Origin: Tortispora ganteri
Taxonomy: Eukaryota
Direction of reading: 5' to 3'
Assembly: GCA_003707115.1 (NCBI GenBank)
Contig: PPNB01000013.1
Span: 1-64,000, forward strand
Length of the DNA stretch: 64,000 nucleotides
In this document: one piece after another, positions 1 to 64,000 of the stretch
Layout: each line of letters begins with the position of its first letter
Numbering within the stretch: position 1 is the stretch's first letter
The notes under the pieces: generated by a model
What the model saw: only the letters and a program-made list of their open reading frames with translations
Told to the model about the DNA's origin: nothing
Database searches by the model: none
Made by a program: the position numbers and the translations under genes

Positions 1-582
1 CGCAGACCCGCCCCTGATCTCCGTGATTGCGCCGTCCCCCACGTAGAACATCACCTCGACTAGTCCCGTTTCGCCCCCAACAACGATCCCATCAGCTGTC
101 ACTTCTGCAGCCAGAGTCACTTTCGAGCCGTCCCTGTACTGACCCGCCGCAATAGCCTCGAAACTGCCGTTGAACGCGTCGTAGCCTACCGCGTATACAC
201 CTTCGCTGTACGGCGGCTGCGAAGCGCACACCGACAGAGCATTGGTCGTAGACGCCAGGTCTTCTGACACTACTGGCACTATTGGCACTACCGTCACGAT
301 TGGTACTTCAACCCGAACACTGCCGCTGACAACGACCGATGTGCCGATCTCCTCGTAGTAGCCCCACATGTACTTCTCGTTGTCTGCCTTCGGAACGTAG
401 CTTATCGTCGTTGCCACGCACTGCTGACAGTACCACCCGCTCACCGTTTCAAGGCCCGCCCTGCACGTTGCGTCAAACGCAGTCACCACTGCCGATGTGC
501 TAGCAAAAACTCGTCCATAAACTGTCGTCGTTTCCAGTGGAGGTTCGCACAAAAACGTCTTCACTTCCGTAACTGTGCTCAT
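1..582 (-). CDS. Partial ORF of unknown function (runs off the left edge), Val/Thr/Gly-rich
   Basis: ATG at 582, then 194 stop-free codons to base 1 (MSTVTEVKTFLCEPPLETTTVYG...AITEIRGGSA). All three + frames have early stops. Absent from the ORF track because its stop lies outside the window. Confidence 0.6.
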   Translation of the reverse strand, partial: MSTVTEVKTFLCEPPLETTTVYGRVFASTSAVVTAFDATCRAGLETVSGWYCQQCVATTISYVPKADNEKYMWGYYEEIGTSVVVSGSVRVEVPIVTVVPIVPVVSEDLASTTNALSVCASQPPYSEGVYAVGYDAFNGSFEAIAAGQYRDGSKVTLAAEVTADGIVVGGETGLVEVMFYVGDGAITEIRGGSA

Positions 583-1900
583 TATGTTGTTGGTTGGTAA
601 GTCTCATTGCCAGCGAATACGCTGCTAGTATCAGCGAGTCGGACTAACTTGCCCGACTCCGACCGAGCCAAAATGTAAACAATCGGCTCATCTACCTATC
701 ACGCTAAATGTGATCAGTGGCAATATAAATAAATAATAGTAGCATTAAATCAACAAAATTTGTTACCATTAAATTAACAATCAGTACTAGCATTAGACCA
801 ATAGTTAATATCAAATGCCAAATTATATATGAACCAAAGACGTCTCATCACTAAATTGTCGCCACCGCTCACTCGTCACACACCACGATACATATATATG
901 TAACTTACTTAATTCCTTGCTGTTTAACTGTATACTGGAAATTACAATGCCAGAAAATCAAGCAATGTTTGAACACTTCTACTCTGAGAACAGCGTAAAA
1001 GAGCAATCGCCTCAAGTAACGACGTCAAGTTGACGGTGGTTTTAAGATTATGTCAAGGTGTCGAATGAATAATTTTATGTCACTTTATGGCAAGTGAACT
1101 ATCCTTCGGTCGAGATCAGCCTGGATTAGCACGACTGGTTTAATCAGTGCAACGAAATCATTATATTATTTCATGGCACATGTTTTGAACGCATTGATGG
1201 CAAAAGTAGCTTTCAGTAGGTTCTTTTGATTAGACCTATCTCACAGTACATAATATTTACTCACAGACTTTTAGGGGAGCGAGCGGGCCAGGATGGAAAA
1301 AACCTGTCAAATCAGCCTGTATACCCATAAATAGAGCGATATAATCGATAACCAGGCCGCATGATCCTTCTACATGGTAATATGTTGCATGAACCGGTAC
1401 ACAGTCCTGACTGAGAGGTAAACAGTGCTATACCGAAGATTGCTGTTGACTGTGAGTGATTGTACAATTATACCTTCTCTGGGCAGCTCATTAGTAATAT
1501 AGGCATAAAAGCATTGCAAGTAGCTATGAACACGCACATATCATCATTGGTAGCAATACTGAGCAAATATACTCCAGTCGTTACTGGCGCAAAGCGACCA
1601 GTGAGTTCAGCCAAGACTATTAACAAGTATTAGCTTGTAAGCGCACAAGCTAGCGGATATATCACGTAACTGAACCTTATAGCTATGAATAATTATTACT
1701 TAATACCTTTCATTGCTCATAGTTTCTTGCATTTTAGCGCGTAGGTATGAGCTCAAAAAAAAAAATCTAAAAGAAGAAAGTTTAGATCGCTGTTGTAGTA
1801 ATGTTGGCCCAGAGTATGTTGCTAGTCATGTCGATCACAGGTTAGTCCTAGTTCTTATCATATCATAGATTGGAACCAATTGGTTACACTTCAAGTGCTT

Positions 1901-3676
1901 TCAAGCAACTGTCCGGCTGCTCCCTTTCTCTATCTCTTTCCTGAGAGATTTCCATAAAGACTTGCTGCTGCTACGACTGATAACTTTTCCAGCTCTTTTA
2001 AGTACCGGGATAGATGAAACGCCGTCATTTTCTTCCGATTCGGATCCTGAATCAGAGCTAGAATCATCGCTATCAGAATCATCAGTATTGAACATGTTAA
2101 TAACGTCGGATTTTGTCCCATTCTCTTTGTTATTATCAGTTCTTAAAGGGTTGGTGCTAGTACCTGGTTTATCTTCACCGGTATGCAATTTTCGACTAGG
2201 TGTAATATCATGGACCGGAAACTTTGGTTTTGAAATCATCATTTTCAAAGAGGGGAATGGGCTATGTAAAACAGACGAACTAGCCGTATTTGAACCACCT
2301 TTGTCGTCAGCCGAGGTTGAAACAGACTTTGTATGAATGTCTCTAGGATCTTGCAGTTTCCGTTCTAGCTCAGAGCTTGGCAGCGGTGAGTTTATCAGGT
2401 TGCCAAAAGTTTTAACAGAAACAGTAGGATTACCTACAACTCTCCGTCTACCTACATTTGAAATAGTTTGCCCATGAGGATGGTCGGAGTCTGCACTTGA
2501 ATAACCTGTATCGTCACTCGTGTCACTTACTTCGTCCTTTCTAATATCAGACAAGGTGCGTAATTCATCCTGAGTTCCTAGATCTAGATCACTAGAAGAT
2601 TCAATTTTATCATCTTGTGTCGATTGAGGATTATGACTTCTAGCACTAGCATCGTTATCTGCACTATTACGTAAAGAACCAATGGCACTCGCTATCAGAG
2701 AATCAGGTTTTTCATCTTTTACAAGGTCAGGGTTGTCCGTCTTGCAATTTTTCACACCATCTAGCATATTCGCGTTCGATGGCCACGCCTGCCCTGACTT
2801 CTCTTCGCCAACAGGGTTTGCTGTTTTTCCACTTTTGTGATTTTCGCTTAGTTCCGTTTGGCTGTCGGATTGCGAGTGCGTGAGGTTGATATCGGGTAGC
2901 CCTGTTTCAGGACTAGATAACTCCTGAGATATTGTGTCCTTGTCAGAATTCGGATCTGTATCTGACATGCTACCGTTTTCGAAATCTTTATCGTCGGACA
3001 TTATTGAAGCTAAATCGCTTTTGCGTATTTTGTCCAGCAGGGCTGAGGCAAAAGAGCGTTGTGAATTGATCTGAGGGGGATGCAATTGAATACCATTACT
3101 CTTCGAGGTATTTTGTGGTTGATGCATATCGATCGAGCTGGTAGCGAGTTGTCCTGAATGAGAAGTTGATTTCGATTTCTTTGGTGTGTCCTCGCGTTTG
3201 CGTTTTCTCTTCACAGAGGGCTCACCATTTAGCAGATGCGTTTCTTTGGCTGTTCCTGGAGTAGCCAAAGAACTCTTAGCTGAATCTGCAGGATATTTTT
3301 CCATAATGGCCAAAACGGCGCCACCTGCAGGGAACACGTCGCTTAGCTTGTACTCGGGGTCGATATCGCAGCCGCTACAGTCTTTCAATATCGCGACTTT
3401 AGCAAACTCACAATCGCCGTACAAACTTTTATAATGCTTGTAAATACCATTTTTCAGTTCCTCTATGCTTAAGTCCGACTTGCATACGTGAAGGAACTTT
3501 TGACGTGCATGTCGGACAAAACTTTCCTGGCCCACGAACGAAGACATGGGCGAAGCAGGAGACATGCTCTTAATTGTCCATAGCGAGTCATCATGCTGTT
3601 CGCGAAGATCGTCGTCAGCGATAGTCGCAACCTGTAGTCTGACCAATTCCTCGTCGGACCGTGACTTTTCTACCAT
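1901..3676 (-). CDS. Net1/Tof2/Dnt1-family nucleolar protein with N-terminal Cdc14-binding domain
   Basis: Segment KFLH...KSLY...LKDCSGCDIDPEYKLSDVF resembles the Net1/Dnt1 N-terminal domain. The rest is S/D/K-rich low complexity. Confidence 0.7.
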   Translation of the reverse strand: MVEKSRSDEELVRLQVATIADDDLREQHDDSLWTIKSMSPASPMSSFVGQESFVRHARQKFLHVCKSDLSIEELKNGIYKHYKSLYGDCEFAKVAILKDCSGCDIDPEYKLSDVFPAGGAVLAIMEKYPADSAKSSLATPGTAKETHLLNGEPSVKRKRKREDTPKKSKSTSHSGQLATSSIDMHQPQNTSKSNGIQLHPPQINSQRSFASALLDKIRKSDLASIMSDDKDFENGSMSDTDPNSDKDTISQELSSPETGLPDINLTHSQSDSQTELSENHKSGKTANPVGEEKSGQAWPSNANMLDGVKNCKTDNPDLVKDEKPDSLIASAIGSLRNSADNDASARSHNPQSTQDDKIESSSDLDLGTQDELRTLSDIRKDEVSDTSDDTGYSSADSDHPHGQTISNVGRRRVVGNPTVSVKTFGNLINSPLPSSELERKLQDPRDIHTKSVSTSADDKGGSNTASSSVLHSPFPSLKMMISKPKFPVHDITPSRKLHTGEDKPGTSTNPLRTDNNKENGTKSDVINMFNTDDSDSDDSSSDSGSESEENDGVSSIPVLKRAGKVISRSSSKSLWKSLRKEIEKGSSRTVA

Positions 3677-3839
3677 AAAACACTGAGTTACGTAAAAGGT
3701 GAAGCAAAGCCAGAAAAATCTCCCACGTCAAATTGATCTAACCTTAATGCTGCACGACACGGATCGAGAAACGTAGTCTACGCAAAAAGTACGCTTAATA
3801 AAATGTTATATTAGTGTTTTCGAACAAAATAAATCTACG

Positions 3840-4700
3840 TTATTCTTCAGCAGCGGCTTCCGGCGCGGCTTCGGGTTCGGCTTCAGGAGCAGCTTCAGGA
3901 GCAGCCTCAGCTTCACGACGGTATAAAGGCATTCCTTTCATTCTAAAGGCTTCGGGTTCAGCTTCAGCTTCGGCTTCGGCCTCACGGCGGTACAAGGGCA
4001 TTCCTTTCATTCTGAAAGCTTCAGCTTCGGCCTCGGCCTCACGGCGGTACAAGGGCATTCCCTTCATTCTGAATGCTTCAGGCTCTGCTTCGGCTTCGGC
4101 CTCACGGCGGTACAAGGGCATTCCTTTCATTCTGAAAGCTTCAGCTTCAGCCTCGGCCTCACGGCGGTACAAGGGCATTCCCTTCATTCTGAATGCTTCA
4201 GCTTCGGCCTCACGACGATACAAGGGCATTCCCTTCATTCTGAATGCTTCGGGTTCAGCTTCGGCTTCACGACGGTATAAAGGCATTCCTTTCATTCTAA
4301 ACGCTTCAGGCTCAGCTTCGGCCTCAGCTTCGGCCTCAGCTTCACGACGGTACAAGGGCATTCCTTTCATTCTAAACGCTTCGGGTTCAGCTTCGGCGTC
4401 ACGACGGTATAAAGGCATTCCTTTCATTCTAAACGCTTCAGGCTCAGCTTCGGCCTCAGCTTCACGACGGTACAGAGGCATCCCCTTCATTCTGAAAGCT
4501 TCGGGTTCAGCTTCGGCGTCACGACGATACAAGGGCATTCCCTTCATTCTGAATGCTTCGGGTTCAGCTTCGGCTTCACGACGGTATAAAGGCATTCCTT
4601 TCATCCTGAAAGCTTCAGGCTCTGCTTCAGGCAGAGGAGCCGGGGCCGAGGCAACGATAGATGAATAGATAGCCAAAAGAGCGATTATTGAACTTCTCAT
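3840..4700 (-). CDS. Kex2-processed repeat precursor, probable alpha-type mating pheromone (12 x FRMKGMPLY), 286 aa
   Basis: Signal peptide MRSSIIALLAIYSSIVAS from ATG 4700, then 12 identical cores, each followed by RR and preceded by EA/DA/EP dipeptide spacers. GMPLY resembles GQPMY of S. cerevisiae alpha-factor. Confidence 0.85.
   Translation of the reverse strand: MRSSIIALLAIYSSIVASAPAPLPEAEPEAFRMKGMPLYRREAEAEPEAFRMKGMPLYRRDAEAEPEAFRMKGMPLYRREAEAEAEPEAFRMKGMPLYRRDAEAEPEAFRMKGMPLYRREAEAEAEAEAEPEAFRMKGMPLYRREAEAEPEAFRMKGMPLYRREAEAEAFRMKGMPLYRREAEAEAEAFRMKGMPLYRREAEAEAEPEAFRMKGMPLYRREAEAEAEAFRMKGMPLYRREAEAEAEAEPEAFRMKGMPLYRREAEAAPEAAPEAEPEAAPEAAAEE
3915..4630 (-). repeat. Coding tandem array of 12 peptide units (51-75 bp, spacer length varies in 6-nt steps)
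   Basis: Recurring ggcattcc(t/c)ttcat core with synonymous variation between copies. Confidence 0.95.
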
Positions 4701-4916
4701 CTCTAGCTTTTCTGAATGATGCAAATCAGAAAGGACATGGAGAACTAATTTATACGTTTGCAGACACTCAAAGGGCGTAATCGCCAAGATTGAAAAGGGC
4801 CTAGCTCAACCAATAAGAAAAATACGCAATCTAAATATATACCAGAAACTCCACACTATCAAGCATTCAAAGGGATTCGTCGGACCAAATGGAAGCTTAT
4901 CTTGGCCGAAGTTCAC

Positions 4917-5255
4917 GCAAAGTTGCCTTTTCTAGCGGACTATAGCAATCTAAAAGCAAGCTATAATGAACATGCCTAAAGCTAAATCAGTCGCTTATTA
5001 TCTGTGATTGTGATAAGCATGGAAAACTGTTCATTAGCAATTGCATCGCATAGTTGCGTCATGAAGAGCGTGCTATCGAACACCACACTTCCCCTGAAGT
5101 CCATGTTGCACCATCTGCGCTGAGTAGAGGAGACAAAATACAACAGAATTCATATCTTCGAAAGCCTAACGCAAAAAGAATAGATTAGCTTTTGAGTATT
5201 CCGATTCTAGATTTAGTGTCGAGGAGAGTTGCATGCAAAGTTGCCTATTTTGGCG
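4917..5255. promoter_or_regulatory. Two copies of a 21-bp element upstream of the peptide precursor, one with a CArG (Mcm1-type) box
   Basis: GCAAAGTTGCCTTTTCTAGCG (4917-4937) and GCAAAGTTGCCTATTTTGGCG (5235-5255) match at 18/21. CCTATTTTGG at 5244-5253 fits CC(A/T)6GG. Confidence 0.5.
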
Positions 5256-5528
5256 AAGTATAGACAGTTCAAAGGAGGATTCCTACATAATAGATAGGGC
5301 CATAACTGATATTCGGTCTCTACATTCGAAGAGTCTTCTAAGAGCCAAATTAAGCTTAACCGTGATAAATATCGGCAAATCAAATCCAAATGGTCTGCTG
5401 TACGTGTATAAACGCGGGCGGAGCGATGTCTATGAGCGCAAATAGAGATGCGGTATTAGGGCGATCGTCTTCATGGCGAGGAACTTTTAATTCCTCTCTT
5501 GGAGGCAGGCTGCCGCTATTGGAACCGT

Positions 5529-6251
5529 TCACTCGGATTTCTGCTGTTGCCGTTTTGAGCGAGTCTTAGACCGTGAGTAGTAATTATACAGGAACCGTGC
5601 TAGAGCGATAGGAGGAATGAACTGCAAGATGTTCGCAATTAGTCCAGGTCTAGTAACATTAAGCATCTCTATTACTTCCTGTTTTAGATCATCACGAGAT
5701 CCGTCGTTCCAGATTACTATGTCGGCGTACGAGATTTTGACATCTATCGGCAGCTGACTTTTGATGCGCTTATCGGCATCTTCTTCAGAAAGTTCTGGAT
5801 TCCTGGAAAGAAGACGTTTACGTTGATTCTCGGCAGAGCAGGCGATAACCAGCGTCTTATCGCAGAGTACTTCTGTCCCTGCCTCAAATAGTAGAGGAAC
5901 GTCAAGAATAGCAACTTTGTAGAACTTAATCCACGCCAGGAACAAAAGATATAGTGTACGCTTCCGAACAGCAGGGTGCACTATAGAATTGAGCACTCTG
6001 AGTTGATCACTGTTTCCAAAGACAGCCTTGCCTAGTGCAGGTCTGTTTAGTGAACCGTCTTCCAATAGGAGATCAGGTACTATGGGGCCGAAGTACTTAA
6101 CGATCTTGTTGTACGCGGGCTCTCCCACATTGACTACTTCTCGCGCTATTTTATCGGCATCAATTATAAATACATCAGGTAATTGTGAAAATATCTGTGA
6201 AGCTGTAGACTTTCCTGTGGCGATTCCGCCTGTAAGTCCAACAATAATCAT
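5529..6251 (-). CDS. CAB5: Dephospho-CoA kinase
   Basis: MIIVGLTGGIATGKST P-loop, IDADKIAREVV, LNSIVHPAVR and DVPLLFE motifs. Confidence 0.95.
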   Translation of the reverse strand: MIIVGLTGGIATGKSTASQIFSQLPDVFIIDADKIAREVVNVGEPAYNKIVKYFGPIVPDLLLEDGSLNRPALGKAVFGNSDQLRVLNSIVHPAVRKRTLYLLFLAWIKFYKVAILDVPLLFEAGTEVLCDKTLVIACSAENQRKRLLSRNPELSEEDADKRIKSQLPIDVKISYADIVIWNDGSRDDLKQEVIEMLNVTRPGLIANILQFIPPIALARFLYNYYSRSKTRSKRQQQKSE

Positions 6252-6687
6252 TTCGATGATTCGATCGATAAGTTCTGGTTACCGCGCCTGAAGGAGTCGG
6301 CTGTTGCACGACTGGCGTAGCAACGAAATGGTAACAGCGAAATGCGTACGGATAATTTGGTTATTTTCTCTGTAATAACAACCTATACAACAATACAAAT
6401 GCACTTCAAGTACAATTAGAAAGACGGTCAATTGTAAGTTCTGTGCGTTGTTGAATCAAGTATCTGCAATGGGGTTGCTTTAGATGTCACGTGGAAACTA
6501 ATGATGTAAGACGGAGATTCAGTGTATAATGTTACTAGAGAGCGTATATGCCGGTCGAAATTTTAGTTGGTATATTGAATTTTGCCGACGAGAATCAAAG
6601 AGTTGCTCCTTGAATAGTATACATAAATGTCATTAGGATAAAGAGCTGTTGCCGGGTAAAGCTATAGGAGTGTGATCTGCAAAGGTC

Positions 6688-7338
6688 TTAGCTGCACAGC
6701 AGCTGGATGTAGTAAGTATGCGTGTCTTCGTCGTACCAATCAAAACAGTTCGAAGATGTATGGTCTATTTCATCGGCTTTAATTTTAAATGCAACGCTTT
6801 CAAATGGCTCGGCATGAACAACTAGGTACTGATAATTACTATCCGGAGGCATGTCTACCTTTTGTTCGACGGCGCTCATGATGCGGTAACGAGGCTTAAG
6901 CTCCTGTGCTGCTTCCGTATATTGCAGATAAAATACTAGGCCAAGTTTTCGGGAGACTGGATCTTTGATTTTCTGGACATCAAAGCCCGGACGGCCAATT
7001 TTAGCGACATTCTTGCGAACTTTGCGGGTTCCCGATAGAGGGAAACTGATTCTTGATTCTTGATTCTTCTGATCTAAAGCAGCACGTCTTGCAAGATTGT
7101 TTTGATGTTTTTTACCTTGCGTATGAGCCAAATACGATCCATCGTTTAAATGCTGAGTGAGACATAACCTACACTCAAAGTATCCTAAGTGGTTTTTGAA
7201 CAGGTATGGATCTTTCTCTATATCGATAGTCTCTAGTGCCAGGGCCCTTAGCCTCGATCTTCGTGCAGCATTAGTTTCTGAAGATCCAGCAAGACCTCCA
7301 GATCCTTTTTTTGAGCCGCCTCTGTTCTGGTAGTCCAT
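6688..7338 (-). CDS. PRP11: Splicing factor 3a subunit 2 (SF3a66/Sap62)
   Basis: MDYQNRGGSKKGSGG start (ATG 7338), DPYLFKNHLG, matrin-type zinc finger CRLC...HTQGKKH and KIGRPG. Confidence 0.93.
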   Translation of the reverse strand: MDYQNRGGSKKGSGGLAGSSETNAARRSRLRALALETIDIEKDPYLFKNHLGYFECRLCLTQHLNDGSYLAHTQGKKHQNNLARRAALDQKNQESRISFPLSGTRKVRKNVAKIGRPGFDVQKIKDPVSRKLGLVFYLQYTEAAQELKPRYRIMSAVEQKVDMPPDSNYQYLVVHAEPFESVAFKIKADEIDHTSSNCFDWYDEDTHTYYIQLLCS

Positions 7339-7500
7339 GATCTGGCCGTTTAATTGTAAAGCGCTTTGTGGGCGTTCTAGGAGGAGGTGTATAGCTAACC
7401 CTATAGTGCCATACATAGGGTACCCTAATATTACAACACAACTAGACCATAAATTTTTCTTTTCGACAGTACCTCTAATAAAACGTAAGTTCTATACTGA

Positions 7501-7595
7501 AGAAAGCTCTGATTATATCAATTACCAATTGTTCCTACTGAAAAGATTTATGTGGATGATATTCATTAAGTTTCAGCCTTGTATGAGCGCTTTCT
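7501..7595 (+). ncRNA. SNR41: Box C/D snoRNA, snR41 homologue (18S Am541 and Gm1126 guides)
   Basis: Terminal stem AGAAAGC/GCTTTCT and variant C box CTGATTA. Guide CCAATTGTTCCT before D' CTGA (7538) is antisense to conserved 18S AGGAACAAUUGG. Guide TAAGTTTCAGCCTTG before D box ATGA (7583) is antisense to 18S CAAGGCUGAAACUUA. The +5 rule hits A and G. Confidence 0.9.
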
Positions 7596-7685
7596 GTGTG
7601 TCTTATTTATAAGATTGCTAACATTATAGAAGTTTTTACTTTGATAGTCCATTCGTAGAAGCCACGTAGCATTCCACGTGCGGAT

Positions 7686-7808
7686 GATTGAATGATGAAC
7701 AATAGACCGGGCGGACATAGTCTCGGTTGTCCACTCCTTGCGAGTAAAAGGCTCTACGTACAATAGAGCTGGACTCCGAAATTGCTGAATGGTCTTGTAC
7801 TGACAATC
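7686..7808 (+). ncRNA. SNR70: Box C/D snoRNA, snR70/SNORD43 homologue (18S Cm1639 guide)
   Basis: Stem GATTG/CAATC, C box ATGATGA 7692 and D box CTGA 7800. Guide GAC(C)GGGCGG is antisense to 18S CCGCCCGUC, followed by variant D' CATA. Lies between snR41 and snR51 as in the known cluster. Confidence 0.8.
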
Positions 7809-7851
7809 TTTTCTGTTATGACGGTAAGTTTTTTATTTCTGTCAACTAGCT

Positions 7852-7940
7852 GATCCCTATGATGAGAAACGTATTCACACTGTATGAGTGATGCAATGAA
7901 CAAAACAAAACAAAAACTGATTTAATGAGACTGAGGGATC
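7852..7940 (+). ncRNA. SNR51: Box C/D snoRNA, snR51 homologue (25S Um2729 and 18S Am100 guides)
   Basis: Stem GATCCC/GGGATC, C box ATGATGA 7859 and D box CTGA 7931. Guides GTATTCACACTG (antisense to 25S CAGUGUGAAUAC) and AACTGATTTAATGAG (antisense to 18S CUCAUUAAAUCAGUU). Confidence 0.92.
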
Positions 7941-8117
7941 TCCTATGATATCAGCGTTCTTTACTAACAGATAGATAGATAACCCGAAAATCACAATACT
8001 TACCGGATATTATATTTACGTAGCTATGTATAATATATAAATGTAATACTTTTAGCAATTTCATGTGGCTGCTAGTCTCGTGTGGATCTGCCATGTTTGC
8101 ACTCTACTTTTGCATTG

Positions 8118-10391
8118 ATGATGTCCTTGGACGACGCCAGCTTCATTGAGGACCTCGAATCTCTGGCAGCGTTATCGACGGAGGAAAGGGGCTACTATAT
8201 GAAAAGAAATGACACAAAACTAAACAATGGACTAATATTATCTTCATTTCGATTCAATGATTGGGATTATGTCAAGCCCAAGATCCATCTGCCCACTCTC
8301 GCTAGAGGTCTATTCACCACAACGTTGCCGGACGGAACCAAGACTATAGTTCTAAGAGGATACGACAAGTTTTTTAATATAGGAGAGGCTAGAATTACTG
8401 AATGGGAATATATAGAGGCTAACACCACTGGTAAATATACGCTCTCAGCAAAGGAGAATGGTTGTATACTTTTTATCTCAGGGCTTCCCGACGGAGAACT
8501 GCTGGTCACAAGTAAACACGCCATCAATTCATCTCACTCTCAGTACGGGAACACACTTCTTGATACTATTTTGGAATCTGTTGGTGCTACTCGGGCTGAT
8601 CTCGCTGCTGAGCTTTATCTGCACAACTACACTGCTGTGTGTGAGTTATGTGACGACAGATTTGAAGAACACATACTAGAATACCCCCCTGATCGTGCTG
8701 GCCTGTACCTTCACGGGCTTAATGTTAACACTGCTCAGTTTATCACAGAGTCATTTGATAAAGTTCAAGCTTTTGCTGCGAAATGGGGTTTTCGATCTAC
8801 CGAGTACAAGACTTATAATGACATCCACGAGGTGCGTGCTTTCTTGGAGAAGTGTGCTGAGAATGGCACGTGGAACGGTCGCGAAATCGAAGGGTTTGTT
8901 GTAAGATGCAAGAGAGATAACCAAGATTTTTTCTTTAAGTACAAGTTTAAGGAACCTTACTTCCTCTACAGACAATGGCGTGAGTTGACTAATGCTATTA
9001 TAGCGAAAAAAGATGTGACCGTCAAAACACACCTTGAAATAACGCCTCTGTATATAAAATGGGTAAAACAACAACTAAGAAAAGATCCGCATTTGGGTGA
9101 GCGATATTCAAATAACCACGGCATTATTGCTCTTCGAAAACAGTTCCTGGAAGCGCTGAAGCAGCCAGACTTCCAACAGACACTACAATCAGAAATAATG
9201 GAAAGCGCAATTACAAAATACGTGATAATACCTATAGCTACAATTGGATGTGGTAAGACGACAATTGGTCTGAGTCTTTGTGACTTGTTTCGATGGGGTC
9301 ATGTTCAAAACGATAATATAGCGCAATCTAAAGGACCCGCAGGATTCCATGCTCTAATTCTGGAAAATCTAGAGAAATTTCCTGTTGTATATGCAGATAG
9401 ATGCAATCATATTGTGAAACAGCGTGAAACAATGATCAAAGCTATTCGCGAAGCTGCTGAAGCGAAATACAATGTTCGGTTTATCGCAATACAGTTCCAC
9501 GAATATATAAGCTTCTCCGATGCTTATAAAGTAATTTCCACTACTTCTCAGAGGATATATGCACGCGGAGATAATCATCAATCTATACAGACGAGTCAAA
9601 TGCCTGAAGGCGCCGTTGAAGGGCTATTGAAGCAATTTATAGGTCAGTACAGACCGGTGGCAGAAAATGAGGTTGATTATTATGACCTAATAATTAAGCT
9701 ACCGAATATTGAAGATACAGAAGGAAATCTGAAGAAAATAATTCAGCAAATTGGAACTGCATGCACTAATGTTATACCAGAAATTCCAAACGATAAGGAT
9801 GTACACGAAGCTTATGAAAGAGCACTTAACTATGTGCCTGACTATAGAAAAGTGATAAAAACGAAAACCAGGAAACTAACAAGGAAACGTGTCAGAGTGT
9901 ATTGCGCAAGATTAGAAACATCTCTAGTGCCTGTTATCACGGAACTCTTATCTTTAGATAAAGAACCATTGTCGCAATGGAACGCGCTGAAAGCGACGCA
10001 TAGGATGGACTCTATTGTGCACCATGTGACATTAATACATCGTTCTAGTATGGAGACGCAGCCTGATGTCTGGAAATTCTATGAGAACATTGAAATGAAA
10101 CCATCTAATGATGGACAATGGCTGGAATCGGATCTTAAGGTTCAATTTGAGCTCACGAGAATTTTCTGGACCGATCGCTTATTCACAGTGCAAGTAAAGA
10201 TTCTGAATGATGACATTCCTTACACTAACAAATATTTGCATGTCACGCTCGGAACGCATGATGAGAGTGTTCGACCCTTTGAAAGCAACAATGTCATAGA
10301 AAACTACTACCGGAAAAAGGAAGGATCGAGTCTGGATGTATCGCAAAGACAAGTAGTTGTGGACAATGCCACAATATGTGGGATGGCCTAG
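8118..10391 (+). CDS. TRL1: Fungal tRNA ligase (ligase, kinase and cyclic phosphodiesterase domains)
   Basis: ARGLF, RGYDKFFN, KENGC, EGFVVR, IATIGCGKTT P-loop and two HVTL motifs. First in-frame ATG at 8118. Confidence 0.95.
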   Translation: MMSLDDASFIEDLESLAALSTEERGYYMKRNDTKLNNGLILSSFRFNDWDYVKPKIHLPTLARGLFTTTLPDGTKTIVLRGYDKFFNIGEARITEWEYIEANTTGKYTLSAKENGCILFISGLPDGELLVTSKHAINSSHSQYGNTLLDTILESVGATRADLAAELYLHNYTAVCELCDDRFEEHILEYPPDRAGLYLHGLNVNTAQFITESFDKVQAFAAKWGFRSTEYKTYNDIHEVRAFLEKCAENGTWNGREIEGFVVRCKRDNQDFFFKYKFKEPYFLYRQWRELTNAIIAKKDVTVKTHLEITPLYIKWVKQQLRKDPHLGERYSNNHGIIALRKQFLEALKQPDFQQTLQSEIMESAITKYVIIPIATIGCGKTTIGLSLCDLFRWGHVQNDNIAQSKGPAGFHALILENLEKFPVVYADRCNHIVKQRETMIKAIREAAEAKYNVRFIAIQFHEYISFSDAYKVISTTSQRIYARGDNHQSIQTSQMPEGAVEGLLKQFIGQYRPVAENEVDYYDLIIKLPNIEDTEGNLKKIIQQIGTACTNVIPEIPNDKDVHEAYERALNYVPDYRKVIKTKTRKLTRKRVRVYCARLETSLVPVITELLSLDKEPLSQWNALKATHRMDSIVHHVTLIHRSSMETQPDVWKFYENIEMKPSNDGQWLESDLKVQFELTRIFWTDRLFTVQVKILNDDIPYTNKYLHVTLGTHDESVRPFESNNVIENYYRKKEGSSLDVSQRQVVVDNATICGMA

Positions 10392-10396
10392 TTCTA

Positions 10397-11362
10397 TTAA
10401 TTATCTAGGAACGATCGTTGAGTAAACAACATGTAGGTAGATGAAGTAGATGATTTGAAACAGACAACTGCATAATGAGATTCGCCGTTCATTCCAAATT
10501 GATGAGGTTGGTTGTTGAATGTCAACGCAGAATTTGTATAACCGCGAACTTGAACTGCCCACCAGGTGAATGACGAGGAGTGAAATTTATTTATAAGATC
10601 AATGATAACATCAGAAGGTACATTTTTTTGTATCGTGTATTTTGTAGTGGGCATCGACCGGGGATCACTCACGGCGTAAGTGGAGAACACCGGGTCGATG
10701 ACATCGTTAGGTGTCACCCTTGGCGATTCCAAAGATACTAGTCCAAGCCACTCATAAACTTCAGACAATTCTGGCCCACTTCCAGTTTCGATTAGTGCGA
10801 AATCAGGAACAACTAGATTGAGGTCAATTTCAGCTGTGCTCGGCGGAGTTGAGGTCCACGGTAGAGAACCCTGGTACGATAAAGAGAACGTATCGACGTG
10901 TTGTAAAGCATCTCCTGTAACTGTCAGTAGTCTTTTGTAAAGAAAGTTATCAACCAAAAGGTCAAATTGCACGAGGTACCGGTAGTCTTTCGATTTCGAA
11001 GTGAGACGACGGCCCTCCAGTCCCGCTCGTTGGTACGTGTCTTTGCAGAGTGATAGGTAAACTGTGGATTTTGTAATGCAGACAACGTCGCCTGTCTCAA
11101 TCGAGCCTTCAGAGATAGCGTAGAAATAGTCGCAAGCGCGAATGGCGTCTACATTGGTGGGTAATAGCAGCTGCTTGAGCGGGATACGTAAATCACAGCG
11201 CTTGAAGGTTGGTAATTCAAGGCCCGATTCGGGCACGAGAACCTCTAACGATTGGTTGAATAAATGTTTATTAATAGTTTTCAGGATATTTGGAGGAACT
11301 CCGTTGCTGACCTCAAAAGTCTCACCAAATAGCCGGCTAGAGGGCTGACTGGCCCTGTTCAT
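10397..11362 (-). CDS. RNase P/MRP subunit p40 (Rpp40) family protein
   Basis: LSLCKDTYQRAGLEG, EVYEWLGLVSLESPRV..DVIDPVFSTY and WWAVQVRGY resemble the Rpp40 family. ATG at 11362. Confidence 0.75.
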   Translation of the reverse strand: MNRASQPSSRLFGETFEVSNGVPPNILKTINKHLFNQSLEVLVPESGLELPTFKRCDLRIPLKQLLLPTNVDAIRACDYFYAISEGSIETGDVVCITKSTVYLSLCKDTYQRAGLEGRRLTSKSKDYRYLVQFDLLVDNFLYKRLLTVTGDALQHVDTFSLSYQGSLPWTSTPPSTAEIDLNLVVPDFALIETGSGPELSEVYEWLGLVSLESPRVTPNDVIDPVFSTYAVSDPRSMPTTKYTIQKNVPSDVIIDLINKFHSSSFTWWAVQVRGYTNSALTFNNQPHQFGMNGESHYAVVCFKSSTSSTYMLFTQRSFLDN

Positions 11363-11478
11363 GTCGAAGGGTAGGGGAGAGGTTGTGCTAATACGTGAAT
11401 ACAAGTAGAGCACTAATTGTCATAATAAGAAGGCATTACAACGTAAACTTAATATTTACAAAGAAATAAAAAACCCGA

Positions 11479-12612
11479 TCAGGCAGTTACTCGGTTGTTC
11501 TTACCTCGCGGACGGTCACGCACCTTGTACTTGTTGAAGTTCTTTCCGCGGCGGGTCTTGTAGCCTTTGGCCAGAACGCCAGTAGCACTTTGTGAGGGGA
11601 CATTACCTTTTGATTTACCACGTCCACCACCATGCGGATGATCACAAGCATTCATAGCCATTCCACGCACTTTAGGACGACGTCCTAGCCATCTGCGACG
11701 ACCCGCTTTGCCGAAAACGGCATTCTGGTGGTCCGGATTCGATACAACGCCAATGGTCGCACACGCGTTCAGGGACACATAACGAACTTCGCCGCTCTGA
11801 AGACGCACAGCGGCCTGTTTGGCACTGACGTCCTTGGATACTAGCCGGGCGTACGTTCCTGCAGATCGACAGAGTTTTGCCGGACCGCGGCTAGTCAGGC
11901 CAACATTGTGAATAATTGTTCCAGGAGGTATCATATGCATCGGAAGACAATTCCCTGGTAAGACTGTGCGTGCCGATAACAAAGCAGGATCTACCTGACC
12001 GCCCATATAGTCCACTAATTCTTGCGGAATTCCCATGCGAAAGCTCTCTACTTTGTCGCCCGCCCGTAAGCCCTGGGGAGCAATTATGTACGACAACCGC
12101 TCAGTTTTGTCGTTGATGATAAGCGCAATATGTGCCGTGCGATTAGGGTCATGCTCAATTCTGACAACAGTGTGAGCGCCTGGTTCAGCGCGTAGAAAAT
12201 CTATAATTCGTAAACGTCTTTTATGGCCTCCGCCTCGTCCACGCACAGTCACTCGTCCTTGGTTGTTGCGTCCACCTTTTTTCCGCAGAGCTTTCGTCAA
12301 GGGAAGAAAAGGCCCGCCCTTGTGGAGATATGGGTATACAGGTTTGCGGTACCATAATGCACCAGGAGAGTTCGGAATAATTTTCTTCATATACGGAACG
12401 TCACTTTTGTGCAAGAACATCTCTCGTAGCTCAACTCGCTGTCGTCGGACGTTATCCGTCAGTTCGTTCTCTTCCCTGTTAGCAGCCTCCCGGCGGAGTT
12501 GTTCCTTAATTACGTTTACAGGCGATTTCGTCGGCCTGGCATATTTGAAAACCGCGCTGCTGTGAATCAGCCGTTTGCTTGTTATAATAGACTGGTTCAA
12601 GCAGCTCTTCAT
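11479..12612 (-). CDS. RML2: Mitochondrial ribosomal protein uL2m
   Basis: [20 protein letters not shown] and [16 protein letters not shown] motifs, basic N-terminal presequence. Confidence 0.96.
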
Positions 12613-12755
12613 GTTATTCGTTTTCTCCGAGGAGTGGTGAATATTTTAGATAGTAATGAACAAACTAAACCCTAGACCTCACATGGTAACTACTCCAATC
12701 AGCATAGTTGCTATGTTAACATCAACCTGTTCAGCACCACTACCTACCTACACAG

Positions 12756-14426
12756 ATGCCCGCTAGTCAGTTCCAATTGGCGCAGATTCAAGATGGAGTG
12801 CACGAAAAGGGACGGAACCTGCTGGTCAGCTTGAAAGAGGAGCCAGAAATCCGAGTCGCGCTGTCCCTGGGTCAGAATGGGCTGCTAAAGCTCCTGGTAC
12901 CTGTGGCTAAAGAGACTGTTCGTTTTCAGAAATTTGGCAGTATACGATCTCCCTTATCATTCACAGATTACGGAATTGTCATTTGGGGACCAATCAAAAA
13001 TGATACAGCAATTATTGCTGTCTCAAATGGGTTTCATGTTGAAATCTGGTCTGTTGAACTGACTCGTTTTTCACAGTCCATTATCTTAGCGAAACTATCT
13101 CTGCCTTCAAAGACTTCCCGTCTCTTATTCAGCCCAGACGGATCGAGCCTCGTGGCACTTTTCTCTTCTTCTGGCGATGCATTAATTTACAATTTATATG
13201 AACTACAGAATCTTAGAGATGTCGAGCCTATACAGGAGCTACCAGAATCTCGCCTTCGATGCCCCGGCGAATTTATTACTTCCCTCTGCTGGTCTGACCA
13301 ATCCGCGCTAATACTGGTCGGTTGCCGTTCAGGAGCTTTGTGTGCTGTGGAATATCCTTCTATGTCAGTTGCATACTCTGACAGGCTCTGTCCTAGTAGT
13401 ATTCTTGATATTCAAGTTGATCCGATGGCTCGCTACCTTGCTCTAGGCCGCAGTGATGGGTGTGTATCACTGGTACATCCGAAAGGGTGGTATTCCCTTT
13501 CAACAATATCTTTGAGCAATTCGGCTATATTTGACTTATCACTTTCTAGTGACGGTGATTACCTGCTAACATATGAAGCTCATTTAAGTCAGATAAATGT
13601 TTGCTCGATTGCTTCACACCATATACAATACACACATACAAATATTAAAAAACCAGTGATGGCGGTGTTTTCCTCTTTGACACCATACCTTGTTTATTGC
13701 AGTACTGTCTCTGAGTCGTTAGTACCTTTACGATTGACTACCTTGGATGTACATGAAGTATCAACACAGCCTCGGAGTAGCCACCTTGATGATAAGTCCA
13801 TGCGCAACAATAGCTTAGACTCCGGTCCTCATACTGGCGCCAATACTCCAGTGCCTAAATCTACTAATGGAAATGTATCAGCACAGCACAGGGGTGGAGT
13901 TGATCGCGGTGTCAAAGACTCAAAAAGTTCTCATCCGCGAGACCGTGACCCTCGCGACCGCGACCCAAGAAGCCGAGACCCCAGAGACTATAGGGACCCG
14001 AGAGATAGAGGAGACCTTAGAGATAGGGGAGATCCCAGAGACTATAGGGACCCGAGAGATAGAGGAGACCTCAGAGATAGGGGAGACCTCAGAGACTATA
14101 GGGACCCGAGAGATAGAGGCGATCCTAGAGACAGAGGCGATCCTAGAGACAGAGGAGATCCTAGAGATAGAGGCGATCCTAGAGACAGAGGCGATCCGAG
14201 AGACAGAGGCGATCCAAGAGACAGAGGAGATCCTAGAGACAGAGGAGATCCAAGAGACAGAGGAGATCCAAGAGATAGAGGAGATCCAAGAGATAGAGGA
14301 GATCCAAGAGACTACAGACCACTTAGAGACCGCGATCGATTCAGGGATGCTAAAAACACTCGTGAATACGGATCTAGATACGGCCGTACATGGGGTGCGC
14401 CTTATCGTAGAGATGATCGTCGCTGA
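12756..14426 (+). CDS. WD40 protein, probable TREX subunit Tex1/THOC3, with Arg/Asp repeat tail
   Basis: LCWS...VEYPSM...DIQVDPMARYLALGRSDGCVSL...DLSLSSDGDYL aligns by eye with THOC3 (LSYPEL...IKFDPMGKYFATGSADALVSL...LSFSHDGKML). Confidence 0.65.
   Translation: MPASQFQLAQIQDGVHEKGRNLLVSLKEEPEIRVALSLGQNGLLKLLVPVAKETVRFQKFGSIRSPLSFTDYGIVIWGPIKNDTAIIAVSNGFHVEIWSVELTRFSQSIILAKLSLPSKTSRLLFSPDGSSLVALFSSSGDALIYNLYELQNLRDVEPIQELPESRLRCPGEFITSLCWSDQSALILVGCRSGALCAVEYPSMSVAYSDRLCPSSILDIQVDPMARYLALGRSDGCVSLVHPKGWYSLSTISLSNSAIFDLSLSSDGDYLLTYEAHLSQINVCSIASHHIQYTHTNIKKPVMAVFSSLTPYLVYCSTVSESLVPLRLTTLDVHEVSTQPRSSHLDDKSMRNNSLDSGPHTGANTPVPKSTNGNVSAQHRGGVDRGVKDSKSSHPRDRDPRDRDPRSRDPRDYRDPRDRGDLRDRGDPRDYRDPRDRGDLRDRGDLRDYRDPRDRGDPRDRGDPRDRGDPRDRGDPRDRGDPRDRGDPRDRGDPRDRGDPRDRGDPRDRGDPRDRGDPRDYRPLRDRDRFRDAKNTREYGSRYGRTWGAPYRRDDRR
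13935..14340 (+). repeat. Coding minisatellite with 18-bp unit (GDPRDR), 11 consecutive copies plus YRDPRD/GDLRD variants
   Basis: Recurring gg(a/c)gatcc(t/a/g)agaga(c/t)aga with synonymous variation. Confidence 0.95.
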
Positions 14427-15212
14427 TACGACTCATTTCAGCACGGTCAGAGCCTTACGTCTGTTTTTTAATGACATTTTTCTGCATGGTTAACTGCTGT
14501 TCTAAAGCTCTTATCTGAGATGAAGAATAGGATCAAACTATAATCTAGTCCAGCTGCTACAAAATCATACCCTTCTAGGACGAGATTGTATTAGATTCTG
14601 GAAAGGCTATTACGAAAGCTATCGATAAGATACTAAAGTTGGTGTTATTGATGACGAGTAAGCCAGCCATTAAAAGAGCCAGAACCTTATCAATTAAACT
14701 TTATTACATTGTCAAATTCTGCGTGAGCTCTGGAAATAAGAGCCTTGAATTTTAATTACTTGTTATGCGAGTTGCAGAGACTATATATGTTTATGAATTG
14801 CCCGAAGGATTAATTAATTTCTACGGGCGATCTGATCTTATTCTAACAACGACATATAGCCGGAGAATATGTAGTTAAGTCCGACACAGTATTATTAAAC
14901 CTATATTGGGATACAAGCTCAACTGGGGTACTTTAGGCGTTATAAACTGACTGGGTTCAGGGTATAGTTAACTTCCGCGTTGATAGGTTCGTTGGTTCGG
15001 CTTAGCAGCACTTTGGAGAAAACAAGCTAAACACCGATTTCCAGCCCGCTAAAAAGGACACAAGAATATCAACGCGTGCGTTGCTGTTATATTTATTATT
15101 TAAATATATTATAATTCAGCGTTCGAAAGCGATACAGTGACAACGTAGAAGATCAAGTGGCATACTGTATAAACAGTTATCGAACTTTAAATCTGCGAGT
15201 AACTGGTAAAGG

Positions 15213-17579
15213 ATGTCGACGCATGACAAAGGCCGCGATATAGGTCACGATCTCGTGCAATCATCTGTTAGAAAGAGAGCATGTGTACTTTGTCGCAAGC
15301 GTAAGCTAAAATGTGACTCAGAACGGCCTGCGTGTGGGACTTGCAGTCGCTTGGGTCACTCTTGTGAATACGATAACGCGGTAAAGACGTCCGGCCCCAA
15401 GAAGGGCTATGTTAAAATGCTCGAACAACGTCTTGCAATGATCGAATCAAAATTAGAAGAATACCAAGGAAAATCAAACAAGAAGCCAGAATCTTTGCGC
15501 AAATCGCAAGGTTCAGCACAGTCAGCACAGGATCTCCACAGTTGGAATACCGAGATCCTAGGCGAGTACACTCAGCACACTTCAGATGTATACCAGCAAC
15601 TCGTATGCGAAAAATCCTCAGATGACAGCTGTGAAGGACAAGCACAAGCGCAGAAAGTGCCTACTTGGAGCGAGAGTGGCGTCTATGAATCACAGTTCCA
15701 TAGATCTGGTATCTCTACAAACCCTGTTAATATGCGAATTGATATTTTATCACCACCAGATCTGTCGGTTCCAAATGCTGATATTGCTTTACGTTTAGAA
15801 AACCAGTTTTTTGCAAATGTGTATAAGCAATTTCCATTTGTTGATCGTCAGGAGTTCTATACAAAGAAACCCGATGGATATTCACCTATACCACTATACT
15901 ATCGTTATGCACTTTGGGCTGTTTCTGCATCAGGAATGCCAGAATACACCCATTTACTTGAAGTTCTTTACATGAACGCCAAAAAACTTATGCTGAAGGC
16001 GGAATTTATGCACAATGGTCATTTATATTTTAGCAACTATTACGTGGCTGCTCTATGCTTCCTCGCCCGAATAGATTTCCAAGTAGGACGCTTCTCTTTT
16101 GCTTGGAATTACGGTGGCGATGCTATTAAAGTGTCTGTGGCTCGAGATGCATTTAGAATGAAGCTTATTAATTTTGAAAAAGCTTCAGTGCAGGAGAAAC
16201 GAGATGAGGAGTTTTCTGTGCGAGTCTTTTGGATTTCGTACATAGTCGAACGAACCTCGTGCCTTGCTACTACTTGGCCCACAAGTCTGGATGACGACAA
16301 AATTACAACACGACTGCCTTTCACAGATAAATATTTTGAAGATTATACTCCGCAACATGTGATATATCTGTCAGATATTGAGAACTTGAACAATTTGGAT
16401 AAAATAGAGCAAGATAACGGAGTAAGTTGGATTATCATCTCTCTTTCTCAGTACAAGAAAATCAGTGAATTTGCGGAAAAATCACTTGAATTATATATGG
16501 ACTCTAAAAGCAGGTACTGGGATGAGTTTGAAAAACTAGTCAACCTTCATACTAAGCTTATGCTTATTCCATCGGATCTGTTTCGCCACGAGACAGACAG
16601 TATTGCTGTGCACAGTGCTCGAACTATTTTTCAAGTGGGGCTCATAATGTTGTATAGAGATGCGTACTTGAAGGCACGAACAACCAGCGAAATGAATCCT
16701 GAGCAGAAAGAAGTATACAGAACTCGGTATCTGCGCGCAGCAGGGGAAGCAGCCGACATTTTTAGAAGCATGCAACATATAGAGTTGCATAAGTACTCAC
16801 CTGACGTTGCATTTAATCTATATATTGTGGCGAAAGTTTTTAAGGCAGAGCTGAAGCGAACTAGGATCGAACCAGGAGAAAAGAAGTTCTTACAGGTTAA
16901 TTACAATTATCTCCTTAACATGATCCGAGGGTTTCCTAAGAGCTACTCACTAATCAAGTTTCTCATTCCTGATTTCAAAAACGGGTTTGCACGAAATAAC
17001 CGAAGCAAAAGTGAAAATACCGAGAGTCAGACTGATGCCAATATTTCTATGCAGGCATCGATGCCGAGCGTTGACGCACAGCCGGTTCCATGCTCCACCC
17101 TTACTGGGACACACAGCGGAGTGTCTTTGGAGCAATACAATGAGCATCCGACGACGCTTGGTGTAGATGCAGGGATGAATTTAGGACAACCAAATGAAGG
17201 TACTCTTTCTATCCAGGGAAATGCGGGACCAGAGCCGGACTCTCATATACCAATTTATAGCCCGTTGGATGGGAGTACATCTAATGTCACAGATACATCT
17301 CACACGGCTTCTGACAGATCTGCGGCCTCGTTTTCGAACAGCTCTTACGAGTTACAGGCAGAATTCCCTATTTGGTGGGGACCTGACGCGCAACCGCATT
17401 CAATGCAGGTACGACAACCAGTTGCAGCTGATTCTAGTAGCACGATGTTCCCAGTTGAAGAGATGGCGGATATCATGTCGGAGATCATGCTCGGTACGGG
17501 TGAATGGGGTCCATCTAGTATTCAAGAAGGCAACATGCTGCGTCCAGACCAATTGTATATGATCCGCAGAGGTTTATAA
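15213..17579 (+). CDS. Zn(II)2Cys6 transcription factor with fungal-specific middle domain
   Basis: ACVLCRKRKLKCDSERPACGTCSRLGHSC cluster, coiled coil, and RVFWISYIVER...WPTSL motif. Confidence 0.93.
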   Translation: MSTHDKGRDIGHDLVQSSVRKRACVLCRKRKLKCDSERPACGTCSRLGHSCEYDNAVKTSGPKKGYVKMLEQRLAMIESKLEEYQGKSNKKPESLRKSQGSAQSAQDLHSWNTEILGEYTQHTSDVYQQLVCEKSSDDSCEGQAQAQKVPTWSESGVYESQFHRSGISTNPVNMRIDILSPPDLSVPNADIALRLENQFFANVYKQFPFVDRQEFYTKKPDGYSPIPLYYRYALWAVSASGMPEYTHLLEVLYMNAKKLMLKAEFMHNGHLYFSNYYVAALCFLARIDFQVGRFSFAWNYGGDAIKVSVARDAFRMKLINFEKASVQEKRDEEFSVRVFWISYIVERTSCLATTWPTSLDDDKITTRLPFTDKYFEDYTPQHVIYLSDIENLNNLDKIEQDNGVSWIIISLSQYKKISEFAEKSLELYMDSKSRYWDEFEKLVNLHTKLMLIPSDLFRHETDSIAVHSARTIFQVGLIMLYRDAYLKARTTSEMNPEQKEVYRTRYLRAAGEAADIFRSMQHIELHKYSPDVAFNLYIVAKVFKAELKRTRIEPGEKKFLQVNYNYLLNMIRGFPKSYSLIKFLIPDFKNGFARNNRSKSENTESQTDANISMQASMPSVDAQPVPCSTLTGTHSGVSLEQYNEHPTTLGVDAGMNLGQPNEGTLSIQGNAGPEPDSHIPIYSPLDGSTSNVTDTSHTASDRSAASFSNSSYELQAEFPIWWGPDAQPHSMQVRQPVAADSSSTMFPVEEMADIMSEIMLGTGEWGPSSIQEGNMLRPDQLYMIRRGL

Positions 17580-17748
17580 GGATTATGATACGTCACGAAA
17601 ACCTCAGCAATAGAGGACTGATTAGCGTAGTAAGCAAAGGTAGTAAGGTTACACTTACACCAACTACTCCTTTGGGACTTACGTTGTATCATTAACACAA
17701 CTTCTCCTTCATTTTAGTGAAAAGGAAAAAAATTAGATCAGCAACGCT

Positions 17749-18753
17749 ATGGTGATTTGTGAGATCTGTAATGATAATAAAGCATCGTTACGTCGTCCAA
17801 AGACACTCCAGAAGCTATGTAAAGTATGTTTTATTAGAGTATTCGAGACTGAGGTACATAATACGATCATGAAGCACAATCTATTCTATCGGGGAGAAAA
17901 AGTCGCTATTGGCGCATCAGGCGGCAAGGACTCAACAGTCCTGGCATACGTATTAAAGACGTTGAATGAACGATATGACTATGGCGTTGAATTTGTTTTG
18001 TTGGCGATCGACGAAGGTATTAAAGGGTACAGAGATGATTCGCTCGAGACTGTGGATCGAAACAGGATACAGTATGAGATGCCACTCACTGTGGTCAGTT
18101 ACCAGCAGCTTTATAACTGGACTATGGATGACATAGTTGAAGCTATTGGTACGAAGAATAACTGCACATACTGTGGTGTTTTCCGCCGACAAGCGCTAGA
18201 TCGAGGAGCTCTATCGTTGGGCATTCACCATATTGTTACGGGACACAATGCTGACGATATGGCTGAGACGGTTCTTATGAATATACTGCGAGGAGACATA
18301 GCTAGGCTAGATAGATGCACAGAAATTATAACGCAGTCGACAGACTCGCCTGCTAAACGCAGCAAACCGCTCAAATACGCATATGAAAAGGAAATTGTGC
18401 TTTACGCCCATTTCCTGAAGTTAGACTACTTCTCCACAGAGTGCACGCATTCACCTGAGGCCTTTAGAGGCACAGCCCGGACACTGATTAAGAATTTTGA
18501 GGCTATACAGCCCTCAACAATTATAGATATCATATATTCAGGAGAAGCAATAACTCTGAAGCGTAAGGCTTCCGGCCGGCAGCAGGTACAGCAAACATGC
18601 CAGAGGTGCGGCTACATTTCCAGTAACAAAATATGCAAGGCGTGCGTTTTACTGGAATCTTTGAACAATAATCGCCCTAAAATCCCTGTCGGCCACGATA
18701 CAATACCGACGGTCGCTTCTACGGCTCAACATTTGCATAATCTAACGTTTTAA
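17749..18753 (+). CDS. NCS6: Cytoplasmic tRNA 2-thiolation protein 1
   Basis: [12 protein letters not shown]-loop, [16 protein letters not shown] and TGHNADD. Confidence 0.96.
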
Positions 18754-18816
18754 TGACCGCAACAAATATTATGATACGTATATTCATATATGCAGTATAA
18801 ACCTCACAAATGCTAG

Positions 18817-19707
18817 CTATATAACTCCACCCTTGACCTTTTCACATGCGACTTGCTCAAATTTTCCATTCATGAACCTCGAGTGTTCCACTATCCAACC
18901 TTGATCCGCCTTCTTGTAATGCACTATATCTTGACTCAAACTGCTCTGATTGCTCTCATTCCGTTTGTGACCATGTAGCTCAGATGTTTGTGGAGAACAA
19001 TACTCTATCTCGTAAGATCTCTCGGATATTGGAGTCATAATGTGAAATGGTTGCGGTGTGTCCAGCTCGGAGCTGTCCAGGTCAAAATCAAAATATTCAG
19101 GAACCGCGTTGATCTCTTCCAGAAGAAAATCCGCTTCTAACGCCTCATCTTCATAATCATTAAAAATACCGGGATCGTTCACATAGATGTCGTCATAATT
19201 GAATACTAGATCTTGCTGTAACTCACCAGGCGGTGATAATGCATTAGAGTCCACTGGAAAGGCATGGTCTTCGATCTCACTACACAGATCTTGCGTTAGG
19301 TCTGGAGTCACCAGTTCTGATACGCTCGAAACCGTCTCATTTTCGCTTTGTGCGCTCTGTGTAAACGAGAATCTACTGCTTGTGCCTGAAGCCGCAGCGG
19401 GTGCAGAAAGATTGCTAGATCGGGAGGGTGTTTCTACAGTCAGTTTGTCGTCAATGCCTAGTATACCTAAACCGACAGGTGGAACACTTCCAGTGCCTTT
19501 GTTTCTTTCAGAAACTGTACCCCATTCGTGAGTACGAGTACCAATAATAGCGCCTGCACACCGTAAATCGTCAGCAGTAGTGGGGCTTAGATTCGGCATG
19601 CTTTGCTTTCGGCGCGGTTTAGAGTGGAAGAGCCAAGAAAACGACGATTTGGATGAGATATCAGCCACACATATCTCGTCGTCTTTCTTTTTAAACATTT
19701 TCATCAT
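18817..19707 (-). CDS. Hypothetical protein, acidic and Ser-rich
   Basis: 296-codon ORF that fills the gap, with TATA-like sequence upstream. No family recognised. Confidence 0.7.
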   Translation of the reverse strand: MMKMFKKKDDEICVADISSKSSFSWLFHSKPRRKQSMPNLSPTTADDLRCAGAIIGTRTHEWGTVSERNKGTGSVPPVGLGILGIDDKLTVETPSRSSNLSAPAAASGTSSRFSFTQSAQSENETVSSVSELVTPDLTQDLCSEIEDHAFPVDSNALSPPGELQQDLVFNYDDIYVNDPGIFNDYEDEALEADFLLEEINAVPEYFDFDLDSSELDTPQPFHIMTPISERSYEIEYCSPQTSELHGHKRNESNQSSLSQDIVHYKKADQGWIVEHSRFMNGKFEQVACEKVKGGVI

Positions 19708-20202
19708 AGCTACAACGTAGACTGCGAGGTCAAAGGCGTAAGTATTGCAGGTAGTATAAATTATATATGCAAGCTGGCAAGGACGGGGTATTTGCCAGTT
19801 ATAATTGCCATGGCAACAATGTAATTAAAGAAATAAATTTACTTATTTGGGAAATACATCTGTAATCGCAGAATTTGTAGTATGCAGTGGATGCTTCGAG
19901 CAGAACCACTAGAGTAGCGATATATGAGAATACTAGAGACATTTTGAGTTATTATCTGGTGTAGGTATTGTTGACAATATATAGACCGTAGAAATATTGG
20001 TGTTTTGTATATTAGGGATGTCGTAGACCACTTGTCGAACCGGTGATACTCTACCACTCACCTCAATACAGCCGACATTGCATTTACATCGTATAATCAC
20101 ACAAATATCGAATACCGTCGCTTTTGTTTATTGTCGTAAGGAGTCGTGTGCGAGTATAAATTACTATGTTGGTGGTTGGTGCAGCAAGTGTAGTAAAACT
20201 TT

Positions 20203-21831
20203 ATGCCACTTTTTGACTCAGACATCGATAGAACAATGACTGGTACGGTGCACGTAGTTGACGTGGAATCTGGCAACCTCGAATCTCTGAAGAATGCTAT
20301 AGAATGGCTTGGTTATAGTGTTAAATGGGTGACGGAACCTAATCAACTAAAAGATGCTGAAAAGCTGATATTTCCTGGTGTAGGTAACTACGGACATTTT
20401 GTAGGGGAGTTCACAGCGAAGGGCTTTAAAGAACCTGTTATTGATTATATTAAGTCAGGAAAACCGTTTATGGGGATCTGTGTAGGTTTACAAGCATTAT
20501 TTACGTCATCTGTTGAATCACCAGGTACTGTAGGCCTGGACTTAATTCACGATTCTCTGTTGCAGTTTGATCCGACTACAAAATCCGTTCCGCAAATCGG
20601 CTGGGCTGCTGCCAAATCCGGCTCGCTATACGGTATCAATAATGGCATGAGATATTACTTCGTACATAGCTACCGCGCGTCGCCTGAGGCTGCGCGAGCG
20701 CAAGGCTGGGAACTGGTGACCGCGCAGTACGGCGATGAAGAGTATATTGCTGCTCTATGCAAAAACAACGTATTTGCCACGCAGTTCCATCCCGAAAAGT
20801 CAGGTAAAGAAGGGATCAAGGTTATTGGTGCGTTCCTCAACGGAACAAAGGATACACAACGTCCCGTAGAAGCTATAGCTCCAGGTCTCGCTAAACGCGT
20901 TATTGCATGTTTGGATGTGCGCACAAATGACCAGGGTGATTTGGTGGTGACTAAAGGCGACCAATATGATGTACGCGAAAAGGGCTCAGAGTCTGGAGTG
21001 CGAAATCTAGGCAAACCTGTCACGCTTGCCAAGAAATACAGCGACGACGGCGCCGATGAGATTACGTTCCTTAATATTACGTCGTTCAGAAACTCTCCAT
21101 TAAAAGACGCTCCGATGTTGGAGGTACTGAGACAGACGGCGAAATCCGTTTTTGTCCCGCTGACAGTAGGAGGCGGTATCCGCGATATAGTGGAACCCGA
21201 CGGCACTGTTCTGTCTGCGCTCACTGTTGCGTCAATGTACTTCCGTTCAGGTGCTGACAAAGTGTCGATTGGATCTGATGCTGTGTTTGCTGCAGAAGAA
21301 TACTACTCCAACGGCAAAATACTATCAGGAAAAACCGCGATAGAGAGCATTTCGCGCGCATTCGGTGCACAGGCCGTGATAGTGTCTGTTGATCCGAAAC
21401 GCGTCTACGTTTGGAAGCCAGATGATACTAAACATCACACAATACACACAGAATTCAAAGGTCCAAACGGAGAGGAGTACTGTTGGTATCAATGCTCAGT
21501 CAAGGGCGGACGAGAGTTCAGGGATCTGGACGTCCAACAGTTAGTGCAGGCGGTCGAAGCAATGGGTGCTGGTGAGATCCTCCTCAACTGTATAGACAAA
21601 GACGGCTCTAACTCTGGATTTGATCTTGAATTGATCCAGGATGTTAAGGAGTCAGTACGAATCCCTGTAATCGCTTCTTCTGGTGCCGGTAACCCTGCAC
21701 ATTTTGTCGAAGTTTTTCAGAAAACAACTACAGATGCTGCTTTAGGTGCTGGAATATTCCACAGAGAAGAATACCGCGTCTCTGACGTAAAAAAGGCACT
21801 CAAAGATGCAAAAATTCCCGTTAGACTATGA
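20203..21831 (+). CDS. HIS7: Imidazole glycerol phosphate synthase (HisHF fusion)
   Basis: PGVG, GICVG, QFHPEKS and [12 protein letters not shown]. The true start may be the second ATG at 20236. Confidence 0.97.
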
Positions 21832-21886
21832 CTTCAATATTAACACACATTTTCCAACTTACTTCCCCACCCCCCGCCACCTTCAC

Positions 21887-22339
21887 ATGCATCTAGTAGT
21901 ACGCGTCTGCAACGGCCAAAAAACAATAGTTCCCAATGTCCGATACATATTTGACGATGATATACCTCTTGCATTACTCTGCCAATCACATGCAGTCGTT
22001 GTAGAGTTGGACGAGTCGCAGCAGAAGATCAAAAACGTGAGCTCTCTTGATCCTTGCTGGCAGATCACATCGGCTTCCTTGCACCCTTCAAGCCCAATGC
22101 CTTGGACTAACGATATAGTACCTATGAATGATTACTACTCACTGACTCTGAATGGTATACCGGTACCTTCTGCTGCTGCGGAAATCTTGGACGCAGCGGC
22201 GTCCCAGTCAATAAATGATTCCCTCGACTCAAGTAACAGCTTGCTACAATCATTAAGTACCTTATCTGCACGCTTACAGGATATAAACACTACAATACAG
22301 AGCTTAAACAACATAGAAGAAACTGATGTTCAATTATAA
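21887..22339 (+). CDS. Small protein, possibly Atg31-like autophagy factor
   Basis: PNVRYIFDDD...VVVELDES..IKNVSSL resembles Atg31 (PTNIKYIFED...IIVQLDES). C-terminal helix. ATG at 21887. Confidence 0.5.
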   Translation: MHLVVRVCNGQKTIVPNVRYIFDDDIPLALLCQSHAVVVELDESQQKIKNVSSLDPCWQITSASLHPSSPMPWTNDIVPMNDYYSLTLNGIPVPSAAAEILDAAASQSINDSLDSSNSLLQSLSTLSARLQDINTTIQSLNNIEETDVQL

Positions 22340-25300
22340 ACATTGCTGACATCGTCAAGTGCACTGCGTGGTCCAAATCTCCTTGACTTACTTGGCCGCT
22401 CTAGTGGCTGCACCTCATACTTTCTCCTTTGCGGAGTCAATCCGCTGGACTCGCTTTCATCCATGACAGTATTCCTCAGGATCTCTTCGATACCGTGAGT
22501 TTGACGTTCTAAAGTACTTCGCAGATCCTCCTGCTGACTAACGTGAGCTTTGGTTTGCTCAGAAAATTCCGCCTCCTCAGCTGACAGTCGTTCATAATGC
22601 GTATCAATAGCGTCTTTGAGCTCATGCACAGTATCACTATCGATAATATTCAAACCTTCCCATTGATTAGTTCTTTCCCTGGCGATGTGTTGCAAGTGTT
22701 CAATCCTTTTTTGTGCCAGAGAGTTTTCTGCCTGGACATTCTTTATCGGATCTTTCAACGCTAGAAGCGAATTGACAGCCAACTTACACCCTGCATTCAA
22801 ATTATCTCTATGCAGACCCGCTATTCCTGAGCACGTATTAGAAAGTTGTTTTTCCAAATGAATTCGCATATCTCGTGCCTGATTTAAGGTGCTCTCCTTG
22901 CCAAGTTCCAGGCCTGCTACAGCCGATTCACAAACATTTGTTGATTCATTGAAACTATTGCAGGTATGTTCCAAGTCGTTTCCAATATTCTTGATTAAGC
23001 CATCTAAGCGTTTCGTATGTGTTGAAGTTAATGTTTCCAATATATTAGCTATTTGAGTCATAGCAGTTTGCCTGTCCATTTCTGCTCGAATGCCTTCGTT
23101 TTGAATCGCATATGCAATATCAACGGAAGCCGTTTCCATAACACTAATAGTTTCCCTGCTCGATGAAATGTACTTTCGTATTTCTTTCATTTCGTCATCT
23201 TGCTTTGTATAATAATTTTCAAGATTTGCAAGCGTTTCTTTCATAATAGATGCCAACTCATCAAAATGTCCATTAACAGTATTTGAGAAGCAAGCATCCA
23301 GGGCAAAGATTTCTTGTTCTATTAATGGAATGGCATCTGAGAGGTCGTCAAATAAAGTTGACAACCTTTCAGCCATTTTTTGGAAAAAAGCATCCAAACC
23401 ATCGACCATATCCAATGTTTTTTCATTAAGACCAGCATCTTTTTCCTTCTGGCTTTCCCAAGCTTCATTAAATGTGGCAATGAACTTTTTCAGTGACGCA
23501 TCTACAAACGCTAGCTTATTTTTTTGTTGTTCAAGGATCCCTGAAAGTTTACCCGGAATTTGTGACGTAAAAGAATTGTTAAGGTCCGTGTAGCGTTTGA
23601 GCGATATCAGGAGCCGTTCATTTAATCCTAAAACTTGTGTCCTGCTTTCCAGCCACATTGCTTTATTATTCGAATTGGCTAAATTTCTTCGTTCCAAGGC
23701 ATCCTGCAAGTGTTCTATATCAACAGACATAGTCTCGATGCACTTTGCCTGTTTCTCAGCAATGGAACCCAGTTCTCCTTCATTATTAGCTTGTGCAAGG
23801 CGCAAGTCTATCTCTTTCTTCAGCTGTGCTTCTAGTTTTTCAATACTGGCTTCCAAATTGCTCACAGTGTGGTTGCATTTTTGATGTTCCTCCAATATTG
23901 TTTGGAGACGCTTTTGTGTATCTGAAAGTTGATCGGAGTTTTCTTGATTATGCTTTCTCGATGAAGCTAGCTGTCCTTCTAAAAGGGTGATTTTCATTTG
24001 TTGTTCTTCGATAGCCTGCGTTTTTCGTTCATTGTCTGATAGAAGCATGTCATAGCTTTGCTGAGATAAATACACGCCATTCTTCTGTCGCGTGGCAGAG
24101 AGATCGCCCTTAAGCTGCTCTATTTCTAGAATAAGTTTCTTGATCAAGGTTTTCTTTGAAAATGAGTGATTCATTTGTGGCTTGTTCTTAATGTCCTTTG
24201 CTCGGCTGGCGTAGTCCAAAGTAGATATTGTTTCTTCCATATTACAGGCCGCAGGACTTATAGTAGCAATTATACACGTTTGAGTGCGGCCACCCAGGGA
24301 GTCTTGGAGAATTCTAGTAAGTTTTGATTCTCTATATGGTACATGGGCGGATTTAGCAACCAGTGCGTTTATCACCCGCCCAAGGGTCAACAGAGACTGG
24401 TTGATCATACCAGCCTCTCTAGCTCGTTTGTTTTCAGCTCCGCTGCTTTTGATGTTTTCAGAGCCAGCCAAGTCGACTATATTAAGTTTGCCTACCCGAA
24501 CGCTTTCCTCAGATGTGTTTATTGGATCCTTCAGAACAACAGTGACAGTAAAAATGGTGTGAGATCGAGAAGAAACGTCATTCATTTTAGTTGCTGCAAC
24601 TTGCCGGCGTTGAGCACCATTCTGCAAAAGCTTTAATCCGTCAACGGCGCTTCTAATATATATTTCCTCAGCACCCTGGATTACTGTGGATTTTTTAGCA
24701 GGGTCATCATACAACCTGAGCTTTTGGTCTGTAGAGTCAGTGAGCAAGTCCTTAAGTTCTTCATTATACAATTCGACGTATGAACACTTCACGAGGTAAT
24801 CTGGGTCATCATCAGAATCGTCCGAGGAAGGAAGCCTGGAAAAGAGATCGAAAAGTGCTCTGGGTGCAATACCAGAGTTATCAGATAAGTACATTTCGTT
24901 GAGATCGCCGGCCATTGTGTGGGTTTTTCCAGTTCCAGTTTGACCATAAGCAAATATGGTACAATTGTATCCAGTGAGAACTTCACCAATCATAGAGCTT
25001 ACAGCGGTATCATAAACTGTCATTTGGTCTGCATCAGCGCCAAATACATTGTCCACCGCATATATTTTATGCGTTGATCCAGTCTGAACTGCTAGTTCTT
25101 TTCCTTGATTCAAGAATTCTCCACTAGTGGTTATTATCACGGGTGACTGTTCTGCTATTTCTTTGCTGTTTCTTCCTCTGCATCGTACGGAAACATGAAT
25201 ATTCGTTGCTTGCAGTCTTTCCTCGATATCTGACATTGAAGATTTCGGACGTGTCCTTACTGGTCGCGAAGATCTGACCGGGGCGCTAGTTCTGCCGATT

Positions 25301-25383
25301 GCTCTCGAGACCCCAACACTGGTTTTGCTGGCGCTAGCACTAGCTGGCCGATGAGAAGACCTAGTAGTACGTGAAGGTGCCAT
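22330..25383 (-). CDS. Kinesin-5 (BimC/Kip1/Cin8 family)
   Basis: AYGQTGTGKT, SSRSH, VDLAGSE, HVPYRESKLT, coiled stalk and BimC box SGLTPQRRKY. ATG at 25383. Confidence 0.95.
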   Translation of the reverse strand: MAPSRTTRSSHRPASASASKTSVGVSRAIGRTSAPVRSSRPVRTRPKSSMSDIEERLQATNIHVSVRCRGRNSKEIAEQSPVIITTSGEFLNQGKELAVQTGSTHKIYAVDNVFGADADQMTVYDTAVSSMIGEVLTGYNCTIFAYGQTGTGKTHTMAGDLNEMYLSDNSGIAPRALFDLFSRLPSSDDSDDDPDYLVKCSYVELYNEELKDLLTDSTDQKLRLYDDPAKKSTVIQGAEEIYIRSAVDGLKLLQNGAQRRQVAATKMNDVSSRSHTIFTVTVVLKDPINTSEESVRVGKLNIVDLAGSENIKSSGAENKRAREAGMINQSLLTLGRVINALVAKSAHVPYRESKLTRILQDSLGGRTQTCIIATISPAACNMEETISTLDYASRAKDIKNKPQMNHSFSKKTLIKKLILEIEQLKGDLSATRQKNGVYLSQQSYDMLLSDNERKTQAIEEQQMKITLLEGQLASSRKHNQENSDQLSDTQKRLQTILEEHQKCNHTVSNLEASIEKLEAQLKKEIDLRLAQANNEGELGSIAEKQAKCIETMSVDIEHLQDALERRNLANSNNKAMWLESRTQVLGLNERLLISLKRYTDLNNSFTSQIPGKLSGILEQQKNKLAFVDASLKKFIATFNEAWESQKEKDAGLNEKTLDMVDGLDAFFQKMAERLSTLFDDLSDAIPLIEQEIFALDACFSNTVNGHFDELASIMKETLANLENYYTKQDDEMKEIRKYISSSRETISVMETASVDIAYAIQNEGIRAEMDRQTAMTQIANILETLTSTHTKRLDGLIKNIGNDLEHTCNSFNESTNVCESAVAGLELGKESTLNQARDMRIHLEKQLSNTCSGIAGLHRDNLNAGCKLAVNSLLALKDPIKNVQAENSLAQKRIEHLQHIARERTNQWEGLNIIDSDTVHELKDAIDTHYERLSAEEAEFSEQTKAHVSQQEDLRSTLERQTHGIEEILRNTVMDESESSGLTPQRRKYEVQPLERPSKSRRFGPRSALDDVSNVYN

Positions 25384-25737
25384 GTATGTGAATTTATTCA
25401 CGCAATATAGAGATTCCTGCTGCGTGACGTCGTGCAATCAATTGTTATTGTGGATAAACAAAACGGGTGTTGTGTGTGTATACTCTCAGTGATACGGTGC
25501 TACTATTGGACCAGAGGTTACCCTACCTTTACTTTTTTTATCCCGTCAAGACGTCAACACATAATGTTGTCTTTTGGCACAATAATTACTGCTAAAAGTT
25601 GTTTTCTGTCCTAATGTTATACGTTTTTGTATGAATACTTTTACTTTCAATGTCGGGCAGTTTTGGAATCTGAGATTACGCGTTTCCGCCCGGCACCTGT
25701 ACAGCTATATCACTAGTCGCGTCGCCAGCGCCGCTCA

Positions 25738-26919
25738 TCAGATCAACTTTTCAATTGGCACTCTTGCAAGCAGGATAGATTCCGCGGTCTGTTGTATCTT
25801 CTTGCAGACGTCCCCAATTGAGTGGTAGTTAGGATCATCTGGGTTGTTGCGTGCCTCAATCTTAGCCGAACAGGCTAGAAAAATACCACTGACACCTTGC
25901 ATAGAGTTGATTCTGTTTTGTAGACTCACGGCTGCGCCCTTACGAAGCTTCACAGTGCGCTTGAACATTTTCGGGTTGCGAAATATTAGTTCAAGGCTAG
26001 CAATTGCCATAACTTGCAAAGTAGCGCAAAACACGAACAATGATTTGTCTTTGATGAGGGTTAAGTACATTAAACAATCTGGTGCGTGTTTTAGCGCATC
26101 ACAAACCATCTCAGAGTTGCAGTTAAGAGCGTTTTGAAGCATATCGCTCTTGGTGAATTCGGAAATGTCATTTTGCTTAGTATGCTTAGTCCATATCTCG
26201 CGAGGCCAAAATACTCTTCCCTCTCGTAGGTCTTCGAGGTAATCTTTAATGATATTGGTCTTCTGCAAAAGCTTACCCATCGAGTCAACAAGAACCGAGT
26301 GATCCCTGATTACAGGATTAATCATTCCGGTATCTAACATGAATTCTGTGAGGTCTATACCGACAACCACAGCAGCCCAGTAGCAGTAATCGTCGTACTG
26401 TGCTACTGTTTTGAATCCGTTACCGTTGAGCTGCTTATCTTGGCAGTATTTGGCCATTCCTTCTCCCATCTTCTTGCAATTGTTTTGAATCAGTATCTGA
26501 TAGGTTCTTTTCAGCTTCTTGTACTCTCTCAAGATACAGTCAAATTCAACCAAAACTAAACGGTGATTTTCTAGCGGCCCGTTTCCGTCAAAGTGATATT
26601 CGTCGCGATCCAAATAAGTGTAGAACTCTTTGAGCATGGGTACCTTCACTTCGTTGGGTATTGTCATATCGTCTTCGATCGTGTCCAAAGCTCGCAACAC
26701 AAGATAAAAAATCATGAAGGGTTTTCGCAATGCTGGGTTCATATCTGCAATGATCCTTGTAAATGACCGCGATGCTAATTTAAGCAACCTATAACATTCT
26801 TGCACGTCTTTTGATTCAGCCTGCAACTTCCAGGAATGTAATTTCTTGTGGTATAGCATGTACCGGATCGCCGCGTGCAGCTCAAGCGGATGCATCATCA
26901 GTTCACCAACAATGTTCAT
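25738..26919 (-). CDS. Squalene-synthase-like paralogue B (393 aa, no C-terminal membrane anchor, altered motifs)
   Basis: SRSF, LRALDTIEDD, QKTNIIKDYLED, FCATLQVMA and VKLRK. Ends at TGA-TGA before the transmembrane helix. Confidence 0.9.
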   Translation of the reverse strand: MNIVGELMMHPLELHAAIRYMLYHKKLHSWKLQAESKDVQECYRLLKLASRSFTRIIADMNPALRKPFMIFYLVLRALDTIEDDMTIPNEVKVPMLKEFYTYLDRDEYHFDGNGPLENHRLVLVEFDCILREYKKLKRTYQILIQNNCKKMGEGMAKYCQDKQLNGNGFKTVAQYDDYCYWAAVVVGIDLTEFMLDTGMINPVIRDHSVLVDSMGKLLQKTNIIKDYLEDLREGRVFWPREIWTKHTKQNDISEFTKSDMLQNALNCNSEMVCDALKHAPDCLMYLTLIKDKSLFVFCATLQVMAIASLELIFRNPKMFKRTVKLRKGAAVSLQNRINSMQGVSGIFLACSAKIEARNNPDDPNYHSIGDVCKKIQQTAESILLARVPIEKLI

Positions 26920-28281
26920 CTTAGATGGATATAAGGCACTAATAGGATTCTTCGAATATCAAATTACAATTGGATGGCAAGTGAATGTACTAACTGGGGT
27001 CAAGAGCGTTTTAAATTGACTAGTCTTATACAGCTACGGTTTAAATTAAAGTTGTCAGATCGTTTGCTTAAAAACCCAGAATGCCGACTAAATTAGAAAT
27101 TAGTGTGAACTAATGACGGCTCGAAACTAGAACCTTTTTTTTTTCCGACGTGGTTATGAAGATTCGTTCATTTATATACCACTTTCATATCATACCGAAT
27201 TACTGCAGAGTGAGATTCGCCAACGAATGATTGATAGTCCTTTCTGCTCGAAATCTGCGAATCACTTGGCAACATATTGTCCTCTTTTGCTAGTAGATAT
27301 ATTCGCTCAATTGGCCTCTATCAAAGCTTATCAAATTGCTTGATAAGGTAATCATGGCACATGGGCTAATCACAGACTACTGCCAATATTTTTCAGAGGC
27401 TTTAACTCTAATCTCCAAGGCATCATTGGCTAGTATGTGTGAAATGCTATAAGCTGCCAACAGTGCCAAGGCTCAGTCAAGAGATACTAAATATCTCCAG
27501 ATCAGTCTAAGGTGTTTATTAAGGCGTGGCAACACTCAAAGTATAATGGCAATGAGTCAATTGATGCAGCAATGTAACGAAGTTTCAGCGGAGCATGTGA
27601 ACCGTTTATTGAATGATGTAATGTGCCTGACCAGTAACATGCATCTAAAGTGACAAAGCGCAGAGAAGAGTATCCCTCTTAACCGACAGGGTGCCTACTG
27701 CTTTTTTGTAGTAGAGAGCGATCGCACTAATGTGCGACTTTAAAGTTTTGTCTTTAGGTAATAACGCAGATTTCCGGTTCGCACTAAATATAAAGTTTAG
27801 CAGCCAACTTACTGGGATAATGTGTGCATCTTTTATCAGTACAGTGTCTTCTAAATGGTTGGAATGCCATGCTTTTTTTCAGTCAGTTGATTCTAGATTT
27901 CGTTCTAGATCACAAATGCCAAATGTGATAAGAGTAGAGTTATGAGGCTCAGATGAGGCATACTTCTTGTTCAATCTAGTTTCTGAATAGATATTTTTTC
28001 TTTTCCTCAGGCCAAAGGTTTGTATATGAGTTACAGAGTATGAACTCCACTATTGGAGCTTGTCCTAAATAGATGTGTGTTGCGATTTCTTTGATATATA
28101 ACCTCAAAAACCTTCAGTCTACATATCTGCTAAATTGAAATGGCGCTAACGATTTACAGTCAAAGGAATAGTCAAGCATACGCCAAATCTTTCAACGTTT
28201 CTGTCATTAAAGTTTTAATTGTAACTCTTGCAAAAAACCTTCTAAGACCTATGCAAGAAGTGGAAAGTTAGCAACTCTTGC

Positions 28282-30399
28282 TCATGATTCAGAAGCGCTG
28301 TCATCGGATACCTTTGAGCTACTAGGAGCTTCGAAAGCATCTGAGGTGACAGTAGTAGGAGCTGATCCAACTAATGTTGGGATGATTCTCTTTTTCTTTC
28401 TTTCGACGTCCTGTTCTTCAGCCGAACGCTTGGCCGGTGCAGTATGTAGAGCACGGGGACTTGGTGGAAATAGTGGGACTTGCGAATACGGGCCATTGGC
28501 CATCACAGACATAGGCAGTCCAAAATGAGGTGTTCCGGGAGGCGAGAGTCCCTGACTAGCTTCTCTCGAATACATGCTCGCTGAAGATATTACTGGAGAA
28601 GGGACACTTGTGATGGTGGGTGTCAGACTGCCAACAGAGTCTGAGTCCTGTAGTGTTAAAGGGGTATTGCTCGGAGCGCCCACAGGTGTAGCCAATGACG
28701 GGATAGGAGAGCATTGAGTAGTGCCCGGTTTTGAAAGGTTTTGTGTGGACATAGCAGGAGGTGGAGGAATAGTAATAGTATCTTCTGAGTAACGCTCGCC
28801 AATTTCTCCTGGTTCGAAAGTCACAGCGGAACAGAATCCGTCATTGGAAGAGATTAGCAGAGTGTTTCCATCAGGCGACCATGTCAAATCAGTAAAAGCA
28901 GCATAGTGAAGGTTGGATATAGAGCACAGAGGAGTTGTCTGCTGAGTATCATATACTAAGACTGAATCTTGTGTAGCGACAGCAAATATAAGTCTATAAG
29001 GGAGGTCAAAAGCCGGGGGAGCCGTGCTTTTGAATTCGCTGTTTTGGTCTGCTGTAGAGGCATATTTCTCCTTCGCTGATTCTGCTGTGGTGGAATCGCG
29101 TTGATTGGTATTTATGGAGGCTTTCTCAGTAGGTAAGATCTCGGATTCGCGAAGCTTGTATAATATAGGGTTGCACTTTACAGCGACTGCAGGTTCTTTG
29201 AAACCTGGTAGATGCGCGACGGGAGGACGATTTAGTCCACTTCTAGTGTAAATGTAAACGGTGTTAGTCACAATATCTTCGGAGTCTTTATCGGAAGCTG
29301 AGTGATAGCGAAACTGTCCTGCTGGAGTGAGAAGCAGGCTTCCATCGACAGTGAAAGTAAGACGCCGAAAGAAGGAGGTCATAGTTTCGCTATGGTATAG
29401 AAACGAACTCTTTTGTTTGTTGACTTCGAGCGGGCGAACGGCGGGAAGCGGAAGCGCTGCCATAGTTGGGGACTGGGATGGCGATCTTTTGACAGAAGAG
29501 GCTGAGCCGAAAGATGAGTGTCGAGAATGAGAGGTTCTGTATGTAGGCGGGTTCATGGTGGAGTTTGGAGTCGACGGGGCAGTAAGCTGTGAAGGGACAG
29601 ATTTCATGGGTACTGAGGATGGCGAAGAAACAGTTTGCGGTATTGAGGGATCTGCAATAGCTTCTGAAGTGGTAGACGAAGAAACCGGGGCAGGGTGTTG
29701 CGGAGAGGCCATTGTGGCTGCTGCGAGTGCCGGGGAGGTTGCGGCAATTTTCTTAAAGGGCAGGTCAGCCTTTGTAATTTTATGATAGGGAGAGAAAGTG
29801 AATTGTCCATCCTTTGACTTGAGGGTGTATATGTGTACGCTTCGGTCGGCGCTCTGAGTCGCTATATACTCGTTGAACGGATCCCAGGCTACACCCTGGA
29901 CGTAGTGATTATGTTCTGCGATTTGGCGGACACACATTCCAGTGACGGCAGAGTATATGCGGGAGACATTGTCCATTGATCCAGCAACAAAATAGAGACT
30001 ATCTGGAGACCATGCTATGTCGTATACTTCTGAAACTGACATCCTGCAGAGGAGCTTTGTCTTCCATGACTCGCGGTCGTCCCATTCGGCACCAAATTCA
30101 CGCGATTGAGTCTCAGAAGGTGCCCAAACGATGACATTTCCGTCGTCGCCGCCTGAGGCGAGCATCTCACCTTTAGGATCAAACCGTACGACATTCACAG
30201 ACTGGGTGTGCTTTGCGAGCGTGGCAAGGTAGGAAATCTCTGGACGGTCTGGACCGCGACGGAGTGACCATAGACGCACGTTGTTGTCACCGCCTGCAGT
30301 TGCGAAGCGGCCCTTGTTGTGCGCACCGGGCTGAAAATGTACAGAATATATCGGCTGGTTATCAGAATGCCAATGAATTGTTAGAGCTTGCGCTTTCAT
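28282..30399 (-). CDS. CAC2: Chromatin assembly factor 1 subunit B (WD40)
   Basis: MKAQALTIHWH start (ATG 30399), ATAGGDNNVRLW, FFRRLTF and C-terminal KKKRIIPTLV B-domain. Confidence 0.93.
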   Translation of the reverse strand: MKAQALTIHWHSDNQPIYSVHFQPGAHNKGRFATAGGDNNVRLWSLRRGPDRPEISYLATLAKHTQSVNVVRFDPKGEMLASGGDDGNVIVWAPSETQSREFGAEWDDRESWKTKLLCRMSVSEVYDIAWSPDSLYFVAGSMDNVSRIYSAVTGMCVRQIAEHNHYVQGVAWDPFNEYIATQSADRSVHIYTLKSKDGQFTFSPYHKITKADLPFKKIAATSPALAAATMASPQHPAPVSSSTTSEAIADPSIPQTVSSPSSVPMKSVPSQLTAPSTPNSTMNPPTYRTSHSRHSSFGSASSVKRSPSQSPTMAALPLPAVRPLEVNKQKSSFLYHSETMTSFFRRLTFTVDGSLLLTPAGQFRYHSASDKDSEDIVTNTVYIYTRSGLNRPPVAHLPGFKEPAVAVKCNPILYKLRESEILPTEKASINTNQRDSTTAESAKEKYASTADQNSEFKSTAPPAFDLPYRLIFAVATQDSVLVYDTQQTTPLCSISNLHYAAFTDLTWSPDGNTLLISSNDGFCSAVTFEPGEIGERYSEDTITIPPPPAMSTQNLSKPGTTQCSPIPSLATPVGAPSNTPLTLQDSDSVGSLTPTITSVPSPVISSASMYSREASQGLSPPGTPHFGLPMSVMANGPYSQVPLFPPSPRALHTAPAKRSAEEQDVERKKKRIIPTLVGSAPTTVTSDAFEAPSSSKVSDDSASES

Positions 30400-30577
30400 A
30401 GTTTTAACGACAAAAGCGGAGGCTGCAAAGAGTGTCAGAGCGTGACCAGGGAAGGGAGGGGGGACCTGGGTCAGCAAAAGGAGAAATATTTAAGGTTTAG
30501 CAGACAGACCCGGTTAACCACACCACACTGCACCTGTTTTTCTTCGTCTTTTCTTTTTACCGTCTTTCTCAATTTAA

Positions 30578-30788
30578 TGACTTCTTGGTATTCCGTAGCC
30601 GGCCAGGTACATTGCCTTTGGTAAAACCATTGCGTAGCTTGTAGCCGCACTCTCTGTCAAATCCGTGCTGTCTCCAGGTAGACTTCGCGTGCCGTTTGAA
30701 GTGCCAGATTAACGATTCCTCATAGAGCAGTCTAAGCGCCCTCTAGGGGAGCTGTACTGTTCCCCTGGGCCGGTGTGCTCTTACAATC
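30578..30788 (+). ncRNA. Candidate box H/ACA RNA, family unassigned
   Basis: Intergenic block, more GC-rich than its flanks, with ANANNA (AGATTA 30706-30711), a 3' hairpin (AGAGCA/TGCTCT lower stem, AGGGGAGC/GTTCCCCT upper stem) and ACA at 30783-30785. Confidence 0.45.
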
Positions 30789-30822
30789 ACTTAAATCTTG
30801 TGTGTATAAATTTCATTTGCTG

Positions 30823-32223
30823 CTAATTAATCATCTTAAAAATATCTCCCCAGACAAGGTCAAAACGTGCACCCATCATCCATGCCGCCAGAGTCAATGA
30901 GCCGAAAATGAGTAAGAAACTCAGTCCGAACGCCGCGTATAAGTTAACCACCTCAGACTTACTCGGTTCTTCTTGGTTCTTCGCGTACGGTCCGCGTTTC
31001 TTCAACGCCTGAATCTGTTGGTAGGACATGCCTGCCGTCGACACTACTTTCCCTTCCACCGGCACCTGCGAAGGGAATATCGATTCCACTGTCTGTTGAA
31101 GTTTTCCGTACGCGATTTCTATGGACAAATAGTTTGGATCATCAGAGGTGATACGTTCGTGAATTCGTTGCGCGTACTCGAGAAAAATCTCGCACACGCT
31201 GCGTACTGATCGCGCGCGGTAAATCAGACTCACGGCTGTGCCTTTGCGAATCTTCACATTCCGCTTGAACATCTCTGGGTTGCGGAATATAAGCTCGAGT
31301 GTAGCAATAGCCATAACCTGCGGAATGGCGCAGAAGTCAAACAGTGACTGGTCTTTGACGCAAGTCAGGTATAGTAGACAGTCGGGCGCATGCCTCAACG
31401 CATCGCACACTAGTTCCGAGTTGCAGTAAAGAGCATTTTGAATCATTTCAGGTTTAGTGAACTCAGAAATGTCATTATTCTTTGTGTACTTAGCCCATAT
31501 ATCACTCGGCCAGAATACCCGCCCGTCTTCTAAGTCTTCGCGATAGTCTCTAATGATGTTGGTCTTCTGCAGGAACTTCCCCATAGAGTCCACAAGTATA
31601 GGGTGTTCCTTAATAGCAGGGTTGATAACGTTAGCTTCCAGCATAATCTCAGTCAGACAGACACCGACAATAGCAGCAACATAATAGCAATATTCATCGT
31701 ACTGTGCTACTGTTTTGATGCCTTCACTGTTGAACTGTTTGTCCTCGCAGTACTTGGCCATGCCCTCGCCCATCTTCTGACAATTGTTCTGGATCAGTAC
31801 CTGGTACGGTTTCTTTAGCTTCTTATACTCTCGCAATATGTAGTTAAACTCTACAAGCACCAGTCGGTCCTTCTCGTCCGGACCGTTTCCATCAAAGTGG
31901 TATTCGTCGCGATCCAGGTACGTATAGAACTCATTGAGTATCGGCACCTTCACTTCATTGGGTATTGTCATGTCGTCTTCAATTGTATCCAAGGCGCGCA
32001 ATACAAGATAGAAAATCATGATCACTTTCCTCAATTCAGGGTTCAAGTCTACAATGACGCGTACAAAAGAGCGAGAAGTAAGTTTTAGTAGCTTGTAGCA
32101 CATCTGCACGTCATTTGACTCAGTTTCCAGATCCCAGGGGTGCAATCGCTCATGATATAGCTTGTACTGAATCACATCTTTTAATTCATGAGGATGTAGC
32201 AAGAGCTGGCCCACAGTGTTCAT
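30823..32223 (-). CDS. ERG9: Squalene synthase (farnesyl-diphosphate farnesyltransferase), full-length paralogue A
   Basis: TSRSF, DTIEDD, FLQKTNIIRDY, FCAIPQVMAIATL, VKIRK and C-terminal TM helix. Some non-canonical residues, so orthology is unconfirmed. Confidence 0.8.
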   Translation of the reverse strand: MNTVGQLLLHPHELKDVIQYKLYHERLHPWDLETESNDVQMCYKLLKLTSRSFVRVIVDLNPELRKVIMIFYLVLRALDTIEDDMTIPNEVKVPILNEFYTYLDRDEYHFDGNGPDEKDRLVLVEFNYILREYKKLKKPYQVLIQNNCQKMGEGMAKYCEDKQFNSEGIKTVAQYDEYCYYVAAIVGVCLTEIMLEANVINPAIKEHPILVDSMGKFLQKTNIIRDYREDLEDGRVFWPSDIWAKYTKNNDISEFTKPEMIQNALYCNSELVCDALRHAPDCLLYLTCVKDQSLFDFCAIPQVMAIATLELIFRNPEMFKRNVKIRKGTAVSLIYRARSVRSVCEIFLEYAQRIHERITSDDPNYLSIEIAYGKLQQTVESIFPSQVPVEGKVVSTAGMSYQQIQALKKRGPYAKNQEEPSKSEVVNLYAAFGLSFLLIFGSLTLAAWMMGARFDLVWGDIFKMIN

Positions 32224-32856
32224 CGTTATGATGTCTATTAGGATGTTTCAGCCTTAGTCAAGTTCAGACTGGCGTCGAGGACAGGGATTTCATAGAAGGG
32301 TCCGGGGTTAAATGACAGCCCTAATAACCCTATATGAATGTGTGGGGATGGCAGACGCGGCATTTCGTGCTGAGTAATTGATACATGTGGGCACCGAGAT
32401 CAGCGCGATAAGCCCTGTGTTTGTAGGACAAAGTGCTGTTTGATTGTTAAGCATACATGATAAAAAAATGGTGGAAAGCGCCTTATGCAATCAGACCTGC
32501 TGTTGACCTAAGATACTCTCTCATATGGTGAATAATGCTAATATATGATTTAGATTTACAGATTTTAGCGATCGTCATCATTGTATATCAGCGAGCAATT
32601 GCTCATCAGTCATACTTACTAAACATTCTTTGAAGTAAAGGAACAATTTTCTAATTCTGGTAATGATTTAAGTTTGCGCATACACCTAACTGGATAAGCA
32701 AGCGCTTTCAGTATAGAACAAGCGTTATAATTGGCTGTAAAAGAAGTTTATCAGTCGGCCAGTGAGATTTTCTATCGCATTAGGCGATATACGATAATTC
32801 TACTGGGTAACCCACCCCCCGCATTTCATATAAAGGACACAAGGGAAGATTAGTGA

Positions 32857-34386
32857 ATGACGTTTTCGTCAATACTACGAAGAATTAACGTCAGATCTAT
32901 ATCGACAATGACTTCAATTGAGCTCACTTTGCCGAACGGCGTGAAGTACACCCAGCCCACTGGTTTATTCATCAATAACGAATTTGTGCCATCGAAAGCC
33001 GGTGGCACTATCGAGTCCATTAACCCCTCTACTGCGAAACCCATTTGCTCTGTGTTCGCAGGCGATGAGACAGACGTGGATATTGCCGTAGCAGCTGCTA
33101 AGAAAGCGTATAAATCTTGGAAGAAGGTCACACCTACTGAACGTGGCGCTATTCTGTACAAGTTTGCCGACCTTGCCGAAAAGAATTTCGATCTTCTCAC
33201 TGCCGTCGAGGCCTTCGACGCTGGCAAACCCGCCAAGCAAAACAGTGCCAACGATGTGGCCGAGCTTATTAGCGTTTTCCGCTACTACGCCGGATACGCC
33301 GACAAAGTCAGCGGCCGTACCATCTCAAGCACCGCAGAGAAGTTCGCTTACACTGTGCGCGAACCACTTGGCGTGTGCGGTCAGGTCATCCCTTGGAACT
33401 TCCCTCTGTTGATGGCTGCCTGGAAAATTGCTCCTGCGCTCGCTGCGGGAAACACCGTCGTTATGAAACCTTCAGAGTTTACTCCTTTGAGTATTTTGGT
33501 TCTCATGACTCTTGTCGCCGAGGCCGGTATCCCTGCAGGTGTGCTGAATGTCGTCAACGGTCTCGGCTCAATTGCTGGTGCAGCCTTGGCTTCGCATCCT
33601 GATGTCGCTAAAATCGCTTTCACTGGTTCGACCGCAACGGGTAAGCGTATTATGCAGACCGCTGCAGGCACATTGAAAAAGGTTACCCTCGAATGCGGTG
33701 GCAAGAGCCCACTGATCATTTTTGATGATGCCGACCTCGATTTAGCCGCTACATGGGCGCATATCGGTATTATGTATAATAGCGGACAAGTATGTACATC
33801 GACCTCGCGTCTGTATGTACACGAAAAGGTATATGATGCGTTCTGCACGAAATTTGTCGAGCACGTCAAGAAGGCATCGGTTATCGGCGACGTATTTGAC
33901 GAATCTACTTTCCACGGCCCGCAGGTTTCGAAGCCGCAATTTGACAAGATTATGTCGTACATCGACATCGGTAAAAAGGAGGGCGCCACGGTCGCGCTCG
34001 GTGGTGAAGCCATTGACCGCGAGGGATATTTTATCTACCCGACTGTATTCACGCACGTGAACGACGATATGCGCATTGTAAAGGAAGAGATCTTTGGCCC
34101 CGTTGTCGCAATTGGTTCTTTTACCTCAGAGGAGGATGTCATTGAAAGGTGTAATGCCAGCGAATACGGACTTGGAGCTGCTGTCTTTTCGAAAGATGTT
34201 GCTCGTGCACATCGCGTCAGTGCTGAATTGGAAGCAGGAATGGTATGGATCAATTCTTCTAACGATTCTGATTTCCGTATCCCCTTCGGCGGCTACAAAC
34301 TTTCGGGTATGGGCCGTGAACTGGGTATTGAAGGCATTGATAACTATACCCAAGTAAAAGCAGTTCATGTGAATATTGCTGAATAA
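32857..34386 (+). CDS. NAD(P)+ aldehyde dehydrogenase (Ald4/Ald5-like)
   Basis: IPWNFP, FTGSTATG, LECGGKSP, GQVCTS, EEIFGP and PFGGYKLSG. Confidence 0.96.
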   Translation: MTFSSILRRINVRSISTMTSIELTLPNGVKYTQPTGLFINNEFVPSKAGGTIESINPSTAKPICSVFAGDETDVDIAVAAAKKAYKSWKKVTPTERGAILYKFADLAEKNFDLLTAVEAFDAGKPAKQNSANDVAELISVFRYYAGYADKVSGRTISSTAEKFAYTVREPLGVCGQVIPWNFPLLMAAWKIAPALAAGNTVVMKPSEFTPLSILVLMTLVAEAGIPAGVLNVVNGLGSIAGAALASHPDVAKIAFTGSTATGKRIMQTAAGTLKKVTLECGGKSPLIIFDDADLDLAATWAHIGIMYNSGQVCTSTSRLYVHEKVYDAFCTKFVEHVKKASVIGDVFDESTFHGPQVSKPQFDKIMSYIDIGKKEGATVALGGEAIDREGYFIYPTVFTHVNDDMRIVKEEIFGPVVAIGSFTSEEDVIERCNASEYGLGAAVFSKDVARAHRVSAELEAGMVWINSSNDSDFRIPFGGYKLSGMGRELGIEGIDNYTQVKAVHVNIAE

Positions 34387-34627
34387 GTTACTATTATTGG
34401 TTACTTATTTGAGTACACTAAGTGATTATTCCACGCTGATCTATGACAATAATCGTCAGCTTGATGCTTGTCGTTTTCGTGCTGACATTGCTGACTGTAG
34501 TTGCCTAAAACGGTATTACTCCCAATTACTCCACTTGACTATATAAATGCGAAATCGCACCGTAGGACTGGCTTTCCAGATCTAAAAAATACAAAAAAAC
34601 ATAAAATTGATTTACCAACAAGATAAA

Positions 34628-35599
34628 ATGCGTTCAAGAATAATCGATAAGGTATTTCTTGCTGCTGAACAGGCTGAGGGCGTTGGTGCTAGAGTCCGCC
34701 GTTCAATTGGCAGTAGAACAGTCCGCAACTTCTCGCCCTTCCTAATGCTCGACCATTTCAGCGTATCGCCTAAAGCAGGCTTTCCTGATCACCCACATAG
34801 AGGCATGGAAACAATCACATATGTTCTAGATGGACAGATTCAACATGAAGATTTCACAGGATCAAAAGGCACGCTCAACCCGGGAGACTTGCAGTTTATG
34901 ACCGCCGGAAGGGGTATTGTTCACGCCGAGATGCCTGTACCTGATTCAGACAAGAACATAGTCGGCATGCAATTGTGGGTTGATCTGCCTTTAAAACTTA
35001 AGGACACCGCTCCAAGATATAGAGATTTGCACTCAGGAGAAATTCCTGTGGCAAAAATCTCCAAATCTGGCAAGATCACAGCCTCAACTTGGCAAGAAGA
35101 GAAGTGTAACAATGATCCTGACACAGCCGCCATTATTCGAGTCATATCCGGCCAATCGCATGGTGTAGACTCTATTAGAGAACTGTCTTATACTACAGTC
35201 TGGTATCTTGACTTCACTTTGAGACCTGGCGCCAACATCGAACAGCTCCTTCCCGAGGGCTACAACGCATTCGTATACGTCCTTGAAGGCGACGCTGTTG
35301 TTGGCGGTTCTCGTGTAGCTCAGTACAATTGCGCATTGCTGACAAACAAACCTGGCGAAAATGGTATCAGTTTGTCCGTTCCAGATATTGAAGAGGTAGG
35401 CTCTTCTGAGCATCAAAAGGAAACGAGGCTCATTGTTGTTGCCGGTGAGATCCTTGACCAGCCTATTGTACAGTATGGTCCTTTTGTGGTAACGTCTATG
35501 GAAAAAGCTCAACAGGCATTCTTAGACTATCAAACCGGTAGAAATGGATTTGAAAGATCCGTCGGCTGGCACTCGGAAATCGGTCAACGTCTCATGTAA
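34628..35599 (+). CDS. Pirin family cupin
   Basis: EGVGARVRRSIG, GFPDHPHRGMETITY and MTAGRGIVHAE. ATG at 34628. Confidence 0.95.
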   Translation: MRSRIIDKVFLAAEQAEGVGARVRRSIGSRTVRNFSPFLMLDHFSVSPKAGFPDHPHRGMETITYVLDGQIQHEDFTGSKGTLNPGDLQFMTAGRGIVHAEMPVPDSDKNIVGMQLWVDLPLKLKDTAPRYRDLHSGEIPVAKISKSGKITASTWQEEKCNNDPDTAAIIRVISGQSHGVDSIRELSYTTVWYLDFTLRPGANIEQLLPEGYNAFVYVLEGDAVVGGSRVAQYNCALLTNKPGENGISLSVPDIEEVGSSEHQKETRLIVVAGEILDQPIVQYGPFVVTSMEKAQQAFLDYQTGRNGFERSVGWHSEIGQRLM

Positions 35600-35756
35600 C
35601 AAAACATTCCTTGAATGTCCATGAGAATTATCAGACACATTATTTTGTACATTTGTTAAAATTTTAAAATATTATTTTCTTTTTTATTAAGGTATTCTCA
35701 AGCTAAAACCATTTAATTAATATTGACCTATAGAAGTATGCGTTAATATGTATCCG

Positions 35757-37100
35757 TTAGTCCATTGCCAAACGACTCCGTAGAATCATGTCCATGACGT
35801 GTTCAGGCACAATACTGCCAATAATGTCATATGAACGTGCACCAAGTCCAGCATAATATATCCTTGGGGGTTTAGGATCAGTTAAAACGTCAAATATAGC
35901 CCAATAGAGTCGTTTTAATGAGCTTCCACGTAACGACACCAAGTCATCCTTCTCAATCGCGGTGCCTGTGAATTCCAGAGCATCGATAGCATCAGAACGT
36001 CCAGAATTTCTGATTCGTGGTGCTGAAAATCGAATAGCGTTAGTGTACGTGTGACCATATACTCGACGAGCATTCTCGGACCAAGTGAGCACATCTGACC
36101 GGGCTGCAGAAAGCACATGTCGTGCATAGTAATGTGAATAGTTAGGTCCAGCCGTAGATAGATCAAAAGCGCCTAGACGTATATTTATTACAGGAACATT
36201 AAGCGGTCTGAGTTCGCGTGACAGGCACAGAGCGAGTGATGACAAGGAGGCAGACACCACACACTCCATAGAATGATACGGCAGCTGTAAGGCGGGCACA
36301 ACTGCAGGAGTAAGTATGATGACACGAGATCGATGCTGTCTAACTAAGTGACAGAACCCCTGTGACAATAATGCAACACATCCAAGAACTTTGGCGTAAA
36401 TAACGTCTGTCCAGGCATCGATCGACAGGGTTTCCAGCGGTCCAGTTGGGTAATACATTGAGGGCAAAATTATAAGACCGGCAAAGCAAAGTTTATGCGG
36501 AGTGGCGCCTGGGAATGCTAAAGAAGGAGTATCTAGAAACGAAGAGAATCTATCAAATTCCGACTTTATAGCGGCTGTGTCTGAAGAATTGAGTCTGAGA
36601 GACCTGATATCGGGAGAGTCTTCTCGTCCGACAGCAGCCTCTTCTTCTGCTGACGATACCACACAGTATATTATAAAACCACGCTTGTCAAGGTCGTTAA
36701 CCACAGACTTGAATATCTGTTCGCCAGGTGAACCTGCAATTACGACCACTTCTTTTCGCGCACCGTTAGGGGCTCGCTGGGCCCGTCGCTTGCGTCGCTT
36801 GCGAACGCGCGGTGCGGACTTGTAAAAGTAGAAAACAGCTCCTAAACCAATTGCAGCACTTGCAATCACATATACACGATTCCGCGTAAACCACGATGTG
36901 CCTGTATCGCCACACACGTCAATTTGGGGCGGATCAGGGATGGGATCAGGACTAGAGCGGTGCCATGGAAAGTAGTCAAGAATGCGCTTTGTTGGTAGGA
37001 TATCCGGCACCTCATGAATTAGATATTGCAATTTATCATGAAAATCAATAGACAAGGCGTAAAATTTGTCTAGAACGTATTCCAGAGGATCGCCAGACAT
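35757..37100 (-). CDS. DUF1776 / Ysc83-like protein
   Basis: TM segment followed by RRAQRAPNGARKEVVVIAGSP and DLDKRGFIIY, degenerate SDR-like domain. Confidence 0.75.
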   Translation of the reverse strand: MSGDPLEYVLDKFYALSIDFHDKLQYLIHEVPDILPTKRILDYFPWHRSSPDPIPDPPQIDVCGDTGTSWFTRNRVYVIASAAIGLGAVFYFYKSAPRVRKRRKRRAQRAPNGARKEVVVIAGSPGEQIFKSVVNDLDKRGFIIYCVVSSAEEEAAVGREDSPDIRSLRLNSSDTAAIKSEFDRFSSFLDTPSLAFPGATPHKLCFAGLIILPSMYYPTGPLETLSIDAWTDVIYAKVLGCVALLSQGFCHLVRQHRSRVIILTPAVVPALQLPYHSMECVVSASLSSLALCLSRELRPLNVPVINIRLGAFDLSTAGPNYSHYYARHVLSAARSDVLTWSENARRVYGHTYTNAIRFSAPRIRNSGRSDAIDALEFTGTAIEKDDLVSLRGSSLKRLYWAIFDVLTDPKPPRIYYAGLGARSYDIIGSIVPEHVMDMILRSRLAMD

Positions 37101-37364
37101 TCAGAGATCAAAACGGCGAAATGAGGAAGGCAAAGGGGGTGGGAGTAAAGACATACAGTCAGTTCAACTGTATGAATATACAGATAACGGCTTGTCATTG
37201 GTTGGTTTGTTTGGGAGTTCCTGCCTTTAGCAGAACAAGCTCCTTTGGTTGTAAATACCACACTTTTACTTTTCAATAGTGCTTCAAGACTTGATCAGTC
37301 ACGTCAGGAGGTTTCTACATAGATCGTTGCCGTTAGGACGCTGGCCACGTGACTTGAATAGAAA

Positions 37365-38183
37365 ATGCAGCGTCCTAACCCCGAGATTGGAGACATAACG
37401 GCTTTGAAGAAACAACCAGAGTACGATCGTGCCTTGGATATGATGAAGAGGCTAGCTGCTCAAGTTAAACCAATAATGCAAGCGCGCTCTCTTAAAGTAC
37501 GTGTTTTAGCTGAATTTTATCCGAAAGACAAGCGACTACTAGGGCTGAACGTGAATAGAGGCGCAAAGATACTAGTTCGTCTCCGAATACCAGATGACCC
37601 GAAAACCTTTTTTCCATTTGAGCATTGTCTGGGGACATTACTGCACGAACTGGTTCATAATACATATGGCCCACATAACGAGGCTTTTTACAAGCAGCTG
37701 GATCAGTTATGGAACGAGTACGAAACGCTTCACGACAAGGGCTACACTGGTGACGGGTTCTACTCACAGGGAGAACGTCTGGGACGATCAGGCAAAGTCG
37801 CCAATCGCAAAATGCCTTTGAGAGAACTTGCATTAAAGGCTGCTGAAAACAGGACGAAGGCTCGCTTGCTAAGTGCTGGTTCTGGTCAGAAGCTCGGAGG
37901 TAGCAAAAGGGCTTCTGCAAAGCCAACCAGAGAACTGCTTGGATCGGCCGCCGAGCGTCGTCGTGCTGACGATCTTTGGTGTTCTGGAGTTATCAGCGTT
38001 GACGATGATGAGTTAGAGGGTAGTAATAGCGACAACACATTTGCCGATGCGCACCCCGTTGAATACTTATCGCAAACCTCATCCAAACAGGCTCCGCATG
38101 CTCGCCCACTAAACTCTGATACAGCTAATAGGTTAGTGAAAAAGCCAAGAATAGTCGATATTATTGAAATTGATTCAGACTAA
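37365..38183 (+). CDS. WSS1: WLM-domain metalloprotease
   Basis: LAEFYP, LLGLNVNRG, LHELVHN, GPHN, FYSQGERLG, AAERR and C-terminal SIM (IIEIDSD). Confidence 0.93.
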   Translation: MQRPNPEIGDITALKKQPEYDRALDMMKRLAAQVKPIMQARSLKVRVLAEFYPKDKRLLGLNVNRGAKILVRLRIPDDPKTFFPFEHCLGTLLHELVHNTYGPHNEAFYKQLDQLWNEYETLHDKGYTGDGFYSQGERLGRSGKVANRKMPLRELALKAAENRTKARLLSAGSGQKLGGSKRASAKPTRELLGSAAERRRADDLWCSGVISVDDDELEGSNSDNTFADAHPVEYLSQTSSKQAPHARPLNSDTANRLVKKPRIVDIIEIDSD

Positions 38184-38332
38184 TGCACACATACATTGGT
38201 AGCGCGTGGTTGGTCTACACTTCCGGCAGGTTTCTGCTTGTTACGTCGCGGCCAGCGATGATTTCGCTATGCAGGTGAAACTTTAATTTTAGCAACAGAC
38301 AAAACTATTGAACACGCGTTTATCGACATCAA

Positions 38333-39658
38333 ATGGCCTCGAAAGACAGGTCGCCTTTGGATATTCTGGCTTTAAAAAGCTCAGCATTGAAATCTAAACT
38401 ACAACAGAGACAGAACGATGCAGAATTGTATGAATACCGCGGCTCTCCTATGCGATTATCGACCGTGTCTACCGCCAGTTTGGAATCTCGATCTACTCGG
38501 CGCACTAGCCTCGAATCTAGTGTTTCATCGGTCAGCACACTGTTGCGAGACGACACTATACCATTATATCACGAAAACGAATCAGAACCAAATAACTTGA
38601 CTAATCAGCTCAACGTGTTCCAATTCCCTCCTCCGCGCAGCAGTGTGGATTCTACAAGGACAGAGACTATGCCCGCTTCAGACGCGCCGTTGCAAGTACC
38701 ATCCACATCGGTCATGAACCACCATTCTCGCAGTAGTTCGTTTCAGAGCGCATCTAATGTCAATTTTTCAAGGCCACTAAGCCGCCAAATTACACCTGAC
38801 ACTATAACACATTCCAGGGAGAACAGTTTGGACCCTCCTCATGACGATTCTCATCGATTTCCGAAGAGAACTTCATCCCTCTTCGCAGGTATAGACAATC
38901 CCGGGTTTACTGATAGTTATGCAGATAAAGAGTATACGCATAGGTCAGGCAGCTTGTCGCCACCGCCGCGACGTCTTCACGTCTCCAAGCAGCCTTCATT
39001 GTCAGAATTGACTAAATTGGAGCTGTCGAATATAGGTTCATCGCATACGCGACTAGAATTGTCATATTCCGATTATGTCAAAGCTGGCACGGATTTGTTT
39101 GACCGCGGTGACCTGCGAGACGCTGCTTATCATTTTAGATGCGCTGCTGAAAGGTCTAGTATTGGCGGATCAGTGCTGTATGGACTATGTCTTCAAAATG
39201 GATGGGGCGTTAAGAAGGACATGAATGAAGCATTCAAGTGGGTTCAGAATGCTGTACAACTGTGCGAAACTGGTGTTGATATGTCTGAACAATTCAGTTT
39301 GACGCCGCGATTTGTGCAGAAAACAGCTAGCGCTAAATCTCGCACCTACAAGACGCTGGCGTTGAGCGAGCTCGCTAACATGTACAGGAACGGCTGGGGT
39401 TGCAACATTGATGAAGAAGCTGCTATAAAGATATTGATACAGAGCGGCAGCGAGGGTGATGCACAGTCTTATGCGCAAGCTGCGGACATATATGCTGTCA
39501 GCACGCCTAGACGAAAGAAAGACCTAAAGAAGGCCGCGCAGCTGTACCGTCTAGCGGAGTCTATGGGCCACAAAACAGTAGGGACTAGTTGGATCTACAA
39601 AGAAAAGTACATGGACGGCAAGGGGGAACACAAGCATGGGAAATTTTTTCGGTTCTAA
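38333..39658 (+). CDS. Sel1-repeat protein, Dsf2-like
   Basis: Disordered N-terminus, LYGLCLQNGWG, ELANMYRNGWG and KKDLKKAAQLYRLAE...VGTSWIYKEKY. Confidence 0.75.
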   Translation: MASKDRSPLDILALKSSALKSKLQQRQNDAELYEYRGSPMRLSTVSTASLESRSTRRTSLESSVSSVSTLLRDDTIPLYHENESEPNNLTNQLNVFQFPPPRSSVDSTRTETMPASDAPLQVPSTSVMNHHSRSSSFQSASNVNFSRPLSRQITPDTITHSRENSLDPPHDDSHRFPKRTSSLFAGIDNPGFTDSYADKEYTHRSGSLSPPPRRLHVSKQPSLSELTKLELSNIGSSHTRLELSYSDYVKAGTDLFDRGDLRDAAYHFRCAAERSSIGGSVLYGLCLQNGWGVKKDMNEAFKWVQNAVQLCETGVDMSEQFSLTPRFVQKTASAKSRTYKTLALSELANMYRNGWGCNIDEEAAIKILIQSGSEGDAQSYAQAADIYAVSTPRRKKDLKKAAQLYRLAESMGHKTVGTSWIYKEKYMDGKGEHKHGKFFRF

Positions 39659-39725
39659 CCGAGTTTTTACGAAATTTTACGACTTACGATATTTTACCAT
39701 TTACAGTATTCGTAGAATTCATAAA

Positions 39726-40406
39726 TTAGAGAGTAGGTTCGTAATCACTGTCATCATCTGAGCCAACAGGGGGAATGTCAGGCTCGTAGTCATCGCCATC
39801 TGAAGCGGAATCCACTTCTGTGGTCTTAGAGCGTTTTTCTAGGTAGTATTTTGCCGCTTCTTCGTCCGATCGTATCCGCATTTCGGGGCCCATAGAAGTG
39901 AATTTCGGGTGAGTATCTGGGCACTTTTTTCCCAAAGGACAGAATCCAGTAAGGTATCGCAAACACATAGATCTACGGACGTGGCGTTTTGGGCAATTTG
40001 GACCGAGTCGACAGAATCCGCGTATATAGTTTGGACACTCTGGAATTTTGCTGAGCGGATCGATGTGCAGATAGAGACATTCCCCACCTTGCGCGCATTG
40101 ACCCGACCGAGCGAAGTACGTACATTCAGGCATGCGTCGTAAATTGTATTCATGTAAAAAGTCGCATGTGTCGCCTTTCTTGCACAGACCGCGCAGCCAG
40201 TGCTTGCAGACGTGGCGTGAGGACGTCACATTGCTCGGAATTGTGTGTCGATCGGGGCAAGACCAGCCGTTAGGACAATGTTGCGTCAGATAGAACTTGC
40301 ATACAGGTCTGTTTGGATCAGTGTCATACCTATATTCTTTCTTAAGGAAATCTTCAAATCGGAATCGGTACTGATCCGATCGTGCAGTCGCAACTGGGTC
40401 TGACAT
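39726..40406 (-). CDS. YTH1: mRNA 3'-processing CCCH zinc-finger protein (CPSF30)
   Basis: Five CCCH fingers, [30 protein letters not shown]. Confidence 0.96.
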
Positions 40407-40546
40407 GGCTAGGTAGTGTGTGTGTGTGTGTATATATGTGTAGAAGGGTGGGTGGTTAAGGTCCTGGAGGTGGGTTTAAATGCTACGGGTGCATAGCAAC
40501 GGTAACAACACAGAGAATCGTGAGAAGGCATGAGTATTCGTCTCTT

Positions 40547-41494
40547 TTAGTACATAGGTGTTTTGTGTATAATGGACAGCTGAGGACCAAGAGGTTCTGC
40601 TGATATTGGTAAAACCATACCAACTGGGTTGCAGTCTACTTTGCGGGGGTCAATGACTTGGACGCCTTTGACAGTGGCAGCGTAGACTTTGCCATTGACG
40701 AATACAAAATCAGTAACAATTCCGCTAAAAGCAATCTTCTGTAATTTGGTTTGTTCAACTAAGTACAGATCAGAGAGGCCTTCTATGCCTACTAATAGTC
40801 CTAGTGGTGTTGAAACAATCTTGAATACGTCTCTGCACTGATCAAGATCAATAGTGTACTGTTCACACCCTTGTATGTTCCAGACTCTTAAAAGAGATTC
40901 GCCACCGCCTGAGACTATATTACCATCCCTATTCAATGCAAGTGCTGAGACAAAGTCACGGCTACCTAAACAGTAGGATTCAATGTTGTGTGCGTCGGGG
41001 TAGCGTGATACCCGTATATGCTCGTCTCTGTCTCCTGAAAGTACGTATTTTACATTTCCTTGTTCGATTACCAACAGCGACAACACCATACTGACATGTC
41101 CCAGTAAAGGTTGTTGTGCGGGCTCGTTTTTCTCAGCATTGGATGTCAATAATAATGAGTTTCTTGAATCATCCGGGTCCAGCGATATATCGAAAACGTC
41201 GCCCGACTTGTCGCCAACAATCACCTTATTTTCGCCTAGAACCGCACAAAGAGCCGATGGACGTTTCGCAAACTTCCGCGTCATTAGCAAGTTCAGCTTC
41301 TCGTCGTACACAAGTAGTTCTTTTGAGTCGTCCGTTGTGCATACAATTTTGTTATTGTGCACTATTATATGTGTTATACACGACTCAGCCTCGACTTCTA
41401 TGCGTTTGTCAGTCTGCAGGTTAACTAAACATAACTTCCTTGCAGCACTAACCACTAAATTGTTCTCATCAGAGGCAATTCGATGTACAGCCAT
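40547..41494 (-). CDS. TRM82: tRNA m7G46 methyltransferase non-catalytic WD40 subunit
   Basis: KRPSAL, GDKSGDV, LLGHVSMV and SGDRDEHIRVSRYP. Confidence 0.9.
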   Translation of the reverse strand: MAVHRIASDENNLVVSAARKLCLVNLQTDKRIEVEAESCITHIIVHNNKIVCTTDDSKELLVYDEKLNLLMTRKFAKRPSALCAVLGENKVIVGDKSGDVFDISLDPDDSRNSLLLTSNAEKNEPAQQPLLGHVSMVLSLLVIEQGNVKYVLSGDRDEHIRVSRYPDAHNIESYCLGSRDFVSALALNRDGNIVSGGGESLLRVWNIQGCEQYTIDLDQCRDVFKIVSTPLGLLVGIEGLSDLYLVEQTKLQKIAFSGIVTDFVFVNGKVYAATVKGVQVIDPRKVDCNPVGMVLPISAEPLGPQLSIIHKTPMY

Positions 41495-41688
41495 GTATGT
41501 AGCAAGAATTTATATATGATCTGCTAGTTTCTACGAGTTTTTTTTTCCAAGAATGGTCCTGGTCATGTGACTTTAACCCTAACCCACTACAATTTGATTC
41601 TTTACCATTTTTGCACGGTTTCTAGTTTAGACATATATTATACTAGACATATATTATACTGCAACTGCTTTGATCTCCGCTACTAACC

Positions 41689-42426
41689 ATGAAACACAAG
41701 CGGCAGAAGAGTTACAGAAAGCAGATGGCGCTATACGCTCTAGCCTTCAAGTTCCGCGAGCCTTACCAGGTACTAGTTGATGCTGATTTTGTGCTGGCAG
41801 CAGCGAAAATGAATATGGATGCCGTCAGAGCGTTATCCAAGACAACACAAGGCAAGATCAAGCCTATGATCACACAATGTAGTATGCATAAGCTTTACTT
41901 ATCAGAGAGTGAGGCCAAAAACGATGCAATAGCTCTAGCGAAAAAGTTTGAACGACGACTGTGTGGTCACAAAGATGCTGAAACTGGCATGCCCGAAGAA
42001 CAATGTCTTATGAATATAATAAATATAAAAGGCCAGAACAAACACCGGTACGTTGTTGCTACTCAGAATTCTCTATTACGGCATGCATGTCGCTTGATAC
42101 CTGGAGTGCCACTTATCTACATCAACAGATCTGTAGTTGTCTTGGAGCCTGTGTCTCCGTCTACACTTGCCGTTAGAGATTCTAAAGAGAAAGAGAAACT
42201 TGCATTGGGCTTGTCTATATCACGAAGAGCGTCAGATGCGTCATCGGCTGAACCTCCGCGAAAGCGCTCGCGTGCAAAGGGTCCAAACCCGCTGTCTATG
42301 AAAAAAAAGAGCTCTGTAGTTGAGGACGTTGTAGTGTCTGGACACAAGCGCAAACGGAAATCGAAATCAAAATTGAAAACAGCATCTGTGGAAACAGATA
42401 CTGCTGCTAATGACCATTCTGAATGA
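41689..42426 (+). CDS. UTP23: SSU processome PIN-domain protein
   Basis: FKFREPYQVLVD, KPMITQC, NKHRYVVATQ and KGPNPLSMKKK. Confidence 0.95.
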   Translation: MKHKRQKSYRKQMALYALAFKFREPYQVLVDADFVLAAAKMNMDAVRALSKTTQGKIKPMITQCSMHKLYLSESEAKNDAIALAKKFERRLCGHKDAETGMPEEQCLMNIINIKGQNKHRYVVATQNSLLRHACRLIPGVPLIYINRSVVVLEPVSPSTLAVRDSKEKEKLALGLSISRRASDASSAEPPRKRSRAKGPNPLSMKKKSSVVEDVVVSGHKRKRKSKSKLKTASVETDTAANDHSE

Positions 42427-42484
42427 ACTAAATAGAAGCCACCGAAATATATGTATTAATGTATGTATGAACTATCTAATTATA

Positions 42485-45400
42485 CTAAGCAAGGTTCAGC
42501 TTGTAAGTAGCAATCTCAAACGCCCTGACTGAAATATCAAATCCCCATTTATCACCGACCTTGATAATCTCTAACTTTTCTTCATCATCTTCCAGAAGAT
42601 TGCTTTTAAATGCCTCAACGATCTCTAACTTACTCAGTACTTTTCCTGATTGTTTGCCACCAAGGGCATCGTACACTCTGAGGATCACGCTCTTGCCTTT
42701 CGAACTCTTCATTCCGTAATCAGCAGGAACATCGCTGTCGTCTTCTCCACGTTTGATATTAGATAAGCAGAGCCCGTCTGTACCTTCAACGACAAAAGTA
42801 TCTAAGACAGCATCAATACTTTTAATAGACTCCACACGAGCAAAAGTCACTGGTGAGTTAAATTCGTGCGCTAATTTAATGGTATTAGCGCCTAGAGGAC
42901 CAGCGTGTGGATAAATTGAATAGCTGAACTCGTGGGCGCCAATATCTGCATGAGCGTCTGGCGCTTTAGGCGCACGCAACAGACTCAGTCTCATGACGTT
43001 TCCGTGAGTGGAGAACCCATACTTGCAATCGTTCAAAATACTAACGCCATAATTGTGTTCACTAAGATCAGCAAATTTATGACAGCATACCTCGAATTTA
43101 GCAACATCCCAGCTTGTATTGTAGTGCGTGGGTCGTTTGACAATACCATACTGCATCTCGTAAGAAGCACTTTCGGCATGTACATCAACAGGGAACTCTA
43201 CTTTCAAGAATTTGCAGTTTTCGTCCCAATAAACTTCAGAAGTAAACTCCAAATGGGTTCCGTCAAACGCGGTGCTGTTGTCCATCGGCTTAATGTAAGC
43301 ATTCAATGTTATCGCAGTATTGATCCAGCTCCTTTCCGATATCTTCTGCTCAATCAGCACACTGCATCTCAGCGGGCTTTGCAAGATAATCTGTCCTTTT
43401 CCAGGCGGCAATTCTTTGCGGCTGTCTAAAGAGAAAACTTCAGTGTCCCAGGCCTGCCAATACAAAGGCTGGTCGTCAAACATTACAAACTGATTTGCTT
43501 TCTGACCAGGTGCAACAACTTCACGGTTATTTGGAATATCAAACAGACTAGTGATAGCGCCACCGTCAATTACAGCTTCAAGAACGCCATTGGCAAGCTT
43601 GAATTTATTGGGTCCAATCTTCTCAACAGTGACGGGAACTATATTAGCCGCTACTTCGGCCTTCACTGGCTGAAGTAGTGCAACATCTTTGCCGCTAGAA
43701 AGGCATACAACATTGGCGTTGCCGTCATTTTCAGCACTGACTTCAGCAGGAATAGTTCCGATGAAGTTTCTGGGCCATGGAAGAGTGTTAACTGCGACAA
43801 GATTGCCTAAATCGGTGTCGTTCATCAGACCGAGAGCAATCAAAGCTTTTCGAAGTAAGTCAGATCCTGTGAGTTTGGCTTCTTTGTACATATCATATGC
43901 TTCATCGTACGCCATTTCGATAGCCGACCCCGGCAGCATATCGTGAAACTGGTTAAGAAGCACTAGCTTCCAGATATGATTCAGTTTATCCTTAGGATAC
44001 TCGTAGTCTTTGACATAGAGTGAAGCCAGAGTTGCAAAAAACTCAAGGTCGTGGAATAATTGTTCACATTGGCGGTTATTGAGTTTCATCTTTGCATGTG
44101 TGGTATAAACTCCACGATGGAATTCAAAGTACAACTCACCCATCCATGTAACAAGATCTTTACCGCCTTTTGTGCGTTTAATAAGGTCTGCAAAGAAGTC
44201 TTCTGGACCTTTTCCAACGCGGACTCGGGGTAGTCCACCTACTTTGTCGGCAAGGCCGCGGCAGCGACGCAGTTTCTCTAACATATCATCGGTAGGCCCA
44301 CCACCACCGTCGCCTAATCCAAAAGCAAGTAGTCCAACATGATCAGCGTCTAAGTTCTTGTGATGAGTGACAGAGTTCTTGACATCGTTAATGTTTATAA
44401 CAGAGTCGTATTTGTCAGCAGGGCACATGTGGCAGATTACCTGAGACCCATCTAATGCGACCCAGTTAAATGTGGAGTTAGGGAAATTGTTTATGTTATT
44501 CCAGCTGAGCTTTTGCGTCATAAAACCAGTCATTCCAGCCAATCGACACAATTGAGGGATCTGAGGACTATAGCCGAAAGTGTCAGGAAGCCAGAACGTT
44601 TTAGAGCGACTACCAAAGTGTCCTTCGAAGAAACGTTGGCCATACAAAAACTGACGTACTAGGGATTCGCCTCCAGGGAGATTTGTGTCGTGTTCGACCC
44701 ATGAACCGCCCACGTAATCGAAATTTCCATTGAGCACTGCATCCTTTACGCGTTTGAAAAGATCCGGGTAATCTTCGAGCAGCCATTGGAATTGTTGGGC
44801 TTGAGAGCAGGCAAAATGGAGTTCTGGATACCGCTCAAATAGTTCTAGCTGGTTAGACCAGGAACGTGCAATCTTCCGGCGTGTTTCAGCATAAGGCCAG
44901 AGCCAGGCAGTGTCAATATGACAATGACCTATTGCTTCAACATCTATATCGCCTTTGGTGCTGTAGACAGCTTCAGAGTCAACATCAGTACCGAAGAACT
45001 CAGCAGCGATCTTCCTGCATTTAGCAATAGTTGATCTGTCCTCGACATCAAACGTATTCATGATACGATTGCCAATATCTAGTGCCTTGTAGCTTTGCCA
45101 GGAGTCTTGCGGAAGGTCCCTAGCGGCCTCAGCAATTATAGTGAAGTCGTAATACAATGCACGAGCTTCGAGATCTGGCCAGACGAGATCAGCGGATTGG
45201 AGGGTGAAGTAGCGTTCTGGGTCAGGAGGCTGGATATTGTCGGCACCAGGAGCGTTACCAAACATTCCGTTACAACTTGTTTCAATATAGATTGTATGCC
45301 ATTTAGCATCAAAGAATGAATCAGGAACAATCCATCTAATACGTTCGCCACCTCCAGTTATACCTTGCGCTACAGTGCCGTTTTCAAAAAAGACGAGTCC

Positions 45401-45760
45401 TTCATCGCTGGGGTCGAAGTGGAGTTCGACTCTAGGGGCGTCTTTCCATGATTCTGGGATCTTGAGGTCAATTTTAAACCAATGGGTCGACCAAGATGGG
45501 CCAAAAGATTCACCTACGACAGCAGGGCGGAACTTTGTGGCTTTGTCGGCCATGACGTCCTTGAACAGCGGACGTTTGAGGCCAGGCACAGAGAACACCG
45601 AGATCTTAACAGTAGAATCATCGCAGACACGTTGCACATCTTGCAATGCAGGTAGGTTCATAGACTTGTATTGGCCATTGGCAATAAAATTGTTTAATCG
45701 GCCCTGATAAATCGACCGCACCTTCTTGGCCTTCGGCTCCAGGTTCAATTGCGGATACAT
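42485..45760 (-). CDS. AMS1: Vacuolar/cytosolic alpha-mannosidase (GH38)
   Basis: GHCHIDTAWLWP, FWLPDTFGYS, GELYFEFHRG and NQFHDMLPGS. Confidence 0.96.
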   Translation of the reverse strand: MYPQLNLEPKAKKVRSIYQGRLNNFIANGQYKSMNLPALQDVQRVCDDSTVKISVFSVPGLKRPLFKDVMADKATKFRPAVVGESFGPSWSTHWFKIDLKIPESWKDAPRVELHFDPSDEGLVFFENGTVAQGITGGGERIRWIVPDSFFDAKWHTIYIETSCNGMFGNAPGADNIQPPDPERYFTLQSADLVWPDLEARALYYDFTIIAEAARDLPQDSWQSYKALDIGNRIMNTFDVEDRSTIAKCRKIAAEFFGTDVDSEAVYSTKGDIDVEAIGHCHIDTAWLWPYAETRRKIARSWSNQLELFERYPELHFACSQAQQFQWLLEDYPDLFKRVKDAVLNGNFDYVGGSWVEHDTNLPGGESLVRQFLYGQRFFEGHFGSRSKTFWLPDTFGYSPQIPQLCRLAGMTGFMTQKLSWNNINNFPNSTFNWVALDGSQVICHMCPADKYDSVININDVKNSVTHHKNLDADHVGLLAFGLGDGGGGPTDDMLEKLRRCRGLADKVGGLPRVRVGKGPEDFFADLIKRTKGGKDLVTWMGELYFEFHRGVYTTHAKMKLNNRQCEQLFHDLEFFATLASLYVKDYEYPKDKLNHIWKLVLLNQFHDMLPGSAIEMAYDEAYDMYKEAKLTGSDLLRKALIALGLMNDTDLGNLVAVNTLPWPRNFIGTIPAEVSAENDGNANVVCLSSGKDVALLQPVKAEVAANIVPVTVEKIGPNKFKLANGVLEAVIDGGAITSLFDIPNNREVVAPGQKANQFVMFDDQPLYWQAWDTEVFSLDSRKELPPGKGQIILQSPLRCSVLIEQKISERSWINTAITLNAYIKPMDNSTAFDGTHLEFTSEVYWDENCKFLKVEFPVDVHAESASYEMQYGIVKRPTHYNTSWDVAKFEVCCHKFADLSEHNYGVSILNDCKYGFSTHGNVMRLSLLRAPKAPDAHADIGAHEFSYSIYPHAGPLGANTIKLAHEFNSPVTFARVESIKSIDAVLDTFVVEGTDGLCLSNIKRGEDDSDVPADYGMKSSKGKSVILRVYDALGGKQSGKVLSKLEIVEAFKSNLLEDDEEKLEIIKVGDKWGFDISVRAFEIATYKLNLA

Positions 45761-45882
45761 TGTTGCAGACTAGATGGCCATCATAATCAGGAACGTGGCC
45801 TCGACATCATACGGGGTCAAGGGTTTTCAATAAGCGGTTGTAATTGGACGAGGGGAGAGTTTGCAATTTTGTCAGGCACTGT

Positions 45883-46374
45883 ATGTCGAAGTTCGTTTCG
45901 GGGCTGCTTCTTGCCGGCAGCTGGATGCCTGTAGCTGTTGTTCTGAACGACTACGTGGGTAGTATTATGGCCATTGAAGGGCGATCGATGCGGCCGGCAT
46001 TCAACGAGATGGATGGGTCGAGATCGTGGGTACTAGTGCGGAAGTTATGGGTGCTAGATTCACTGCGAAACCGTGATGTGGTCGTGCTGCGGTCACCGCA
46101 GAATCCTGAAGCTGTCGTCGTGAAGCGGATCGTGGCCACTGAAGGTGAAGAAGTGCGTACACGTGGTACCTACCCGAAACCACTTACAGTCGTGCCAAAG
46201 GGACATGTATGGGTAGAGGGCGATAGTATACACTCTGTAGATTCAAACACTTACGGGCCGGTGCCTACGGGACTCATAATCGGCAAAGTCTCTTATGTGT
46301 TGCATCCTTTCGGCCCGATACTGAATGGAGGACGTACTTGCACTACAGGTCGCGTTTTTAATGTTGATGACTAG
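45883..46374 (+). CDS. IMP2: Mitochondrial inner membrane peptidase subunit
   Basis: GRSMRPAFN (catalytic Ser), VKRI (Lys), GHVWVEGD and DSNTYGPV. ATG at 45883. Confidence 0.8.
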   Translation: MSKFVSGLLLAGSWMPVAVVLNDYVGSIMAIEGRSMRPAFNEMDGSRSWVLVRKLWVLDSLRNRDVVVLRSPQNPEAVVVKRIVATEGEEVRTRGTYPKPLTVVPKGHVWVEGDSIHSVDSNTYGPVPTGLIIGKVSYVLHPFGPILNGGRTCTTGRVFNVDD

Positions 46375-47032
46375 AATTTCCTCCCTCGCGTAGCTTCCGT
46401 TCCTCCTCCCGCTACTGGGAGCAGCACCTTGTACTCCAACCAGCAGGGTTGATGTTGGAATACTACCCGAATAGGGTAATGTAGCTTAGGGTTTTGAGCG
46501 CAATGAGAGAAACTACGTGTAGATACGTGAAGTATTAGAAAGAGGTAAACCTTGATCAGTAATAAGATCTGGGCTAAAAACCTCTTGTCGTACAATATTC
46601 TTGATAATGTAACTGACTTAACAATGCAGATGTATTGCACTGCAGGGAAGCGGTCTGTGTCTTACGCTTAGACTTTGGTCTAAAGCTTGTCACTGTACGC
46701 TTGTTGACTGTTTAGAGACTGTTGTCTGTCTGCCTTGATCAGGGGCAAATGACGTCTATCTATCATGTTCGTGGGATTTGTAAAATCACGCCACGTATGT
46801 TAATTACCTCGTTATTTGAGGTGTATAAGCCCAATTGGGGTCTTTTATGCGTGATATGGAAGAGTTTCAGGAGAAAGCTACCGCATTTGTAAAAGGAGCG
46901 GTTTTATCTTTATTATGAAGGTTGGGAAAAAGAACTAGTACTAGGTTTTACGGTTTGGGAACTTGTGCCCTTGACAACCGTCTTCCAACAGTTGACTATT
47001 TTTCCGACACCGCGCCAACTGCATTGACAACG

Positions 47033-48142
47033 ATGGCTGGAAAATTTGCCGAACTAAAAAATGATAGAATATTACGGGCCGCAAAGGGATTGCATGTAGA
47101 CAGACCACCAGTATGGATGATGCGTCAGGCGGGCCGGTTTCTACCGGAATACCGCAAGGTGAAAGGCAATCGAGACTTTTTCGAGATCTGTAGAGACCCC
47201 GAAATCGCCTCGGAAATTACCATCCAGCCAATTCTCCGCTACGAAAGATACATTGACGCCGCAATTATTTTCTCAGATATTCTAGTAGTCCCACAGGCTA
47301 TGGGAATTGACGTCGAGATGAAAGAAGGCGTCGGTCCCATTGTGCCCCATCCGCTCCGAGAGCCCGCTGATTTGAACCGTGTACATAAGGCCAACGTCGC
47401 AAGAGACCTTGATTACGTGTTTAAAGCTATAACTCTCACGCGTACTAAATTGGGCGGTAAAGTGCCCCTTCTGGGGTTCTCGGGCGGTCCCTGGACTTTG
47501 CTTGTTTACATGTCAGAGGGCGGCGGCGGCGCTAGCGCCGGCAAGATGTTTCGTTTTGCTAAGACTTGGCTGTACCAGTACCCCAAAGAGGCGCACCAGT
47601 TGCTCTCTATGATCACCGACGTAATTGTCGAATACCTCATACTGCAGGTCAAGGCAGGTGCGCAGATGTTGCAGATATTTGAGTCGTGGGCAGGCGAGCT
47701 GGCTCCAGAGGAGTTCAAACAATTCTTGTTGCCTTACTCAACAAGAATTGCCAAGCGCGTCAAGTCTGGACTCAAAGAACTCGGGCTAGAGCCCGTTCCA
47801 ATGTCGATATTTGCGAAAGATGCTTGGTACGCCTTAGAAGATCTCGCCCTCTCAGGATACGACGTCATATCGCTCGACTGGAAACATGATCCTAAACAAG
47901 CCCGTGAAAGGGTGGGAAGAGGAGTGACTTTACAAGGTAATCTGGATCCGGGTGTTTTGTACGGAACGAGGGAGTGTATTACGCGAAAAGTAGAGACCAT
48001 GGTGAAGGCGTTTGGACGTGATAGATACATTGTGAACTTGGGCCACGGCACGCAGCCTTCATATGATCCCGATACCGTTGGGTTCTTCCTGAAAGAAGTC
48101 CAGCGAGTGTCGAAGTCATTTTTAACTCACGGTTTTTATTAA
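47033..48142 (+). CDS. HEM12: Uroporphyrinogen decarboxylase
   Basis: [30 protein letters not shown] and NLGHG. ATG at 47033. Confidence 0.96.
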
Positions 48143-48446
48143 ACGTGACATTATAATGCATAACAGGTCAAACCTGAACAATCCTCGTACGTCATCCACA
48201 GCGACTATGCTCACGAGTTACGTTTTGAGTTTCCCAGGAAACTTGAATTTGGTTTGCTGGTGCTATTATGAGATCGATTAACTTCATTGAAGTGGTATTT
48301 GTTTTTGTAAAGTTCTAAATGCACGCCTGATTTGCTCAGAGCCTAGTACGTAAAGCCACAAAGCCGAACGCCCGCGAATAGCTCGGAAACCAACAAAGAA
48401 ACCTTATCAGTACCATCTTTATCTACGATTTCAGCGTATCAGAAAA

Positions 48447-48928
48447 ATGGATATCGCAGTAGAAGAGGCTAAAAAGGGTACGTAAGAAAAGAATAATTGC
48501 TGCGAAAACATGACTAACAACATAAAGGGTTCGCAGAAGGTGGCATTCCTATTGGCGCGTGTATTGTGGACAAAAGTGGCAAGGTCCTGGGCCGTGGGCG
48601 CAATCAGCGTTTACAGAAACAGTCACCTACGCTGCACGCCGAAATAGCAGCACTCGAAGACGCAGGCCGGCTTCGTGGAAACGCATACAAGGGCGCTACT
48701 ATGTACACGACTTTAAGCCCTTGTGATATGTGTTCTGGAGCCTGTTTGCTATACGGCATATCGAACATTGTTATCGGCGAGAACGAGAACTTCCAGGGTC
48801 CCGAGGCGTACCTGAAGGAGCGTGGAGTGGCCCTGAATATTGAAGACCGTGAAGACTGCAAGAAACTAATGCGTCAATTCATTGAAGCACGCAAGGACAT
48901 CTGGTACGAGGATATTGGCGACGAATGA
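48447..48928 (+). CDS. FCY1: Cytosine deaminase, two exons (48447-48477, 48528-48928)
   Basis: Removing GTACGT...GACTAAC...AAG (48478-48527) gives MDIAVEEAKKGFAEGGIPIG in frame with HAE and LSPCDMC. Confidence 0.92.
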
Positions 48929-49092
48929 CTCCGTGGTGAGCCCGTGCCCGTGCCCGCGCACGACAATCATTGAGTATGTTAACCTTATGTTGTAAACTGG
49001 CCAATAGAAACACTTGCGCTTTGTAGTAACTTTGTTTTGTTAAACATGTAAACCATAGGTACACACACACAACTGAATCGTCAAAAATAGCA

Positions 49093-49662
49093 ATGAATAG
49101 TGTCAGCAGTCGGCCGAAACCGCTGCGGCTTTTACCGCGCAAAACAGCTTGGACTATACGATTATGTTCGTGGATGTCACTCGTTGGATCTCTGTATTCA
49201 GCGGTATACTGTATCGCTACTGCCGCAAACATGCCTTCGGAATGCAAAGGTGCTGTAAGACCGATCGAACTCGTTTTAGCCGCTATATGGTGCATTGTCG
49301 GCACTTATCTGACACGAGCTCTTATAAACGGTCTGCTGTTGCGCTGGCTTGTCTACTACTCTCCTCTGGGAACCGCACTTAGGCTGTTGTCTTTTGCTGC
49401 TGCCACCGGTGCAGTGTATCAGCAATCGCTGCAACGAACCGGTACAGCACACTTGCTCCCTATTTTTATTCTTTTGTCATGTGTTCTCACAGTAGGCTAC
49501 GCAATACAGAACTTCATAACGAGCGATCTGAGTCGACCCGGTCGCAGATCTTGGAACCTTGTTCGAATCGCGGTCTTCGCAGTCGTCCCTATAGGGTTGG
49601 CCTCGTTCATCACGATGCTCAGTTTATTACGACTTATATTCTTATTGCGCCCGTCATGTTGA
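49093..49662 (+). CDS. EOS1: Eos1-family ER membrane protein
   Basis: LAAIWC...NGLLLRWLVYYSP..TALRLLS, IQNFITS and AVVPIGLASFITM. Confidence 0.75.
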   Translation: MNSVSSRPKPLRLLPRKTAWTIRLCSWMSLVGSLYSAVYCIATAANMPSECKGAVRPIELVLAAIWCIVGTYLTRALINGLLLRWLVYYSPLGTALRLLSFAAATGAVYQQSLQRTGTAHLLPIFILLSCVLTVGYAIQNFITSDLSRPGRRSWNLVRIAVFAVVPIGLASFITMLSLLRLIFLLRPSC

Positions 49663-50147
49663 TCAACTAAACTGAGCTAAAGCTAACCGGTTTTTCATTG
49701 CTACTAATGCCCCGTTATGTTTTACGAATGTTATGTCATTTTTCACCCTCGCATAGAACGTCCATCATTATGATCTATTCTTTGTGCCAGTGATCTCGTT
49801 CCTACATGGAACTCATTTTGGATCTTTACATTATAATTGTGTCCCTTACATATTCTATTAATTTCTTAATCATTTCCTGCATTTATAACGTATTTGCATA
49901 TATTACTTACAGGCTATGAGAGTCTACTTCTGCTTCGCTTATCGTTGTCATGGAAACATCTAGAACTTTCCCGAAACGACTAAGCCCATACTCATTATCT
50001 CCATATAATATAAGCGAACTCTCGCAACTCTATATTATAATTACACCATCACTACAAGTTTACCAAATTTGCATATTATTTATTATTTTTTGGATCTGAA
50101 AACTTGAAATTTAGTTGAAACAAGTATTATTTTGAATTTACACATAC

Positions 50148-51791
50148 ATGGACCGTACTCCAAACGAAAACGATTTCTCCAGACCACCGGATCATCCGAA
50201 TGGTCAACCCGTTCCCTCTCCTGATACAGATAATAATCAGGAACCGCCGCAACCACAACAGGCACCACAACGCTACAATTTCTTTGTTTCTCTGCCGCCG
50301 GTATTTGTACCGTTTGTGTACCAGAACTCTCAGACCAATAATGCTGAACAGTTTCACGTTTCCGCAAACATGGCGAATCGTTCGCCAATGGAATCGGATG
50401 CGCGTTCCGATTCCCCTCAGGGACCACAGCCTCCACAGCAGCCTCGCCCTGCAGATGATTCAGCAAACAGCGATAATAGTAATTCTAACGGCTCAGGTCC
50501 ACAGAGACCAAACATTGTTTTCTACCAGCTACCAGAGCTTACCTTTGTATTTGGCGGAGAATGGGGCATGCCTTTTGGAATGTTTGGCCCAGAGCGTGCG
50601 AAACCGCACGCCTCTAGAAAGGCTGTAGAAGCTTTGCTGGTCTCTGATCCCGATCTCTTGCCACAGTCAGATAGACAATGTGCTATCTGTATGGAACCTT
50701 ACGAGGCGCTACCTCCTGGAACTCATGACCTTCAGACTCTCGTAAATTTTTTGGATGGAATTACATATGCGCAATCATCACATTCTGACACAAATAAAGA
50801 TACTGATCCCGTTTCAGAAACTTCATCTGCCGGCGAAAAAACACCTATCACAGTTCCTCATGTGCCTTTGAGATTGCCATGTAACCATGTTTTCGGAGCA
50901 CCTTGCATTAAACAGTGGCTATCGACTTCTGTTTCATGTCCTCTATGTCGCGCAGAACTCGAAAGTAATGCTGCTGAACCCACTGTCACTACAGAAACTC
51001 TAGGAAATGAAAGCCAACAACATCAAGCAGGAACAACTGATACTGGTAATGACCCCGCCAGGGAAAGAAATGACACATCTACGCTTAGAACTGATGGCCC
51101 ACAGCAACGCCAATTTCGATTTATTTTTGGTCCGGCACCAGTAGCCGGGCAAACATCAGCGAATCAACATGAAAGTTCAAGTGTGTCTGGAGAAGCCAGT
51201 GAGAATAACAACAACAACAACAACAATAATAACAATAACAATGCTCAGAATTTCACGGCTGGTGGTCATGGAAATTTTCCCTTTCCTCAAATTTTTGCTC
51301 CTTTTATAGCTGCAGCACCTACTAATGGAGTCGTACCAAGAGATACTATGAACCAACCGAACAATGGTGATACGACCAATACACCAAGAATGCCGCCTGA
51401 TTCTCAGAATCCTCGACGGCCGTTTCCAGTGATGCGAGCTGAATTTCGACCACCTGCGCGGAGCATGTCAAGAACTCCGGTTTCAACAGCTACTAGAAGC
51501 CATCCGTACGAAAGACCAGGGGACGGAACAAGATCCCCGATTGCGACTGGCGTGCCTGTATGCGGTACTACTCAATTTGGTGCATGTGTCGAAGAGAACA
51601 GCAACAAACTGATACAATTGGAATGCAACCATTCTTACCATCCACAGTGCCTGGGACTCTCTTTGAGAATATGTAATGAGGAGGATAGCGTTCCGAATGA
51701 TGAATCAGAGTTGCAGGAATGGGCAAGCAGCAATCCTCATGTTAGATGCGCGTTATGTCGTCGCAGCCGCATGGTCACGAACATTTTATGA
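50148..51791 (+). CDS. SAN1: San1-like nuclear quality-control RING ubiquitin ligase
   Basis: Split RING: CAIC, long insert, then LPCNHVFGAPCIKQWL...CPLCR with the San1-type Gly substitution. Disordered flanks and a C-terminal Cys/His cluster. Confidence 0.65.
   Translation: MDRTPNENDFSRPPDHPNGQPVPSPDTDNNQEPPQPQQAPQRYNFFVSLPPVFVPFVYQNSQTNNAEQFHVSANMANRSPMESDARSDSPQGPQPPQQPRPADDSANSDNSNSNGSGPQRPNIVFYQLPELTFVFGGEWGMPFGMFGPERAKPHASRKAVEALLVSDPDLLPQSDRQCAICMEPYEALPPGTHDLQTLVNFLDGITYAQSSHSDTNKDTDPVSETSSAGEKTPITVPHVPLRLPCNHVFGAPCIKQWLSTSVSCPLCRAELESNAAEPTVTTETLGNESQQHQAGTTDTGNDPARERNDTSTLRTDGPQQRQFRFIFGPAPVAGQTSANQHESSSVSGEASENNNNNNNNNNNNNAQNFTAGGHGNFPFPQIFAPFIAAAPTNGVVPRDTMNQPNNGDTTNTPRMPPDSQNPRRPFPVMRAEFRPPARSMSRTPVSTATRSHPYERPGDGTRSPIATGVPVCGTTQFGACVEENSNKLIQLECNHSYHPQCLGLSLRICNEEDSVPNDESELQEWASSNPHVRCALCRRSRMVTNIL
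51204..51242 (+). repeat. (AAC/AAT)13 poly-Asn tract
   Basis: Directly visible in sequence and translation. Confidence 0.95.
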
Positions 51792-51940
51792 AGGGAATGT
51801 ATCATAGATACAGTTTAATAATGACAATATACATAATATAAGAAATATCCAATTAAATTACGTAAAGCGTAGAACATATCCCGTGATTAGAATCGCGCTT
51901 CATGTATACAGAGATTATATGCAAATCATTAATTAGAGTA

Positions 51941-53206
51941 TCATTTAATTCTAGCCAGACGGCTAGTATTCAGATGAACATTAATGTCCAAATTATCGGT
52001 GTCTTCAGCAATTTTATCGAGATGCAAATTCTGACGATCAACTTCTTCTTGTGCAGCGAGAGCCATACTCTTCAGCCGTGAGGCGCTTTGGCCAATAGCA
52101 TCCAAATTATCATTAATTTCATCTTCAAGTTCCTCATCTTCGCTGTCACCTTCAAATTGATATCTAGCGCGGTCAGCAAGTTTGGCTTGGCGATCTGCGG
52201 GTTTAAATTTGCTATCAGTACGCATAGCAGAACCAATTCGAACTTGTGTATCGTGCATAGCATTGCGGAACCTTTCTCTATTAGCTTGATCTTCAGCGAT
52301 TTGCTCTTTTAGTTTTTCCTCTTTTTCAAGAATCTTGCGTTTGGAGTTGAAGGGGTTACTAGCATGAATTGCAAATATTGATCTGTTGAGCTTTTTAAGT
52401 TCTTTAGCCTTCTCTTCAGCAACTCTCGTTTGTGCCGATGCTAGACCAAGAGTTGCATCAGTATTTGTTATTCTCTCAGACTGAGAGCCCAGCATTCCGA
52501 GGGTATTTCGGCCACTATCTTCAGCTTCCTGAGCATAGCGCAAAGCGTTTCGAGAGGAAGCGACAGATGCCTGCTTGACGAATCGCATCTCTTGTTTAAT
52601 AGCTTCGACATCTTCTGTTTCAGAATCGACTTCCTCATCTTCTAGTTGCTGTTCGCCGAGACCTGGTTCAGGTTGGTCTTCAGTCGGTAGCTCATCTTCG
52701 CGAAGGCCTAATGTGGGGGCATGGCTAATAATGCTTTGGGCGTCTGAAGGCTTTTGCGGAGTTATTGACGAGCCAAATAGCTGAGACCTATCTGCGTCGT
52801 ATTGCTGATCGAATCCATTTCTAAACGACGATGACCGAGTTGGGATCTGGTATGGGGAAGGAGTTGGTTGCGCAGGGTGGGGAGCGCGACCGGGCGAGTA
52901 GACGCCAGCAGAAGGTTGCGACATGGAATTATTAGCTGAATAGGGATTTGTGGACATACTAGTGGCAGAAGTTGAGACAGGGGCATAAGGATTCGAGGAG
53001 GAAGGAGAGGCATTTGAGGCGGCGTAAGGATTTGAGGTGGAATTGGAGGTAACGTTGGAGGCGTATTGTGAGTAGGCGTCAAATTTACGGCCCCTTGAAG
53101 TAATCGCCTTATTAGCTACTGGCACTCCTTGCACGGCGAGTCTTTCACGATTATCTTCCCATTCTTGCTGGGGAGTTTTTTTCTCCTTTTTGAATAGTTT
53201 TTTCAT
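51941..53206 (-). CDS. SEC9: Plasma-membrane t-SNARE (SNAP-25 family)
   Basis: DVEAIKQEMRFVKQASVASSRNALR, LKKLNRSIFAIH and a second SNARE helix ending NTSRLARIK. Probable ATG at 53206. Confidence 0.93.
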   Translation of the reverse strand: MKKLFKKEKKTPQQEWEDNRERLAVQGVPVANKAITSRGRKFDAYSQYASNVTSNSTSNPYAASNASPSSSNPYAPVSTSATSMSTNPYSANNSMSQPSAGVYSPGRAPHPAQPTPSPYQIPTRSSSFRNGFDQQYDADRSQLFGSSITPQKPSDAQSIISHAPTLGLREDELPTEDQPEPGLGEQQLEDEEVDSETEDVEAIKQEMRFVKQASVASSRNALRYAQEAEDSGRNTLGMLGSQSERITNTDATLGLASAQTRVAEEKAKELKKLNRSIFAIHASNPFNSKRKILEKEEKLKEQIAEDQANRERFRNAMHDTQVRIGSAMRTDSKFKPADRQAKLADRARYQFEGDSEDEELEDEINDNLDAIGQSASRLKSMALAAQEEVDRQNLHLDKIAEDTDNLDINVHLNTSRLARIK

Positions 53207-53551
53207 TGGTGGAGGTAGAATACAAGTGTGTAAGAATGTATTAGGGGCTGGTGTTGCACACAAGCTGGGAGTTACCAGATATGATAGACGGGCACAAACA
53301 GGGAGGGTCATTTTCTTAGCCCTATGAGGGCCTCATTTGAAACGAGGAAGGGTAGGTAGAAAAAAAAAATCAGTAGATGTAGATGAATTAAAAAGGACCA
53401 ATCAGGGACAATATCATGCAGTGTGGTGTGGTGTGGTGACGGACGTAGCGCGTGCAGCAGATGGTGATCATAGAACTGACAGAGACGAAAATGACCATAA
53501 GTCCTTATGACAAAGACAAGAGAAATTCATATAAGGATATGAGTAAAACCA

Positions 53552-54436
53552 TTAGACTGCAATTAGCGATATAATTTTTGCGCAGGATCTGCCTATGTCT
53601 CCACCGTACCGTTTGAGCTCCGTAAGACCCGAGATCATTACGGGGGCCTGAACAGAGAGTTGTTTGCGTCTAGCAGGGACATCTTGCGATGAATCTATTG
53701 TTTGCGAATCTGTAAAAAGATACGCAAAAGGGAAACTGGTTGTAGGTATTGCGTGTTTGCAGGTATCACGGTGTATAGAGAAATGCAAGGTCTTCTGCGG
53801 TTGTTCGTGGAGTCCTGCGGACAAGAACGCCATAAGTACATTTATTTGAAGCAAGAGGTTCGTCTTAGAGTTGACATTCGGTTTGCTTCTAATTTGTGAC
53901 CAGCCGAACATCGTCGCAAAGGATTGAAGTGTGCGCTGCCAATGATTGCGGACTATCTCTTCCGCGTGCACTTGGACAAGGTATTCCAGGAATCTTAAAG
54001 CGTCTAAACGAATCGATTCATCAATATGTGACATTCCTGAATTGACAAAAAGCATTAAATTGTTTATGTGAGGTTTAAGGATCTCATCCGGAAGAGCCTT
54101 GACAAGCGTGAGATACGTAGTTCTAACAGATTTGTCCTTGTCAATGATTAGCGTTGATGTCTTTTCCACAAAGAAAGCAATATTCAAAACTGTCTGATCA
54201 ATATGATTGGTTAAAAACAAAATCGCTTCCTTACGCGAGCTCGCCGAATGGTGTTTGCACATACTAATGTAATGGCTTACAAGATGATCTGGTGCATGAT
54301 TCGTTATAGATTGTTGCGGCAAGGCTACTTTTTTTGCTTTGAAATTAGTATCTGTGAAATTTTCTGCTTTTCTCTTCTCTTTACCAAGTTTTAGTTTCGG
54401 TTTAGCAAAATCAGTTTCTTTTTTAGTCTTCGCCAT
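53552..54436 (-). CDS. IPI1: Rix1-complex pre-rRNA processing protein
   Basis: DFAKPKLKLGK, NFTDTNFKAKKVALPQQS and SGMSHIDESIRLDA. Confidence 0.88.
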   Translation of the reverse strand: MAKTKKETDFAKPKLKLGKEKRKAENFTDTNFKAKKVALPQQSITNHAPDHLVSHYISMCKHHSASSRKEAILFLTNHIDQTVLNIAFFVEKTSTLIIDKDKSVRTTYLTLVKALPDEILKPHINNLMLFVNSGMSHIDESIRLDALRFLEYLVQVHAEEIVRNHWQRTLQSFATMFGWSQIRSKPNVNSKTNLLLQINVLMAFLSAGLHEQPQKTLHFSIHRDTCKHAIPTTSFPFAYLFTDSQTIDSSQDVPARRKQLSVQAPVMISGLTELKRYGGDIGRSCAKIISLIAV

Positions 54437-54537
54437 TGATTTTCTGTCGAATGTTAAGAGTTTTTTTTTCCCTTTCCACCTTCACTTCTACACTTCACTT
54501 TTTTAACGAAATTCTTCATCCAAAAAGAATATCAGCC

Positions 54538-55530
54538 ATGTCTATCAGACTTTTAAATCAATTCTCAATTTTAAGAACTCCTAAATTACTTAATTTACCA
54601 GCAAAACCCTCAGCGTTGCTGACATGCCGATCAATGCAGTCCGCCACACTTCCTCGACTTTCTATGCGATCTGCTAATCGCTTCAGGTTCCCATGCAACA
54701 ATCTGCGATCTAACTTCCACACCAAAAGGAACTACTCGTATTATGAACCACCAGTATCTAAATGGAGGACTGTTGCTCTGGCAGGAACAACCGCGCTTGT
54801 CTCCTCCTGGATCTTCTACAACATCTTCCCCTTGTTATTCCTCACTAAACCGCTAGAGGTTCTCAACGCCTCCCCACATAAAGTTCTCATGGTGTTAATA
54901 GCTACCAACGTATTCATCTGGTTCAAAGGATACATGGGAAAAGTTGGGAAGATCCCAAGACTCTACTATCTCGGTACAGGTGCGCAATTCAACATTCAGT
55001 CCATGTTCTTATCAGCTTTTAACCACGCCAGCCTAGCGCATCTTGCAGTCAACATGTTTGTCCTGTATGGCTTCGGAAGCGACATGATCCAAGTTCTTGG
55101 TCCAGCATCATTTCTTACGCTCTACTTCTCCGCCACGGCCTGGTCTTCTTTCTGCTCTGTACTTATCAGAACAATCGCTGGAACCTCGTCGCTCTCTGTA
55201 GGCGCATCCGGCGCCATCTTTGGTGTCGTCAACTCGTTCGCACAATGTTTCCCATCCTCACGCATCGCACTTTATTTTATACCTATGCCTATCACTATTG
55301 GACCGTTCATGACAATCGTCTTTGGTGCCACCGCATTGCTTGCACTCGCTTCAGCTACAAATCGCACACCATCAATTCTCTCTAATTCGATTATCGACCA
55401 CGGCGGTCATCTCGGCGGAATGATATATGGCTGGATCTACATTAAGTATATAGCGCCGCGCATGCACGAACAATTTTTTGTTCCGTATATGAGAGAACAA
55501 GAGCGTCAGCGACTAGCTTCCTTCGAGTAG
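54538..55530 (+). CDS. PCP1: Mitochondrial rhomboid protease
   Basis: Arg-rich presequence, SAFNHASLAHLAVNM, GASGA (catalytic Ser) and DHGGHLGG. ATG at 54538. Confidence 0.85.
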   Translation: MSIRLLNQFSILRTPKLLNLPAKPSALLTCRSMQSATLPRLSMRSANRFRFPCNNLRSNFHTKRNYSYYEPPVSKWRTVALAGTTALVSSWIFYNIFPLLFLTKPLEVLNASPHKVLMVLIATNVFIWFKGYMGKVGKIPRLYYLGTGAQFNIQSMFLSAFNHASLAHLAVNMFVLYGFGSDMIQVLGPASFLTLYFSATAWSSFCSVLIRTIAGTSSLSVGASGAIFGVVNSFAQCFPSSRIALYFIPMPITIGPFMTIVFGATALLALASATNRTPSILSNSIIDHGGHLGGMIYGWIYIKYIAPRMHEQFFVPYMREQERQRLASFE

Positions 55531-55547
55531 TCAGCTTAACAGCGCAA

Positions 55548-57446
55548 CTAGCAGCGCTCAAATACCTTATATAGCGTTGGTAAGTTAGCCAGCTCCACGA
55601 TTGATTCTTTAACTTCGCTAGACGCAATAAGGTACTTTTTGAATGCAGGAAATAGAACATGCTCAATTCTGCCAATTTCCTCTTCTTCTTCCAGCGGAAG
55701 AGGTACATATAAGTACGCCAATTGACGCAGAAAACCGTCAAAGAACTGCTTTTCCTGAGTCCAGTCGACGGTTTGTCCTAGTTTGATTAAAAAGCTAGGC
55801 AGCTTTTCAAGAGGGGGAACGTACCCCTTCAACAATAATGGTAAGCTCTCTAGATATCCGTCCTCTGTAATGTCCATATTAAAGTACTCTGAGAGCATCT
55901 CACTGGCATCGGCTAGCTGTGTAATTATTTCTTGAATATCGTTGTCGGATATATTGTCAGTCTCTTTGCGACTGAGTTCTAGCATATCGCGCACATTTAC
56001 AGCTGGTCTGAGTTCAATTCGTCCAAAATTGGCGAACTCAGACAAACCGAGCTGGTAGAACAACTCGAAAGCCGCTAGACCGTAATCCACAAGCAATAAG
56101 CGTATATCGTACTGCACAGCTGCCAGTCTTTTCTTCCCATCAATGATTCCGACATAAGTATGTCCACTGAATATTTTAGTGGCTTCTATATCATAACCTA
56201 TTTCGATTTGGCGCCGTAGTTCTGAGATGCTTTTCAGCTGAACCTGCTCGAACTCGGTATCGTTAGACCGCTCGATCAATTTGGATCTATCTTGTGCAAA
56301 AAGCAGACCGGTTATTTTTTGTTGCGTAGAGGAAGTACGCACGAGTCTGTTTTCGTACGTCTTCTTAGGTGGCATAGTCATTCTAGCAGGTGCAGGACTA
56401 TGATCAACTGGTTGTGAAACAAAAGTGTGTGACGAATCTGCAACGGCAAGTTGGTTCAATACTGATGTGCAGATATGCGATACAATTTCTTCTTCGTTTA
56501 GGAACCTAACTTCGCGTTTTGTAGGGTGAATATTGACGTCTAAAATAGCCGGGTCTACTTCCATTTCGAGATACACAAAATTGTGCATACCTTTCTGCAA
56601 GAAGCTAGTATAGACATTATTGAGTCCACGGCGCAAAGGATCGCATTGAACTAGTCGACCATTAATGAAAAATATAGGCGGAATGGATTTCTTGCCGTGA
56701 TAGGAAGGTTTTGTGAAATAGCAGAGTGTCGACCGGAGTCCTAAATTGGTGATAGCATCGTTTTGCAAATGTATCTCTATGAGATCATTGGCGACTGAAC
56801 CGAACACGTTTTTAAGACGATTTAGTTTCGACATATTAGCATTTAGTGATATTGTAAAATGAGGATCGCCTTGTTTTTTCACTGTGAATGCAACTGTTGA
56901 ACATTTGATAGCGTATCGCGTAACGACTTCAACAATTTTTGCAAATTCATCTCGATGTGACCGAAATGCTGCAAGTCTAGACCGATTATTATAAAACATA
57001 TCTTCAATAGTTATTATAGTACCAACGCGTCCAGCGATTGGTTCTGGATCGCCAATCATTATACCGTCTTTATACTGAGCTTTGTATGCGACATTAGAGT
57101 GCTGTGTACGCGTAGTGACAGTTAAACGCGAGACATGTGATATACTTGCAAGAGCCTCACCGCGAAATCCATATGTACTTAAACTACTGAGTCCTTCAAA
57201 TGAGTTTAATTTCGATGTAGTGAATCTTTGCGCCAAAATAGGAAGATCTTCTTTAGCAATACCCGTTCCCGCATCAGATACCTGCAATAGTTTTAAGCCA
57301 CCTTCTGCCGCTACAACATTAACTACCGTACTGCCTGCATCTAAAGCATTTTCAAGAACTTCTTTTAATGCATTTGCTGGTGATACGACAATCTCACCAG
57401 CAGCAATCCGATTCACTACCTTCTCGTCCAACGGCCGTATACTCAT
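55548..57446 (-). CDS. MLH1: MutL homologue
   Basis: NRIAAGE, YGFRGEALASIS, DVNIHPTKREV and C-terminal LYKVFERC. Confidence 0.97.
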   Translation of the reverse strand: MSIRPLDEKVVNRIAAGEIVVSPANALKEVLENALDAGSTVVNVVAAEGGLKLLQVSDAGTGIAKEDLPILAQRFTTSKLNSFEGLSSLSTYGFRGEALASISHVSRLTVTTRTQHSNVAYKAQYKDGIMIGDPEPIAGRVGTIITIEDMFYNNRSRLAAFRSHRDEFAKIVEVVTRYAIKCSTVAFTVKKQGDPHFTISLNANMSKLNRLKNVFGSVANDLIEIHLQNDAITNLGLRSTLCYFTKPSYHGKKSIPPIFFINGRLVQCDPLRRGLNNVYTSFLQKGMHNFVYLEMEVDPAILDVNIHPTKREVRFLNEEEIVSHICTSVLNQLAVADSSHTFVSQPVDHSPAPARMTMPPKKTYENRLVRTSSTQQKITGLLFAQDRSKLIERSNDTEFEQVQLKSISELRRQIEIGYDIEATKIFSGHTYVGIIDGKKRLAAVQYDIRLLLVDYGLAAFELFYQLGLSEFANFGRIELRPAVNVRDMLELSRKETDNISDNDIQEIITQLADASEMLSEYFNMDITEDGYLESLPLLLKGYVPPLEKLPSFLIKLGQTVDWTQEKQFFDGFLRQLAYLYVPLPLEEEEEIGRIEHVLFPAFKKYLIASSEVKESIVELANLPTLYKVFERC

Positions 57447-57555
57447 TGGTATGTCAGTGTTGAAGTTGTATGAATGGGAGTTGCCTATTTAGGCAATCTT
57501 CTAGAGATGTAAAAATAAGAAAGACAAAAAAAAAAATTGCATACCAAATACAACA

Positions 57556-59157
57556 ATGCCGCGTATAATATCTAGTCGTCATTATACGCGTCCGCAGCCA
57601 ATAGGTAGACCGTATAAAGACATAATTGCTACTAATGATGATATAAAGCTCTGTATGGAACTGCTAGCGAAACCAGACAATGAGGTGGTCGTTCAGGGCT
57701 TACAATTGGCGGCTCGTATAGCAAGATCAGATAAACGAGAACAACTGCTTAAAAATCGTATAGTTCAAACATGTTTGGAGTTTATAGAATCAAAAAACAA
57801 GGTAATTACTGCTGAATCATACAATGTGCTCATACAGTTGCTTGAGGCTTCACCATTTGACACAGCCACGTTCCTTTATCGCCAGCGTATTGTTCAGCGG
57901 GTCATTGATACTATCGATACGCTAGATCTGGAATCGCTTTCGTTACCAGAAGATAGAAAACTACTTAATATGTGTATTTATTTGGTTATGCGACTATGCG
58001 AATATGCTGTTCCTCAGACTGTTGCTGCTATCACCAGATCACTCCATACACTTCCTCTGCTTCTTACCGCTATAATAGCATCAGATTCCGACGATCAGCT
58101 CCTTATACACACAGCCGCCGAGTGTTTGTATGTGGTTACACAACAGAATATCTCGTACTTAGCTACTGTTGACTATGACCAGCTCTTGAATGTCGCCTCA
58201 AATGCAGAAGGCATATTAAAACTTTGCGTAATTGGCGTGTTTGTTAATGCGCTCTTAGAGTATCAACAAGCCTCTTACATCTCTGTTTCTGATATAATAA
58301 CGTATCTTAGTGATGAATTGGGCTCTGATGATGAACAGAAGGTGGCGTTGGCGTTGGAACTGCTTACATTCGTAATGCCGGCCGTTGTTGCGCAGTTTGA
58401 AGGCGATGATCTTGAATCACAAGAAGATATAGAAATGGACGTTATAACTATGCCATCAGCAGAACTCATAGAATTACTAAAATCTAATGTGCTTCCTGCT
58501 AGCATCAAATACTTACAAAATAATGCCCTCAAAGTGCCCGCGGCAGCGCTCTTGAACAACTTGTGTCTCTGTTTTAACATGACACTAAAAGATGACGAAA
58601 GATGGACTACAGAAGCCGCAAATGTATGGGAAATTTCTATTAGCCAACTTAATTCATCTGATGTGCAATTTTTAACGTCAATTTTGAATATCATTTGGAC
58701 TGTTTCAGAACATCTGGCACTGAATGGGAACCCTGTAACGCCTAATTTCGAGATCTTTCAACAGATATCAAATAAGTACAATACTGAACATCCAGATCTT
58801 TGTTTTGTTGTCACTAGCAGTTTAGCTTCCATGTGCAGACTCTATATTGGCAAAGAAGACAACGGTTACTTGCAGCCATGCTTGAATTTCTTTCTGCAAA
58901 AATCTATCTCACAAGGGTCTGTCGAAGAAGCTGTAGAGGCATTGAACGCTATCTTTGATACATTCGCCGACAAGTCTTACAAATACGACCGAATATATGT
59001 AGATGGTGAATACAGTGCTAAATTGTCTGAAATCGGTCCAGTATTTAGACAAAAAGTCAAAACAGTGAGCAAACAGAATGACAAAGAGCTACGAGTGGCT
59101 GCCGACGCGGCAGCTCTGAATTTGCAAAGGTTCATATCGTATAAGAACAAAGAGTAA
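57556..59157 (+). CDS. ARM/HEAT protein, Syo1/HEATR3-like
   Basis: Helical repeats, acidic loop, and C-terminal EALNAIFDTFAD...ADAAALNLQRFISYK typical of Syo1. Confidence 0.7.
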   Translation: MPRIISSRHYTRPQPIGRPYKDIIATNDDIKLCMELLAKPDNEVVVQGLQLAARIARSDKREQLLKNRIVQTCLEFIESKNKVITAESYNVLIQLLEASPFDTATFLYRQRIVQRVIDTIDTLDLESLSLPEDRKLLNMCIYLVMRLCEYAVPQTVAAITRSLHTLPLLLTAIIASDSDDQLLIHTAAECLYVVTQQNISYLATVDYDQLLNVASNAEGILKLCVIGVFVNALLEYQQASYISVSDIITYLSDELGSDDEQKVALALELLTFVMPAVVAQFEGDDLESQEDIEMDVITMPSAELIELLKSNVLPASIKYLQNNALKVPAAALLNNLCLCFNMTLKDDERWTTEAANVWEISISQLNSSDVQFLTSILNIIWTVSEHLALNGNPVTPNFEIFQQISNKYNTEHPDLCFVVTSSLASMCRLYIGKEDNGYLQPCLNFFLQKSISQGSVEEAVEALNAIFDTFADKSYKYDRIYVDGEYSAKLSEIGPVFRQKVKTVSKQNDKELRVAADAAALNLQRFISYKNKE

Positions 59158-59190
59158 AGATTAAATTAAATAATCATTCACTTTGTATAT

Positions 59191-60048
59191 TTAGTAGTTC
59201 TTTAGTTTCTTCCTGATCTTCGCATCAGTACGTGAATGGTGCTTAACTGCTTTCTGTTTCTTCGCATAAGCTCTGGCAATGTTAGGAGACACATACTCCT
59301 TATTCTCATATATAACCGGACCCCGGAACGATCCTTCTAACATAGTAATAGGAGATAATACCATTCTGGGTCCTATTTCGACCAGAGATGTGTTAGATTC
59401 GCCTCGATTAGTCGTCGGAGCAACAGGAGTGCCGTTCTTGGCAGCTTCTTCTAATGCCTGTTCGTCCAAAACACCTTGAGTTTCAACAATCTGATAGTTT
59501 CGTATCCAAATTCTGTCTGAAGCAATACTGAACGTTAAAACATGATCAACAAAAGGTTTGGATTTCTTGGAGTACCTGGGGACACCAAATATCTGTATAA
59601 ACATCTGCTTCAAAAGTTGGTAATGAGGCTTTGAATCAAAAGAAGAATCAAAGCTAAGAACTGGTCTTGACCCTTTCAAACAGTTGCCAGTAAAATTTAG
59701 TTCATCCATAGTATGCAGATTCTGAACATGAAATTTAGCTGTTGGCCCTGAAGGAGTTTTGGAAATATGCAAATACAGATCTGTGTGTTTCCTTCCTTCA
59801 AAATACATCACATTATTGCAATTATACAAATCAGCAATCTCATTCAGCTCATATTTACCAGAACTGCTTTCGATCTTGCTCTCTTTATGCCCATGAGGCA
59901 TTAAAGCAGACAGATCATTAATCAAATGTCGGTGTCTTGAAGTAATGCCTCGTGATCCAACAATAAGAACATGCTGTCTGTTCAACTTCTTAGGCTTATC
60001 TTCAGACAACTTCGGTTGACCAGAAATAGCTTTATATAACGAAGACAT
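59191..60048 (-). CDS. BRX1: Brix-domain 60S biogenesis protein
   Basis: SRGITSRHRHL, LHTMDELNFTGNCLKGSRP and LVEIGPR. ATG at 60048. Confidence 0.96.
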   Translation of the reverse strand: MSSLYKAISGQPKLSEDKPKKLNRQHVLIVGSRGITSRHRHLINDLSALMPHGHKESKIESSSGKYELNEIADLYNCNNVMYFEGRKHTDLYLHISKTPSGPTAKFHVQNLHTMDELNFTGNCLKGSRPVLSFDSSFDSKPHYQLLKQMFIQIFGVPRYSKKSKPFVDHVLTFSIASDRIWIRNYQIVETQGVLDEQALEEAAKNGTPVAPTTNRGESNTSLVEIGPRMVLSPITMLEGSFRGPVIYENKEYVSPNIARAYAKKQKAVKHHSRTDAKIRKKLKNY

Positions 60049-60387
60049 TGTAAATTTGACGTCTTTCAAGTCAGAGTCGGTGAGATGCACGCCATATTTT
60101 TTTTTTTGCAATATGTATTTCGGTGAACTTAATACCGGGGTTAGGGTAATATGAACTTACCTGATTATGTTCAGCACGTAAATAATCGCCAGAAGTAGCG
60201 AAATATATTCGGAAATAACGATTACCAAATAGCTGTATAATATCTATACATAGCTATTGCATAACTATATTCACATCTGAGTACTGGAAGAAGTACCGTG
60301 GACCTACGAGATTTATATGTAAACTATAATCAACCAATTAGAAGACAACGGTATTAAAGAGAAGGAAATATAAAAAAAAGGATGCCT

Positions 60388-62000
60388 CTAGTACTCCATA
60401 CCACCCTCTACCTCATCATCAGCAGCATCACTAGCAACCTCAGCATAGTCCCTTTCAAGAGCTTCCAAGTTCTCACGAGCCTCGGAGAATTCACCTTCCT
60501 CCATACCCTCACCAACGTACCAGTGAACAAAAGCACGCTTAGCGTACATGAGATCAAACTTGTGATCAAGTCTGCTCCATGCCTCTGCAATCGAGGTAGT
60601 GTTAGAAAGCATACAAACAGCACGAGAGACATCTGCCATATCACCACCAGGGACACACTTGGGTGGTTGGTAGCAGATACCAATTTTAAAACCGGTAGGG
60701 CACCAGTCGACAAACTGAATATTCTTGCGAGCTTTAATGGTGGCAACAGCAGCCTGAACTTCCTTTGTGACAACATCTCCACGGTATAGCAAACAGTTAG
60801 CCATATACTTGCCGCTGCGAGGATCGCATTTCACCATCTGATTGGAGGGTTCAAAACAAGCGTTTGTGATTTCAGCAACAGAATTGGCTTCATGGCCCAC
60901 TTTAGCGCGGGAAATAACAGGAGCATAGGTTACCAGCGGGAAGTGAATACGGGGGAACGGCACAAGGTTGGTCTGGAACTCGTTAAGGTCCACGTTGAGG
61001 GAGCCATCAAATCGCAAAGAAGCAGTGATAGAAGACACAACCTGGGCAATGAGACGGTTAAGGTTCTCATAAGAAGGACGGGGAATATCCAAGTTGCGGC
61101 GGCAAATATCATAGATTGCCTCGTTATCGACCATAAATGTACAGTCAGATTGTTCAAGAGTAGTATGAGTGGCGAGAACGGAGTTGTAAGGCTCAACAAC
61201 GGAAGTAGAGACTTGAGGAGCAGGGTACACTGCAAACTCAAGTTTGGACTTCTTTCCGTAATCGACAGAAAGCCTCTCAAGTATTAGAGAGCCAAAACCG
61301 GAGCCGGTTCCTCCGCCAAAAGAGTGGGTAAACAAAAATCCTTGGAGACCATCGCAGTTGTCTGCGACCCTTCTGATGCGATCCATGACAGGCTCTATGA
61401 GTTCTTTACCAACAGTATAGTGACCACGGGCATAGTTATTAGCGGCGTCCTCTTTGCCGGACATCAGGAGCTCTGGGTGGAAGAGATCCTTGTATTTTCC
61501 AGTGCGAACCTCGTCTATCACATTTGGCTCTAAATCAACGTAGATAGTACGAGGCACATACTTTCCTCTACGGCTTTCAGAGAAAAAAGTGGAGAAACCT
61601 TCATCGCCGGGTTTCGAGGACTGGGTGGGGTCCAGATATCCATCAGGTTGAATACCGTGTTCAAGACAGTACAACTAGGATTATGTTAGTAAACAAAGAC
61701 AATCAACAGAAATACACGAAATAGATAATTTCAAAAGTAACTTACCTCCCAGCACGAATTTCCAATCTGGCAGCCAGCTATTATTAGTTAGTAAACATGC
61801 TGTGGTTGATAGACCGCTAGCAGGCGCGAAAAGAAAGTAAACAAACCTTGTCCGACTATAAACTGTTAGTATACGTTGTTTTGGGAGATATAAACAAAAA
61901 ATAGATAATTATAATAGCGTTCGAATTGAAAAAAAGCAAAATCAATCAAAATAACGCGTATCTATAGCTACTTACCGTTAATACTGATAACTTCTCTCAT
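60388..62000 (-). CDS. TUB1: Alpha-tubulin, four exons (62000-61976, 61855-61847, 61777-61746, 61674-60388)
   Basis: Splicing three TACTAAC introns gives [32 protein letters not shown] present, C-terminal EY. Confidence 0.96.
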
Positions 62001-62531
62001 GTCAGATAGTCAAAGGTAGGGAATCGGTGGATTTGCGCGTGGTCAATTGAATCAAAAGGTTTGAGTTACAATATTGTCATAACAACAGTGGCCATAACAA
62101 CGGCCCACCAAATTGATTTAGCTTTTTAAATGGAACAAGTCCCCTAACCCTTGAATTAAAAAACCGTTGTAAAGCTTAAGTGAATATCATTAACAACAAT
62201 GTGAGGGAATATGTGATTCATATTTTGATTGATTTGACGTAAACAATCCGGTTTAGGGGCGCAAGATAATGTCATTAAAGTTTTCAAGTTGCAATATTGT
62301 TTTTAACCTGAGGACGAAATGGTACAATATAGCTTGACTAAATCAACAACATTGTATCATCAGCTACTCTTAAGCTATATTGTTTAAGCAGAAAGTCTTG
62401 GCAACTATATTTCAGCGTATAGGAAGCAGCCTAACAAGCAGATTGTTCTGACTACCGAATACCTTGCTGGATGGCTATTACAAGATATATATAATGATCA
62501 TGAAGTGAAAATTTTTACCGTAAATTCGACA

Positions 62532-64000
62532 ATGCTCTCTTTTCTCTTGCTAGCTTCGACAATACTGGCGAATAGCATTACAAATTGCGAGTTCAGCGAT
62601 ATCGCCTTGTACTGCACTGATGATGCTGGCACTGTGGGCACTATCTCACCCGCGCCTACTGCCACGCCGACTGAATTGTACTCACAATGTCACCTTCACG
62701 GCGTTACCACCTTCTGTAGGGGTGCCAGCTCGGAGGAAGTCGCCTTCTTTCCTACTGCTACTCCCACTGTAACCGTAGAGGAGCATAATCATGATCACGA
62801 CCATGACCATGACCATGACCATGACCATGAAGAAGAGGAAGAACATGATCACGACCATGACCATGACCATGAACATGAAGAAGAGGAAGAACATGATCAC
62901 GACCATGACCATGACCATGAACATGAAGAAGAGGAAGAACATGATCACGACCATGACCATGACCATGAACATGAAGAAGAGGAAGAACATGATCACGACC
63001 ATGACCATGACCATGAGGAACACGACCATGATCACGATCACGGTCATGACCATGGCGGCGAGTCGGCAGAGATCACCAGCTGCACAATGTCTAGCTCGAC
63101 GCAGTATTGCGTTGACGGTAGCGGTGTAACTGGCTATGTGTACCCGGCGCCTACGGACCCGGCGGTTGCTCCTTCTAGCTACGGCGACTGCCACGCGCAC
63201 GATGCTGACTACTTCTGCATCGCAGAAGACGGAAGCGAAGTGCAGTTCATTACTGATGAGTCCCAACCACCTTCTGACGGCTGCCATTTCCATGCAGGTG
63301 TAGAACACTGTCCTGGCAGGGAGAATACATGCGAGGCAGTTCAACGTGATTACAATATCGGCCTCAGAATTGGCCTGATATTTGTTATGCTTGCTGTCGC
63401 TTCTATCGGTGTGTATTTGCCTATGATCACAAGGAAAATGTTCAACCTTGTATTAACTGGATATGTTTTCACGGGAATCACTCAGTTTGGTATCGGTGTT
63501 ATTCTTGCAACGGCAACAATTCATCTTTACACACACGGAACCTTGACTTTCAGCAATGAATGTATAGGAACCTTAGATTACGAAGCCACTGCTTCGGCCA
63601 TTGTGCTTGCCGGATTCACCCTTACATTTCTCATAGATTTCTGCATCCACAAGTACATCCAGTATCAGCAAGCCAAAAAGGCTGCCAACAAGCCTGCTGA
63701 TGCTACCCCTGTGGATACTGAGAAAGGTTTACTGCCGCCCGAGGTTGACCATATAAGCGTGTTCTTACTGGAAGCTGGTATCATCTTCCATTCGATCATC
63801 CTTGGTGTTACATGCGTTGTTGCGTCCGATTCGTACTTCGGCACACTGTTTGTGGTTATTGTGTTCCATCAATTATTTGAAGCTTTGGCACTGGGTTCGC
63901 GTATTGCTGCCCTAGATACAATCAACCCACTCCAAAAAGGTCTCCTAGGCCTTGCGTTCGCGTTAACCACGCCTGTCGGTATGGCTATCGGCACTGGATG
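62532..64000 (+). CDS. ZIP-family zinc transporter, ZrfC/Candida Zrt1 type (partial, runs off the right edge)
   Basis: ATG 62532, signal peptide MLSFLLLASTILA, CHLH, CHAH, CHFHAGVEHC, RDYNIGLRIG, QFGIGVILATA, LEAGIIFHSIILG and FHQLFE. Absent from the ORF track because the stop is outside the window. Confidence 0.92.
   Translation, partial: MLSFLLLASTILANSITNCEFSDIALYCTDDAGTVGTISPAPTATPTELYSQCHLHGVTTFCRGASSEEVAFFPTATPTVTVEEHNHDHDHDHDHDHDHEEEEEHDHDHDHDHEHEEEEEHDHDHDHDHEHEEEEEHDHDHDHDHEHEEEEEHDHDHDHDHEEHDHDHDHGHDHGGESAEITSCTMSSSTQYCVDGSGVTGYVYPAPTDPAVAPSSYGDCHAHDADYFCIAEDGSEVQFITDESQPPSDGCHFHAGVEHCPGRENTCEAVQRDYNIGLRIGLIFVMLAVASIGVYLPMITRKMFNLVLTGYVFTGITQFGIGVILATATIHLYTHGTLTFSNECIGTLDYEATASAIVLAGFTLTFLIDFCIHKYIQYQQAKKAANKPADATPVDTEKGLLPPEVDHISVFLLEAGIIFHSIILGVTCVVASDSYFGTLFVVIVFHQLFEALALGSRIAALDTINPLQKGLLGLAFALTTPVGMAIGTG
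62784..63053 (+). repeat. Coding His/Asp/Glu array: (gaccat)n nested in a 48-bp unit (EEEEEHDHDHDHDHEH), about 4 copies
   Basis: 90 codons with 37 His, counted by hand. Confidence 0.95.

What the first reader, a model, noticed from the sequence alone, without database searches (positions are those of the whole stretch)
25738..32223. Pair of divergent squalene-synthase-like genes: candidate split or neofunctionalised triterpene system
Seen: two co-oriented SQS-family ORFs about 4 kb apart, separated by CAC2. Their DTIEDD block is nearly identical in protein but differs at many synonymous sites, suggesting both are maintained by selection. Copy B (393 aa) lacks the C-terminal membrane anchor and changes conserved motifs: NIIRD to NIIKD, FCAIPQ to FCATLQ, YCHYVAGLVG to YCYWAAVVVG, EKDR to ENHR. 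Known: yeasts normally have one ER-anchored ERG9. Botryococcus SSL-1/2/3 are duplicated SQS-like enzymes that split the two half-reactions and make presqualene diphosphate, bisfarnesyl ether or botryococcene. Inference: B may make or convert a non-squalene C30 product, alone or with A. It could instead be an inhibitor-resistant copy.
Basis: partly seen in the sequence, partly recalled or inferred. Interest (0 to 1): 0.85.

Follow-up and report, generated by a model that had tools for sequence, protein, structure and literature searches.

The report
Anchorless second squalene synthase in yeast
A budding yeast carries, next to its normal membrane-bound squalene synthase, an old and still selected second copy that has lost the membrane anchor and changed several almost never-changed pocket residues, so it probably still works but in a different place and perhaps in a different way.

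Summary
Two squalene-synthase (SQS/ERG9) genes lie on the minus strand, A at 30823-32223 (466 aa) and B at 25738-26919 (393 aa), with a CAC2-like gene between them.

- **Divergence:** A and B are 69% identical over 390 aa without a gap. Synonymous sites are close to saturated.
- **Organism:** A is 95% identical to Tortispora caseinolytica ERG9.
- **Origin:** B branches beside that ERG9 pair on a branch about nine times longer. It is a lineage-specific duplicate.
- **Selection:** B is under relaxed but clear purifying selection.
- **Truncation:** B ends just after the end of the catalytic domain. It has no anchor and no relic of one downstream.
- **Catalytic residues:** B keeps every residue the papers I read name as catalytic, including Tyr171.
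- **Unusual changes:** B has R218K, V175A, V69F, I291T and P292L. Pro292 is present in 144 of 147 diverse SQS.
- **Gaps:** No B-like protein was found in 5.8 billion proteins. There is no biosynthetic cluster around B, and no RNA data.

My best reading is a soluble, still catalytic SQS with a remodelled pocket. An SSL-like new product remains possible but is not shown.

The parts
30823..32223 (-). Copy A: ordinary ERG9-type squalene synthase, 466 aa, with fungal C-terminal extension and anchor
   Evidence: ORF. PF00494. TIGR01559 at 442.2 bits. 440 of 465 residues identical to T. caseinolytica CANCADRAFT_96812.
30874..30942 (-). Hydrophobic C-terminal anchor of A (aa 428-450, LYAAFGLSFLLIFGSLTLAAWMM)
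   Evidence: Kyte-Doolittle 19-residue maximum of 1.93 at aa 425/428. Translation checked. B has no counterpart.
28282..30399 (-). Intervening CAC2-like gene (CAF-1 p60 WD40 subunit), 705 aa. It is context only, not part of the enzyme pair.
   Evidence: PF24105, E 1.6e-108.
26920..28281 (.). 1,362-bp gene-free stretch upstream of B, taken to be its promoter region. It has no similarity to A's upstream region.
   Evidence: No ORF above 71 aa. No relic of neighbouring genes and no DNA match to A's flanks. No Rfam or tRNA hit.
25738..26919 (-). Copy B: anchorless, fast-evolving SQS paralog, 393 aa. It ends 10 residues after the position aligned to the end of the crystallised fungal catalytic domain.
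   Evidence: ORF. PF00494. TIGR01559 at 386.9 bits. Aligns to A. flavus SQS 7wgh residues 9-384, E 9.9e-97. No difference in the X1/X2 contigs.
26353..26379 (-). B aa 181-189, WAAVVVGID. This is the helix that follows the retained catalytic Tyr (B Tyr178 = human Tyr171). Changes: Y174W, V175A, G177V, L178V, G182D.
   Evidence: Numbering. Frequencies in 150 representatives. Translation checked.
26233..26256 (-). B aa 222-229, NIIKDYLE. The second Asp-rich motif is kept, and the Arg before it (human Arg218) is replaced by Lys.
   Evidence: R in 144 of 150, K in 3 of 150. Translation checked.
26017..26046 (-). B aa 292-301, KSLFVFCATL (the Gln that follows, human Gln293, is kept). This is the second-step domain. 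Phe286, Phe288 and Gln293 are kept. Changes: Q283K, I291T, P292L.
   Evidence: P in 144 of 147, L in 1 of 147. Translation checked.
25384..25737 (.). 354 bp between B's double stop (TGA TGA) and the start of the kinesin gene. It holds no remnant of an anchor-coding part.
   Evidence: Stops in all three frames. tblastn with A gives only chance-level hits, E >= 2.

Best explanation
B is an old duplicate of this yeast lineage's ERG9 that selection has kept as a naturally soluble catalytic domain.

Mechanism (inferred):
1. Like the parent enzyme, B binds two farnesyl diphosphates through its two intact DxxED/Mg2+ sites and the intact flap.
2. It uses the retained Tyr171 equivalent to make presqualene diphosphate.
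3. It most likely still reduces this with NADPH to squalene, because Phe288, Gln293 and the VK(I/L)RK loop are kept.

Two things differ from A:
- Place: B has no anchor and no fungal polar C-helix. It should therefore act in the cytosol, uncoupled from the ER sterol pathway.
- Pocket: the donor-tail wall (V69F, V175A), the diphosphate-binding Arg218 (now Lys) and the presumed NADPH depression (I291T, P292L) are remodelled. Kinetics, cofactor handling or inhibitor binding should differ.

Shown: gene integrity, selection, loss of the anchor, which residues are kept and which are changed.

Inferred: activity, product and location.
For: Family membership:
- TIGR01559 equivalog at 386.9 bits against a cut-off of 286.75, covering profile positions 2-336 of 337.
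- E 9.9e-97 to A. flavus SQS (7wgh) and 1.4e-71 to human SQS.

Selection:
- pN 0.17 against pS 0.78.
- 35 of 91 four-fold sites are identical against 24.6% expected. By my arithmetic this gives dS of about 1.3 and a pairwise omega of about 0.15.
- 0 of 20,000 copies simulated with the observed 348 differences placed at random stay open. Their protein identity is 44% (maximum 49%) against 69% observed.
- There are no indels over 390 codons.
- B's changes follow the family's constraint gradient: 47% of the most variable columns are changed against 14% of the near-invariant ones.
- Between the window and the X1/X2 contigs there are 0 differences in B's 1,182 coding bases against 9 SNPs and 2 indels in the 1,716 flanking non-coding bases. 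Fisher p is 0.013 for SNPs and 0.004 with indels.

Catalytic residues:
- S51, S53, F54, Y73, R77, D80, E83, D84, Y171, Q212, N215, D219, E222, D223, R228, F230, Y276, F286, F288, Q293, M295, A296, K315, R317 and K318 are all kept.
- Their roles are taken from passages of PMC4823828, PMC10378455 and PMC4106277.
- The VK(I/L)RK segment is kept, although a 40-codon window spanning it (aa 321-360) has the highest pN in the gene (0.36).

Truncation point:
- B residue 383 aligns with Phe384 of A. flavus SQS.

Precedent: olive OepSQS4 is divergent and has no transmembrane domain. Its authors state that its identity as an SQS was confirmed by expression in E. coli (passages of PMC10723762).
Against: - There is no expression evidence of any kind.
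- B shows no codon bias (ENC 61).
- B has changed 12 of 86 near-invariant columns. A and its T. caseinolytica ortholog differ from each other in 1 of 86.
- B departs at 5 of 30 core positions, more than 144 of 150 diverse representatives.
- Pro292 is changed in only 3 of 147 representatives. All three are strongly deviant proteins with 7, 9 and 14 core departures, so P292L has no precedent in an otherwise ordinary SQS.
- Pro292 lies in the depression proposed to bind NADPH (PMC4106277 passage). The second half-reaction may therefore be impaired or changed.
- The annotated T. caseinolytica proteins in the database include no B-like protein of 30-688 aa. B may be dispensable in a close relative.
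- A soluble SQS may not feed sterol synthesis. Review passages say the C-terminal region matters for channelling (PMC9399743).
Confidence: 0.4

Rival explanations
1. SSL-like neofunctionalisation. B carries out only one half-reaction, or turns FPP or presqualene diphosphate into a C30 product other than squalene. It could do this alone or with A supplying or consuming the intermediate.
For: - The near-invariant positions that changed lie on the walls of the reaction chamber and in the presumed NADPH depression: V69F, V175A, I291T, P292L, plus R218K. The metal and diphosphate machinery is intact. That is the pattern expected when a terpene enzyme changes product rather than dies.
- The few other proteins with Pro292 or Arg218 changed often share V175A and lack an anchor: P0271 has R218K and P292L, P0191 has V175A, R218I and P292R, P0249 has V175A and R218T.
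- Botryococcus SSL-1 and SSL-3 appear to lack the anchor (methods passage of PMC4823828).
- B's branch is about nine times longer than A's.
Against: - Every residue named for either half-reaction is kept, including Tyr171, Phe288, Gln293 and the NADPH loop.
- The other Pro292-changed proteins have also changed Gln293, and two of the three have lost Lys315 as well. B has lost neither.
- B's acceleration is spread over the whole protein and is not focused on the pocket.
- No tailoring genes lie nearby.
- B's residues could not be compared with SSL-1/2/3, because those sequences and Supplementary Fig. 18 of PMC4823828 were not available to me.
Confidence: 0.25
2. Non-catalytic derivative. B is a soluble protein that binds FPP, presqualene diphosphate or squalene, or binds a partner protein, and acts as a sensor, buffer or regulator.
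For: - Constraint is relaxed: by my rough split of dN and dS along the tree, omega is about 0.27 on B's branch against about 0.03 on A's.
- Changes occur at near-invariant positions.
- The anchor is lost.
- Precedent: of the two Arabidopsis SQS genes, only SQS1 showed activity (passage of PMC10723762).
Against: Both DxxED motifs, Tyr171 and the NADPH loop are all intact after a divergence of about 0.63 changes per site. That is hard to explain if catalysis were no longer selected.
Confidence: 0.15
3. Inhibitor-insensitive spare. B makes squalene but binds zaragozic-acid-type natural inhibitors less well, which protects the yeast from inhibitor-producing fungi in its habitat.
For: - Zaragozic acid A places one side chain in the donor-tail site, which includes Val69, and the other in the depression formed by Phe54, Leu211, Pro292, Met295 and Ala296 (passages of PMC4106277). 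B has V69F and P292L.
- A second SQS acting as a resistant target is listed for the squalestatin S1 cluster of Phoma sp. (Table 1 of PMC10320164).
Against: - No biosynthetic cluster surrounds B.
- The residues that hold the inhibitor's acid core (flap, Tyr73, Arg77) are unchanged.
- An anchorless enzyme may serve sterol synthesis poorly.
- Nothing is known here about the organism's exposure to such inhibitors.
Confidence: 0.1
4. Unexpressed or dying gene copy.
For: - B shows no codon bias (ENC 61).
- No ortholog is annotated in T. caseinolytica.
Against: - The frame is open with no indel.
- 0 of 20,000 neutral simulations stay open.
- pN 0.17 is far below pS 0.78.
- There are no strain differences in the coding sequence, against 11 in the flanking non-coding DNA.
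Confidence: 0.05

Closest known systems
Fungal squalene synthase ERG9 (for example A. flavus SQS, PDB 7wgh; EC 2.5.1.21)
   Same: - Same fold and family: E 9.9e-97 to 7wgh and above the TIGR01559 equivalog cut-off.
- Both DxxED motifs, the flap, Tyr171, Phe288, Gln293 and the NADPH loop are kept.
- By descent B is a duplicate of this lineage's ERG9 (support 100/100).
   Different: - B has no polar C-helix, no transmembrane helix and no C-terminal tail.
- Changes: R218K, V175A, V69F, I291T, P292L, Y174W, G177V, G182D.
- Its branch is about nine times longer than A's.
Botryococcus braunii SSL-1, SSL-2, SSL-3 and LOS (squalene-synthase-like enzymes)
   Same: - They are duplicates of SQS kept beside a normal SQS.
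- SSL-1 and SSL-3 apparently lack the anchor.
- SSL-1 makes presqualene diphosphate. SSL-2 and SSL-3 convert it. This comes from passages of PMC4823828.
   Different: - B arose independently inside a yeast ERG9 clade.
- No loss of half-reaction residues is visible in B.
- No product is known for B.
- I could not align B with the SSL sequences.
Olive OepSQS4
   Same: A divergent paralog (46-48% identical to its siblings) without a transmembrane domain. Its authors report its SQS identity confirmed by expression in E. coli (passages of PMC10723762).
   Different: It is a plant protein with a predicted plastid transit peptide. B has no N-terminal extension, and its N-terminus aligns with A from residue 1.
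Arabidopsis SQS2
   Same: A second SQS gene similar to the first. Only SQS1 showed activity (passage of PMC10723762; the original paper, Busquets 2008, was not read).
   Different: SQS2 is ER-located with its anchor. B has lost the anchor. Which residue is responsible in SQS2 is recalled only and was not checked.
Resistant-target SQS gene inside the squalestatin S1 cluster (Phoma sp. MF5453)
   Same: An extra SQS copy beside the housekeeping one (Table 1 of PMC10320164).
   Different: That gene sits in a polyketide cluster of a producing fungus. B sits among housekeeping genes.

Membership tests
Squalene synthase (EC 2.5.1.21; PF00494 / TIGR01559) | Match to the family profiles above their curated cut-offs | tested here: met
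   PF00494 at 126.9 bits against a cut-off of 26. TIGR01559 equivalog at 386.9 bits against 286.75, profile positions 2-336 of 337.
Squalene synthase (EC 2.5.1.21; PF00494 / TIGR01559) | Two Asp-rich DxxED motifs and the flap S-R-S-F | tested here: met
   B has DTIED (aa 79-83), DYLED (aa 226-230) and SRSF (aa 50-53).
Squalene synthase (EC 2.5.1.21; PF00494 / TIGR01559) | Catalytic Tyr171 (first half-reaction) | tested here: met
   B Tyr178 aligns with human Tyr171 (chain position 144 plus 27). Tyr is present in 149 of 149 representatives. The Trp in B sits at human Tyr174, not at Tyr171.
Squalene synthase (EC 2.5.1.21; PF00494 / TIGR01559) | Second-step domain F-x-F-C-A-I-P-Q and the V-K-I-R-K loop | tested here: inconclusive
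   Phe286, Phe288, Gln293, Lys315, Arg317 and Lys318 are kept. Ile291 is Thr (1 of 148) and Pro292 is Leu (1 of 147; Pro in 144).
Squalene synthase (EC 2.5.1.21; PF00494 / TIGR01559) | Arg218 before the second Asp-rich motif | tested here: not met
   B has Lys. Arg is present in 144 of 150 and Lys in 3 of 150. One of those, P0233, has this as its only core departure.
Squalene synthase (EC 2.5.1.21; PF00494 / TIGR01559) | Makes squalene from two FPP with NADPH | not testable with these tools
   This needs an enzyme assay.
Eukaryotic ER-anchored ERG9 | C-terminal hydrophobic membrane anchor | tested here: not met
   B ends at aa 393. A's anchor is at aa 428-450. No relic lies downstream.
Botryococcus-type SSL system | SQS duplicate that has lost one half-reaction or makes another product | not testable with these tools
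   The sequence shows no loss of residues named for either step. The product is unknown.
Botryococcus-type SSL system | Common descent with SSL-1/2/3 | tested here: not met
   B groups with the Tortispora ERG9 pair at 100/100 support, so any likeness would be convergent.
Cluster-borne resistant-target SQS | Located inside a secondary-metabolite gene cluster | tested here: not met
   35 further long ORFs across the window (all but eight nested or overlapping ones) were scanned. They gave only housekeeping families or no match. No PKS, P450, cyclase or methyltransferase was found.
Pseudogene | Broken frame or neutral evolution | tested here: not met
   The frame is open with no indel. 0 of 20,000 neutral simulations stay open. 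pN is 0.17 against pS 0.78.

The most novel reading that the evidence does not exclude
B is the first fungal counterpart of the algal SSL enzymes. It would be a soluble ERG9 derivative whose remodelled tail pocket and cofactor depression divert FPP, or presqualene diphosphate released by A, into a non-sterol C30 product or a signalling lipid in a budding yeast. Budding yeasts are thought to have one squalene synthase and almost no terpenoid secondary metabolism.
Probability: 0.2. Interest if true: 0.8.

Novelty: new variant of a known kind. Interest (0 to 1): 0.5.

Why it matters
Squalene synthase is the committed, normally single-copy and ER-anchored step of sterol synthesis in yeasts, and it is a drug target.

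- **A natural experiment:** B is a naturally soluble second copy, kept by selection, with changes at Pro292, Arg218 and Val175. These positions are almost never changed in 150 diverse homologs. B therefore shows what these positions and the anchor are for.
- **If B still makes squalene:** it is a ready-made cytosolic enzyme for squalene or triterpene engineering. It would also test whether ER channelling is needed.
- **If B makes something else:** it would extend SSL-type chemistry from one green alga to fungi.

Either way, the test is cheap. B can be expressed as it is, without truncation.

Tried and rejected
**A slip of my own.** From memory I first took the Trp in YCYW as the replacement of catalytic Tyr171, and I wrote that in my reading.
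- Counting the human chain in the alignment (offset +27) shows that Tyr171 is the first Tyr of the motif. B keeps it, and the Trp sits at Tyr174.
- I checked the count against D80/D84, L183/F187, Q212-D223, Y276, F288/P292/M295/A296 and V314-K318 as quoted.
- The 'dead first step' idea was dropped.

**Searches that found nothing:**
- Expression: no RNA holder was listed. The one read-laying run used DNA contigs only.
- Whole genome: none is held for this window. I could not look for further SQS copies or for genes elsewhere.
- Relics of a larger duplicated segment or of a lost anchor: none.
- Recent gene conversion: none. pS is 0.62-0.99 in all 18 sliding windows.
- Introns that might add an anchor exon: the downstream region has stops in all frames, and the only splice-like motif is one GTGAGT inside B's coding sequence.
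- Sterol-response motif TCGTATA (recalled from memory): 9 in the window against 6.4 expected. One lies 565 bp upstream of A and none upstream of B. This is not significant.
- Rfam and tRNA scans of the locus: nothing.
- Codon bias: uninformative. ENC in the window is mostly 50-61.
- B-like proteins: the best hit is the T. caseinolytica ortholog of A at 68%, and the next is 47%. A region-only search of aa 165-240 gave 2 hits from 9 candidates, both with the ordinary motif. The search of shorter proteins found none. The best representative is 45% identical.

**Timing of the duplication.** The tree puts B outside A plus T. caseinolytica (support 95/83). The AU test does not reject A and B as sisters (p 0.157), so the timing stays open.

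**Papers:**
- Not held, so recalled only: Gu et al. 1998 and Niehaus et al. 2011.
- Linscott 2016, Busquets 2008 and Bonsch 2016 were seen only as cited by others.
- Prior reports: 'Tortispora' with 'squalene' gave 0 papers. 'squalene synthase', 'paralog', 'Saccharomycotina' and 'ERG9' together gave 4 papers, none on such a duplicate judging by title and abstract.

**Earlier findings of this scan:** none on this genome or sequence. Two notes on giant-virus SQS do not bear on this case.

Full report
**What is there**

On the minus strand lie, in the order of transcription:
- ORF A at 32223-30823 (466 aa);
- a 705-aa WD40 gene at 30399-28282;
- a 1,362-bp gene-free stretch;
- ORF B at 26919-25738 (393 aa);
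- after another 354 bp, a kinesin gene.

The WD40 gene matches the CAF1B/HIR1 propeller (E 1.6e-108), which fits CAC2. A and B both match PF00494. Both also pass the squalene-synthase equivalog TIGR01559, at 442.2 and 386.9 bits against a cut-off of 286.75. They share 270 of 390 residues with no gap. Two small corrections are given in the observation check.

**Organism and origin**

A is 95% identical (440 of 465) to the protein CANCADRAFT_96812 of Tortispora caseinolytica. Neither A nor B is in the protein collection as an exact sequence. I infer that the window comes from a close relative of that budding yeast.

In a maximum-likelihood tree of 36 SQS, A, its T. caseinolytica ortholog and B form one clade with 100/100 support. 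B lies outside the other two (support 95/83). B's branch is 0.63 changes per site, against about 0.07 for A since the split. An AU test does not reject A and B as sisters (p 0.157). The duplication therefore arose within this lineage, but whether it predates the split from T. caseinolytica stays open.

Only the coding part for aa 1-390 is duplicated. The flanks show no similarity and no relic of neighbouring genes or of an anchor-coding part.

**Is B alive?**

- Synonymous sites are close to saturation: pS 0.78 against pN 0.17. Of 91 four-fold sites, 35 are identical, against 24.6% expected from composition. By my own Jukes-Cantor arithmetic this gives dS of about 1.3 and a pairwise omega of about 0.15.
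- I split dN by the branch lengths and split dS evenly. This gives roughly 0.27 for B's branch and 0.03 for A's. It is a rough inference.
- pS is high in all 18 sliding windows, so there has been no recent gene conversion.
- When the observed 348 nucleotide differences are placed at random, 0 of 20,000 copies keep an open frame. Protein identity falls to 44% (maximum 49%), against 69% observed.
- B's changes follow the family's constraint gradient. 31 of 66 of the most variable columns are changed, against 12 of 86 near-invariant ones.
- Contigs of two DNA runs (X1 and X2, possibly one data set filed twice) differ from the window at 14 bases and 2 indels within 7 kb. None of these falls in B's 1,182 coding bases. 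Two (both synonymous) fall in A. Three (two synonymous) fall in CAC2. Eleven fall in the 1,716 non-coding bases flanking B. Fisher p is 0.013 for SNPs and 0.004 with indels.

B is therefore under relaxed but real purifying selection.

There is no evidence on expression. B shows no codon bias (ENC 61), but bias is weak in all genes of the window.

**What is kept**

I numbered B against human SQS from the alignment (chain position plus 27). The numbering reproduces D80/D84, L183/F187, Q212-D223, Y276, F288/P292/M295/A296 and V314-K318 as quoted in the papers.

B keeps the flap S51/S53/F54, Y73, R77, both DxxED motifs, Y171, Q212, N215, R228, F230, Y276, F286, F288, Q293, M295, A296, K315, R317 and K318. 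These are the residues that the passages I read give as key for catalysis, diphosphate binding, the second step and NADPH (PMC4823828; PMC10378455; PMC4106277).

From memory I had first taken B's Trp as replacing Tyr171. The count shows that it replaces Tyr174 and that Tyr171 is intact.

**What is lost or changed**

B ends 10 residues after the position aligned with Phe384 of A. flavus SQS. [quoted passage not shown] B is therefore almost exactly the minimal soluble catalytic domain. It lacks the fungal polar helix, the transmembrane helix (A aa 428-450) and the tail.

Among 84 columns that are at least 95% conserved in 113 mostly fungal SQS, B departs at 17, A at 7 and the T. caseinolytica ortholog at 6. 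Seven of B's departures fall in columns where A departs too.

Against 150 representatives that are under 50% identical to each other, B's residues at human positions are as follows:

| Human position | Usual residue (count) | B's residue (count) |
|---|---|---|
| P292 | Pro, 144 of 147 | Leu, 1 of 147 |
| I291 | Ile, 122 of 148 | Thr, 1 of 148 |
| R218 | Arg, 144 of 150 | Lys, 3 of 150 |
| V175 | Val, 144 of 149 | Ala, 5 of 149 |
| V69 | Val 69 / Ile 59 of 133 | Phe, 1 of 133 |
| Y174 | Tyr, 122 of 149 | Trp, 0 of 149 |
| G177 | Gly, 148 of 149 | Val, 0 of 149 (A has Ala) |
| G182 | Gly, 145 of 149 | Asp, 0 of 149 (A has Cys) |
| L61 | Leu, 128 of 134 | Met, 0 of 134 |

At 30 core positions B departs at 5. 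Of the 150 representatives, 113 depart at none and only 6 depart at more than B does.

According to passages of PMC4106277:
- Val69 and Val175 line the donor-FPP tail site.
- Pro292, with Phe54, Leu211, Met295 and Ala296, forms the depression proposed for NADPH.
- One side chain of zaragozic acid A also lies in that depression.

**Reading**

The ionisation and diphosphate machinery, the catalytic Tyr and the NADPH loop have survived about 0.63 changes per site. This includes a stretch (aa 321-360) where pN reaches 0.36. That argues for continued catalysis and probably continued use of NADPH. My first choice is therefore a soluble squalene synthase acting away from the ER with a remodelled pocket (0.4).

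The weak point of this reading is P292L/I291T. The only three representatives with Pro292 changed are strongly deviant proteins, and they have also changed Gln293; two of them have lost Lys315 as well. No ordinary SQS shows this change. An altered second step or product, the SSL-like reading, therefore keeps 0.25.

The other readings are a non-catalytic binder (0.15), an inhibitor-insensitive spare (0.1) and a silent copy (0.05).

The papers I read give precedents for three outcomes:
- active: the anchorless olive OepSQS4;
- inactive: Arabidopsis SQS2;
- changed chemistry: Botryococcus SSL enzymes and LOS.

**Context**

Of the 43 ORFs of 150 aa or more, I scanned 38: A, B and CAC2 and 35 others. 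All of the 35 others gave housekeeping families or no match. There is no P450, cyclase, methyltransferase or polyketide synthase, so B is not part of a visible gene cluster. I left out five ORFs nested in or overlapping longer ones.

**Novelty**

- No B-like protein turned up among 5.8 billion clustered proteins, in the near-length, region-only or shorter searches.
- None turned up among 1.84 billion representatives, where the best is 45% identical.
- Full-text searches found no paper linking Tortispora and squalene.
- None of the 4 papers found with 'squalene synthase', 'paralog', 'Saccharomycotina' and 'ERG9' is about such a duplicate, judging by title and abstract.

I file B as a new variant of a known kind. 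Its function is open and cheaply testable.

Noticed in passing
P0137 (Candida boidinii, 388 aa), P0249 (Podila horticola, 397 aa), P0261 (Pleurotus djamor, 752 aa), unnamed P0271 and P0191: A few other fungi and unnamed records hold strongly deviant SQS-like proteins. They change the same positions as B (V175A, R218x, P292x, the NADPH depression), and several lack a C-terminal anchor. C. boidinii is another budding yeast. Some may be mispredicted genes.
   Followed up: partly
window 30823-32223 (A) and P0001: The ordinary ERG9 of this lineage is itself unusual at near-invariant positions. It has G177A (Gly in 148 of 149 representatives), F187M (Phe in 140 of 149) and W109Y. In A alone, G182 is Cys.
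   Followed up: partly
window 26920-28281: The 1,362-bp stretch upstream of B is the longest gene-free stretch I saw in the window. It has no ORF above 71 aa, no Rfam or tRNA hit, and no similarity to A's upstream region.
   Followed up: partly
window 25300-32300: The DNA contigs X1/X2 differ from the window at 14 bases and 2 single-base insertions. Eleven of these 16 lie in non-coding DNA. The window and the runs therefore seem to be different strains or assemblies of one species.
   Followed up: partly
window 60388-61464 (-): A tubulin ORF starts at profile position 71 of the Tubulin domain. Its 5' part probably lies in an upstream exon, which shows that this genome has introns.
   Followed up: no
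window 15213-17579 (+), 38333-39658 (+), 51941-53311 (-), 3840-4700 (-), 18817-19707 (-), 40547-41494 (-): These long ORFs (286-788 aa) have no Pfam family at E 1e-12 (1e-10 for 51941-53311).
   Followed up: no
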